NCBI RefSeq assembly: GCF_006345805.1
Contig: NC_043001.1
Location: forward strand, 40,858,001-40,922,000
DNA from: Octopus sinensis
Taxonomy: Eukaryota
DNA: 64,000 bases
Reading direction: 5' to 3'
Positions within the stretch are counted from its first letter, which is position 1. Every line of letters starts with the position of its first letter. The notes beneath the pieces were generated by a model. The model saw nothing but the letters and a program-made list of their open reading frames with translations. It was not told the origin of the DNA and searched no databases. This document shows positions 1 to 64,000 of this stretch, one piece after another. Made by a program: the position numbers and the translations under genes.

Positions 1-27
1 CCTTTTTATTTTTATTTTTTCCTAAGC

Positions 28-311
28 CAGATAAATACTTAGAAAGGTAACCTCTTGAATATTTTTGTTTATGTATCAACTCAACATAAGCATAAATTTA
101 GTGTTTATAAGTGTATTGAAATTGTATTGCCAACTTATATCTGTAACAAACTTTGGATGTAACTTCAAAATTGACTGATCCCAATTGCTCTTAATTTTGG
201 CCATAACCATAACTCAAGTGGATTTTTGCTAATTATAGTTTGTAAAGCATGGTATATTGTACTTAAGATTGATTCCAGAGAAACCAAAAGAAAAAAAAAA
301 TGGGTTCTTAA
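28..311. repeat. Local direct duplication, copy 1 (copy 2 at 2570-2857)
   Basis: cagataaatac(t/a)tagaaaggtaacctcttgaatatttttg...gtgggttcttaa recurs 2.54 kb downstream at roughly 90% identity by eye. No TIR, tRNA head or tail recognised. Confidence 0.9.
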
Positions 312-1435
312 CAAAGGAACAATGTACAAAATGTTGACTTCTTTGATTCTTCTTCACAGCATAATTATATATTTTTACTCTTTTTTTTTCTTCTCAAAAC
401 TCTGGATATTCTGTGAAACAGATAAGAGATGAATTTCTATCTGGATAGACTGCTAGTCTATACTATTCTTTTGTTGTTACTAGTTTAAACCGATAGAACA
501 GTAGCTAAGATGGGACATAGCCTTCAAGAATTTTAGTCAATCATATCAATCGTAGTCTGTAATGCAGTGTGTTGATTAATTTACTGATCTATATATTTCA
601 AATAATTAAGTCACACTTTTTATCGAAGGGAGGGTACAACACTTGCTTTACAAATATAAACATAAACATAGGCATGGATATATACATGCACATGCCTATA
701 CATATACATATAAACACGTGCACACACACACACACACACACACACGATGAGTTTCTTTCACTTTCCATCCACCAGATTCACTCACGAGGCTTTGGTCAGC
801 CTGAGGCCATATTAGAAAACACTTGCCCAAAACCATGTGGTTAGGAAGCAAAGTTCTTAATCACACAGCCATATATACATGTGTGCGCACATGTCTATAT
901 GTATGTATAAAAATGTCTGTGTGTATGTATGTGTAAATCTATGTGTATGTGCGACAGGCTTCTGCACATTTCCATCAATCAAATTTATTTACATAACCAG
1001 TTCACTCCAACAATAGTCACAATACTTTAGAAATGTAATAGTGATACACCCTCTCTTAGACCAGCAGACACTTTTCTGTTAAAGCACTTATGACACTTTA
1101 TATTAGAAAGGATTCAGAAACCCTATATAGGTACAGCAACACATTTTCTTTTATGTTGAAGTGGAAGAAATGATTTTAAAATTTGGATATTTGAATTTGA
1201 ATTGTTACAGCAGGACTTAGATTGTTCTAATATTAACCACTTAAAAACTAGAATAGTTTCAATTTTCAGCTCATCTACTGGATAAGTAAAGCCAGGAGTT
1301 TGATTGGATGACTTTTCTGTCCAGTACTCCAGTGTGTTACACTTTTGCTCTAACAATCATATTTCTTTGGTGTAAATAGATAAAATATCTTAGCTTTTCA
1401 CGTTTCTTGTAATTCATAATATTTCTTCTACTTAC

Positions 1436-1487
1436 AGTTAACAACATAGATTTTTAAATTTCAGGTAGATCCTTCTGGAACACTTAC
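1436..1487 (-). other. Candidate recursive splice site and 52-nt RS-type non-coding exon
   Basis: Minus strand: branch-like ACTAATC (about 1527), 37-nt pyrimidine tract, TAG immediately followed by GTAAGT, and a second donor ACT/GTAAGT 52 nt downstream. Stops in all three frames. Confidence 0.55.
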
Positions 1488-2069
1488 CTATGAGAAATAG
1501 AAAAAAAAAGAAACAAAAGATGAAGATTAGTTTGTATCAAAAAATATAAAAACATCAAGTATCCATATCACATAGGTATAACTAGTAAATTTTAAGCATA
1601 CAAAAAAGGAATTAATGAATGTATGTACACATGTACACACATATATTTGTAGGAAGGTTAAATAAGAAAAAGTAATTAAATCACACTTGAACCATGCTCT
1701 ATGGTCTTAAAAACAAACACATTGGATAATATAGTCTGAAAGAAAGGGCAGTAGGGCCATGGTTTGATTACCTTTGATCAGCATACTTGATCAGAGCTGA
1801 CCTGGGGCTAAACAACAACAACCACAACTTGTGAAAAGATGCCTTAGATGTGGTGGGAACAGTAACAGCCAGTCAACTCTTACTGAAAATACTAAATTTT
1901 TCGTTTTAATGGCTTAGTCAAACCTTCAAGGCTCCTGAGATTGGTGGGAGTTAGAAAGGAAGTTAAACTTCAAATGGAAAGACTTGCCTGAATGCTTTCA
2001 ACAGTGGAATCTGCTAATGGCACCAAGGTTCTTGTGGTGTTAAACCATGCAACAGATTAAGTCAACATT

Positions 2070-2283
2070 CTTTTCTGCTCTAGGCACAAGGCCTGAAATT
2101 TGGAGGGAGGGGCCAGTTGATTAGATTGACTCCAGTACGCAACTGGTACTTAATTTATCGACCCCCAAAAGGATGAAAGGCAAAGTCGACCTCAGCGGAA
2201 TTTGAGTTCAGAACGTAAAGACAGACAAAATACTGCTAAGCATTTCACCTGGCGTGCTAATGTTTCTGCCAGCTTGCTGCCTT
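2070..2283 (-). mobile_element. tRNA-derived SINE, family B (ggcagcaagctggcagaaac... head), with 16-bp TSD
   Basis: Central gaggtcgactttgcctttcatcctt...gataaattaagtaccag motif shared with more than 10 copies in the window. Perfect TSD AGATTAAGTCAACATT at 2054-2069 and 2284-2299. Confidence 0.9.
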
Positions 2284-2569
2284 AGATTAAGTCAACATTA
2301 CTAATTATAATTGTTTACAAAATTAAAACTTCATTTTGAGACAGAAGCGATATGGAAAAGTTGGGTATCTCTTTCTTGATTACAAATTTTAGGTTAAATA
2401 TATACATTTATGATTTCAACTTTCTTATAGTTTAATGTGAGCTTCAAGATTTGCATGAAGTGCAATCTATGCTATTTTGGCAATTTACAATATCAATGGA
2501 ATAAATTACAGCTATACTGTTATGAAAATGTCATCTGCTTTCAAAAATTACAATCATACAACACCAAGA

Positions 2570-2857
2570 CAGATAAATACATAGAAAGGTAACCTCTTGA
2601 ATATTTTTGTTTAAGTATTAACTCAATAAACATAAGCATAAACTCAGTGTTTATAAGTGTATTGAAATGGCATTGTTAACTTATATCTGTAACAAACTTT
2701 GGATATAACTTTAAAACTGACTGATCCCAATTGCTCTTAATTTTGCCCATAACCATAACTCAAGTGGATTTTTACTAATTATAGTTTGTAAAGCATGGTA
2801 TATTGTACTTAAGATAGATTCCAGAGAAACCAAAAGAAAAGAAAAGTGGGTTCTTAA
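2570..2857. repeat. Local direct duplication, copy 2 (copy 1 at 28-311)
   Basis: Colinear match to 28-311 with small indels. Confidence 0.9.
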
Positions 2858-5574
2858 TAGACATATATAACAGAGGTTAAAATCTGGTATCCAAGGAAAC
2901 TCGAGATGGTCTGCATCATCAACAAACAGTCCATAAATACATATTTATCATTCCAGTTCTTCAGCTCAGATTTGCCATTGAAACTGACTTCCCATGATTT
3001 GGATTAGATTTTAGATTATGTAGAGCTCAGGTGGCTAAGTCAACATACTAAGTAGTCAGCAGTTTGTATTCTATGATTAGCAAGCAATCTGTTGTGTTTG
3101 TGACTAAGACACTAAACTTTCAAATGGCCCAGTACTAACTGCAAACTGGTACTGCAGAATAGGTGACATGGCTGCATGAGACTTGGGAAAGCCTTCAAAT
3201 AACAAGTGTCTTGTCAGAGGAATTAGTTAAGTGAAACCTGTGCAGAAGGTTGTTGCATATGTATAAACACTTGCATGTCTGTATGCCAGTGCATATCTTT
3301 CAGCATAGAGTGGAAAGAGAAGGGTTCTGTTAATGTGGCTTACCCAAAGATATACAATAAGAAGATGAAATCTTCATTGGTATGTCTGCAACACAATGAG
3401 TTAAGAGACTTACTTCAGTGTTGGGATAAGTGTCAACATGTAAGTAATCGTTTATAACATTTGCTACAGTGATGCTTTCATGACATCATTATTACAGATG
3501 GAAATTATTGTTTCCACATACCAATTATGCTTTGTCTGCTATAAGCAACATACTGTCTCTAATTTATGACTGTCCTCTTAATATGAAGGTTTTTACTGTT
3601 TTCTTCTTACATTTTACAAACTTAGGACTAGACATCATAATACAATTCTTTTGAATTAATATTCTCTGAAGTTGTTTTTTATCAGTTCATTAACACTAAT
3701 GAAATGACCAAGCCATCACTGTAGCCTTTATTTCAACTAATCTTTAATTGCTTCAATAAACATTATATCAACAGTTGGTTCCCAAAATGGTATAAATAGT
3801 AATGTCTATATAGGTATACAGGCAGTGATTTTGTGATTGTTTTAATATACTAGAGGTGAACAGGTTTGACATAAACCATACAAGTTAACTAAATTGTTAA
3901 GCATGAGTGACAGCTTGAATAGGTAGGTGGGAATAAAATTAAGATGAAACATACATATGTTTATATGTCAGTAGACATCTAGAACTTAAAGTATTAAATA
4001 GAAACTAACATTTAAATGTGGTAAGAGAGAAAATGTAAAACAAAGTGATAACATAGGTTTCATATAACTAAACAAAAGCAATTCTTCTACATTTTATTGA
4101 CATGGTATAAAGTCAGAACGCAAAAGGGAGAGGCTTTCAAAAAACATATGTTAAAAGAATTTATTCAAGATGACAAAATAAATAAACAAATAAAAGGAAA
4201 AAGTAAAGCAACCCAAAACCTTTCAGCTATGATAAATATATTGTTTCAAACAGTTATGAGAAGCTATGTAACTTAACAATTAATTCAGTTAGTTGACACC
4301 ATAAGGAAATGAATACCTTCCTGTAATAGGTTCTAGTTAATACCATGTATTATTTACAATGGGGGTCTATCCATTTAAAAGTCAAGTACTTTTGAAGTTA
4401 TGATGAAAAATAAAAATTTAGTATTATTTATATATATTTTTTGACAATGCTATAAAAGAAAAGCCATCAATATTATCATGATAGAATGAGTTAAAAGAAA
4501 CTAACAAACAATACAAGTCTTTTTTTCAAATCCAACTTTATTACAGTCAACCATTATCCAAGCCAGAATAAATATTTCTTTATGTTTATCCTCTAGAATT
4601 TATTAAATAGAACATTTATAGATTTTACAATATACATACAAGTGAACTAACATATATTTCTGATTTCATCTTCTATATACAAATGTTTTTATATATTTGT
4701 AAACACGCACCTATGTAAATCATACACAATACAATACATATACAAGTATATTCAGACAGATAGAAGGATGGATGGATGGATGGATGGATAGATGGGCAGA
4801 CAAACAAACAAATAGATAGATATGGGAGTGTATGCATATATACATTTTTAAGTTATTGGAAATTTGACAATACTCTGGTTTTAATGTTTTATTAAGGGTT
4901 TTTGATATACCATCAGTAATCCTTTATGCTTTGTTTGGAACAATAAATTTCCCATGTTTCAATACCTCCCATCTTATCTTCAGGTTAAATGATTTTAGTA
5001 GCAGTTATTACTGCCATTTTTATTGTAAGATTCATGAGAAAGCTTTTATGATTGTTTCTCATTTTTATCATGGGACTCCAAATTTCCTGACTATTGAGAT
5101 CAAGTTTGTTTCGGAAATAGTCATTCTGGAAATAGTTTGCTTGTGGCATTAGATGCATAATTATTTAGTCTATTACTGAAATATGCTATATATAATAGAG
5201 ATTTGCATTACATTTATACAACTTAACTAATTTAATTTTTGTTTCCTGATATTTCACATAAAATGGTTATGTTATCAACTAATGAGTTCTATCAACATTT
5301 GTTTTGTGTTACATGATATAATGTAGCCCTGGGCAATACAGTAAACTGCATCCAATGGTGAGTCTCCAGCTCAGAAATCAGGAATTATGGGAAGTATGAG
5401 GAATTATCCTTTAGTCACTACTGCTCTCAGGTTCATGCTGATTCAGGAAAGCAGTATCAATCTAGGGTCCCAGCTATGGGAGAAACAGTAGAAGATGGTT
5501 CTCTAGTTAAGGCATAAAGGATTCAGAAGAGACTATGCCTAGACTTGCATCACACAGTCCCACGAATGTGGCAC

Positions 5575-5900
5575 TACTTCTTACAAATACTTAGAAAGAT
5601 ATGTCTCCAACAGTATTGCAATAGACAAAGAAACAGAGAATGCACTGTGCAGTCAACTCAGCAGACAGTTCTCAACAAAAGCATGTCAACAGCAATATGA
5701 ATTTTTCTGTCAATGATAAATTAATTGTATACAATGCAGTAATGATAGCTACTCTCACCTACTGTTGTGAAAGCTAGGTATTGTAGAAGAGACACGGAGC
5801 GATTTCAAACTGTCCACCAAAGAAGACTATGGATAGTACATACTAAGAAACTAGAGGCAAGACAGGATGATCAATGAGAAGGTTTCATTGCAAGCAGAGA
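5575..5900 (+). mobile_element. Decayed RTE-clade LINE ORF2 fragment (post-RT region)
   Basis: Manual translation YKYLERYVSN..IDKETEN and KLIVYNAVMIATLTYCCES*VL*KRH matches the RTE/BovB pattern F.YLGS..ID.EI and K..VY.AVV..TLLY.CE.W.L..RH. Confidence 0.7.
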
Positions 5901-6346
5901 GATCAAATATTGAAGTAACCAAAGCACAACTGATTTTCTAAATCAATCTTTATTTCAACCTGCAAATGAGAGCTTAATATGGTATAATAATTTAATACTG
6001 TTTCAATTTAGTAGACTGAGATTTTATTCAACCCAGCAGTTATTCAAAATATCAATGGTTATTATTCCCTGCTTCCTATATACTGGAGGGACAGATTTCA
6101 TGTCAGCATGTGACTAATGAGTTCTTGCCATTGACAAGGTCCAAGAAGACCGAAATGCCTGATATTCTTGTAAATTTCTGCTAGAATGATTTTTTTTGGA
6201 TTTTTTTCAGAATGATTTTTATTTAATATAGCATGGCTATGAAGAGGTTTTCTTTCTGACAAAAATCCACAGCATCATACCACTTATTAGTGTATATACA
6301 TTAAACATGATAAACAGACAGTTATATATATATATATATATAGATA

Positions 6347-6548
6347 GATAGATGACGCCATGATAGATCGTTAGCCACCACACACATTTTTTTCTCCTCG
6401 TGTTTCTCTCCTTGTTTTCTGTGTCCCTTTCTGTAGAAGAGCACAGGCTCGAAACGTAGAAGACTTTTTCTATTCCTGAGCGTTATACTAATACATCTGT
6501 TTGTTTTGTACACCACCTGCCTTCGTCTTTTGTTTTTTTTCAAACTCT

Positions 6549-6552
<4 letters not shown>
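6347..6552 (+). mobile_element. Short Penelope-LTR/retrozyme-like element with degenerate minimal hammerhead motif
   Basis: CTTT-CTGTAGA-A-GAGC acag GCTC-GAAAC-GT-A-GAAG at 6427-6462. Related copies at about 8440-8625 and 39190-39360. Confidence 0.65.
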
Positions 6553-6585
<33 letters not shown>

Positions 6586-6876
6586 CACACACACACAATG
6601 TATATATATTCTAATTGTTACATGCGTTTCAGTATTCAGATGCAACCAGTAGGTGCAGCTTATGGTGCAAGCATGGATTAAGAGTACCAAGTTATACCCA
6701 TGTAATCTCTTATTATTATTGTTATGCTCATTGTATGACATCATAGCCTACCATTGGATTTGGATAACTTCTGTGTACAAACAACAATGGGAATTTAAAA
6801 TAATTAATACTTGAGATAAAATTTATGTGATTTAATTGCTATATGTCGAGTGCATCTAACTGTACCTATCTATCTA

Positions 6877-6908
<32 letters not shown>

Positions 6909-7334
6909 CACACATATATATATATACATATATATACACACACACACTCTTAACCAGTACTAAAATAACTCTGGAAAACTCAAGCAACAGGCATTCAAAA
7001 AAAATAATGGAAAATGGGTTGTTAATTAGAGTAAAGAGAATTTGTGCTAATTTGTGTTAATTCATTAATTGTCATTAAAAGAAGGTTTCTACCATATAGA
7101 AAATGGATCGTTACTTCTCAAAGTACAGTAAAGTATTGTACTTTATTTTGCTGCATTGACATTTGTTCTTCAGAGAGAGAGAGGAGGGAGGGTAAATGAG
7201 TGTGAGTAAGTGTGTGTGTGTGTGTGTGTGTCTTAGGTGGTTTCAATGACAAGCATTCAGTTGTTCAATCAACTGATCAACCAGCTAGTTGAGCTTGTGT
7301 AGAAGCGATTGAACATTGTGCAGACAATTGTGCC

Positions 7335-7609
7335 TTAACCCTTTAGCATATAAAGTAACCGTACCTAGCCTAAACACTGTATGTGGTTTATATTCAAACA
7401 AGCCAAATAAGGTCTCACTTTTTAAACCTGACCTACAACATCATAGTAAAAATAAGCAATCACCTCATAGAAATCTCAAAGCTATGAGATAATGCATGAT
7501 TAATTAAAAATGATATGAATAAATAAGCATTACATTTGACAGATTAATCTGAATCCTAAATCATTAATCTGAATCCTAAATCATCATCATCATCAACCTA
7601 AATGGTTAA
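7335..7609. mobile_element. piggyBac-like TTAA MITE (decayed)
   Basis: Starts TTAA-CCCTTTAGCAT; internal sequence shared with 13781-13992 and 30281-30481; right end degenerate (aaatggTTAA). Confidence 0.7.
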
Positions 7610-7833
7610 CATAATTCTTAGGCAGAATCAGCATGACAGTGTGACAAAGTCACACCTTTGAATTACTGGAATAATCATTCAGTGAACACCTATACAGTTT
7701 CCATTTATCCTATTTCACTAGCAAGGCCTGGGTTGACCCAAAGATATGATAAAAGATACTAGCCCAGGATCTCATGCAATAGGAGTGAACTCAGGACCAC
7801 ATAATTGGGAAGTAACCTCCTTAACCATACAGT

Positions 7834-8160
7834 CATGGCTCAGTGGTTAGAGCATCAGGCTCACAATCATGAGGTAGTGAGTTCAATTCCCAGACCAGGC
7901 TGTGTGTTGTATTCTTGAGCAAGACACTTTATTTCACATTGCTCCAGTTGACTCAGCAGTAGAAATGAGTTGCGATGTCACTGGTGCCAAGCTGTATCAG
8001 CCTTTACCTTTCCCTTGGACAATATCAGTGGCATGGGGAGGGGAGGTTGGTATGCATGGGCAACTGCCGGTCTTCCATAAACAACCTTGCCTGGACTTGT
8101 GCCTGAGAGGGGAACTTTCTAGGTGCAATCCCATGGTTATTCATGAACGAAGGGGTCTTT
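7834..8160 (+). mobile_element. tRNA-derived SINE, family C (tggctcagtggttagagc head)
   Basis: A-box and B-box-like head, then ttcttgagcaagacactttatttcac. Homologous to 42496-42843. Confidence 0.88.
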
Positions 8161-8169
8161 AACTATATA

Positions 8170-8401
8170 TATATCATCATCATCATTTAACGTCCGCTTT
8201 CCATGCTGGCATGGGTTGGACGGTTCAACTGGGGTCTGGGAAGCCAGAAGGCTGCACCAGGCCCAGTCTGATCTGGCAGTGTTTCTACAGCTGGATGTCC
8301 TTCCTAATGCCAACCCCACCGTGAGTGTAGTGGGTGCTTTTTACATGCCAGATAAGGCTGGCAAACGGCCACGATCGGATGGTGCTTTTTACGTGCCACC
8401 A

Positions 8402-8402
<1 letters not shown>
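8170..8402 (-). mobile_element. RTE-tail element (family D) with (GAT)n tail
   Basis: On minus strand: ttggcattaggaaggacatccagctgtagaaacactgccagat...ggaaagcggacgttaaatgatgatgatg. Many copies in the window. Confidence 0.85.
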
Positions 8403-8439
<37 letters not shown>

Positions 8440-8441
<2 letters not shown>

Positions 8442-8625
8442 TTTTTTTTTTCCTCTGTCTTCCCTTCTCTGGATCTTTCCTTCTCCTATGTTTCCAACGA
8501 AGAGCTCCGCTCGAAACGTTAAAGCCTCCTTTTTTCCTTCTTTCCTGAGTGTCCAGTAATACTATATTTGTTCCACATCCTCGCGTTGTTGTGTTTTTTT
8601 GTGCTTTCTTGTTTGGATTAACTAT
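8440..8625 (+). mobile_element. Second short Penelope-LTR/retrozyme-like element with degenerate minimal hammerhead
   Basis: TTT-CCAACGA-A-GAGC tcc GCTC-GAAAC-GT-T-AAAG at about 8490-8524. Confidence 0.55.
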
Positions 8626-8628
8626 ATA

Positions 8629-8689
<61 letters not shown>

Positions 8690-10194
8690 TACATATACAC
8701 ACATATACATACATACATACATATGCTCATTAATTAACAGGGGCACCAAAACAGTACGACTGCTGTTAAATTTGTAAATAGGATCACAACCAAATGCTAT
8801 GTTTAATAAGCATATATTTAACCCCAGTATGAAGATAGACACCATGGTTATGCTACAGAACTTGCAACAACCAAGGAAGAAGATCAGATCAACTAATTTC
8901 AATTTTCATTCTTCAGTATTCACTCACTTCTCCTTAACTGCTGAAAGAATATGTATTTCTTACATACGGATGCTCTAATATTCATCCTATTGCTAACCAA
9001 CCAATCAACACTGAAATGAAAATTTGTCATAAATAAGCTAAATTGTGTTAATTTTTTTTCTTTTCACTCCCATTTTAGGAAGGGCACTCAACTGTAGGAA
9101 CCACACCAAAGCTGACAGTGGAGCTCAGTGCAACCTTGCAGTTCAGCAGATCCTGTCAAACCATCCAATCATACCAGCATGGAAAGTGGATGTTAAATGA
9201 TGGTGAGAGATACAACATATTAACTTCAATAAGGTCAGAACACATAACTAAATGTTTGTTTGTTTGTATTTGTGTTGTGTGTGTGTGTGTGCATACGCAT
9301 GCATTATGTATATGGGCAGCAGTCCATTATTTAATGCAGTCATTGTACCTCATCATCAAGAAATATATACTTTAGCAAAGAGACTATCAAGTATAATAAA
9401 TATTTTCCATTTCAATTGATGCCTATCAAAATGGAGAGCACTTGTATTGTCTACCAGCCAAACAGATTTTTTTCCACTAGTTATATTTCTGGTCATTACT
9501 GTAACTGCTAGTAGCTAAGTGGTAAAAGTAGGGGTGTGTATATTATAAAAAATGTGTGTTGTGAGGAGGGAGAATAACAATTGAAGCAATTCAAATTGCA
9601 AGTGTTCAACAACCAGCCAACAAAATTATTTTTTACTATTAGCAAGATGTAAATGTTTCTTTAAAGTCAGAGCTGACATACTTAATGTGGTGAGCCAAAA
9701 AGACGACCCTTAAAATATCACTTATGGATCCCTAATTCACTATTTTTCCTGTGTGGACCTCCCCCTCAACATCTTATATCGACCCCAGTTGAGAACCACT
9801 TGTTATGAGGATGATTATGATTAAGATGTTGCCAACAACAACAAGAATGATGAAATACGGTACTCTGTCACATTCCATCAGCAGCTAATTGCAACCAATT
9901 TATTGTTTTGTTTGTAACAAACATTTTAGTAAAACACTCAAACCCTCTAACTTTATTGTAAACACATTACATTCAGGTTACATTGATGACTAAGACAAGC
10001 TAAATATCATATTATTTATTATTTTTTTTACAAAATAAACATAAAGTATCATGAAAATGTTTAAAAAATATTTATAGTGGATTTGTTTGCCAATATTGGA
10101 GAGTTTAAAATCATAAAGACAATCATAACTAACATTTTCATGAAAAGAAAAAGCTACCAGATGAAAAATAATATTATTCTGTTATAGCTAAACT

Positions 10195-10595
10195 TCTTCT
10201 TCATCGTCATCATCGTCGTTTAACATCCGCTTTCCACGCTAACATGGGTTGGACGATTTTGACTGAGGGCTGGCAAACCAGAAGGCTGCACCAGGCTCCA
10301 ATCTTGATCTGGCAGAGTTTCTACAGCTGGATGCCCTTCCTAACACCAACCACTCCGAGAGTGTAGTGGGTGCTTTTTACATGCTACCGGCACAGGGACC
10401 AGTCAGGCGGTACTGGCAATGACCTTGCTCAAATCTTTTTACACATGCCACCGGCACAGATGCCAGTAAGGCGATGCTGGTAACAATTACGCTTGAATGG
10501 TGCCTTTGATGTGCCACTGGCATGGAAGCCAGTTAGCCGCTCTGGCAACGATCATGCTCAGATGGTGCTCTTGGCACCCTACTAGCACGGGCACA
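10195..10595 (-). mobile_element. RTE-tail element (family D) with internal tandem units
   Basis: (CAT)n then cgtttaacatccgctttcc...ctggatgcccttcctaacaccaacc, followed by repeated ttttacatgccaccggcac-type units. Confidence 0.85.
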
Positions 10596-11978
10596 AAATA
10601 ATAAGAGTAAATTCAATCCTTATTGGTAATTATTATTAAACTCACAATTCAATTCCTGATCATAAAATAGAGATTAAATATTTTGGAAATATTTTAACTC
10701 AACTAGTGTCTCAGACATCAATTCTTCTAAAGAAGTATGTAACTCCTATCTTGTTCTCTGGATGAGAAATTAGAATCAAATTTAAGTACATGCGTTTCTT
10801 ATATAAAGCAAGTAGTCCAAAATTGTCCACTGCCAGCTACCCAAGGGGGCTTAGAGTTAGCAATTCTATGACTCTGAGAATGCAGAAATGCTTGGACACC
10901 CAGTTCATGCTGTAAAATGATTAGTAATAGGGAAGACATCCAACCATGAAATCCATAACAAAATAATATGACATATACGTCAAGAGAAATTGGTGATTTT
11001 TCTTGGTTGCTGTGAATAATAAATGGCAAAGGATCTTGACAGGAGGCAAGATGCCAAAAGACCCATCCAAGATGTGAAAATATGAAAAAAGGAATACCAG
11101 ATGTAAAAGGATGATGATGATGATACTTATTTATATTCAACTACAGACAGTGTGATGGACATATACACAAACTGATAGACTGAAAAGAATGCACACACAC
11201 ACACACACACACATCCTAATTAAAACTAAGCGTGCTTCTTTTTTCTTTAGTTGTATAGACATGTTAATTAGACTTAACCTACTAAAATTTTCCTCAAAGA
11301 GCACTGCAAGAATGTCAAAGCACTAATTGTCGGAATTCAAGTATGACTCTTTTAACCTTCCTTTAACTGTCAAAAACTTACTGTAGTAAGTTTTTTTCAA
11401 ATAAACTCAATAGATGGAGGGAAAAAATGGAAAGACAATCCTGATAGTCATTTCAATCTTCCATCAGACCAGGTATAATAAATGAAGAAAATTTATATTT
11501 CTTTATTTTCACTCACGGGAAGTTTATTAAAACACAAATAGAATTACAGAACACATTATATAGTTGTCATTTAACCCAAGGTCAACTCAGATTGAGAAAA
11601 CCTATAATCTTTTCTACAAGGCCTGAAGCTTTTAGGGGAGGGGGTTTGTTGATTACATCAACCCCACTACTGAACTCATACCTATTTCATTGGCCTTGAA
11701 AGGATGAATGGCAAAGTTGACCTCAGTGGAATTTGAACTCAGAATGTACAGACAGACAAAATGCTTAGCAGTATTTTGTCTGGTGTGCTAAAGATTCTGC
11801 TAGCTTGCTGCCTTAAGAGAAAACCTCTAATCCAAAGCATTTTAAGTGTGTAGTTAACCATGTAGTTAAGAAATTTTCTTTGCATCTACATGGTTCCGTG
11901 GTTTTAGGTTCACTTCTACAGCACGGCACATTGGCAGGTGATTTTTTTTAACATCATACACATGAATATATGCGTGTG

Positions 11979-12009
<31 letters not shown>

Positions 12010-12284
12010 AAGAGAAAGGGAGACTGTTATGTTTATGCATACTGTTGTAAACGGTTGTGGTGCCTGTCATATCCTTATATGACAATCATAAATTAGTGAC
12101 TGGAATCTATATAATTGACTAAAAATATTTAAAGGCAGCGCCCAAGCATGGCTGCTGTCCATTGACTAAAACTAGTAAAAAAAAGTATACAAACACATAT
12201 GATAGTGCCATACCAAGACCCTACCCGTGATGTTAGAATGAGTAAAAGAATGTTGAAACATAGATGTATGTTATCTTCAATTTT

Positions 12285-12494
12285 TTTTTATCTTTTACTG
12301 ATATCAGTCACTGGACTGTGGCCATACGAGGGTACTGCCTTCAAGGGTTTAGCTGAACAAATTACCCCCAGTATTTATATTTTTAAGGTCTGATACTTAT
12401 TCTATCAGTCTTTTTTTTGCTGAACTGCTAAGCTATGGGGGCACAAACAAATCAGCACCGGTTGTCAAGTGATAGCAGAGGAACAAACATGCAT

Positions 12495-12563
<69 letters not shown>

Positions 12564-12720
12564 AGACTTCCAAAACGTTTATGTCTCCCAAATTCATGAG
12601 GCAGTGATTGGCCCAGGGCTATAGGAGAAGACACTAGCTCAACATGGTGTGCAGTAAGACTGAACCGAAAGCCACATGGTTGCAAAGCAAGCTTCTTAAC
12701 CACACAGCCATACCTGCAAT
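12285..12720 (-). mobile_element. tRNA/CORE-like SINE family A with internal (CA)n
   Basis: Head ggtatggctgtgtggttaagaagcttgc, internal (CA)n at about 12496-12560, tail cagtgactgatatcagtaaaaga. Confidence 0.85.
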
Positions 12721-12936
12721 CTCCTGCATTCAGTCTGTTAAGATTAGAAATAGATGCTAATCTCACTTCACCATTAAATGGTTAGCAGCAGAAAGGACAA
12801 CAAGCAGCATAAAAAAAAAATGCACATGCTTCAAGAATATGTAAATGTAGAATATATAATTAAGAGAAAAAATAAACAACACAGATGTTATCCTTTACTA
12901 CTATATCTGATAGCCAGTGCTCAATTTAGTACTTAC

Positions 12937-13036
12937 ATTGTGTTCTAAGCAAGATTTAACTTATTTAGAGGTACATAATGGTATTATTAAGCTATATCAA
13001 TTCTTGTTGCTATAGTTTGCGACAACATGGCTATGA
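12937..13036 (-). other. Candidate 100-nt non-coding exon
   Basis: Minus strand: ttttttttgtcttcttctgacatcattgttttcAG acceptor and AAT/GTAAGTA donor. Stop codons in all three frames. Confidence 0.45.
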
Positions 13037-13780
13037 CTGAAAACAATGATGTCAGAAGAAGACAAAAAAAAAATGAATCGATAGAAATGTGAACACACTG
13101 CTCTGTATAGGCAAAATCAATATACATTGCAAATATAATCAAAGTATAGAGATGATTGCTCAATAAACCAATAACATTACACCACTGCTATGGAAACTGT
13201 TTGACTAAACATAACATTTGAGAAAAAATACACACAATTGCAAACATTGCATACAAGCACACTTTTACTATCAGTAAAGTCTATATGAAAGAAAAGAGAA
13301 AAAAAAAGATCATCAAAATCATAAAGGGTGGTATTTAAAACTTATGAGTACCAATAGTAATGAAGGAAAGAATCTGAATGCCAGCATTTATGGAAGATGT
13401 AGCTTCATGGTTTCTTTCCATTTACAGTTTTAAAATAAAGTTCAGCTTTTGGGTCTTCTATTATGTGATAGTTCTCTGTTACAGCCTTGTTAAAAAGGAC
13501 TCATATGCTTTTATACTTTGTGAATCAAGAGAAAGAAAATAGAAGTAACAAAAATACATTCTAACTGGTCAATGACATTTGTTCCTCATAAATGGTAATT
13601 AAAAGCAATAAAAAATAGTACAGTAAATATCATACAACCTATACTACATACCTAAAACTTTACTATGAAAATTTTACTACTTATTATACTGATGTAATAC
13701 ATCATCATGATTACAGATTTATATATCATCATCTTTACTTGGAGAAATTTAAATTCTATAACACACCCATATAGTTGTCA

Positions 13781-13992
13781 TTTAACCAGTTGTATCCAGC
13801 CCAAATATTTAACCTCTTTTATGTTCAAACTGGTCATAACTGATCTCTTACATCTACCCTACACTATTACTCTAAAAATAAACAATACATCATCAAAATC
13901 TTGTAGCATCAAAATAATGTATGATTAATTCAAAACAATGGATATAAATAAGATTCACATCTGACAGAGTAATCTGAATGCTAAAGGGTTAA
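13781..13992. mobile_element. piggyBac-like TTAA MITE (left end truncated)
   Basis: Ends ctgaatgctaaagggTTAA; body matches 30281-30481. Confidence 0.75.
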
Positions 13993-14374
13993 ACCTGATC
14001 ATCCCTGACCAAGCAGACCTATGTCCACTGATGGTTTAAGACATTCTTATCTTCTCAGACAGTTTAACTCAGACTACATTATCCAACATATCCTTCCTTT
14101 TTCAATAAAATTATTAGATTGTAATTTAACTGTTAATTCTAGCATATCAAGTGACTAAACAGAGGCTACCTCATTGGTTGTCACTACACAAAGTATGAAT
14201 TAGTAGATATAATCTAAAAATTGTTTTAGAGAGCAAGGCTTCATATATATTAGAATTAATTTTCCTGTGGTTGTTGATTTGCAACTGTTCAAGAGAAATG
14301 GTAACCACATTGATTTCACTGAATTCAAAGGGTCTGCAACCAAACCAATAAAAAAGTAGTAGTAGTAGTAGTAG

Positions 14375-14850
14375 TCCTTTCTACTTTAGGCACAAGGCCT
14401 GGAATTTTGGGGGAGTACTAAGTTAATTGCATTGACCCCAGTGTTTGACTGGTACTTATTTTATTGACCCCCCAAAAGGATGAAAGGTAAAGTCAACCTT
14501 GGAAGAATTTGAACTCAGAACATAAAAACAGATGAAATGCCACAAAGCATTTTACCCTGCATGCTACTGATTCTACCAGCTTGCCATCTTAATAATAATG
14601 ATGATGATAAGGATTTCAAATTTCAGCACAAGGCAGCAGGTTTGGGGAAGGGGCTATAAGTCGATTACATCAACCCCAGTGCTCAACTGATACTTATTTT
14701 ATCAACCCCAAAAGGATGAAAGACAAAGTCAACCTCAGCAGAGTTTGAACTCAGAATGTAAAGATGGACAAGATGCTGCTAAGCATTCTGCCTGGCGTGC
14801 TAACGATTCTGCCAGTTCCCCACCTTAATAATAATAATAATAATAATACG
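14375..14850 (-). mobile_element. Two head-to-tail family B SINEs joined by (TAA/TGA)n tracts
   Basis: Two consecutive copies of gcacaaggc...aaggatgaaagg...gaatttgaactcagaa...ctgccag, separated by taataataatgatgatgataa. Confidence 0.88.
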
Positions 14851-15149
14851 GTTGTCAATTAAATCTAATCAGATTTCAAAATTCTAAGAATTTAAATATT
14901 TTAACATTGTGAAAAAGGAAAATATGAAATTATCTTCAATATATTTTTATTTTTAATTTTCTTAGTTACATTGTAAATGTTGTCAGTGTTTTACAAGATA
15001 ACAATTATTAGTGCCAAATGCTTCTGTAAACATCAAATTCTATTACAGCACTAAAACTATACAACAAAAATAAGACTAACAGAAAATTGTTATTTATTTC
15101 TATTCAGACAACCTCAAGAGACTGAGAAATCTCATGAAACAAAACAAAA

Positions 15150-16310
15150 AGAAAAAAAAACAGGCAGACATACAAAAGAGTGGGGGAAGAAATGACTATA
15201 CTTTCGCTAATCCCAATAATGGTTGGTACAATGGGATTGGTAAAAAGGGAAAGCAACCACTCCAATTGGAATTAGAAATTGAAAGCATTTCATTGGCTGG
15301 AAATTTCCAACATACTTCTAGCTTTCTATAAAAATGACTAAAAGCCATTATATAATAAAGGTACCAACAGAAGGAAGGTACAAGAAATGACTAGGAAAGT
15401 AGATTCTGTTATCAGTAGGATAGATACTAAAAATGTAGAAGACGCTAACTTATTGATCTATGCAGGAGGGGTAGTAGTCACCAGAAGATTAGATGTCTCA
15501 CAGGGAAAGATTTAAAAAGTGCAAATGTGGAAAAAGAGACTACAAAATAAAGTGGTCAAGATCTAAGTAGAATAGAAGCCTGGAAAACAAACTAATTAGG
15601 AAACACAAGATGCAAAGATACTTGGTCAAAGAGAAAGGATTTGGGACAATAATAGAAGAGTAACAGTGTATCATAGCAGTAGCAGGCAAGCTCTCCAGAT
15701 ATCAGAAAAGAATAGATCACTATCAACAGAATAAATTAGACCAGAGATAAACCAGAGGAGATTTTATAACCAAATAAATAGTGGAAAACAAAGTACTGAA
15801 GAGGAGAAACCTAATGCAGAGGAAGCTAGAAAGTTCTGGAGTAATATTTGGGATAAACCAGTCAATCATAATAGAGTTGCAGTATGGTTAAAGAAAGTGA
15901 AGGAAGTAGTGAGTGAGAAGCAGCCAGATCTACGATTAACTAGTGCATTAGTGAGGGAAAATACCAAATTGGAAGGGTCCAGAACCAGGTTTAGTTCAAG
16001 GGTAGTGGCTAAAGAAATTCAGTAGTTGAAATGGGAGGCTAAGGAACAACATCAGGATTGCCTTAATGGAGGAATAATACCAAATTGGAAGACTAGAGGG
16101 AGAACAATACTCATGAAGGATACAAGCAAGGGTAATACAACTAGCAACTATAGACCAATCACCTGCTTGCCATTAATGTGGAAGCTGTAAACAGGAATGC
16201 TTTCAGAAAGTATTTACAAGCACCTTGACAACCAGAATTTACTACCAGAATAACAGAAAGGTTGCAGGAAGAAGGCTAGAGGAACACATGATCTATTATA
16301 CATACACAAA
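15150..16310 (+). mobile_element. Decayed Dong/R4-clade non-LTR retrotransposon ORF fragment (up to RT N-terminus)
   Basis: Manual translation [51 protein letters not shown] (about 16147-16305) matches the R4/Dong pattern [11 protein letters not shown]...EQKGCR..RG..DQL.I. Upstream DANLLIYAGGVVV also fits. Many stops and frameshifts. Confidence 0.78.
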
Positions 16311-16384
16311 GCAGAAAATTACTATTTTAAAATCTCACGATGTGAGATATTCAGCAACAGTACTTTGTAGTAAAGATTATTTGC

Positions 16385-16529
16385 CAACATAACATGACAG
16401 TCCTGGTTTAGGACAAATGTTGCTTGATTTAACCCCAGGAGACATCATCTCCAGCTGGCTATATGACACGATCTGTGTCCTTATATTACAGCAACATTCG
16501 TCCTAAACCAGGACTGCCATGTTATGTTG
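16385..16529. repeat. 40-bp inverted repeat (fold-back, 65-nt spacer)
   Basis: caacataacatgacagtcctggtttaggacaaatgttgct (16385-16424) versus the reverse complement of 16490-16529: 2 mismatches. Partial third copy at 16579-16620. Confidence 0.9.
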
Positions 16530-16639
16530 CTAAACATAACGGGAATTTAGCAGCACCACCTCTAGCCAAACAATTATTCTGGTTTAGGACAAATGTTGCT
16601 GTAATTTAACCCCAAGAGACAATCTGTGCTCTTATATTT

Positions 16640-16812
16640 TGAGGGAGGGGATGAGTCGATTACATCAACCCTGGTGTTGCACTGGTACTTAATTTATTGA
16701 TCCCAAAAGGATGAAAGACAAAATCAACCTCAGCGGAATTTGAACTCAGAATGGAGTGACGGGCAAAATGCCGCTAATAATTTCATCCAGCATGCTAACA
16801 ATTCTGCCAGCC
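16640..16812 (-). mobile_element. Family B SINE
   Basis: aaggatgaaagacaaaatcaacctcagcggaatttgaactcagaa core. Confidence 0.85.
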
Positions 16813-16978
16813 TTTAATGATATTAATAATAATAATAGTTTAGCCCATCTCAACTTCAGAACGAGACTGGTACTTTATTTTTATCAACTCTAAATAATAT
16901 AAAGCAGAGTTAACCTCAACAGGATTTGAACTCAAATAAAAGTAAAAAACAAAAAAAATTAAATACACAGACAGACAG

Positions 16979-17009
<31 letters not shown>

Positions 17010-17580
17010 CATACATGCACACAAACAAGAAAGCATTGCTTAACTACCGCCAGATCTTACACAACTTGTGTTAAGTACTGGTTATATAGAAAGAACAAAA
17101 GGATACATTTGAATAGCAACCATCTGAGAATTTTGGAGTGTCACTTGAACAAAGACAGCAATATAGTTGATAAAAATATGACAGCAGCAACAATAATGAG
17201 TCTGTTTTATGTTGTTTGTTTTGCTTTGTTTTGTTTTGTGTTTTTTTTTGCATAGATACAAGCCCAAATTTTGTAGGAGAGTAGTATAGTCAATTGACTA
17301 TCAAAAATATTAGTGTTACAATACTATTGAGTTAAAAATCTTGATTTAAATTCAGTACATAAAATGACTAAAATAAATACTGTATGTAACACATTTAGTC
17401 TGGTGCTCTACGTATCCTATCAACTCACTGCTTTAGCAACAGCAATAATAGTAATCTTTTTCTTTTTTTGCTTTTGTTTTGTATATAAGCCATAAAGCTG
17501 AAGAAACATTAAAAAGACAAAACAGTAACTAGAAATGTTACATAAATTGGTAATAATGAAAATTACATTTGCATACTTAC

Positions 17581-17699
17581 AATATCAATATTAGAATTTT
17601 CTAAAGAGGATATGACCATGTAGGATAAAAAAAGGTACCATACATAAACCCCAGTCGCCCTCAATATAAAATCAAGTGTTGAGGGCAATTGCTGTTACT
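17581..17699 (-). other. Candidate 119-nt non-coding exon containing a GC-rich hairpin
   Basis: Minus strand: gtctcttctcaaattttgttgtAG acceptor and ATT/GTAAGTA donor. Stops in all frames. Internal inverted repeat GCCCTCAA...TTGAGGGC. Confidence 0.4.
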
Positions 17700-17929
17700 C
17701 TACAACAAAATTTGAGAAGAGACATATTCATTTGCATAAACTCACTACTCATATCTATCTTTCATAAAATTTATTGACTAAAATTTATTGACTATCTCTC
17801 CACTATTGTTTCCTTTCCAAATGATATTGGAAGAAGACTGAAAAGTTCATTGAAAAGAGAATGACCTGACCTCAAAACTCTCCTTATCCAAAAAGCTTTT
17901 GTTTTTGCTACAGCCACTAGGCACAAAAA

Positions 17930-18110
17930 TACTTCCCAATCTTCCTTGTTAAAGGAAGATATTCTTGGGATTTTTGATGCAAGATTGCTGTTTAAAGTCC
18001 ATACTTATAGTAAGGATGCAACTTAAAGACAACTGCACCAAGCACTTCATCATCAGAGTAATATCTGCACAGATATGGTCAGAAAATGTGCTAAACAAGG
18101 TATCCTGATA
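17930..18110 (-). mobile_element. Possible very old mariner transposase C-terminal remnant
   Basis: Translation RYYSDDEVLGAVV..YKYGL*..LHQK resembles the mariner pattern G..F.SDDEV..AV.....Y..GI..L..RW.K. Weak. Confidence 0.3.
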
Positions 18111-18779
18111 CAAATGTATGATGAGCATTCGGCTTTAGATACCCGATACAATAATACATAGAAAAAAAATTGTATTGAAAAAATGCTTAAAAGGTTGAAT
18201 TGAGATTTGAATTCAAATGATCAACAAAAAAATAGTTTGTATTTCAGATTGACATAGAAAAATGTCCAATGGCTTCTTTACATTGAACTGGTTATTTACA
18301 TTGTCCAACTTCACTTACTCTCTTGTTTTTATTGACTTTATTATTGCTTCCCATTATTCTGCCATACCAAATTAAAATCTTATGCAGAAATAGCAGTATT
18401 GTCACAAAAATTTATTCAGCTTCTCTGGGTTTCAGATGTAAGATGATAGCAAGCAGAGCTCAAAGCTCAGCAAATGTTCTATGTTGCTAAGTTTAAATAC
18501 CTAAGAGCAGTCTTAGTTGACCACACTGACAAAGATATCAAAAATGTTTAAGGGACATGGTTCATCATGTTACTAGTACTGCATTAGCTCACTGAATGAG
18601 AAACTTAACTCTCATTGGTTTGTGACTATATTTCATAAATTTTTCCCAGTATCTTAATGTGCAATAGTGATATCAGATCATTAGTATTGCAGAGAGAAGG
18701 ATGGCATCCACTAGTTTGCAAAAGATATTGAAAAGGACGATGATAATTGAAGACATGTTTTATGGCTATATAGTAAGAA

Positions 18780-19120
18780 ACATACTTTCCAACAACATGA
18801 TTTCAGGTTCAGTTCCACTGCATGGCACCTTGGGCAAGTGTCTTCTACTATAGGCTAAGCCATCAAAAGCCTTGCAATTGAATTTGGTAGATGAAAACAG
18901 AAAGCCTGTTGTGTGTGTGTGTGTGTGTGTGTGTATCTTCGTACTTGTGTTTGTTCCCCATCACTACTTGACAACCAGTATTGGTTTTTTTTTTAAAGTC
19001 CCCAATAGAACAAGTACTAAGTTTAAAGATGAATTCTGGGTTTGATTTGTTCAACTAAACTCTTCAAGCTAGTGCCCCAGCATGTTTGCAGTCCAGTGAC
19101 TGAAACAAGTAAAAGATAAA
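18780..19120 (+). mobile_element. Family A SINE (decayed) with internal (TG)n
   Basis: ggttcagttccactgcatggcaccttgggcaagtgtcttctactata...gactgaaacaagtaaaaga. Confidence 0.85.
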
Positions 19121-21459
19121 ATGATAAAATACATGTCAACATACTAAAATGAACTTTAAAATTATGATGATAATGGTGATGGTGGTGGTGGTGGTGGTGG
19201 TAATAATGAAGTTGGTGACCATCAAGTAAATTCTCCAAATTTTTGTTAATTCACATACATACAAAAAAAAAAGAGAAAAAAAATGAAATTTGGATGGTAT
19301 TTACATATTTCTAAAAGTAAAGATACTTTTTTAATCTACACTAATGTTATAAAAAAATGCTTTTTATCTGCTGTTTCATAAAAATTCCACTGAAATAGAA
19401 TTGAGATGAAATCCCCAATAGTTATAAATTTTTGTTCTATTTAATTATCGATCAGCTAATTTGTCGGTTTCTCAAAGTATTGTTGTTCATAAACGTTTCA
19501 AAGTGATGAATATTAAAAAAATCCATTTGACTGTTATTCAGTTGTAGAAATTATAATTTGGACTAATTTTTACCATATATTTATCAAAATAAAATACATA
19601 TATATGTATCAAAATAAAACATAAGGCACAACTATGACGATCTGACATAAATGATTTGACTCAATGCTTTGCAGTCTAATGGGCTGGGTGCTTTGTTGTA
19701 TTTAGTCACAAGGTTCAAGTTGTAATGGAGTGGACTTTGTCCTTTATTCAGGATTAGTAAAATAAATTCCAACTGTGTGCAAGTGACAATTTAATTGGCT
19801 ATAATCCTCTCCTACGTTATTCTACCAATGTAAGAAATTTATGTATTAATATGTTAACCGTACTGGACTTCTGGTCACACAGTCATAAATCCATAGCTTT
19901 TGTGTACTGTTGTTTAACCCTCTGTTATCCCTGCCGGAGTAGACTTATGATCAAAAAGCATTCTAGTTGTGATCATCATCTGGTATATCTAGAACTGTAT
20001 TGTCCAATGTGTTTTTCACTTACTTCAAGATGGCAAGGTGTGGTCTGAAACTTAGACAGCTATTTCAAGCAAGTCAAGCAATCATTACCTCCACTGACAA
20101 ATAATACATTTCTGCTTGTTTCAGTTGCTTAACATAATGAGCCAATAAATTTTAGTTTGATAAGAATCACACCCATAATAAGGAGAAAAAATATGTTATC
20201 GTAATGATTAAATCTGGTCAAGAAAGATAGTAAAGACAACTTTGGAATTAAATTAACTAAAAATAGAATTCAGTGGTGAATCAGTTTTATCTCTAGTAGT
20301 ATGGTGACAATCCCAGTCATGTTTTGATCTCATTAGACCTAATCATCAAACCATGGCCAAACCATCACTCCACAATCTGCCTCACTGACAACTTTCATTC
20401 CTGCCCTTCAAATGAGTAATTAATAGCAGGAAAGAACCCAGTTCTAAAAACAACTGCTTCAATTAACTCTTTTGATATCAACCTGCATAAGACTTTATGA
20501 AAAGAAACCTCTTGTTTTAAAGTATTTATACTTAAATTAGTAGAAACTTCCATCATAATTTTTATGTGAGAAACTTATACTAAGTTATGTTATAAACATT
20601 AGTGCTTAATAATGAAAAAGTAAATGATTTTACTAAATCCTTCCATATTCTTGTTATTTTCAAAATAATTGAAACATGTACTATCAATTTTAATAGCAAT
20701 CTAGTTGTCCTAACTAAACTTATACAGAAAACAGCAAAAAGAAAACTTCTTTTAAATTAGCAAAGATAAAGTTGATCCAACTTCCAATTCACTAAGGAGA
20801 TTTTAATTAGCTGAAAGTTCAAAACTAGACTTGGCACCCACATCTACTGAATTTTCATTTTAGAAGTTTTCAAAGAGAGAATCTTCCATGAACTTTTTAT
20901 TGTGATAAGCGTTCTCCATAATAGCGATAGCAGAGTTTTTTTAATGAGAAAATGTTTGAAGAAGAAAAAAATTATCCATGTATGTCAGGCAAGTTGTATA
21001 TAAATAGCTCAGAGATCAATAGTATTTGTTCTGATCTAACTATATTTAGAAAAAATACTTTAGAAATTTTACCATAAAATTTTAATGTTCTCTAATTTGT
21101 AATATTTTTGGTTCAGTTCTTTCAGGTATTTGCTTTAATTATGTTTATTAAAATGCAATTTCATTAGTACCATATCAAGAAAAACACATACCGTAGCTCT
21201 TTTAAAATTTCTCTTAAATGTGTATTTATGAATATTATAATTGAACAGAAGGAAAAGACTAATTAAGAGAAAGCAAAAATCAGTGTTTCATTCATAAAAG
21301 AAAAATATATGAAAGAAAAAAATTCAAATAAAAATATATTTAAAAAGAAATCATCATTTTAAATAACTTCAAGATAAAAAAGCATTTTTAAGATTCAAAA
21401 TAGCACTTGTTTAATTAATGCTAGAAGGATAGAAGGTTAACATTGGTGAGATTTGAACT

Positions 21460-22020
21460 CAGCACATAAAAGAATGCAATTAAATATTGAAAAGCATTTA
21501 AAATGGAACTCTGTTTGTAAGCCCCTACCATCACCACCATTCTAATAAACATGATTTCTGATTTAGGTATAAGGATGGCAATTCTAAAGAAGAGCTTAGT
21601 CATTGACCCTAATACTTGAGTGCTATTTTATTTTATCAATCCTGAATGGATAAACGGTAAATTTTATCTCCAAATATTTTACTGACTTCGAAAGGATGAA
21701 CTGTAAATTTGATCCAAGAAGTAAAGAGCTGAGGCAAATACTGCAAGGCATTTTGTCCAACACTAACAATTCTGCCACCTTCATCACCCTAGTGATAATG
21801 GTTTCAAATTTGAGCACAAGGCCAGCAAATTGGGAAGGAAGGGGTAAGTCAATTACATCAATCCCAGTGCTCAACTGGTATTATTTTATTGAGCCCAAAA
21901 GGATGAAAGACAATGTCAGACATGATAGAATTTGAACTCAGAATGTAAAGAGCCAAAACAAAAGAAATGCTGCAAAGCACTGTGTTCAATGTGCTAATGA
22001 TTCTGCCATTGTGCTGCCTT
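21460..22020 (-). mobile_element. Tandem cluster of 2-3 family B SINEs
   Basis: Repeated aggatgaa...tttgaactcagaatgtaaagagc...tgctaatgattctgcca units, head-to-tail. Confidence 0.8.
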
Positions 22021-22499
22021 CACCATCCAAGTGATAATTAACAACAACCATGCAACAGTAACTGCATACTTTTGTTTTCCTTTGATGATATCCCAGTAAA
22101 GACAAACTAGACAGAGCAATAGACAAAGTACCTTGTGGCATTTAGCTATTTCCATTTATGCTCTGGATCACTTTATCTTTCCTCCTTTCAATACAATTGA
22201 TTGTATCAGTTAATCATATAAGTACTGGAGGCAGGAGTGATCAATGTTATTGCTATAGACTCTAAAAGACAGTGCCCTAATGACTGAAACCAATAAAAAA
22301 AATAATTGTAATATTTTAATTCTTGATACTTATTACTACATAGATAATTAAACAATGCACACAGGAAAAAGATAAATATAAAGAATTAAAATGAATAAAA
22401 CAATAATGATTACTTATACAGACAAAATGTCACACACACTTTTTTTGTGAGGAATCTACTCAATCTAATTGACTAAAGAATTTAACTGGTACATATTTC

Positions 22500-23000
22500 A
22501 TGAACTCCAGAATGTTGAAAACAAAGTCATATCCAGTAGGATTTGAATCCAAGATACATAACAGAAGAAACTAAAGCACAAGCATTTCATCCAATGCACC
22601 ATTAATTCTGTAATCCACCAGCACAGAATTATAACATTAATAACAATAACAATAATTTCTTATTTAGGTATAAGGTCAGCAAATTCAAGGGATAGGTTAG
22701 GTTTAGTCAATTACATGGACTTCAGTACTTGACTGATACTTTATTTTATCAACCCCCAAGAGATGAAAGGCAAAAACTGATCTCAATGAGACTTGAACTC
22801 AGAATGTAAAGAGCCAGAGCAAATACTGCAAAGCAACTTTTCTGATGCTCTAACAATTCTGCCAAATTTGGGGGATGGGAAAAGACAATGTATTGACCAT
22901 AGTAGCTGATGGTACTTATTTTAACGACACCCCCCCACACACACACATACATACACCAAGGCTGAAAGGTATCATCAACCTCAGTAGGATTTGTGCTCAA
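22500..23000 (-). mobile_element. Cluster of family B SINE copies and fragments
   Basis: Same core motifs, separated by (TAA/CAA)n tracts. Confidence 0.75.
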
Positions 23001-24869
23001 AAATAATTCCTTGCATTGACAGGTGACAAATTAGTAGGGAAGTAGAAATAAATGTTATGCAATACATCCCCTATCCAAGTAAATTAGCTTCTGTAAAAGA
23101 AATCAAATAGTTTCAACCTGAAACTAATACCAAATGGTAAAGTTGGCTGGCTAGGATCTCAGCACATTCTATATGATGCAATAATTGGTATCCTACTAGG
23201 AAAATAGAGATTGTCGTGATATGGAAATATTATATCCAAAGCATGAGTTATTGATCTGACAACATGAACATGTTGAGGATTTGCAGTTACATTCTATTAC
23301 TGCACTGCAAACACACCAAGCAAATTAAATTTGATTTCAAGGCTGGACTGAGAAAGATTCTTCTACCTTGCTAACTACATTGGTCTATTTAGAGTATCTC
23401 GATAGAAATAGCTTTCATTGTGCAGCTTTAAAATCAGTGTGTTTGTGTGTGTGTGTGTGTGTGTGCGTGCGCATGTGCATGTGTGTGTGCGTGTGTGTGT
23501 GTGCATGTATGTGTTTGTTTCATCCTAAAAACACATTGATATGAACCCTATCGAGATTCTTGTATCTGTTGGCTAAATTAAATCACAGCAAAAAATACCC
23601 CAATATAAAATGAAAATAAAAATTGTAAAAATTCATGATGCATTTCAAGATAAAGTGATGAGACAGACTAGTATGACATGAAAGAAAAAAGAAACAAATA
23701 GAAAGAGAGTGAGGGAGATAGTAATAGACAGAAAGAGAGTGCATGTGTGTATGTGTGGCGTGCATGTGTGTGTCATATGTTTGTGTTCAATATAGTATGG
23801 AGTAAATTAATAAAATTATGTTTCAAGAAGCTTGCAAAGTCAGGGCTTAATTCTGGAAACTCTGATATTAAACAGGTGAAAGAGGAATACTCTTCTAGAT
23901 CACATGCCAGCTTTTTGTTGTTATAATGTTGTTATGTATGATTAGATATTTACTCCCATCACTTAAGAGAACACAGACATACTGGATTAATTCTCCTGTT
24001 TTGAGGACAACAAAATGCCAACATTTGATGTAAAATGAAACAATGATCCTGGTAGAAATGAAATCTTGAATTTACTTCAACTTTCATTCATATCTTTGAA
24101 AAATATAGGAACATCACTATTGGAATGCCTTTGATCAAAAGTCAGCTCAGTCAAGGGTGATCTAAGTCTAAACAACTACAACTGAAAACCCATGAGTAAG
24201 ATCAATATTTCATCTGCTGAGTTATGATATTTCATATGTTATAGTTAAACAAGATACAGTTTGTACTGTGATACATAACCTTCATCAGCTGACAAGTAGA
24301 GATTACAATGATCGCAATGCATTTTTAAATAACTACCTGCAACAGTGGCAAGGAGCACAGATCAAAACAGATCTTTCACTTTTCAAATTAACTTCTAGCA
24401 GATCAGACAAGATCAAAGAGAATATGTGACGCAATGCAAGAGAGCACCTTATTAACAAGTAAAGTACATGAAGCTTACAAAGGCAACAATCATCAAGAAA
24501 GATTATTCAGACACCATTGGTATGAAAAATTATGATTAAACTCATACTAACATATTTAATGCAAAGGGCATCAAAAAGCTAAATAATAATAATTAAGCGA
24601 TGAGGAAAAGACATTATTAGCTCAATGACTAATAGTCTTTTAGTCATTCCAGCAGGTACTGGAGGGAAACAATTCCAGAAATGTCTTGGTTTTGTTAGAT
24701 CTCTTCAGCAAAACATAACTTTCTTGCGCAGGTCAACTAACTTGGTAAGTTTTAGTACCAAAAATTAGATTGTCATAAATATGAATAAATGAAGATTTCC
24801 ATAATTTCTGTAACTACAACTATATAAGACTAGTAATAATAGCAACATACAATAGTAACATTCCTTATT

Positions 24870-25195
24870 TTCATCATCATCATCATCATCATTGTTTAGC
24901 ATCCGCTTTCCATGCCAGCATGGTTTGGACGGTTCAACTGGGGTCTGGGAAGCCAGAAGGCTGCACCAGGCCCAGTCTGATCTGGCAATGTTTCTACGGC
25001 TGATCTGGCAATGTTTCTGGATGCCCTTCCTAACGCCAACCACTCCATGAGTGTAGTGGGTGTCTTTTATGTGCCACCGGCACAGGTGCCAGACGAGGCT
25101 GGAAAACAGCCACGATCAGATGGTGCTTTTTACGTGCCACCAGCACGGAGGCCAGGCGAGGCTGGCAACGGCCACGATCGGATGGTGCTTCATCT
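24870..25195 (-). mobile_element. RTE-tail element (family D) with two internal units
   Basis: (CAT)n tail, ggatgcccttcctaacgccaacc, then ttttatgtgccaccggcacaggtgccagacgaggctgg units. Internal 23-bp tandem duplication at about 24978-25020. Confidence 0.85.
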
Positions 25196-26504
25196 ATCTA
25201 TTTATTATTCTTCCTTAATTTTATTTGTTTTATTTCTTTGTAAGTTACAAGTGATTAAATAAAGTTCACATAATTTCTTCTGAAATAAAAAATTTATATA
25301 AAGAATACTTTTAGGAGCAATTTCAGATCACTAAAGCTCAAATTTATAACAAAGACAACATTTGGTTGTATATTTGGGCAGGTATTTAGAACAAATCCAA
25401 GTCAAGTGTCATGAATATAATTGCTTTGCTTACTACAACTGATCCAACATTTTTTTAAAACTACAACACATTATACATGCAAAATATTAAATATTGTAAA
25501 TATTCTAGATTAAAGAATCATAAAAATTCTAAAACAAGGATGTAGATAAAGAGATTAGATAAAAATGACTGGTTATCTGATAGTATTATATTATTGTCAT
25601 AACCATAAAATGCAGTGAATGGTAATTGATAAAGTAGCTTTGTAGTACTTTGCTATGATTGCTTATGCTGAACAAAGAAAGTAAAGATATATCTCGTGAA
25701 AGAAAAATTGCCAAAATATTAACAGATATACATACAGCAATGCCATAGGAATGGCTGCGTAGTTAAGGAGTTCTCTTTATAACTATATGGTTCCTGGTTT
25801 GATCCTGTTGACATAGCAGTAGGCACCCTTGTATATGTGCCTACTGCCATGTCTTGTAAGTGGAATTTATTAGACAGAGACAAATGGGGAAGCCTGCCTC
25901 TATGTGTATATGTGTGTTTGTGTGTGTGTGTACAAGCACAGGAATATGTGGGTGCATATATCTATTAATTGTATTAATAGTGAAAACATATGTATATATG
26001 AGTATGTATACACATAGACAATCCATATATCTTAGAACACACTACTATGTTACCAATTAAGCAAGTGGCCCTGTATAAACTCTGCTATAAAGGAAATGTT
26101 GAGTGCTGCCATTAACTCTGTACTTGAAACAGTACATAAAGTATTGCTTAAAATGAACAAACATATGCACACATAATGCATACATATGCATTAAAAAAAT
26201 TTGGTGGCAAATCAATTTTGAATTTTCTATTGATTTATTGGGCTAATAAATTTAGTTTCTGCTTTTAAATTAAACTTATAAAGAGAACTTTTGGTTGATA
26301 ACGATGACTTTATATACCCTGTATTTAACTACCACACTGAAAATTACCATACTCAAAGTTATTACCTCTTAACTAATAATAACATTATTACACTCAAGAA
26401 GAACAAAACTCCACTGTCATAATAAAATCATCATCATCACCATCACCACAACCACCATCATCAGCAGCAGCAGCATTTTCATTATCATTATTATGATGAT
26501 AGTA

Positions 26505-26921
26505 AACTGTCAGAATCGTTAAAGCATCAAAAAAAAAAAAATACTTCAAGGCATTTCTTCTTGCTTTTTACATTCTGGGTTCAAATCCCACTGAGGTCAA
26601 CTTTGCCTTTCCTCCTTTTTGGAGTCAATAAATATGTACCAGTTGAGCACAGGGATAAATGTAATTGACTAGCCACAATTTCAGGCTTAATGCCTATAAT
26701 AGAAAGAGTTATTAGTATCACTGTGAGAGCAGTAGAAGGGCATCAGAAAAATGCTTTATGGCATTTCTTCTGGCTCTTTACATTCAAAGTTCAAATCCTA
26801 CCAAAGCCAACTTGACCTTTTATCCTTCAGGGTCAATAAAATAAAGTACCAGTCAAGTACTGGGATTGTTGGTATCGATTAAACTTTTTCCCTTAAAATT
26901 GTTGACCTTGTGCCTTAATCA

Positions 26922-26953
<32 letters not shown>

Positions 26954-27040
26954 GGTGAGCTGGAAGAAGGGTTAGCACATTGAACAAGAGTGGAAATAAC
27001 TGTTACATCTGCCAAAAAAGTATTATTTCATGTTCTCTTG
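26505..27040 (+). mobile_element. Three head-to-tail family B SINEs with (ATT)n tails
   Basis: Copies at about 26505-26707, 26720-26920 and 26950-27040. The third head starts directly after attattattattattattattat. Confidence 0.82.
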
Positions 27041-27329
27041 AAAGTTTATAAAATTCTTATATCAATATATATATATATATATATAATATATATATATATG
27101 CATATGTATATATGTATACACACATACACACAAACACACATTTTATTAATTTATATCTACATTTGGGTGTCTAGCCTAATATATATCTGCTTAGTCTCTA
27201 TTTGCTGCTCCCACTGCCTATTTGATAGTCTCTCATCTATCTAGCACACATGCACGTATAACAAGAGGTAGCATTTGTCTTCTAACCATTGCATTTGCTG
27301 TCTGTGTAACTAGAAATGGATCGGGCCAA

Positions 27330-27850
27330 CCCTAACATCTCTCTGACACTCCCTCTCCTAATCACTGCATTATGTCGTCTAAGTAATGAAAGATGGCATT
27401 AAATCTGTATTTCTTCAATCTTCCTTGCTACCTTCCTTTTCTTCACCTTTCCTGTACTGCCTTCTGTCACACTTTCTGTAGTTGCAAGCTATCACTCTTT
27501 CTGTACTGAAAGTCATCACACCCTCTCCCCCAAGTAACTCATTTTTGACATCCATGACTCTCCTTACTCTCACCCATCTGTTACCAACCATCACTCAATC
27601 TCTTTCTCATACCACCAAACATGTAACTGCCATCAGTGTCTTTCTTCCATTACCCCCCACCATTTCTGTCTCTCCTCCATAACCCACCAGCACTATGACA
27701 ATTCCATTACTGATCTCTTCTACAGCACCCTCACTCCAATCACTGGTTCCCCCACCACACCACACCATCATACATTTGCTCCTCTCACCCATTCTGTCTG
27801 GCCCTTCTGGCATTGTCCTGGTTTTTATTCATCTTCATGGTCTCACTGCC
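27330..27850 (-). mobile_element. Possible decayed RTE LINE endonuclease-domain fragment
   Basis: Minus-strand translation ETMKMNK....RQ.GE.SKCMMVWCG loosely fits an RTE AP-endonuclease N-terminus. Purine-rich. Confidence 0.4.
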
Positions 27851-28944
27851 TTGAACGAAAGGAAACAGCATAGAATTATGAAGGGTCTTTAGCTTTTTAG
27901 AGTACAAACCATGACTAGTGTGCTCATCTATACTCTATAAAGTGTAATAGGAATATATATATACATACATACACACATACATATATAGAGAGAAAAAGGT
28001 TTTATACATATATATATATAGCTTAAGTGCTCTAAAAAAATCATGTTTATTGTACTGAAAATGTTATGCGTCCACACCAAAGCAAAACAAAAACTATATA
28101 AATATGTCTGTGCTTAATTATATAATTCAAAGATATTCATCCATAATGATTGAATTATTTTACCAATTCAGAATTGCTGATTGATTTGGATGCCATTCAT
28201 AATTGAACTCAGAAGACAATGAAGCAACTGTAATATCTATTTTTAACTGGGTTGAATGAAACAGGTCTATCATATATTTAGTAAAATAGTTTTAGTTCAT
28301 ACTTTTTATATCACCACACAATTATCTTAACTACTGACCCAGCATTTACACTGTATCATGTTCTATGCATAATACAAATGCATATTCAGACACATGAGTG
28401 TATTCTCATACATTGGCACATACTTCCTCACGTAATCTCAAACAAGTCCATGGGGACCTTGTACACGGTTGCTTGACTTGCCAGAAATTGCAACCAAATC
28501 TCCTTCAAATTACAGCCTACTGTCTATCATAGATGTGCTATGCTTAAAAAAAAAAATGGGATGAAATACTTTTGATCATAGATCTGTTCAATCAAGGCTG
28601 ATTTGGAGCTCAACTACAACAGTAACATCCTAAATTCACACAACTAGAAGTGTTGTCACTCACATATAGACTGATACAAATATACTGGAAATACATCCAG
28701 AGATGAATGCAGGCGAGAATCTTCACTCACACATATATGCACCACCCACATAAATGCACTTACACTCGCACTTATTGAAACAGATGTGCACATACAGAGC
28801 AAAATCATTTTATGTAGTAAGCTTACTACTATACTGGAGAATACATATGACTTGTTTATTCTATCTTGATACTTCAGTAATCTAAATTATTTTAGTGCAA
28901 GTCATTGAGGAAAATTATTAATGCATATTTTTGTCAAAATATCA

Positions 28945-29100
28945 ATGACGACGACGACGATGATGATGATGATGATGATGACAATGACGATGATGAGGAG
29001 GAGGAGATAAATAACAATGAGGGTTGTGACAATAGTAATAATGACTGTGGTGTCGATAAAGATGATGACAATAACAATGGTGACCAAAACAATAATAAAC
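28945..29100. repeat. Compound trinucleotide repeat (GAC/GAT/GAG/AAT/AAC)n
   Basis: Direct reading; it generates overlapping low-complexity ORFs on both strands. Confidence 0.9.
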
Positions 29101-30280
29101 AATGTATGAAAATGTCTGTTCTGTTTGAGGTTGGCAACACAAAGGATTCAGAGAATGTTCATTCAAGTTTAGAAAATAATACTGAACCACCATGAAAAGA
29201 CAGTTTTCAGTTTTTCTCTGAAATACAAGGTCCTCCAAAACTTTTTAATCCATTCTGAAATTTTAGACTATAATATTGTCTGCTTCTTTCACCATGACAT
29301 TTATTAATTGAAGTTCAATGATAATTAAAACAGCTACCTAGAATTGATTACAAAAGGTGAATCAAGATTTTTTAAGAGTACACATGCACTTCTATTGGTA
29401 ATTAATTTAGACTGACTAATATTGGTGGCTGTACTCTTTTTAAAGGGAGTCTTGCCATTAACACAAGGGTAATTGCTTTGAAGTTTTATAATTTTCCAAC
29501 ATTTTTTTTTTAGAAGATAATGGAATGAAGAATAGGGAATTACAGTAGTCAACTTTGTAAATGACAATAGAATTGACAGGAGCATTGGGCCAATTAAGAG
29601 TAAGGAATTTCCTGGTTTTGTTGATTACTAACAACTTTGTTAAGATAATAAATCATTAAACAGACTTGTTTTCAATCATTGGTTTCTTTTATGTTTCAGA
29701 GCTAAAAGACACAGAAAAGATGTCTATTACTATAGCAACCACATTGTTGAAGAATTCAATTTTTATTTTTTTTTTACTAATCAATTTGAAGAGAATTCCT
29801 TTTACAACCAACTAACAGAGAGACAGAAAAAAAAAACAGAAAGAAAAATGATGTGGAAAAAATCCAAATAAATTAAAACAATACTCATGGGGAAATGTAC
29901 TCAGTATCTTCTTACATAGAAATTCATTTACAGAAGATTATTTCCAGTAAAAATATTCTTTCCTAATGAGATCCAACATCACCTAATAGACAATGTTAGA
30001 TGTTGGGAAATATTTTTTATATATTCAGTAATTTCTGTGTAAAAACTAAAACAAGTGGCTCATATTAACAAACTGGAGAATATCCTCAATTCATCACCTA
30101 AACATCATACCATTGGCTGAATGGATCTGATATTGAACTGTAAGTTCAAAGGCGACAAGTCCAATTCTAATGAAGACATTTCACTAAGTATTTAAACAGT
30201 ACACTTAATTCCACGTATATTAATAGGTGTCAGATACTTTGGAAATGGCCGATCCAAGGGAGTATCCAAGTGTCATCTAA

Positions 30281-30481
30281 TTAACCCTTTAGCATTTAAA
30301 CTAGCCATATCCAGCCAAAATATTCTGCTTATGTTAAAACCAGCCAGTACAATGTTATTCTAAAAGTAAACAATCAAATGATCAAAATCTCAAAGCCATG
30401 AGAAAATACATGATTAATTCAAAACAATATAGATAAACAAGTATTACATTGGACAGAATAATCTGAATGTTAAAGGGTTAA
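30281..30481. mobile_element. piggyBac-like MITE with TTAA TSD
   Basis: TTAA-CCCTTTAGCATT ... AATGTTAAAGGG-TTAA terminal inverted repeats. Confidence 0.88.
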
Positions 30482-31594
30482 TGCTTTAAATCTGAAGCTA
30501 AACACCAGCTCTGAGAAGTCGTTTATTACAGTTACTTAAATATATTGTTCTAATTCAAACTTAAAAGTTTGAATTTGCTACATGCAAGTTTTGGTTTCAT
30601 TACTCTTATCTCTGAACCAAATTGACTGTCTATATAAAAGAGAAGTTAGTGTAAAACGGAAAATACTTGATTTGAAATCAAATTCTTCCTACTCAATATG
30701 TGAGAAAATGTTGTTTTTCTAAAAAGTTTTATGTTGCACCACCCTACAGGAAGAAATAAACAAGATATAGCTTATGAAATATATTAAGTGGTAATCTACC
30801 TCCCACCTGGTTTTACTTACTCTTCTGCTCTTTTTTAGAATGTTTAGCTAGCTATTGGACTAAATTGCCAAAGTAGTTGAGTAAACGGAAAACTCCACTT
30901 ATACTGACTTCTTTTAACTCAGAGGTAAGAGTGGATGTGACACTTGAGACTGATCAAATTTCATCAGTCACATTAGTTTGCTATTGGTTCTTGTTTTGTC
31001 TGTCTACAAGATACCTATATAGTATATACTAAACAATTCATGAAAATAATGATTTAAAATAAATTCTACTTCTATTAAAATGTGAACATAGCAATTTTCA
31101 CTTTAAAAATTCAGTAAATTTTCTCAGTAATTATATACCTAAAATTTAACATTACTCTAATAAGTTGTCTCACATATTTTAGACATATAATTACATAGAT
31201 ATAGAATGTTATTTCTGACAAGAGTAATATGATTAAGTAAAACTTATTGAAGCACTGTTGCTCAAATCCTGTTATGTAACATTTTATATAGAAAAACTCA
31301 ACAGAGTATATTTATAATAATGATGGAATAAACCACAGAGAATACTGATGGAGCAGTTTTCCAATCAGCTACATATCTAACCAGGTAAAGTATATTTGTA
31401 AATGCAGATGACTCTTAAGTGTTGAAGAACTATTATGGAGTGGTTTTTCAGGTTGTATTTCTTGGGATTAAAAAATATATATATACAGTCTGAGTCATGA
31501 AGCTGGAGCCAAAGTTGTGGAGTTTAGAGTCAAAAGTAATTATTGTGTTTCTGGCGTGAAAAATGTCAATAAAAATTCATTGACTCTAACTTAA

Positions 31595-31982
31595 TTATAT
31601 ATATAAAGCTGAAGTCGTCTGTGTGTGGCAGGTTTGGTAGCCTTCAACTAACACTATCTCCTCCAAGACCCTGCAGCGCAAGTTGACCAAAATTGAGAGT
31701 ATGATAGAAGAAGGCTTGCTCTTCATTCCGTAGAAGTTAAAATTCAAATTGGACCATGTTAACACCAAAAATTATTTACATCAAAAAGGTGCTTTTTTTC
31801 TATGAAAATCCCTATTTTTACGATTTTTTGACTGCTGTGTCGCCATTTTTTGGTGTATTTCAACCAGAAAAATGTTCACTTACAGAGAATAACAGGCTAC
31901 ATTAGGCAAAATTTTTACTTTTCGAAAATTCCAATTCTAAAGGGTCAAAACAAACCCAAGCAACGCCGGGCGATACTGCTAG
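31595..31982 (+). mobile_element. Non-autonomous Helitron-type element
   Basis: 5' tatatatataaagc start; subterminal hairpin cccaagcaacgccggg (31955-31970); 3' CTAG (31979-31982) followed by T. Confidence 0.8.
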
Positions 31983-32029
31983 TTTAAATATAATGCTGAT
32001 GGCAGTTAATCTTCAATGAAAAAAAAAAA

Positions 32030-32610
32030 TAAGATGATCTCTTGCTGGATAATAAAACCCTGTTAACTGATATTTACAGCTATTTACCTCAATGGACTGA
32101 ATTGTGTTGAACAATGACCAAATTGCTAAAGGAAAAGAGGCACTCTTTGAAGTAGTAATGCACATGAAAGGAATACAAGTGGTACCTGAAACTATCAAAA
32201 CACAGAACAAATAAACTAGAAACATTGGTAATTCACAATCATCCTCTTCAAATGAAGCATACTTGGATGAAAAGGAAGCATTTGAAAGTAAACCAACACA
32301 AAAAGGAAAAAGAAAGAAAAAGAAAAAAATAGAAAAACTGTAGATGTCAAAGTAAAAATTTCAGCAGGATTTTTTAAAAAGGATTAAAAGAACTGGAAAT
32401 GTCTGACTGCTCATTGAAACTGACTTTAGAATTAGTCATCTCTGCTTACACAAAGGCTATTAGTAATGTAGCAAGAACTCTATCAAGCAAAGCCACCCAC
32501 CCAAGTCAGAATTGGAAGGCAAGTCTTCTATGCTGAAAATAATTGCATCAGATTTAAGGGCTTCTACAAAGAAGGATCTGGGAAAAGTAATTCTGTTTCT
32601 AAGAGCAAGA
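32030..32610 (+). mobile_element. Decayed hAT transposase C-terminal (dimerisation) region
   Basis: VAR...PPTQVRIGR / frameshift / MLKIIASDLRASTKKDLGKVILFLRA matches the hAT pattern P.TQVSVER.FS.LK.I.SDLR.S....L...ILFLR. Upstream LNNDQIAKGKEALFE. Confidence 0.7.
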
Positions 32611-33376
32611 TATTAGTAAATTTTGCATTTGGATTTTTGATTAAACCATTATTCTATATGTCTCTTCAATAAATTTAGTTAGGAATAAACTTCCCAATCC
32701 TTCAAAATATATTTTATTTCATTTAATGTAATCTTTCATGCTATATTCACAGAAATTCTCTGTTTTCATCCTAGACAGGAAGGGGTTATGTAACCAAGTT
32801 TATATCTTTTAAAATAGTTCTTTATTAAGTTCCTTTAGGCATTCAATCTTTTAGTTTTAACATTGGTGTCTTTTTGAATTGGTAAAAAAAAAATTGTGTT
32901 CCTAATTTTCTTTTACTATAGTTTATTTCTTTTATATCCTTTTACTTTAGAGCCTTTTGATAAAAACAGCCGCCTTTTTCTTTATTTGCAAAGTTTTTGC
33001 CTTTCACTTATTTGTTTGTAACTTTAATAATTGTTATGAAAAATATTATAATGACATAGTATAGCCTTTAAATCCAAATTTAGGGAGCTAAAATGTAGCC
33101 TGATGATTCATATTAGCTTTATAAGTACTGTGCACTTTCAATGAGATATATGATTAATTTAATTACAGATAGAGGAATCAGGAATGGAGTTGGTGGTACC
33201 ATAAATTTATGAATTGGAGTTGGAGTGAAAGATTTTGTATACTGATTTCATAACCTTGTCCATAGTAGTCCTATGCTATATATCCACAACAGTCCAATAA
33301 TACTCTATCCACATATTAACAGATACCCCTGTACACAAACTTAAATGTACACACACATAGTGCATTATTTTGTACA

Positions 33377-33805
33377 GGCGCAGGAGTGGCTGTGTGGTAA
33401 GTAGCTTGCTTACCAACCACATGGTTCCGGGTTCAGTCCCACTGCGTGGCACCTTGGGCAAGTGTCTTCTACTACAGCCTCGGGCCGACCAAAGCCTTGT
33501 GAGTGGATTTGGTAGACGGAAACTGAAAGAAGCCCATCATATATATGTATATGTATATGTATGTGTATATATATATATATATATGTTTGTGTGTCTGTGT
33601 TTGTTCCCCCAACATCGCTTGACAACTGATGCTGGTGTGTTTACGTCCCCATAACTTAGCGTTTCGGCAAAAGAGACCGATAGAATAAGTACTAGGCTTA
33701 TAAAGAATAAGTCCTGGGATCGATTTGCTCGACTAAAGGTGCTGCCCCAGCATGGCTGTAGTCAAATGACTGAAACAAGTAAAAGAGTAAAAAGAGTAAA
33801 AGAGT
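33377..33805 (+). mobile_element. Full-length, young family A SINE (tRNA head, CORE-like domain, internal (TA/TG)n, (AAAAGAGT)n tail)
   Basis: ggcgcaggagtggctgtgtggtaagtagcttgc...ggttcagtcccactgcgtggcaccttgggcaagtgtcttc...gactgaaacaagtaaaagagtaaaaagagtaaaagagt. Confidence 0.92.
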
Positions 33806-34544
33806 GTCAGATAAGTTTTCGGCCCATTACTGAAAAACATGAATGTTACAGCTTCATCTTTTTCCGTTATCCCTGTGGCTTTTGTGGGTTGTGTGTCTAC
33901 TGAGATAAATCATTGTTTTTTAAAAGCAAATTATATAAATAAGTAAAAGGGTTTGGTTTTCTAAGCATGGGAGTATTTGATTTGAAAATAAGTATTTGGT
34001 AGAGATAGACAATGAGAGTAAACAGAAAGATGGACAGAAAAGGTAGAGTGACAGATAGACAGAGAAAGAAAAACAAAAAAAAAAAAAAGAGAAACAGATA
34101 CATAGGTAAAGAGGTGGGGGATATAAATGAGAAATCAGAATAAGATATTGGGGTGTTAATTAGTAATATAGTCAAGATGAGAAACAAAGAGACACAGGTG
34201 GAAAGATATGAGAAACAGTTGAGGGAAGAAGTGAGAGAGTGAGTCATTTAATGTGATGAGTATAAGTTATATTCATCATTTGAGAATGAGTTATACTCAA
34301 CATGCCAACCATAACCATCTCAATCAATAATTAAGACCAAATAAGAAACAAAAGAGGAACAGAATTTTAAAAATGTACAATTAAAACAACATAATATTTC
34401 TTTATCCTAGTGGATTTCTCATTGATGTTGGTACTAGAAATAGAAAAAATTAAATTCCAACAAAGGTAACTATGTTAGAGTTACTCTTGGATAACAATAC
34501 AACATCAAAACCACCAAGTACAGGTACTTATAACAGTACAGATC

Positions 34545-35180
34545 CTGCCATCTGAAGTACGAGCAGCCATCAAAATGATGAAAAACAAAGCTGCTGGACC
34601 AGGCAGGATTTTCACTGAGATGATAAAACTGTTAGAGGAATATGGGATTAGAAAACTGACAGATGTAATAAAGAAGATCTATGATGATGGGAAATTTCCA
34701 GAAGATCTCAGTATTGATTGAGATCTTTTATTGCACTCCCGAAGATATCAAGAGCAGTGGATGTGAACAACATTGCACAATTGGTCTCATGAATCACGTT
34801 ACAAAGATCATTCTGAGAAATTTACTACTGTGAGCAAGAAACAGAACAGCTGAGATTGAAATTGAACAGGTTGGCTTCATAATGAGAGTTGGTACTAGGA
34901 ATGCTATTTTTGTATAGAGAATGATAATAGGGTAGGCTGTAGAGATGCATAAAGACATCTTCGGGTGTTTCATAGATTACACAAAGGCCTTCAACAAAGT
35001 AAGATAAGGCATGTTATTTGAAAAATTCAGTAACCTTGATCTGCATGGGAAGGCCTCCAAACCTTGCAGAACAAGTATTAGAACTAATCAGCATGCATAA
35101 AAATAGATGGAGACTGCAGTAATTACACTAGCATCAAGAGAGGGGTTAGACAAGGATGTGTTATGTCACCAGATCTTACT
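34545..35180 (+). mobile_element. Decayed RTE/BovB-like LINE reverse-transcriptase fragment
   Basis: AAIKMMKNKAAGP..IFTEMIKLLEEYGIRKLTDVIKKIYDDGKFPEDL..IFIALPK; ends IKRGVRQGCVMSPDL (RT motif B). Confidence 0.82.
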
Positions 35181-37551
35181 TTATGCCAAACACCCAAATC
35201 ATTAGCTCATGAACCTTCACAATCTTGTAACAGTTTTCTATCAGTCTATTTGCAGGAAGCAAATAGACACCTTTAATTTTCCTGACACTCTTAGGCAACC
35301 AGGCCCATCTAGGTAATGACGCCTAGTATCCTGCTGCTATTTTTTGAAATGCTACCTTTAGTGGGGATTGAAATCAGAACCTTCTGGTGATCTTAATCTA
35401 GGATTAAATGTACATAGAAGAAAGAGAGAAAGAAAGAGAGAGAGAGGAAGATAGTGCTTGGAAGCAAAACAAACAAGTTATTTGCCTGTATGATTGCAAT
35501 GCAATATATTGTGTATTGGTTTATGTTTATGTGGAATCGCCATAAAAGGAATCTGCTTGATGCATGTTGAAGTATTTTTGTAATGATACATGACAGAGAA
35601 ATAAAAGAAAAACATTTAATCAGCATTATTATGTAAAAGAAGGAATGCAAAAAAAGATTCTAAATTTGAAATATTTTTTCAGAATAAATTTTACTCATTT
35701 GAAATGGTTTTTTTTGTTTTGCTAAGTTTTCAACCTTTTTTTTTTATTGTTCATTTTATAGTGAGTCATGGAAGCATTTAGAACCCGTTTGAGTAAAATA
35801 TCAATGTTTAAAAGACATTGCTAGATATAGAAAAGAAACCAATGAAATGACTGAATTACAGGAATTATAAATCTACAGAAAGGAATATTCAAAGACAAAA
35901 CTCATAGAATATTTCAAGACAGTTAAACAATGCAACAATGAAGACCTCAACTTAACAGAGAATAAATTAGGGGATACCATTGAAAGTTTGAAGGTAAAAG
36001 TAATAACCCAAATAAAGCGGTAGATGAAGGAAATGAATAAAAATGGAAAATATAAATATAATTAAAAGACTGACACACAACAGAAAAAAAACTAACTTTT
36101 ATATAATTTTATATTATTTATTATTTATGTTATTTGTTATTTCAATTCACTTTTCTGATATTTTTATCTGAATTAGATTTTTATAGAAGTATGACATCAG
36201 TTAAAAACGGTCTGTAAAAGTCTTTAAAGACATTTTGTGCCTTTAGTCACATAGAAAAAATTGTTAAACAGTTTTCCATACAATATGGAAGCTCTATAAT
36301 TTGAAATAATAGTTTTATTTATTAGCACTAGTTCTGTTGCACTACTCAAAGACTGAGTCTTTCAATTTAATTTGTTTCATATTCCTATTAATTTCTTCTA
36401 TAACTTACTTTACCCAATGTACTCAATACACATTAACTTTTCCCTTTCTATACTGCCAGTCATTCCTTCCTCTCATCTGGGCCACTTCTGTTGCCACCCA
36501 TCACCTACTTTGTATTTGTCCACTTCAGCTATTACCAGTCACTCTCCTTATATTTACATCCCTAAAACCCTGCCTTTTTTTATTTCCCTCACCAGTTCTG
36601 ATCTTTTTGCTGTCATCACTCTCTCTCTCTCCTCTTTCCTGTTCCTTTTTAGGTTACTGAATACTTCCTACAGTTATTGTATACAAGCCCTGTCCTCTGC
36701 TGATGGAACTACAGAAAGCACTACCTGTGCTCCCTCTGACTGATTGGTAACCAAAATAACAACTCTACTGCTGGTGCCACAAAAAATATGCCCGTTACAA
36801 AGTGTAAAGTGATTAGCAAATGAGCTAAGAAAGTGTAGGGAACCTTTAGTACTGCCTTGTGAGAACAAAACAGCCTCTCTAGTGTTAGTGCCATGAGAAA
36901 ATGCACCCAATACATGCAGTAAGGACATCCAGCTGAAGAAACAAAGCCAAGTAACATGTACAAGAATGAGTATATGAGTGCAGTGGTTCCCAATAAGAAA
37001 TGACTTGGACCATAATGACTTGTCAAATCCATACCTATATGGAAATCAGTTAATAAATAATGATGATGATGATGGTCATGGTTATGATGATGATGAAGAT
37101 GATACAAACAGATGGAGAGACAGAGAGACAGTTAGACAGATAACCCTCTGAAACAACTGTGGTTGATGCTATAACATTTTCTCTAAACTGTTGCAAGTCA
37201 ACACCTGCAGGAGGGACAAGAACAATGAAAAGATCTACAGAGCCAATTACTGGAGGAAGGACTAAGCATGGTGGTTAGTGTGAGACAAGGAGGGGTTGGA
37301 TACACCGAGGGTGGTGAGAAATAGAGAGATAGTGAGTTAGGAGTGATTGAATGGATCAGGTAGAAAACCATTCAGCTCTGAGGAACAAAGGACATAAAAG
37401 TACTGGCAGAAAACATAAAGACAGGTGAGAAGAAATCATACTTGTGGGCTAGAGTCTAAAGCATGTCCATGAAATATTTTGTGCCAATCATATTTTGGCA
37501 TTAAATGATATATATGTATGTACATATATATATATACATATACATACATAT

Positions 37552-38050
37552 CATCATCATAATCGTTTAACGTCTGCTTTCCATGCTAGCATGGGTTGGA
37601 CAATTTGACAGAGGACTGGCGAACCAGATGGCTTCACCAGGCTCCAATCTGATCTGGCAGAGTTTCTACAGCTGGATGCCCTTCCTAACGCCAACCACTC
37701 TGAGAGTGCAGTGGGTGCTTTTACGTGCCACTGGCACAAGGGCCGGTCAGGTGGTACTGGTAACGGCCACGCTCAAGTGCTATTTTTTACATGCCACCAG
37801 CAGCACTGGCAACGACCTCACTCGAATGTTTTTCACGTGCCTGCGGCACAATTGCCAGTAAGGCGACACTGGTAACGATCATGTTTGAACGGTGCTTTTT
37901 ACGTGACACCGGCATGGGAGCCAGTCAGCTGCTCTGGCACCAATCACGCTCGGATGGTGCTCTTAGCACTCCACTGGCATGGGTACCAGTCATCGAATTT
38001 GCGAATTTGATTTGATTTCGATTTCACTTGCCTCAGGTCTTCACAAGCAG
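37552..38050 (-). mobile_element. Long family D RTE-tail element with about 5 internal units
   Basis: (CAT)n tail and central motif plus tandem gtgccactggcac units. 5' end gaagacctgaggcaagtgaaatc resembles the RTE 3' region. Confidence 0.85.
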
Positions 38051-38388
38051 AGTTTAGTCCCTCACTTTCTCTTTCAAGTTTTAATTCACTATTAATGTAT
38101 ATGTAATGTAAAAATATTTTTAAATACCCGTATAATTTTCGAACGCGAGATAGCTAAGAGAAGAGCCTAGAAATTTGGGTAATTTCTATCAGGAGACGAG
38201 GAGAAAAAAACAAAAAGTTACCGACAATAACTCAAAACTTGCACCTTATTCACAGTTTTCAAACAAAACTTCAACAGTGACACTTGCACACACACCAATA
38301 CTCACTCACACACACACACAGATACACATACATACAAATGAAAGGCAATGTGTGCATGTGTGCATGCATGTGTGTGTATGTGTGTGTG

Positions 38389-38446
38389 CTGTTCACTGAC
38401 AAAACTTCGTGCTGCATCACTTTTGTGAAGTTTTATCAGTGAACAG
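38389..38446. ncRNA. Pre-miRNA-sized hairpin (candidate only)
   Basis: ctgttcactgacaaaacttc / gaagttttatcagtgaacag: 20-bp stem with 18-nt loop, fully paired on the minus strand with one U-G. Confidence 0.25.
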
Positions 38447-39189
38447 GTCATGGTTTCAAAGCGCCGAAAATATTTTGACACAAAAGAAGTTTTAATGTTG
38501 AAGTGAAACTAACAGTATTTGTGTGTTCTTACATGGTTTACAAATATGCTGCAATTGTTTTTGTTCCATGCTGCAGCTGTTTTTGTTTCAGCACACGATC
38601 TCAGATCAAGTCACTTGCTATGCAAGTACATCTCTGTAATTTTTTTAAAATCACTGAGGATAAATACCAGCAATGATCTTCTCAGGCTCTCCAATATTTT
38701 AATTTCTAAACAGAAACAAATGGGGGCAGAGAGTGGGGTTGCAAAATATTCATAATTTCTCAAATTTTCTTTTTTATAGCATATAAAAGTATTTATAGGG
38801 AAAAAATATGCATCAGCACTCCAACCCCCACATCCCCCACATACCCCATCACTCCAGACCAATATCCACACCACCATCCCCACACCACATCACACCACTC
38901 CACATGCACTAGCACTAACCACTTCCCACCACCATCTGCACACCTAGACATAATCATCCACACACCTACACAGCATCGTGTACACACCCACACATTACAG
39001 AAGCACACACTAACATACGCACACATCCACACATCAAAGTCACTAGCCCCTATCTACACACGCGCACACACACACACACACACTCACATATGCACATGCA
39101 CCCGCACCTTCATTTCAAGATCACCAGTACTTAATTATCTCCACTTCGTCCAAGCTCACCTGTCAAACTCTTTTTTCCAATCAGCCGCC

Positions 39190-39360
39190 ATCATTGATCA
39201 CCAAATCCACAAGTTTTTTATTCTCTCTCTCTCTCTCTATTTCTTCATATTCCTTTCTATTGAAGAGGGTAGGCTCAAAGCGTAAAAGACTTTCACTCTT
39301 TCCTGAGCATCAAACTCGTACAACTACTTATTCACACACCTTTATTTGTAAATTGCAACT
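39190..39360 (+). mobile_element. Third short Penelope-LTR/retrozyme-like element with degenerate minimal hammerhead
   Basis: CTTT-CTATTGA-A-GAGG gtag GCTC-AAAG-CGT-A-AAAG at 39253-39288. Confidence 0.55.
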
Positions 39361-39387
39361 GTATATATACACACATGTATATATCAT

Positions 39388-39565
39388 CATCATCATTGTT
39401 TAACGTCCGTTTTCCATGCTAGTATGGGTTGGACAGTTCGACCAGGGTCTGCGAAGCCAGGAGGATTCACCAGGATCCAGTCTGATCTGGCAGTGTTTCT
39501 ACAGCTAGATGCCCTTCCTAACACCAACCACTCCGTGAGTGTAGTGGGTGCTTTTTACGTTCCAA
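39388..39565 (-). mobile_element. Family D RTE-tail element (short)
   Basis: catcatcattgtttaacgtccgttttccatgctagtatgggttggac...gatgcccttcctaacaccaacc. Confidence 0.85.
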
Positions 39566-39649
39566 CACATACACATATATATATACATATATACACATAT
39601 ATACACATACATATATACATATGTATATATGTATATACATATATATATA

Positions 39650-39902
39650 GGCGCAGGAGTGGCGGAGTGGTGTGTGGTAAGTAGCTTGCTAACCAACCAC
39701 AGGTTCCGGGTTCAGTCCCACTGCGTGGCATCTTGGGCAAGTGTCTTTGCTATAGCCCTGGGCCGACCAATGCCTTCCGAGTGGATTGGTAGACGGAAAC
39801 TGAAAGAAGCCTGTCGTATATATGTGTATATATATATAATATATATATATATATATTATATATTATATATATATATATATTAATATATATATATATATTA
39901 TA

Positions 39903-39980
<78 letters not shown>

Positions 39981-40003
39981 ATTAATAATATAATATATAT
40001 ATT

Positions 40004-40039
<36 letters not shown>

Positions 40040-40054
40040 ATATATATATATTAT

Positions 40055-40127
<73 letters not shown>

Positions 40128-40144
40128 TATATATTATATATATA

Positions 40145-40182
<38 letters not shown>

Positions 40183-40282
40183 TTATATATATATATATAT
40201 TATATATATATATATATATTATATATATATATTATATATAATATATTATTATATATATATATATAATATATATTATATATAT

Positions 40283-40330
<48 letters not shown>

Positions 40331-40357
40331 TATTATATTATATATTATATATATATT

Positions 40358-40407
<50 letters not shown>

Positions 40408-40437
40408 TATTATATATAATATAATATATATTATATA

Positions 40438-40479
<42 letters not shown>

Positions 40480-40494
40480 ATATAATATATAATA

Positions 40495-40587
<93 letters not shown>

Positions 40588-40723
40588 AATTATATATATA
40601 TATTATATATTATATATTATATATATAATATATATTAATATATATATATATATATATAATAATATATATATATATATTATATATATATATATATTATATA
40701 TATATATATATTATTATATATAT

Positions 40724-40812
<89 letters not shown>

Positions 40813-40835
40813 TATATAATATATATAAGATATAT

Positions 40836-40907
<72 letters not shown>

Positions 40908-40969
40908 TATATATATATAATATTATATATATATATTATATATATATATATATATTAATTATTATATAT

Positions 40970-41002
<33 letters not shown>

Positions 41003-41033
41003 GATATTATATATAATATATATAATATATATA

Positions 41034-41117
<84 letters not shown>

Positions 41118-41340
41118 TATATATGTGTGTGTGTTTGTGTTTGTCCTCCTAGCATTGCTTGACAACCGATGCTGGTGTGTTTACGTCCCGGTCACTTAGC
41201 AGTTATTCGGCAAAAGAGACTGATAAAATAAGTACTGGGCTTACAAAGAATAAGTCCCGGGGTCGATTTGCTCGACTAAAGGCGGTGCTCCAGCATGGCC
41301 GCAGTCAAAATGACTGAAACAAGTAAAAGAGTAAAAGAGT
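39650..41340 (+). mobile_element. Family A SINE whose internal microsatellite has expanded to about 1.3 kb
   Basis: Head at 39650-39815 and tail half at 41125-41340 both match 33377-33805. Confidence 0.9.
39817..41124. repeat. About 1.3-kb imperfect (TA)n array
   Basis: Direct reading. Confidence 0.97.
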
Positions 41341-41796
41341 ATATATAGATATGTGTATTTTTTTTTTTTTTTTATTATCTTGTGAATTAACGTATTACAT
41401 ATAATTTAAATTGTGAAATAGTTTTGTAAGACTAAATATTATCGAATAGGTAGGAATTTTTATTTGTTATATAATATTGTATTTAAATAAATACTTTTAA
41501 TAATAATTGAAACTTTGGTTAATTCTATAAATGAGTGTAATATTAAATCTATATATAAATTAATTATATAGTAGCTTTAACTAATTTGTGTGTATATATT
41601 TGAACCATTTTTCTATTTTCAATTCTTGTAGTCATAGTTTGTAGTAGTATTATGTATATAAATTAGCATGAAGTTTTTTAGTATATATTACTTAATTAGA
41701 ATAAGATTTAACTTAGATGTTTATTAAATAAATAAATAATTTAATGTATATAGATTAAATTATAGTATTTTAGCTTCACTTAATGTGTATATTATG

Positions 41797-41832
<36 letters not shown>

Positions 41833-42176
41833 CTTTAAATATTTTGATTTAATTACTTGTAATAGTTTTTTTTTCTATAAGCTAAAATATATTTTCATTC
41901 ATAAAATAAATATTTATATCTATTTATTCTAGTTTTATTTACACCACATTTTTAACAAGATAAATTTATTATAAACAATAAGTCCTGCGTATTAAGTTTA
42001 AAGGTTTAGTTAACAGAATATATTTGATAAGATATTTTGTGTTTTATTTTAAGATATATTGTTGAATTTTGTTCGATTTTTTTATTGAAAAATTACATAT
42101 TTTTATATATATATATTGATATTTTCTTATAAGATAATATACGTACATTTATTTAATTATTTTATTGTTTTTATCT

Positions 42177-42261
42177 TGGACCTGATGAGTGACTATATTT
42201 AAATTGAATTGATTTTACTGTTATCAGTTTGAAAATATAGCCACAAAACACATGTAGTCTA
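42177..42261 (+). ncRNA. Degenerate Penelope-type hammerhead motif with long helix II
   Basis: TGGAC-CTGATGA-GTGACTATATTT...AAATATAGCCAC-AAAA(for GAAA)-CACATG-TA-GTCTA. Confidence 0.55.
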
Positions 42262-42495
42262 TTTACTAATTATATATTATTTATTTATTATTTCATTCTT
42301 TATTTAGTTCTAGGTAAATGTTTTATCGTATCTTTAATTTTTTTCTATATGGTATGATTTAATTATATCATTTTTGAATTGCTACATGGTGGTTCATCTC
42401 TAATTTATATACATATATACATTTATATATATTCATGTATATATATGCATATATATAAATATATATATACATGTATATATATATATATGCATATT

Positions 42496-42843
42496 GGTGG
42501 TGACCCCCTTCCGTCAGACACTGACCATGGGTTTGCACCTAGAGAGTTACTCTCTAAGGCACAAGTCTGGGCAAGGTTGTTTTTTTTTTATGGAAGACCA
42601 GCAGTCGCCCATGCATACCGGCCTCCCCTCTCCACGTCACCGATGTTGTCCAAGGGAAAGGCAAGGGCCGATACAGCTTGGCGCCTGTGACGTCGCAACT
42701 CATTTCTACAGCTGAGTGAACTAGAGCAACGTGAAATAAAGTGTCTTGCTCAAGAACACAACACGCAGCCCGGACCGGGATTCGAGCTCACAACCTCACG
42801 ATCGTAAGCTCGACGCTCTAACCACTGAGCCACGCGCCTTCAC
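42496..42843 (-). mobile_element. Young family C tRNA-derived SINE
   Basis: ggcgcgtggctcagtggttagagcgtcgagcttacgatcgtgaggttgtgagctcgaatcccgg head with CpGs retained. Body matches 7834-8160. Confidence 0.9.
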
Positions 42844-43186
42844 TATATATGCATATATACATACATATATATATACATATATATATACAAATATATATAT
42901 ACATGTATATATATATGCATATATATATACATATATATATATATACACATATATACACACAGACATATATATACATACATATATATATACACACACACAT
43001 ATATGCATTTCCATATATACATACACACACACACACATATATGTATGTTAGCATGTATTAGTCCCATCCATGCTAGCATGGAACGCAGATATTATATGAT
43101 GATGATGATGATGATGATATAAAATATACATACATATCCAAATATATATATATACACACACACATACATACACATACATATATACA

Positions 43187-43605
43187 AGGCATAGGAGTAG
43201 CTGTCTGGTAAGAAGCTTGTTTCGCAACCACATGGTTCAGGTTCAGTCCCCCTGTGTGGCACCTTGGGCATGTATCCTCTACTATAGCCTCAGGCTGACC
43301 AAAGCTTTGTGAGTGGATATGGTAAATGGAAACTGAAAGAAGTCCATCATAGGGACATTAAACAATGATGATGATGATGTTATATATGTATGTATGTATA
43401 TATGTATTTGTGTCTGTGTTTGTCCCATCACCATCATCTGACAACCGATGTTGGTGTGTTTATGTCCTCGTAGCTTAGCAGTTCGGCATTAGAGACCAAT
43501 AATATAAGTTCTTGGCTTACAAAGAATAAGTCCTGGGGTCGATTTGTTTGACTAAAGGTGGTGCTCCAGCATGACCACATTGAAATGACTGAAACAAGTA
43601 AAAGA

Positions 43606-43608
<3 letters not shown>
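43187..43608 (+). mobile_element. Family A SINE with an embedded RTE-type (GAT)n tail fragment
   Basis: Head and tail match 33377-33805; gggacattaaacaatgatgatgatg sits in the internal microsatellite. Confidence 0.85.
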
Positions 43609-43649
<41 letters not shown>

Positions 43650-43922
43650 CATACATATGCAGTGTGTACATCACTCCCTCTATGTGTGTGTATATATATG
43701 TATGTGTGTATATATGTATGTGTAAGTGTGCATGTATATATATATATGGAAAAAAAAGTCAAGGTAGAAAATGCTAAAATAATTTTATAAAAAACATTTC
43801 AGTACCGGTTTCAGTCATTGAGACTTTTTCAACTCTAAGTACGGAAAACAATTAAATTTTAGAAAAATTAAAAGAAAAGTTTTTTTAAAAGAATATTTGC
43901 ATAGTGTTCAAATACAAGGGGC

Positions 43923-43963
<41 letters not shown>

Positions 43964-44914
43964 TATATAGTATATAGGAGAGAGAGAGAGAGAGAGAGAG
44001 AGAAATTTAATGCCAGACAGATAGAAATATGGATAGCTAGATACAGATATCAATATGCATACAAACACAGATTGGTTTTTTTAGAATTTTTATTAGTACT
44101 GAGTAAAGAATCAAACCATTTGTAGGCACACTTATGTCTATTTAGCAAACCAGCAGCAATAATGTGAAGATTGTGAATGTATGCTTTGCAGAAGAATTGC
44201 AATATATAATGTGTAGTTGGTAGCTTAGTAGAATGGAATATCATGGAACTCTTGTTGTGACTTATCTATAGAATATGTATATGGTGTGTATATTTCCTCT
44301 GGAAATGAATGTGTGATGTCACTCAATCACATATTAACAGGTGAGGAATGCTAGCACCTATCTATGGGCAAATTTCACTGTGTATTCATGTAATGATTTA
44401 CTAAGCAGAATTACTGATTCAAGCATATGAAGGCTATTGCTATTTACTTTGCATGAATAATTTGTATCAATATATTCCTTTAGTATGACAAAGTGTTGTC
44501 AATGTGAGTATTTCTATACTCTGTCTCTCAGTACCTATAATATCTGAAGGTATACTTGCTTGCATATGCAAATTTAATGTAAATCGCTCTAAAGCTCTGA
44601 AGAACTCATGAGATTTAGAACTTGGCTTTACTTTATTCACTGGGTAGGATGAAGATTACCTGGCAACCTATAAGTTAATAGTCCAAAATCTTATCCTTTC
44701 AGCCATTTCCCTCTAAAGTGTATCTATTGCAAAAGATGCTTTAGTAAATTTGTTGACATCTAGTGATATGATTACAGTTTTCTACACACTAAGACCTGTG
44801 CATTTCAGTCAAGATTATCAAAATCTGTTATCTTTTACTAGTTTCATTCAGTAGACTGAAGCCATGCTGGGGCACCACCTTGAAGAATTTAGAGTCAAAT
44901 GTATTGACTCCAGT

Positions 44915-45309
44915 ACTCTCTTTTACTTGTTTCAGTCATTTGACTGCGGCCATGCTGGAGCACCGCCTTTAATCGAGCAACTCGACCCCGGGACTTATTC
45001 TTTTGTAAGCCCAGTACTTATTATATGGGTCTCTTTTGCCGAACCGCTAAGTGACGGGGACATAAACACACCAGCATCGGTTGTCAAGCAATGCTAAGGG
45101 GACAAACACAGACACACAAACGCACACACGCATATATACATATATACAACGGGCTTCTTTCAGTTTCCGTCTACCAAATCCACTCGGAAGGCTTTGGTCA
45201 GCCCGAGGCTATAGTAGAAGACACTTGCCCAAGGTGCCATGCAGTGGGACTGAACCCGGAACCATGTGGTTGGCAAACAAGCTACTTACCACACAGCCAC
45301 TCCTGCACC
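44915..45309 (-). mobile_element. Full-length young family A SINE
   Basis: Reverse complement of 33377-33805 at high identity. Confidence 0.92.
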
Positions 45310-45319
45310 TATGTACTTT

Positions 45320-45436
45320 ATTTTTTTTAAAGCCCAGTACCTAGTCTATCATTCTCTTTTGCCAAACTGCTAAGTTATGAAGACATAAACACACCAACAC
45401 CAGTTGTCAATCGGTGGGAGAGGAGAACAAACACAG

Positions 45437-45493
<57 letters not shown>

Positions 45494-45660
45494 CACATGA
45501 TGCAATTCTTTCAGTTTCTGCCTACCAAATCCACTCACAAGGGTTTTGTCAGCCCGAGGCTATAGTAGAAGACACTTGCCCAAGGTGCTACACAGTACGA
45601 ATAAACCCAGAATCATGTGGTTGGAAAGCAAGCTTCTTCTCACACCACCATGCCTGCAGC
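45320..45660 (-). mobile_element. Family A SINE (older, tail truncated)
   Basis: cagcccgaggctatagtagaagacacttgcccaaggtgc motif and internal (TA)n. Confidence 0.82.
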
Positions 45661-46010
45661 TATCATCATCAACATTTAACATCTGTTTTCCATGCTGGCA
45701 TGGGTTGGACAGCTTCACAGGAACTAGCAAGGACAAGATCCCCCTCCAGGTTTCATTGTCTGTTTTGGCTTGGTTTCTACAGCTGAATGCTTTTCCTTAT
45801 GCCAACCACTTTAAAAAGAGTACTGGATGCCTTTTATGTGGCACCAGCACTAGTGTTTTTTTTTACATGGCACCAGCACCAGTGCTTTTTACATAGCACC
45901 AGTACCAACACTATTTATGTGGCACCGGTACCTGTACCAGTGCCTTTTAGATGGCACCAGCACAGTGCTTTTTATGTGGCACCAGCAACAGTGCCTTTTA
46001 TGTGGCACCA
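45660..46010 (-). mobile_element. Family D-like element with a minisatellite of about 26-bp units
   Basis: About 7 copies of ttttatgtggcaccagcacyagtgc at about 45830-46010. Confidence 0.75.
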
Positions 46011-46554
46011 TGCATTATTACAATGTATAGATTACACAGACTAAATTAATATGCGAATACTTCTAGTTGCCACCTAGGCATTTTAAGAGGTGTGATTAGG
46101 TAAAATTTTATAGCATTACACTGACAACACTTTATCCCAAGTAATATTTCTAGATGCTGTGTTATCTGTTCCTTACGACTGGATGGCACTGAGATGTATA
46201 GTATTTAAGTGAAGTACTTAAATATACATTAAAATGTATTTATTTGATCTCAACATCTATGATCTGGTAAGCAGTTTAAAAAATATTTCCTGAACATCAG
46301 AGGTTTTAAGGGATGGTCATTGTTGTTCTTGAGTTAGGTTTGGTCTAGAACCACCTTATCCAATATATCTTTTCCTCTTTGCATTGATTTCATACATGAA
46401 GAGAGTGAGACACATATCATTCTCAGTATTCAGTGCCAGTCTACTTCGAATAACAATCCCAGATCCAGTAACTATTCAACTGATAGATAAAGTATAGGGT
46501 TAATATTCAAATAAAAATACTTGTAATAGATTTTAATATGATATACAAGCAAAG

Positions 46555-46760
46555 GTATCGAGCTGGCAGAATTGGTAACACACTAGACAAAATGTTTGAC
46601 AGCATTTCGTCCATCTTTATGTTCTGTGTTCAAATTCCACCAAGGTCAATTTTGCCTTTCATCCTTTTGGGGTTGATAAAATGAGTACCACTAAACTACT
46701 GCTGTCAACGAAATTGACAAGCCACCTCTCCAAAAATTTCTGGCTTTGTGCCATTAATGA
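46555..46760 (+). mobile_element. Family B SINE
   Basis: cgagctggcagaattggtaacac...gttcaaattccaccaaggtcaattttgcctttcatccttttggggttgataaaatgagtacc. Confidence 0.88.
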
Positions 46761-47195
46761 TACATAAGATAGTAGTTTAAATCATATTCATTTAGCCATT
46801 TGATTTCTAATACCACAAACACAAAAAAAAAAAAAATTAACACGTTGAAGTAATTTCTGATCAATATATCTTAATCTCAGAATTGTTTTAAAGCATGAGC
46901 ACATTGGACAATTATCTGGCTGTAGGGGACCCAATATTAATTTATATATATTGTGGCTGTGCATGTAGCCCAGTATATTGCTTTGCCGCTTATAATGCTT
47001 ATATGACAGCTGTTTGGTCTGCCTGTACATACTCATTGATATTAACAGGTATTTATCTTCATATCTAATGAAAATCCAATATTTAATAAAGAGCAGAGTG
47101 TGAATAAACATGCACACCATCTAGGCAATACATCACCTGTATTTGTCATATGCTTGGATGCCTCTGCAACACAGGCATATCTGTCTGCATGCATC

Positions 47196-47455
47196 ATCAT
47201 TAATTTGCACTCATTTTTCCATACATGAGTTGGACAAGTCTTCTCCAGCACAGCAACACACCACTTGGTATGGTTCTTTGTCATTCCTTTTAGTGAAGTG
47301 AAAAACTCCTCATCAGATTTCACTTCTCATGTCCTCCCTCTTTCACAGGTTCCTTCTACTTGAATTATCTTCCCAAACCATTACCTGTCTGCACAAGTAG
47401 TCTTCTCTTTTGCATCATAAATCTAATACCCATTTTTTTATCTCAGCTCTACAAG
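47196..47455 (-). mobile_element. RTE LINE 3' end (ORF2 C-terminus plus (GAT)n tail)
   Basis: ELR*KMGIRFMMQKRRL..VEGTCERG..; ends gtgctggagaagacttgtccaactcatgtatggaaaaatgagtgcaaattaatgatgatg, similar to the family D tail. Confidence 0.7.
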
Positions 47456-48479
47456 TGTACTGGTGTGTGCATGTGCATGTGTGTGTGTATGGTGTGTCTG
47501 TGCGTGCAAGAGTGTGCAAAGTAAATCTTCGACAGGCACTATTTTCTCTGTTCGGAATCCAATTTACTGGATGCAGATTTATTTAGTGTAAGAACTTTCT
47601 GGCAATACTTGTTTAAAATTTCTCTTCTACCTCAATGAAACAAGTTTGTTCTTTGCACAACTTTAGTATGTCTGCAACAAACTGGCTAGAACCAGAAGAA
47701 GAGTAAAAAAAAACCTGGCTTTACAAGATTCTCAACAAATTAGCCAACTGTTTTATTGAAAAATTTATCTACTTTCGAAAATTATCACCAATTATATTTT
47801 CCAGTGAAACTTCAAAATGTATACCTGAAAACTCAGATTATTAGGCTATGACTACAGAAAAAAAAATAGGAAATATATAATGTGGGAAATATCATCTGCT
47901 TCAAAACCAGCTTTACGTTTCGGTTGTTTCTTAAATCTGGGTTAATTTCTGAATTTTGCTTTTCCTAACATTCCTATAAAAAAATTTATATTAATATGAT
48001 GCTAGAAAAATTTAGGAAAATTCAATAACTGTAGTGTCTAAACTCATTTCAATGTGAGGCATGGGAAACTGCTTGAAGTGTACCGCATTCAAATTAAAGA
48101 ATGTACACTGCGGTTAGCTGACTTGTTCTGAAATATCCCTTCATTTCTTCAGCATTATCTTATCAAATGTCAGGTTAGCTTTGAGAAATATAATCTATTA
48201 CACTGCCCTATCTCAGCTGCATTTAAAAATAATCAACAATATTCCCAATGTATAGAAGATCATTAACAAAATATTTCTCTGCACCCGAATGGATGTAGAG
48301 TTGTCAGAATTTCATAGCAGAACAACCAAAAATTCTATTATCAGTTTCCGGAGACACGGTACTAAACAGTATTTTCAACATTTCTTAATGTACACTTTCC
48401 TTTCGAAACTTTAGGAAATCAGTGTAGCTTAAGAAGCTATTTTTCCCCATCAACTTCAGTTTTACATTTCAAGGATATC

Positions 48480-49900
48480 TCGTTGACTATGAAGTAGCCC
48501 AGACGAATAAATAAATAAATAAATAAATAAAACTGCCAAGCGATCGGTATTTGTATGTCGCAGTTCTTCATTATTTTCTTATAAAGTCGAGAAATTAAAG
48601 CTTATTAAACGCTGTAGCATTAAAGGACATAAATGTTATAAATCTACGACTGAAGTTGGGTAAAATTTAATTAATTTATTTTACAAAAATATTAAATTAC
48701 TGAACTATCATATTTGAGAGATTTTAGCAGTGTCTTCTGTTGAATGGATATTCAAATTCTGATACAATGAAATAACAGTTCGCGATAAAAATATTTTGAA
48801 ACAACGAAATTAGAATTTATTCCGTCATCTGCAATATTTAATGTAAAAAGTGAATAATATGGATAATTATAAAGCGAACATGAATGAAATGTGTTGTTTC
48901 GTTTCTTTTTTGTTTATTTTTTTAACAGAGGCCCTTTCGAAGAAATTATTCAAGCACCTGCTGCTACTACTATGGAAACTAATAACAGTTAAGTTTGGCG
49001 GGTAATTGAGTTAAGGTTAAGAAAATAATAATCGATGGTGTACTGTCTTTCTATAATTTATCATCTTATTCGTCTGCTTGCTTTCTTCTCTATGTTAAAC
49101 AAACAAAGTACTCAAGGTGTACTTGAGTGGAGACAAACGGAAGCAAATGACGAGGAAGTTAGATAAAAGACAACGATGTAATAGACGATCCTTGGTAAGG
49201 TTGTCGTCCTTGTAGTAAGGAGTGACAAGCGTTGAAAGAAAACAAATATTAAAGGGGGAAAAGAAGCCCAAGATGGCTACTAACATCTTATATGTATATA
49301 TCGTATTCAAAAGCTTAATAGCGAATAAATGTTCAAATATAAACAAACTGGTTAACAAAAATACAGACGCAAGTAGGCGACTGATGCTGCTTTTGCGATT
49401 TGGTAGTTGCAACTAACATGCGTTAAATGTGTGTGTAATAGATATAGCTAAAGTAAAAACGTCTACTAGTATATTCACATTTGAATCAACTATATATCAC
49501 CTGTAAATATTAACAGATATCTAATGTATATTCATGAAATCCACTAATTAGACGTCAATATTTACATCAGAAAATAAATGTGTAGGCTCAGTTCACGTGT
49601 GATAAACACGGTGATCAGGATTTAAAACACTCCCTCAAAACGTATGTGTATGTTAAATGGCTTTTTTTCACAATCACTTTAGGTAAAGTTTGAATACGTG
49701 ACTAAAAATTTTGTTAACTGAAATTCCTGATCACCGTTAAGTATATATTCTGACAAATCTAGTGCTACGTCAACTATGTCACATTAATAAAAAAAAAATT
49801 AGCTAGTAGTTAAATATGTAAAACCTTGTAAGCGTAGAAAGAAAGCGTAGTATATGTAACACAATGAGTTGATTGAAAACAGGTACGTTCAATATAAAAG
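48480..49900. promoter_or_regulatory. CpG-enriched, SINE-free promoter-like island
   Basis: Visibly higher CG dinucleotide density than flanks in non-SINE sequence. ETS-like CGGAAG (about 49138), YY1-like AAGATGGC (about 49270), plus-strand donors TTG/GTAAGG (49194/5) and CAG/GTACGT (about 49881). Confidence 0.5.
49608..49737. mobile_element. 130-bp MITE-like element with 13-bp perfect TIRs
   Basis: ACGGTGATCAGGA (49608-49620) and TCCTGATCACCGT (49725-49737). Confidence 0.6.
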
Positions 49901-50280
49901 GTTCTAGAAAAATAATAAAACTCTATTAGTTTTTGACAGAAGAAAAGTAAATAAAACCATAGACTGAACCTTTTACAAAGATGGTACTGTTGGAAGGATT
50001 ACAAAAAAAGTGAGTGGGTACGTGAAAGAATTCAGATTAAAGCATAATACATGAATAAATGTATAGAGTAAGAGTTAGTTACAACTTGAGAATTTAATGA
50101 ATATGCAAGCGTAGAGAGATATCCATTAGGAGAGCGCGAACACACACACACATACACACAAAAGTATGATACATGTATGCGTGGGTGTAAATGCGTGTTT
50201 ATATGCGTGTATAACTGTTCTGTTAATAGTAGGATCAACAAAAAAGTACTCCATCCAGTGATAGAGGAATACCATTTAAT

Positions 50281-50670
50281 AGGCGCAAGCGTGGCTGTAT
50301 GGTTAAGAAGTTTGCTTCCCAACATGTGGTCTCAGGTTCAGTTTCACTGCGAAGTGCCTTGGGCAAGTGGATTTCGTAAAGAAAGAAGCTAGTCATATAT
50401 CTATATACGTGTGTGTTTGTATGCATGTTTGTGTGTACCGTTGTCGACATCATTTGATGGTTGTAAGCAAACATCACCTTCATACAAACGATGTTGTTCA
50501 TTTTGAGTTTTCCGTGAAAAACATATCTGGCAATGGGAAATATTTCCTTACTTGAAAACAAGTGAATGTTGGTGACAGGAGAGGCATCTGGTGTAGAAAA
50601 TCTGCTCTAACAAATTTTGTCTGACCCATGTAAGCATGGAAAAGCAGACGTTAAATGATGATGACGACGA
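50281..50670 (+). mobile_element. Chimeric SINE: family A head joined to a family D-like 3' module and RTE tail
   Basis: ggcgcaagcgtggctgtatggttaagaag...cttgggcaagt head; gttggtgacaggagaggcatctggtgtagaaaa; gacccatgtaagcatggaaaagcagacgttaaatgatgatg. Confidence 0.78.
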
Positions 50671-51282
50671 TATATATACATCATCATAATGATTTGACAG
50701 GATCCAAAGGACATCATGTTCCAATGTCTGCTTTGGCATGGTTTCTATGACTTGATGCCCTTCCTAACATCAATCACTATAGAATGTACTTTGTGCTCTT
50801 TTCATGAGGCCGGCATAAATGAAGGCACAAGACAAAGGAAAAAGAAGCCCACCTCAGCTGAGTGGAGTTGTAGAAGAGTGGCAGTTGCGTCACCTTTTTA
50901 TAAGCTAGATGTTTGACAGAAGGACCACACCTTGCTCCCATGTTTCAATTTTGGCATGGTTTCTATGATTTGATGCCCTTCCTAATGGCAACTACTTTAG
51001 TGAGTACTGGCTTTTAAAAAAAATTTTCTGGTACTAGCCCTAGTGAAATCATCTTGTAACTCACAATAGTAAAGATACCCCTCAACTGAGTGGGAGAATG
51101 GGAGACACAGTACTTGTTTATGCTTGGTGTTAAAAGGTTAAACTATGATGAAAGGAGCAAGAAGTGATTTATTGTTATGAAGGAGATTCATGACTACCTT
51201 GAGTGGATATGGAGTGCTTGGAGTGGTGCCACAAAGGGAGGTAAATATAGTAGTAATAACGTGCCAGACAAAAATAAAACCT

Positions 51283-51357
51283 AAATATTCCATTTGTAGC
51301 CACCCATAATCCTAGAAACCATAACATCTTACATTTGGCCAAAAAATACCTTCCAAT
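51283..51357 (+). mobile_element. 75-bp fragment of the same Penelope family as 60150-61560
   Basis: aaatattccatttgtagccacccataatcctagaaaccataacatc...aataccttccaat matches about 60550-60626. Confidence 0.8.
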
Positions 51358-51844
51358 AAGATGATGAGGAAGAGCTAAAGTATATCCTCCAAGAGTGCAT
51401 GGTTACAGCAGACTCAGACAAGATAGATAAAGGTTGCCAGAATGCATTCCTACCCCACTCATGCATTACGATTTGGAAAAATAGTGGAAGGAGAGGTAGC
51501 AGGAGATAAGTAATAAAAGTGTGGGAGAGGGAGAGGGAGATATTCTGTAAGCACAAACCAAGTGCTTTCCTCTCAATTGAGTAGAATGATACAGTGAATA
51601 GAAGAGCTGATGGGGAGAAGAGGGGGCATGGAACACGGACAGCAAGTAACAGAATAGATGGTGGGGAATGTAAAGGTATAGAATAGATAATAATCAGGGG
51701 GAATGGGATGCATCCACTATACGGTAGAAAAATGGGTACACCATCCTATTTCAACAGGTATTTTGTTAGGCTTGTATGAGAGGTTGGGTCTTCTGAAGCA
51801 TCACATATCAACAGTTCACATGGTCCATATATATTTCTTCATCA

Positions 51845-52555
51845 TACAAGGGTCAGTTGAAAAGTTTTCAACATAGTCACCTTTGCTGTCCACACATTTC
51901 TTCCAACAGTATTACAATGTTTGGATCCCAATGGTGGAGAAGCTTTCATCCTTTTGGTCAGAAAAATCATCAACAGCAGATATGACATCATTATCACTGT
52001 GATACTGCTTTCCAGCCAAGTATTTATTCATGTTAGGGAATAGATGATAGTCAGATGGGGCCAAATCAGGAGAATAGGGAAGCTGATCAACCAGTTCAAA
52101 GCTGCAGTCATGCACAGCAGACATTGAAACCAGAGACTTGTGAGCTGGAGTATTGTCCTTATAAAACCCATTTTGTCGTAACTGCCTCAGCAAGTTGACA
52201 TAGTGTGCTCCATTGATGGTGTGATTCTTTTGAAGACAGTCAATAAACACAATGCCTTTGCATTCCAAAAAATTGTCATACCTAGTTCATTGTGCTGAAT
52301 ATTCTCAACACTCTCATGGGATACACTAACAGCATTGGCTATTTGATTTATAGTCTGTCAATGATGGCAGTAGCAGAACATCCAGGCTTGGGTCATCTTC
52401 TAGACTCTCCCTTCCCTTCCTAAATTCAGCTGCCCACTTTTGCACTGTTGATAAAGCCAGAGTGTCAGAAGAGTTGAAATGAAAGCATGCAAGATTTCAC
52501 AGTTCTAGCATCACTCTTTTATAAACAGCCTTTAACTTTTTAGTCCACCTTCATA
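51845..52555 (-). mobile_element. Internally deleted mariner (DD34D) element with both TIRs
   Basis: ORF 51912-52268: ..DNTPAHKS..DQLPYSPDLAPSDYHLFPNMNKYLAGKQY. N-terminal STVQKWAAEFRKGRESLEDDP. Ends TA-caagggtcagttgaaaagtt and aactttttagtccaccttca-TA. Confidence 0.92.
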
Positions 52556-52900
52556 TCTTGATATCATTTTTCACCACTTCACCCCATGCATTTTTCAGCC
52601 TTCCTTCTACTAGTGCCACTAATTTTGAGCACTCAATACTTCCTTGAGCAACAATCATTTTCTATTTGCATCCCATGCCTATTCTATTACAGGTTTCTCT
52701 TTTACATGCTATATCTGATTCCCCTCATATTCAGTTTGTCTTTCAGTTCATTTATACTTCATCATTCATGCACACTAGCATGGCACATCCAACAAAGTAT
52801 GCTTTCATCATTTCTTTCTAGTCTTCACAAGTATTTAAGACCCATGCACTTCACACAACCATTTTGCTATGAGCCCTTGACTTTGAGGAAGAAGCCCTTT
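52556..52900 (-). mobile_element. RTE LINE ORF2 C-terminus interrupted by the mariner
   Basis: RRLERNDESILCWMCHASVHE..SINELKDKLNMRGI and (W)GEVVKND. Apparent continuation at about 51760-51844 (..gatatgtgatgcttcagaagaccc). Confidence 0.68.
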
Positions 52901-53624
52901 GTTGTTTCCCCAACTGTTCTTATTCTTGTTCCTACATTTTCAGAATGACTGCTACTTAAGCAATTTGGTAACAAAAACTTTCAACTAATTCTAGGGAACC
53001 CTCTGAGAGAAAATATTTCCTGAGAGCTCTTAGTGCTTATTGATCTGGTACACCTGTTACATGTCAAATATACCTTATCTGTTAGCCTGCATGTAATTTC
53101 CTGATCTATGCTATTCATTAGGGAGGTAACCTGGGTTCATTTTCTCAGAGAAATAATCCACAAACCACGAAACAGTCAGTCAGATGACTCTCTTCCTCTT
53201 CTTTTTCCACACATCAATAATATAGAAAGACTGTGTTTACATTCTTATTTCACAAAACAGTGAAGTTTTCAAAATATTTTAACATATTTCAGTTATTCTG
53301 ATTTATGTGTTGTTATGCAAAAAATGGTTATTGTTTAAATTAGTAAAGAGCCATCAAACACACAAATATACAAATAAAGCTATTTACCACAATGCTGATT
53401 TAATTTGCAGCTGCTTTATATTGCCACAGATCTCTACTACTGGTTGGGAAAGAAAATCAACATGTATTTTCTGAAGAGCAGTCAACAAACCATGAAATGG
53501 TCCATGAAAAGACTTCTTTCCTTTTTTACTTAACACATCAATACATTCTTATTTTCCCTGTATTGAGAGTTTGTAATATTTAAATATATTTCAGTTCTTC
53601 TAGTTAACAGCGTGCTGTGCCTAA

Positions 53625-53855
53625 AACACACACACACACACACGTACATATATGTGTGTGTATGCATGCATACATATACACATGCATATACATCCCTACA
53701 TACACATACATATATTTGCATACATCTTCACAAGCACACACATATCTACATTCATACACATATAAACAAACATCTATATAGATACATATATATATAGATA
53801 CATATACATATGTATATAGATACATATACATATATGTATATATGCATACATCTAC

Positions 53856-53890
<35 letters not shown>
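53625..53890. repeat. Compound (CA)n/(TA)n microsatellite
   Basis: Direct reading. Confidence 0.9.
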
Positions 53891-54220
53891 TGAATACATC
53901 TATTGGCCATCCATTTCCTTTTTATCCTTTCACTCATAGCTTCTTCATCCCTCTTACTTTCTGCACCCATGCCAGCCTCTATTACTCATCTTTCAATCAA
54001 TCCCTTCTCTTATCAATCTACTATGCTGTCTGTTTGTCACACATTGTACTCTCTTGCTCTTCATCTTTTTTTTTTTCTTGCTTATCTCCTATTCACCATA
54101 CATTGTATTCTTTCACACATGCTTATTGTTCATCTCTCAATCAGTATTTCCTTCCTCTCCTTTTTCATTGTCCTGTGCATTCAGCGTGACTGAGGATGGT
54201 AGTGGATCTGTTCGGTTCAC

Positions 54221-54251
<31 letters not shown>

Positions 54252-54905
54252 ACTATAGCTATTCTGACCCTCTCCTCCATCACTCCTTTGTGCCACTCAT
54301 TTGCACAGGACACATTTTAGCTCAGAAAAATATCTACACTGACCTGAGTACAATGCACCTACTCTCCTGTACAAGTGTTAGGACAGAAAGTCAACAACTC
54401 ACGTGCTCTCAAACACACAGGTGGGACAATCTAATGCACACAGTACACCTGGTGCAGTAGTTGGTAAATTTGGGCAGAAAATGCATTGGATTCTGTGGTC
54501 CCTTTATTAACCTTTCTGGTGTTGACGCCACAGAAAAAAACAAACATCCTCAGTGCACTCTGTAAAGCAGTTAACTATAAGAAAGGCATCCAACCATAGA
54601 AATCAAACCAAATGACACAAGTATCAGTCTTCAGAAGCAGCAGTTCCTAATAAGAGATGACTCAGACTGTGACAAACTGTCCAATCTATGCCAACATGGA
54701 GAGTTGATGTAAAAATAATGATGAGGATGATATACATGTATTGCATGCTTGCACACACACATGTATGTGCATGTAATACATATATATCATTATCATCATC
54801 ATTTTTACATGAAGACAACAGACAAAAACCAGACACCACCGTCACCACTACTCTATCCTCTCCAAACCTTTTCCAGATGTATGTCACAGCATATCTTTCT
54901 CACCT

Positions 54906-55190
54906 TCATTCTAAGGAGAAAAGTTTTAATTCTTTCAGTCTTTCCCAGTAGCTGATACATTGCATTGAGACAATGTTCTTGGTGTAGCTTTGTTGGATTG
55001 CCTCAAGTTCCGCCGTGGATTTTATAGTGTGTGGTGACCATAGCTGGGAGTAGTAGCCCAAGTGGCTGAGGATGTGTGTCCTCCAAAGGATCATCAATGT
55101 TTCCTTTTCTCTTGTTTTGAAAGTTTGGAGAATCCAACCAGCCATCCATCTACATTTTATTACAAAATTAGTAATATGCACTTGAAAAGA
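54906..55190 (-). mobile_element. CR1/L2-type LINE ORF2 fragment (post-RT)
   Basis: FKTREKETLMILWRTHILSHLGYYSQLWSP..AELEAIQQSYTKNI..ISYWERLKELKLFSLE matches the CR1 pattern ..LEYC..WSP....LE.VQR..TK.I....Y.ERL..L.L.SLE. Confidence 0.85.
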
Positions 55191-55204
55191 TACATATTTG
55201 TTGG

Positions 55205-57355
55205 TAGTCCATTGACTCCTCAGTTAGATTGATTTGTCCTTCTAAATCCAAAATAGGCATTATTAGTAAAAAAAATCATTGATAGGGTAATACCCATCCT
55301 TATCTCTAAAATTAGATTAGATCTCTGGTCTGATACCCAAGAGGTGGTTGGATGGTTCAAGCTTCTAGAAATTAGTAAAAATAGTAAATTCTTGCAACTA
55401 GATATAGAGAGAAGTAGTAAAGTACAGTTAGAAAGGCATAGGAGAAATTTATTTTAGACTTTTCAAAAATTTAGGACTAAAAATTACTATAGGTGAAGAT
55501 TATTGTAGAGTGAATTTTCTTAATGCTACCTTCTGTCTTGATACTAGATTATTTGAACCATTTATTTCATAAACCAAATGATCATATTAAGTACATTAAC
55601 ATAGCATCCAACCATCCACCCTTGATTATACGGGGACTAGTTAAGAATATTTCTACAAGAATCTTTAGATTATCTGCTAACAATAAAATTTTCGAATCTC
55701 ATGCATCTTATTGTTGTGCTGCTCTAGCTAGGGCTGGGTACCATGAAAAATTCAATATATACAAGAAACAAGTAATTCCTCCAACTATGGTGCACATTGT
55801 ATACCACCACAATGTTACGGCTTGAGAACTCACTCAGATAAAGAACACAGGCCAGGAAGAATTGGTCATATCAATGAACTACCAACAAAACCTCATAGAC
55901 ACACACGACATAATAATTCAACTGCTTATTCCAATCCTGTACAACACACTCAATCAAATAAGCCTAATTAATAACAGATATAGGAATCAGGATGTCCTTG
56001 GGTTCAAACAGATTTTCGGTTTGGATGTTTCAAAGAAGATTGCTGGAAAATTTTTTGCTGCTTTGGACAAATGTTTTCCTAAATCTAATCAGTATCATGC
56101 TATTTTTATCGACACACCGTGAAGGTATCCTATACCAACTCTGCTAATTTAGAGCAGCTTATGCATCGCATAAACAATAGCAAAATGCGACAAAGGTTCA
56201 ATAACCCACCTACTGGATCTAGCGAACATTTGCATCTAACTACCAACCAAGAAGATGTAAACTGCATTGATAAACACCAACTACAACCAATTTGTAGTTG
56301 TAGAAATGCTTATGATACAGCTAGCATGGTAAAAATGCCAGTAAATGGAGTCGGTACTGTCTTATATACAAATAAATACGATAAATGCTCATGCAGAGAA
56401 AAATCAAAATGTCCTTTGATGAATCTCTGTATGAGTACAAATCTTGTATATAAATGTACCATGCACTCAAAGGGAGGATCCTATGTTTACATTGGGCAGA
56501 CAGCTGATTCATTTAAGATTCATTATCGTAACCATGTTGCCAGCTTTAAGATAATCAATAAGAGACATTCAACACCTTTGGCAGATTTTGTATGGCAACT
56601 GAAAGAGGATAAAATGAAGTACAGTATTAATTAGTCCATAGTAAGGTATGTGAAACCATACAATATAATTTCCAGGAGATACCGTCTCTGATCTAAGGAA
56701 TCCTTGTCTATTCTGTGGACTAACAAGAAGATAATTAATAGAATTTCTGAACAACTCTCAAGATGCCTACATGCATATAAATGTACTTTTGCACAATGTA
56801 GTGAGAATGAATTTTGAGTAACCGTTAACTTAATTTACTTTAAGGTATGGATGACTTAAGTTTACTTTTAACCTCCCCATTCTTATATACACCAAGTAGA
56901 TAACTAACTCACTTTGTGACCATGAGTGCACCAAACCTCACGTGTGTGTATGCTCACATTTTTGTGGATGATTGTATGAGCAAGTGTACTCGTGCAATGC
57001 AGCTTGCCTGAAAGCATTTATACATCCATATCTGTCAACGGTTATTTTTAACACTTTCCTCGCTTGATTGCATGTTCGTTTCTCTTTTTGTCATCAGTGA
57101 TTTAATTTTTGATCTTCTACATAAATGAAGATATTTCCTCCATTTTGCTGCTTTTCTCTATACAATACGGAAAGTTACATTGCAGAACAGTCATTTTAAA
57201 GAGTTGTATTTATTTATCACCCAACAAGAGGCGTCTGCACCACCTGATGCTCCTGAAACAGTTGTTGAGTGTTCTACCCAAGAGGAATTGATGCTATATG
57301 TATCAAAACAATTGTCGTGATTAATAATAAATTCTCGTATAATCCATCTTCTGTC
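55205..57355 (+). mobile_element. Penelope-like retroelement remnant (RT with core deletion, GIY-YIG endonuclease, 3' terminal repeat)
   Basis: VRLICPSKS / KIGIISK..W..T..V..WF..KFLQLDIE; KNLGLKITI..VNFL; HKPNDHIKYINIASNHPP; ORF 56119-56634 C..CPL..C..NLVYKC..YVYIGQT..FK..Y.NH..SF. Decayed hammerhead-like end at 57241-57319. Confidence 0.9.
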
Positions 57356-57423
57356 TTTCATTTGCTATGTCTGTATATATATATACATATATGTGTGTAT
57401 GTGTATGTACGTGTGCATGTGTA

Positions 57424-57456
<33 letters not shown>

Positions 57457-57585
57457 GTGGTTGGCGTTAGGAAGGGCATCCAGCTGTAGAAACACTGCCA
57501 GATCTGGCTTCCCAGATCCCTGGTCGTACCGTCCAACCCATGCTAGCATGGAGAACGGACGTTAAACGATGATGATGATGATGAT
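57457..57585 (+). mobile_element. 5'-truncated family D element with (GAT)n tail
   Basis: ttggcgttaggaagggcatccagctgtagaaacactgccagatc...gcatggagaacggacgttaaacgatgatgatg. Confidence 0.88.
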
Positions 57586-57980
57586 GTGTGTGTGTGTGTG
57601 TCTATATATATGAATATATATATGTATATATATGTGTATATATATATATATATGTATATATTTGTATATATATATATATGTGTGTATGTATATATATATA
57701 TGTGTGTGTATATATATGTGTGTGTGTATATGTGTGTGTGTATATATATATGTGTGTGTGTGTATATATGTGTATATATGTGTGTGTGTATATATATGTG
57801 TGTATGTATATATATATGTGTGTATATATATATATGTATATATATGTGTATATATATAAATGCACATATATATATCTATATATAATATATATATATATAT
57901 ATGTAATGTATATATGTATGCATATATGTATATATATATATATATGTATATATATGTATGTGTGAGTGTGTGTGTGTAAA
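57586..57980. repeat. Compound (TA)n/(TG)n microsatellite
   Basis: Direct reading. Confidence 0.95.
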
Positions 57981-58098
57981 TATGTATATAATTATATTAC
58001 TATAATTATTAGGGAATATTACTTCTGAGTACACAGGAAAAAGACATTCAAATTAGATGTACTAAATTGAACATCTCTCAATGTTTAATTTGTATATA

Positions 58099-58620
58099 TA
58101 AAAGTAGTTTTAGAGACAGAACCACCTTCAACTCAATCAATACTGAAAGATTTTATACCTGACCACTCCATAAAATGTTAAATATTAAATCTTATACTAA
58201 CTACATGTGTTTCATGAAAGCACATTGGTATTGATTAGATATGCGGTATCTAGTTTCAATACTTAATCGGGTTGACATACTCCCAATCTTCAGGTCTGGA
58301 TTCCTCAACATTTTTCACTATCTTTACCTCCATGATACTCTATATCTTCAATATAAACTTACTTAACATATACAAATGAATACATATACAAATAAATAAA
58401 AATAATAACTGAATATTAAAAATTTAAAGAGTAAATATTTAAGGAATAAAAATTCAAGGAAAAAACATTTAAGGAAAAAAATTTAAAGACAAAAAAGTAC
58501 AATTAAAAATTACAAATAACAAATAAATTTAAAATATTTAACATTTTATGGAGTGGTCAGGTATAAAATCTTTCAGTGTTGACTGAGTTGAAGGTGGTTC
58601 TGTCTCTAAAACTACTTTTA
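58099..58620. mobile_element. 522-bp MITE/fold-back element with 88-bp TIRs, flanked by (TA)n
   Basis: 58099-58186 versus the reverse complement of 58533-58620: 2 mismatches in 88 bp. Confidence 0.88.
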
Positions 58621-58626
58621 TATATA

Positions 58627-58691
<65 letters not shown>

Positions 58692-59189
58692 AATATGTAT
58701 ATATATGTATATACATATATATATATGTATGCATATATATATGTATGTATATATATATAATATATATATATGTCAGATTGCTCTTGAGTGCTACTGGTAA
58801 CATATACACACATATATATATACACACACATATATACATACACATATATATACATATATATATATACACACACATATATATACATACATATACACATGTA
58901 TATACATGTATATATATACATATACACATACATATACATGTATATATATATATATATACATACATACATGTATATATATATACACATACATATACATGTA
59001 TATATATATACACATACATATACATGTATATATATACATATACACATACATGTATATATATACATATACATGTATATATATACATATACATGTATATATA
59101 TACATATACATGTATATATATATACATATACACATACATATACATGTATATATATATACATATACATGTATATATATATACATATACAC

Positions 59190-59250
<61 letters not shown>
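58621..59250. repeat. (TA)n/(CA)n array with higher-order tatacatgta-containing units
   Basis: Direct reading; a unit like tatacatatacatgta repeats at about 58880-59190. Confidence 0.92.
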
Positions 59251-59252
<2 letters not shown>

Positions 59253-60149
59253 TGAAAGCATTTTTTCTGTCCATCTGGGACTCCTGTACCTCAGTCTACA
59301 TAGACATATTGTGTCATTTTGGAATCAAGATAATCCCAGGATTGAAAATCTGCCCTTCATTTGAGATCTGATTTAAAACCATTTAGGTTGCTATTTCTAG
59401 CAGGTATATCTTGCCTTATTCATACTATCTTAGTTGGTGTTTGTCAGATGATGTCGGAGATCAAGGGGAAGATATTTGCTTTGTTAATTTTAAATCAAGA
59501 TAAGAACTTTGGAACAAATCGCTCAACAGTTGGATTTCAACTTGAGACTGGAACAATAGAATGATTGCATTACAGAATTTATTCTCATCTTGCCTCAACT
59601 TCTGATTAAGCACTACCAGGGCATATAGTCATTATAGATGTCTTATAGTTATGATACTTTTCTGTCTCTAGCTTTGGGCCACAAGCCCAATTAGCCCTCC
59701 GCAAGAGCTGCCTTAAAAGTCGGCATGAAGTGCAGCTTTTAAGCTAGTATATATCTTCATCATCATCATCGTTTAACGTCTCCCTTCCATGCTAGCATGC
59801 GTGGGACACACACATACACACACACACACAGGTGCAAGCATAGCAATGTGGCTAAGAAGTTTGCTTCCCAGTCACATGGCTATGGATTCAGTCCTATTGC
59901 ATGGCACCCAAGCTGACCAAAGCCGCTTGAACTGATTTGCTAGAAACTTGCAATAAGCTTGTCATACATCTATCCATATGTGTTTGTGCGTTTGTGTGTG
60001 TACATGCGTGCATGTGTGTGTCCATACGCACATGCCTTATCATTGTGTGAAAGTCATAAATATGTGTCACAAATGGTTTCTTCTTTTCTAATCTTCCATG
60101 GAAACATGACTGTCCATAGCGAAATATTATTTGAACACAGGAGAATGCT

Positions 60150-61281
60150 GAAAAAATACCTCTTTAAAATACCGCCAACCCATTACATTTTTTGTTCAAC
60201 TATTTCATGCTATGGAAATTAATGAAATGGAACTTCCTTTTTTTTTTTTATTGGACATTCTGAATTAAAGAAAATGAAATTATTAGAAATAATCTGAACT
60301 GCAAGGACATTGATAGACGTCATCAACATTTACATTTTAGATCAGGTCATCAATCCCACATTCAAAAGAAACACCCATTCAATGTGACAAGATGTATGCG
60401 CTCAATAGTTACAGGCACAAATAAATGACTGGAAGAACTAAATATGTTCTTTCAGAAGCAAAAATACCTCCAAAGGTCTTAGTAAAGCATGCCATAACCA
60501 AGGTAAAAGAGATCCCAATCTATGTCTTTTGGAGAAGCAAACACAAATACAAATATTCCATTTGTAATCAACCATAATCCTTGAAACCACAACATCTGAC
60601 ATCCAGCCAAACAATACCTTCCAATTCTACACCAATCATCAAATTTCAGAGTAATAATTAAAGAATCCAAAATTATCAACAGCCAAAGACAACTATCAAA
60701 ATTTTAAAAGATTATTAACAAAGGTGAAGTTCACATCAGAAGAAGAAATAAAGCCGTTAACAAACTACAGAGAACTTAGTTGTAGGATGCGTGATATAAC
60801 TGAACAGAACAAAACCAAAAAATTCACAAATGAGAAGGAAGTGAAAATCAATGCAAATATGAACTGCAAAACAAAAAAATTACACTTACTGCACCACAAT
60901 GCAATGAGAATTATATCAGCCAAACAGGATCAAAGTTAATAGATCTGGTTAGGGTCCATAAAGAACGAATCAAAGATTCATCTCTTAGAAATATTCCATG
61001 CAGTAAACCTCAAAACATTTGTGCTAATACAAAATTCAAATTATTTCCTTTTTTTTTTTTGTCAAAATAAGAGAAGAAAATAATAAACTATGAAAGGCAA
61101 AAGAAGAATACTTTAAAAGAATTCTAAATCTGAAACAAAACCAGAAATAATCAACACCACTACTAAAAACAACTTCCTCTACACATATTAAACTATAACA
61201 TGTTAGAGAAATTGTTAACAGCAAAACACAATATGTAAACTTACTTCCAAAAAGTTTGTGTTATTCTAGGTTCTTTTTAAG

Positions 61282-61320
<39 letters not shown>

Positions 61321-61560
61321 TATATATATATAGGTATGAGTAAGTATTTCATTTATGTCTTACGTATTTATCGCTGACGAGGAGAAAATTCTTATGAATT
61401 AACTCTGAAATTGGGACTGATACGATAATGATGGAATTTTTTAGAAATTTCTGTCAGCTTACTTCGAGACGCATGTTTATAGTGATAAATTATATGGTTA
61501 TTGACAATTTGTCTATTTTCGGCATATTTGGCATTAGAATTTTTTTCTTTTTTCCTTGTT
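60150..61560 (+). mobile_element. Second Penelope-like element remnant (different family; RT thumb, GIY-YIG, terminal repeat with hammerhead)
   Basis: ELPF..DIL; HLHFRSGH; NIPFVINHNP.N.NI....YLPILHQS..IINSQRQ..KRLLT; INANMNCKTK..YCTT.CNENYISQTGSKL..VRVHKERI. Frameshifted. Confidence 0.85.
61368..61428 (+). ncRNA. Type I hammerhead ribozyme candidate with intact catalytic core
   Basis: TTATCG-CTGACGA-GGAG(aaaattc ttat gaattaa)CTCT-GAAA-TTGGGACTGA-T-A-CGATAA. Helix I is 6/6 complementary; cleavage triplet AUA. Confidence 0.6.
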
Positions 61561-61567
61561 TATAAGT

Positions 61568-61606
<39 letters not shown>

Positions 61607-62009
61607 ATAAAAGAAATAATTGAGATTCAGTTGAATTAGTTTGGTATAGTGTGCACAGCTCAAAGTTAGGTGAATAAAAAGTAAATAAGTAACAAGGATG
61701 TTCAGGTATCAAATCCATTACGGATATTTCAAGTGGTTCCATTTAATTGACCAATGAAAACATTACATCCATTTGAAATAAACCGCTATCCTCGGAAGCA
61801 GATGACCATATAGATTTCCAACATTACGGATAAACCATTATTTTTCAATTTAACATATGATCTATCTGTTTATGAACTGGTCAGAAAAACATAGGAGCGG
61901 TTTATTTCAAATTGATGTAATATTTTCATTGACCGATTAAATGGAGCTGCTTAAAATGGCCATAATGCATTGACATCTGGATATCCTTGTTACTTATTTG
62001 CTTTAAAAA

Positions 62010-62089
<80 letters not shown>

Positions 62090-62092
<3 letters not shown>

Positions 62093-62605
62093 TCATCATT
62101 TAACGTCCGCTTTCCATGCTAGCATGGGTTGGACAGTTCAACTGGGGTCTGAGGAGCCCGAAGGCTGCACCAGGCCAGTCAGATCTGGCAGTGTTTCTAC
62201 AGCTGGATGCCCTTCCTAACGCCAACCACTCCGAGAGTGTAGTGGGTGATTTTATGTGCCACCGACACATGTGCCAGACGAGGCTGGCGAGCGGCCACGC
62301 TCGGATGGTGTTTTTTCTTTTTTTTTTATGTGCTACCGACACAGTGCCAGACGAGGCTGGCAGACGGCCACGCTCGGATGGTGTTTTTATGTGCCACCGA
62401 CACAGGTGCCAGATGAGGCTGGCGAACGGCCACGATCAGATGGTGTTTGTTACGTGCCCACAGCACGGAGGCCAGTCGATGCGGTACTGGCTACAGCCAC
62501 GTTCGGATGGTTTTCTTGTATGCCACCGGCACTGGTACCACAAAGATACAAATTCCATTAATGTTCATCTATTTTGATTTGATTTGATTTTGATTTTGAC
62601 TTTGA
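62090..62605 (-). mobile_element. Young, long family D element with 4 internal units of about 58 bp and a (AATCA)n 5' end
   Basis: Tail at 62090-62120; central ggatgcccttcctaacgccaacc; repeated tttttatgtgccaccgacacaggtgccagacgaggctggc...ggccacgctcggatggtg. Confidence 0.9.
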
Positions 62606-62631
62606 TTATATATATATATATATATATACAC

Positions 62632-62663
<32 letters not shown>

Positions 62664-62806
62664 ATGCATATATATATATATATATACCTTTTCAATATTT
62701 ATGGTAAAATATGCATTAATCATTACATTCTAATGTTATTTTTTCTCCCTTTATAGATTACTTTTTACCATAATGGTTAAATTCATATCTATTTTACCCT
62801 TTAAAA

Positions 62807-63780
62807 ATGAGTTTAGATGAGACTCCCATCAGACACTGCATATTGTATGAATTCAAAAAGGGCTCTTTAGCAATGGAAACAGATAGTAGTATTTACTCTG
62901 TCTACAGAAATGAAGCTTCAAGTGTTTAGCCAGTTTTGCTTGGGACATTTTTCTCTTGTAGATTTCTTTTGACCTGGATAACCAAGTTCTGTCAATATAG
63001 ATCTTTTGAAAACCATAGTTGAGGAAAATTCCCAGCAAACTACACAAGAATTAGTAAAACAATTGAAGTCACACTTTAATCATAAATCATCCTCATAAAC
63101 TAGGAAAAGTGTCTAAACTTGGTCAGTGAGGCCTTCATCATCTGACTTGTCCATTTAATCACTATGCTTATCACTGAAGAGTAGACTTGCTACTAAAGCT
63201 TCCCTAGGTAGAATCATCACAACTGATATTAAGTATGTTTTCTATAAGCATGTCTGATGAGATGAGACCAACAATGGTTAGCACTCAATGAAAAAGGAGA
63301 ATTTATCCCCAAACCAGGACAATACCCAAAAATATAATTATGCTCTGTGATTAGTGAGATATGAAGGATGTCATATACCATAAAGTATTAAGCCAAAATG
63401 AAAGTTGACGTGAAGAATTATTTTTGTCAATTGGAAGCATTATACAAAAATTAGTGGAAAAAGTGCTAGTCATAAAAGAGTGTTGCTATTTACATGATAA
63501 TGTAGGACCACATATTGCCCAAGTCATTTAGGAAAAGATTATGGCATTGAGTATGAAAGTGTTACCTCATCCTCCTTACACTCCTGCCTTTGATCCAACA
63601 ATCATCTTTTCAGGTCATAGCAAGATTATTTAGAGGGAAAATAGTTTATTAATGTTGAAGAGGTTAAAAATGATATTCAGTGTATCTATGCTTTGAAACC
63701 CAAGGAATTTTATACCTGAGAGATTAACAAGTTTCCAAATAGATGGGATTATGTTAAAAATAATGAAAGTAAATATTATC
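62807..63780 (+). mobile_element. Decayed near-full-length mariner transposase
   Basis: MSLDETPIRHCILYEFKKG; LGKVSKLGQ*; RIITTDIKYVFY; MLCD*..MKDVIYHKVL; LHDNVGPHIAQ; LPHPPYTPAF. Many stops and frameshifts; TIRs not confidently seen. Confidence 0.85.
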
Positions 63781-64000
63781 TCAATTAAATATATCAATTA
63801 AAACCATAAAAGTATTTGTTTCTTTCCCATTTTGAAATATGAATGGACTTTCTATCCACTCACTGCACTTTTCATTACCTTAAGCATTGAAGAGCCACAA
63901 GAGCACATCATTTCCATTATCAATCTCTTTGCAACTTTTACAAATCATTCTACCCCTCTTCTACTAAGTGTGAGTACCCATGTAGCTCTTCTACAAGAAC

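What the first reader, a model, noticed from the sequence alone, without database searches (positions are those of the whole stretch)
1431..1531. Textbook recursive splice site (AG|GTAAGT) with a downstream RS-exon donor on the minus strand
Seen: the minus strand reads ACTAATC-ttcatcttttgtttctttttttttctatttctcatAG|GTAAGTgttcc. This is a branch-point-like motif about 39 nt upstream, a long pyrimidine tract, and a 3' splice site fused directly to a perfect 5' splice site. A second perfect donor (ACT|GTAAGT) lies 52 nt further, defining a frame-disrupting exon with stops in all frames. Known: this is the ratchet-point/RS-exon layout used to remove very long introns in Drosophila and in long vertebrate neural genes. 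Inference: a long minus-strand transcript crosses this window and splices recursively. I do not recall this being described for cephalopods, whose introns are very long.
Basis: partly seen in the sequence, partly recalled or inferred. Interest (0 to 1): 0.72.

Follow-up and report, generated by a model that had tools for sequence, protein, structure and literature searches.

The report
Candidate recursive splice site, unverified
The minus strand really does carry a very strong acceptor fused to a perfect donor, with a 52-nt cryptic exon behind it, which is the known layout for removing a long intron in steps. Nothing available here could show that it is transcribed, used or conserved, so it remains a good candidate and not a demonstrated case.

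Summary
Observation: confirmed to the base. On the minus strand the order is CTAAT (branch A at 1527), an AG-free U-rich tract 1526-1490, AG 1489/1488 | GTAAGT 1487-1482, then 52 nt with stops in all frames, then a second GTAAGT at 1435-1430.

Chance:
- The core 8-mer AGGTAAGT is at chance level: 1 seen, 2.07 expected.
- The acceptor half ranks about 5th of 7104 AGs in the window and the donor half 3rd. Their coincidence is expected only 0.01-0.02 times per 64-kb window.
- With the second donor and the branch motif the expectation falls to about 2e-5 to 2e-4 per window. That still allows roughly one to some tens of chance sites in a Gb-sized genome, and my thresholds were set after seeing the site.

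Context: the site lies in DNA that is single-copy within the window, which is full of repeats and transposon remnants and has no recognisable coding exon. Positions 1-38 kb show strong CpG depletion and T>A on the minus strand. This is compatible with a minus-strand transcribed gene body but does not prove one.

Not testable here: RNA evidence, conservation, host gene and organism.

Verdict: recursive splice site about 0.4, chance pseudo-exon about 0.38, ordinary non-coding exon about 0.15. If real, it is a new member of a known kind. Interest is modest.

The parts
1526..1530 (-). Branch-point-like motif CTAAT (fits CTRAY), putative branch A at 1527, 39 nt upstream of the acceptor G
   Evidence: Read directly. 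A CTRAY at 18-45 nt is found upstream of 10.6% of random AGs in the window, so the support is weak.
1490..1526 (-). U-rich polypyrimidine tract, AG-free (tcttcatcttttgtttctttttttttctatttctcat)
   Evidence: It is 88% pyrimidine and 71% T over 34 nt. Only 3 of 7094 AGs in the window have as much. The acceptor matrix score ranks 5th of 7104.
1488..1489 (-). Putative 3' splice site AG; ligation point between 1488 and 1487
   Evidence: It is the first AG downstream of the branch motif.
1482..1487 (-). GTAAGT directly after the AG: the 5' splice site that would be regenerated once an upstream exon is joined at 1487 (ratchet-point donor)
   Evidence: It is the only AGGTAAGT in the window. The donor half ranks 3rd of about 7100 6-mers that follow an AG.
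1436..1487 (-). Putative cryptic RS-exon, 52 nt, not a multiple of 3, stops in all three frames
   Evidence: The length matches the ~50 nt given for fly cryptic RS-exons (PMC8605326).
1430..1435 (-). Second GTAAGT (context ACT|GTAAGTAG): the donor that would define the RS-exon. It is weaker than the regenerated donor because positions -3 to -1 do not match.
   Evidence: Its matrix score is 6.1 against 10.4 for the first donor. An exact GTAAGT 25-100 nt downstream of a random AG occurs in 1.6% of cases.

Best explanation
This is a candidate recursive splice site (ratchet point) with its cryptic RS-exon, lying in a long intron of a gene transcribed from the minus strand.

Proposed mechanism (inferred, not shown):
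1. U2AF and U2 recognise the long U-rich tract, the CTAAT branch site (A at 1527) and the AG at 1489/1488.
2. U1 on the downstream GTAAGT (1435-1430) defines the 52-nt exon 1487-1436.
3. The upstream exon is ligated to position 1487. This removes the first intron segment and recreates a donor, exon-end|GTAAGT.
4. If the upstream exon ends in the usual AG, this regenerated donor pairs better with U1 than ACT|GTAAGT does. It wins the competition, so the 52-nt exon leaves with the rest of the intron and no trace stays in the mRNA.
5. Rare inclusion of the exon would shift the frame, bring in stop codons and send the mRNA to nonsense-mediated decay.
For: Shown from sequence:
- The full layout is present at the stated coordinates.
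- The acceptor is 5th of 7104 and the fused donor half 3rd of about 7100. The expected number of equal or better joint sites per window is 0.012-0.019 when real halves are recombined.
- Only 3 of 7094 AGs have an equally pyrimidine-rich tract.
- A second exact GTAAGT lies 52 nt downstream (1.6% by chance) and a CTRAY branch motif lies at -39 (10.6% by chance).
- The site is the top joint acceptor+donor score on either strand of the window.
- It lies in sequence that is single-copy within the window, not in a repeat.

From the literature:
- They are followed by a cryptic, poorly conserved, out-of-frame RS-exon of about 50 nt, closed by a donor weaker than the regenerated one (PMC8605326).
- Most fly sites have a donor less than 100 nt downstream (PMC6224609).

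Context, which is suggestive only:
- No coding exon was detected in more than 62 kb upstream on the minus strand.
- Unique DNA of 1-38 kb has CpG o/e 0.18 with a TpG/CpA excess. On the minus strand T exceeds A by 6.4 +/- 0.7%, with the same sign in all ten 4-kb bins.
- The three reverse-transcriptase-like fragments in 1-38 kb, recognised by eye only with no Pfam match, all lie on the plus strand (Pfam negative).
Against: - There is no RNA evidence of any kind, no conservation data and no host gene.
- The core 8-mer is at chance frequency. With a short 8-nt tract the joint score is expected 0.58 times per window.
- All my thresholds were set after seeing the site. In a genome of a few Gb, even 2e-5 to 2e-4 per window leaves about one to some tens of chance sites with the whole layout, and hundreds with the core plus the tract.
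- The TT at -6/-5 found in 196 of 197 fly ratchet points is TC here.
- Poly(A)-signal hexamers are not depleted on the minus strand: 58 AATAAA in 1-38 kb against 39.5 expected from composition.
- The SINE-like copies are mostly in the minus orientation, so there is no general antisense bias of repeats.
- The A-rich plus-strand tract could be the decayed tail of a plus-strand retroposon.
- In vertebrates only a small minority of strong motif matches are used (own knowledge).
Confidence: 0.4

Rival explanations
1. Chance juxtaposition (a pseudo-exon). A T-rich tract, possibly the antisense image of an A-rich retroposon tail on the plus strand, happens to be followed by AGGTAAGT and by another GTAAGT 52 nt on. 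The DNA is non-coding, and is either untranscribed on this strand or transcribed without these sites being used.
For: - AGGTAAGT occurs once against 2.07 expected. The short a-priori motif occurs in 21% of shuffles.
- With an 8-nt tract the joint score is expected 0.58 times per window.
- The window holds about 5 other strong-acceptor plus decent-donor pairs within 300 nt on both strands.
- Stops in all frames occur in 25% of random 52-mers.
- No gene, exon or transcript could be tied to the minus strand.
- The genome is evidently very large and repeat-rich, so rare layouts must occur by chance somewhere.
Against: - Top-5 and top-3 halves coincide at zero distance: 0.007-0.02 expected per window.
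- An exact second GTAAGT at the typical RS-exon distance occurs by chance in 1.6% of cases, and the branch motif in 10.6%.
- The joint expectation is about 2e-5 to 2e-4 per window.
- The site is not part of any repeat seen in the window.
Confidence: 0.38
2. An ordinary splice site of a minus-strand transcript, not a ratchet point. One version is that the 52-nt interval is a real, included non-coding exon (5'-UTR, lncRNA or poison cassette exon) that merely begins with GTAAGT. The other version is that TAG|GTAAGT is the normal donor of an exon lying upstream, for example one opened by the acceptor at 1737.
For: - A strong acceptor and a strong donor 52 nt apart are what any short internal exon looks like.
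- An acceptor scoring 12.8 at 1737 lies 248 nt upstream of the GTAAGT at 1487.
- Annotated, expressed exons that regenerate a donor are common in deuterostomes (PMC6224609).
Against: - The interval is out of frame with stops in all frames.
- No homologue was found for any surrounding open frame (searches are uninformative).
- A 37-nt U-rich exon end would be unusual for the ordinary-donor version.
- Exons that start with a perfect GTAAGT are expected to be skipped by donor competition unless that donor is repressed (PMC8605326; PMC6224609).
Confidence: 0.15

Closest known systems
Drosophila intronic ratchet points with cryptic RS-exons (Ubx, kuz, Bx, luna and others; Hatton 1998, Burnette 2005, Duff 2015, Joseph 2018/2021)
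   Same: Fused acceptor and donor AG|GTAAGT. An unusually prominent U-rich tract. A short (~50 nt), out-of-frame, non-coding exon closed by a donor less than 100 nt downstream that is weaker than the regenerated donor.
   Different: TC instead of the near-invariant TT at -6/-5. There is no evidence of a host intron, junction reads, saw-tooth coverage, lariats or conservation. The source is a much larger genome, where chance matches are far more numerous than in the fly.
Vertebrate cryptic RS-exons in long neuronal genes (CADM1/2, ROBO2, NCAM1 and others; Sibley 2015; Blazquez 2018)
   Same: An RS-exon defined first, then skipped through the regenerated donor. Inclusion would introduce premature stops. 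The surrounding genome is large, repeat-rich and CpG-depleted.
   Different: Vertebrate sites were defined by RNA evidence and deep conservation, and only a handful are fully suppressed cryptic sites (PMC8605326). Here both kinds of evidence are missing and the host gene is unknown.
Intronic pseudo-exons or decoy exons (good splice-site pairs that are not productively spliced)
   Same: A good acceptor-donor pair with no coding capacity in repeat-rich non-coding DNA. The window holds several other such pairs.
   Different: Those pairs do not have a consensus donor fused directly to the acceptor. This site is the best joint acceptor+donor score on either strand.

Membership tests
Intronic ratchet point with cryptic RS-exon (fly type) | 3' splice site fused to a 5' splice site, AG|GTRAGT | tested here: met
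   AG 1489-1488 | GTAAGT 1487-1482
Intronic ratchet point with cryptic RS-exon (fly type) | Pyrimidine tract more prominent than at ordinary acceptors | tested here: met
   88% Y over 34 nt; 3 of 7094 AGs reach this; acceptor rank 5 of 7104. The feature is described in 10.1101/006163.
Intronic ratchet point with cryptic RS-exon (fly type) | TT at positions -6/-5 (196 of 197 fly sites) | tested here: not met
   The site reads T(-6) C(-5) (statistic). This is a statistic of fly sites and may not be required elsewhere.
Intronic ratchet point with cryptic RS-exon (fly type) | Short cryptic exon (~50 nt, non-coding, out of frame) closed by a donor less than 100 nt downstream that is weaker than the regenerated donor | tested here: met
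   52 nt, stops in all frames. ACT|GTAAGT scores 6.1 against 10.4 for the fused donor. Criteria from PMC8605326 and PMC6224609. Met at sequence level only.
Intronic ratchet point with cryptic RS-exon (fly type) | Lies in the sense orientation inside a long intron | tested here: inconclusive
   No exon was detected on either strand (Pfam on 256 open segments; HMMER on selected segments). CpG o/e 0.18 and minus-strand T>A of 6.4% over 1-38 kb are suggestive. There is no poly(A)-signal depletion. Searches are void.
Intronic ratchet point with cryptic RS-exon (fly type) | Splicing intermediates: junction reads to the site, saw-tooth read density, lariats to and from the site | not testable with these tools
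   No RNA data can be reached.
Intronic ratchet point with cryptic RS-exon (fly type) | Sharp evolutionary conservation of the AG|GT core and of the downstream donor | not testable with these tools
   Attempts to reach orthologous DNA failed: ORFs next to the site not on record; void; no exact 24-mer in metagenome contigs.
Vertebrate cryptic RS-exon (Sibley type) | Inclusion of the RS-exon disrupts the reading frame or brings in a premature stop | tested here: met
   52 nt, stops in three frames. However, 25% of random 52-mers here do the same.
Vertebrate cryptic RS-exon (Sibley type) | Host is a very long, typically neuronal gene; the site is in a very long intron | not testable with these tools
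   Host gene unknown.
Ordinary internal exon (coding or cassette) | Open reading frame and/or frame-preserving length; present in mature RNA | tested here: not met
   No open frame, and 52 is not a multiple of 3. Presence in mRNA is not testable. A non-coding UTR or lncRNA exon is not excluded.
Chance pseudo-exon | Occurs no more often than composition and local sequence structure predict | tested here: inconclusive
   The core 8-mer is at chance. The extended layout is expected 0.012-0.019 times per window, or about 2e-5 to 2e-4 with the second donor and branch motif. Thresholds were post hoc and the genome is large.

The most novel reading that the evidence does not exclude
The site is a working ratchet point. 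It would imply that stepwise removal of long introns through cryptic RS-exons is shared by ecdysozoans, lophotrochozoans and deuterostomes, and so is probably ancestral to bilaterians. It would also give a seed motif for a genome-wide search in the very long introns of cephalopod genes.
Probability: 0.35. Interest if true: 0.5.

Novelty: new member of a known kind. Interest (0 to 1): 0.3.

Why it matters
Recursive splicing has been documented by RNA evidence in flies and vertebrates. In the library searched, only one paper contains both 'recursive splicing' and 'cephalopod', and only in passing. Outside flies and vertebrates, the one case I read was a predicted site in a locust.

A validated site in a mollusc with very long introns would extend the mechanism to the third great bilaterian branch. 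It would also give a template (long U-tract, AG|GTAAGT, ~50-nt cryptic exon) for a strand-aware genome-wide scan. One unverified motif does not do that. The mechanism needs nothing beyond the ordinary spliceosome, so a specialist would not be very surprised either way.

Tried and rejected
1. Large homology searches. I ran the search for homologous proteins with concatenated six-frame open segments: around the site, the whole minus strand, and the plus strand plus transposon controls. All returned nothing. The built-in control, a mariner-type piece with the PYSPDLAPSDYHLF motif, also found nothing, and the number of word-sharing candidates fell as the query grew (4655, 3125, 619).

2. Exact look-ups. 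ORFs next to the site (1123-1356, 1337-1447, 1527-1640, all minus) and two transposon ORFs are not on record. This closed the route to orthologous or same-species contigs.

3. Metagenome scan. An exact 24-mer across the site found 0 matches.

4. RNA genes. Rfam and ARAGORN found nothing in the window. The site is not a U1 pseudogene or another known RNA.

5. Pfam. Scans of 256 open segments found only mariner remnants.

6. HMMER over 1.84 billion representatives. All 150 listed hits, which include all 139 with E <= 1e-10, fall on the 181-codon transposon-like frame. None of the eight other candidate segments therefore has a strong relative; weaker hits could have been hidden.

7. Organism identification failed. 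Their Logan runs SRR11869390/91/94 could not be decoded. SINE consensus strings are not in the paper library.

8. LTR reading of the 290-bp direct repeats around the site: rejected, because there are no TG..CA ends, target duplication or primer-binding site.

9. Poly(A)-signal and U1-site strand asymmetry: no signal beyond composition.

10. A Markov simulation timed out. It was replaced by the tool's shuffles and by the recombined-halves null.

Full report
OBSERVATION

- CTAAT is at 1530-1526, with the putative branch A at 1527.
- A 37-nt AG-free, U-rich tract runs 1526-1490.
- AG is at 1489-1488, fused to GTAAGT at 1487-1482.
- After 52 nt (1487-1436) comes a second GTAAGT at 1435-1430, in the context ACT|GTAAGTAG.
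- The 52-mer has stops in all three frames.

The coordinates, the 39-nt branch distance and the 52-nt spacing are all correct.

IS IT MORE THAN CHANCE?

The core 8-mer is not. AGGTAAGT occurs once on both strands, against 2.07 +/- 1.47 in dinucleotide-preserving shuffles, and 88 of 100 shuffles contain at least one. A short a-priori motif, YYYYYYYYNYAGGTRAGT with one mismatch allowed, occurs once against 0.24 expected; 21 of 100 shuffles have one.

What is unusual is the quality of the two halves and the fact that they coincide.
- Only 3 of 7094 AG dinucleotides in the window have an upstream 34 nt as pyrimidine-rich as this one (88% Y).
- With generic metazoan splice-site matrices (my own approximation) the acceptor ranks 5th of 7104. 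The 6-mer after the AG ranks 3rd as a donor.
- I used a null that keeps real sequence structure: every real upstream half is recombined with every real downstream half. It expects 0.012 (16-nt tract) to 0.019 (30-nt tract) sites per window with at least the observed joint score, but 0.58 if only 8 nt of tract are scored.
- The site is the best joint score on either strand.

The accessory features add something.
- An exact GTAAGT 25-100 nt downstream of a random AG occurs in 1.6% of cases, and any GTRAG in 11%.
- A CTRAY branch motif at 18-45 nt occurs in 10.6%.
- Stops in all three frames occur in 25% of random 52-mers and say little.

Multiplied together, the full layout is expected about 2e-5 to 2e-4 times per 64-kb window. 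Two cautions apply. The thresholds were set after seeing the site. In a genome of a few Gb (some 40,000 such windows) these figures still allow about one to ten chance copies of the whole layout, tens if one allows for post-hoc inflation, and several hundred of the core plus the tract.

SURROUNDINGS

- The window is 33% G+C and full of microsatellites. 19% of it has another copy inside the window.
- The site lies in sequence that is single-copy within the window. It sits between two 290-bp direct repeats (24-311 and 2566-2857, 92.5% identical, without LTR hallmarks) and two copies of dispersed repeats (689-950, 2069-2284).
- Rfam and ARAGORN find nothing.
- Pfam scans of 256 open segments of at least 42 codons on both strands find only mariner remnants.
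- A full HMMER scan of 1.84 billion representatives was run with nine candidate segments. Strong hits fell only on a 181-codon transposon-like frame at 56089-56631.
- No cellular coding exon is therefore recognisable on either strand. That fits a very long intron and an intergenic desert equally well.

COMPOSITIONAL HINTS OF TRANSCRIPTION

- Unique DNA of 1-38 kb has CpG o/e 0.18, with GpC about 1.0 and TpG/CpA about 1.3, against CpG o/e 0.37 in 38-64 kb.
- After masking repeats, A exceeds T on the plus strand by 6.4 +/- 0.7% in 1-38 kb, positive in all ten 4-kb bins, against 0.4% beyond.
- If the source is an octopus, methylation there is reported to be nearly confined to bodies of broadly expressed genes and virtually absent from intergenic DNA and repeats (PMC9476566). 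Such CpG loss would then point to a transcribed gene body.
- T>A on the sense strand is the known sign of transcription-associated asymmetry in mammals (own knowledge). By that rule the transcribed strand would be the minus strand.
- Both inferences are soft. The genome-wide baseline is unknown to me. The two 4-kb bins with the strongest skew hold two of the three plus-strand reverse-transcriptase-like fragments, which were recognised by eye only and have no Pfam match.
- Poly(A)-signal hexamers are not depleted on the minus strand. The SINE-like copies are mostly in the minus orientation.

WHAT COULD NOT BE DONE

No RNA data can be reached. Orthologous DNA could not be reached either.
- ORFs beside the site are not on record.
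- An exact 24-mer is absent from metagenome contigs.
- The three large homology searches with concatenated queries returned nothing even for a mariner control. I treat them as void, not as negatives.
- The organism could not be verified. The abundant ~180-nt repeat looks to me like a common octopus repeat, but that is memory, not a test.

MECHANISM PROPOSED (INFERRED)

1. U2AF and U2 bind the U-tract, the branch site and the AG.
2. U1 on the second GTAAGT defines the 52-nt exon.
3. The upstream exon is ligated to 1487, which removes the first intron segment and regenerates exon-end|GTAAGT.
4. With the usual exon-final AG this donor outcompetes ACT|GTAAGT (matrix scores 10.4 against 6.1). The cryptic exon then leaves with the remaining intron.
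5. Rare inclusion would be frame-shifting and NMD-prone.

This is the model established for flies and vertebrates (PMC8605326; PMC6224609).

COMPARISON WITH KNOWN SYSTEMS

The layout matches fly ratchet points in these respects:
- the fused sites;
- the prominent U-tract (10.1101/006163);
- the ~50-nt out-of-frame cryptic exon;
- the weaker downstream donor less than 100 nt away.

It lacks the TT at -6/-5 seen in 196 of 197 fly sites and has TC instead. The defining functional features could not be tested: sense position in a long intron, splicing intermediates and sharp conservation. Membership is therefore met at sequence level and open at functional level.

WEIGHING

- The per-window chance of the core plus the tract is about 1-2%.
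- If this genome holds on the order of 50-500 true sites, the per-window prior for a true site of this quality is about 0.1-0.6%.
- The second donor and the branch motif favour a true site by perhaps 5-15 fold. The compositional hints add a little.
- I allow about 30% that such sites are not used at appreciable numbers in this lineage. In vertebrates only a few fully suppressed intronic sites are firmly established, and lungfish show no expansion.

This gives recursive site about 0.4, chance pseudo-exon about 0.38, ordinary non-coding exon or ordinary donor about 0.15, and the remainder other.

VERDICT

If real, it is a new member of a known kind in a lineage where the searched literature describes none. 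Interest is modest (0.3) until RNA or comparative data are examined.

Noticed in passing
window 1-38000 versus 38000-64000: There is a compositional break near 38-40 kb. Unique DNA left of it has CpG o/e 0.18 and A>T by 6.4% on the plus strand, positive in all ten 4-kb bins. Right of it CpG o/e is 0.37 and the skew is 0.4%. GpC is about 1.0 and TpG/CpA about 1.3 throughout. This may be the edge of a methylated, transcribed domain.
   Followed up: partly
window 39817-41124; also 57603-57959 and 58619-59249: A (TA)n microsatellite of about 1.3 kb sits right at the compositional break. There are further TA/CA-type arrays several hundred bases long, and about 80 tandem-repeat rows in all.
   Followed up: no
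window 8170-8344, 10203-10380, 24879-25072, 37548-37726, 39380-39560, 45661-45810, 62084-62253 (all minus); 9075-9206, 57457-57582 (plus): A SINE-like family of about 180 nt has at least 9 copies at 70-88% identity. It ends in (GAT)n. Some copies carry internal 62-73-bp tandem duplications (25065-25190, 62250-62458). There is no tRNA or Rfam match, and the consensus strings are not found in the paper library.
   Followed up: partly
window 51915-52286 (-) and 62774-62926 (+): Two separate mariner/Mos1-type transposase remnants: a weak DDE-domain match (PF01359, E 6e-4, below the cut-off) and an HTH_48 match (E 1.6e-6, above the cut-off).
   Followed up: partly
window 55774-56907, open frame 56089-56631 (+): A 181-codon intact open frame contains a GIY-YIG-like 'YVYIGQT' stretch, recognised by eye only. 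It has 1547 relatives (E <= 1e-3) in the 1.84-billion-protein library and no Pfam domain. The surrounding ~1.1 kb is 75-76% identical to Logan contigs from SRR11869390, SRR11869391 and SRR11869394. It is probably an uncharacterised transposable-element protein.
   Followed up: partly
window 24-311 and 2566-2857: Two 290-bp direct repeats, 92.5% identical and 2.5 kb apart, bracket the candidate site. There are no TG..CA ends, target-site duplication or primer-binding site, so they are probably two copies of a dispersed element and not LTRs.
   Followed up: partly
window 5300-6250, 15000-16700, 34400-35300 (+); 54850-55450 (-): Decayed reverse-transcriptase-like open segments were recognised by eye, with no Pfam match at E <= 0.01. 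The three copies inside 1-38 kb are all on the plus strand.
   Followed up: no
window 37206 (-) and 36651 (+): The two strongest pyrimidine-tract acceptor-like sites of the window lie in a CT-rich low-complexity patch at 36.3-37.3 kb. That patch is open in several frames on both strands. Neither site has a usable fused donor (GTGTTG, GTTACT).
   Followed up: partly
tool behaviour: The word pre-filter of the search for homologous proteins returned fewer candidates as a concatenated query got longer (4655, 3125, 619) and missed an obvious mariner control. Long concatenated queries should not be used with it.
   Followed up: yes
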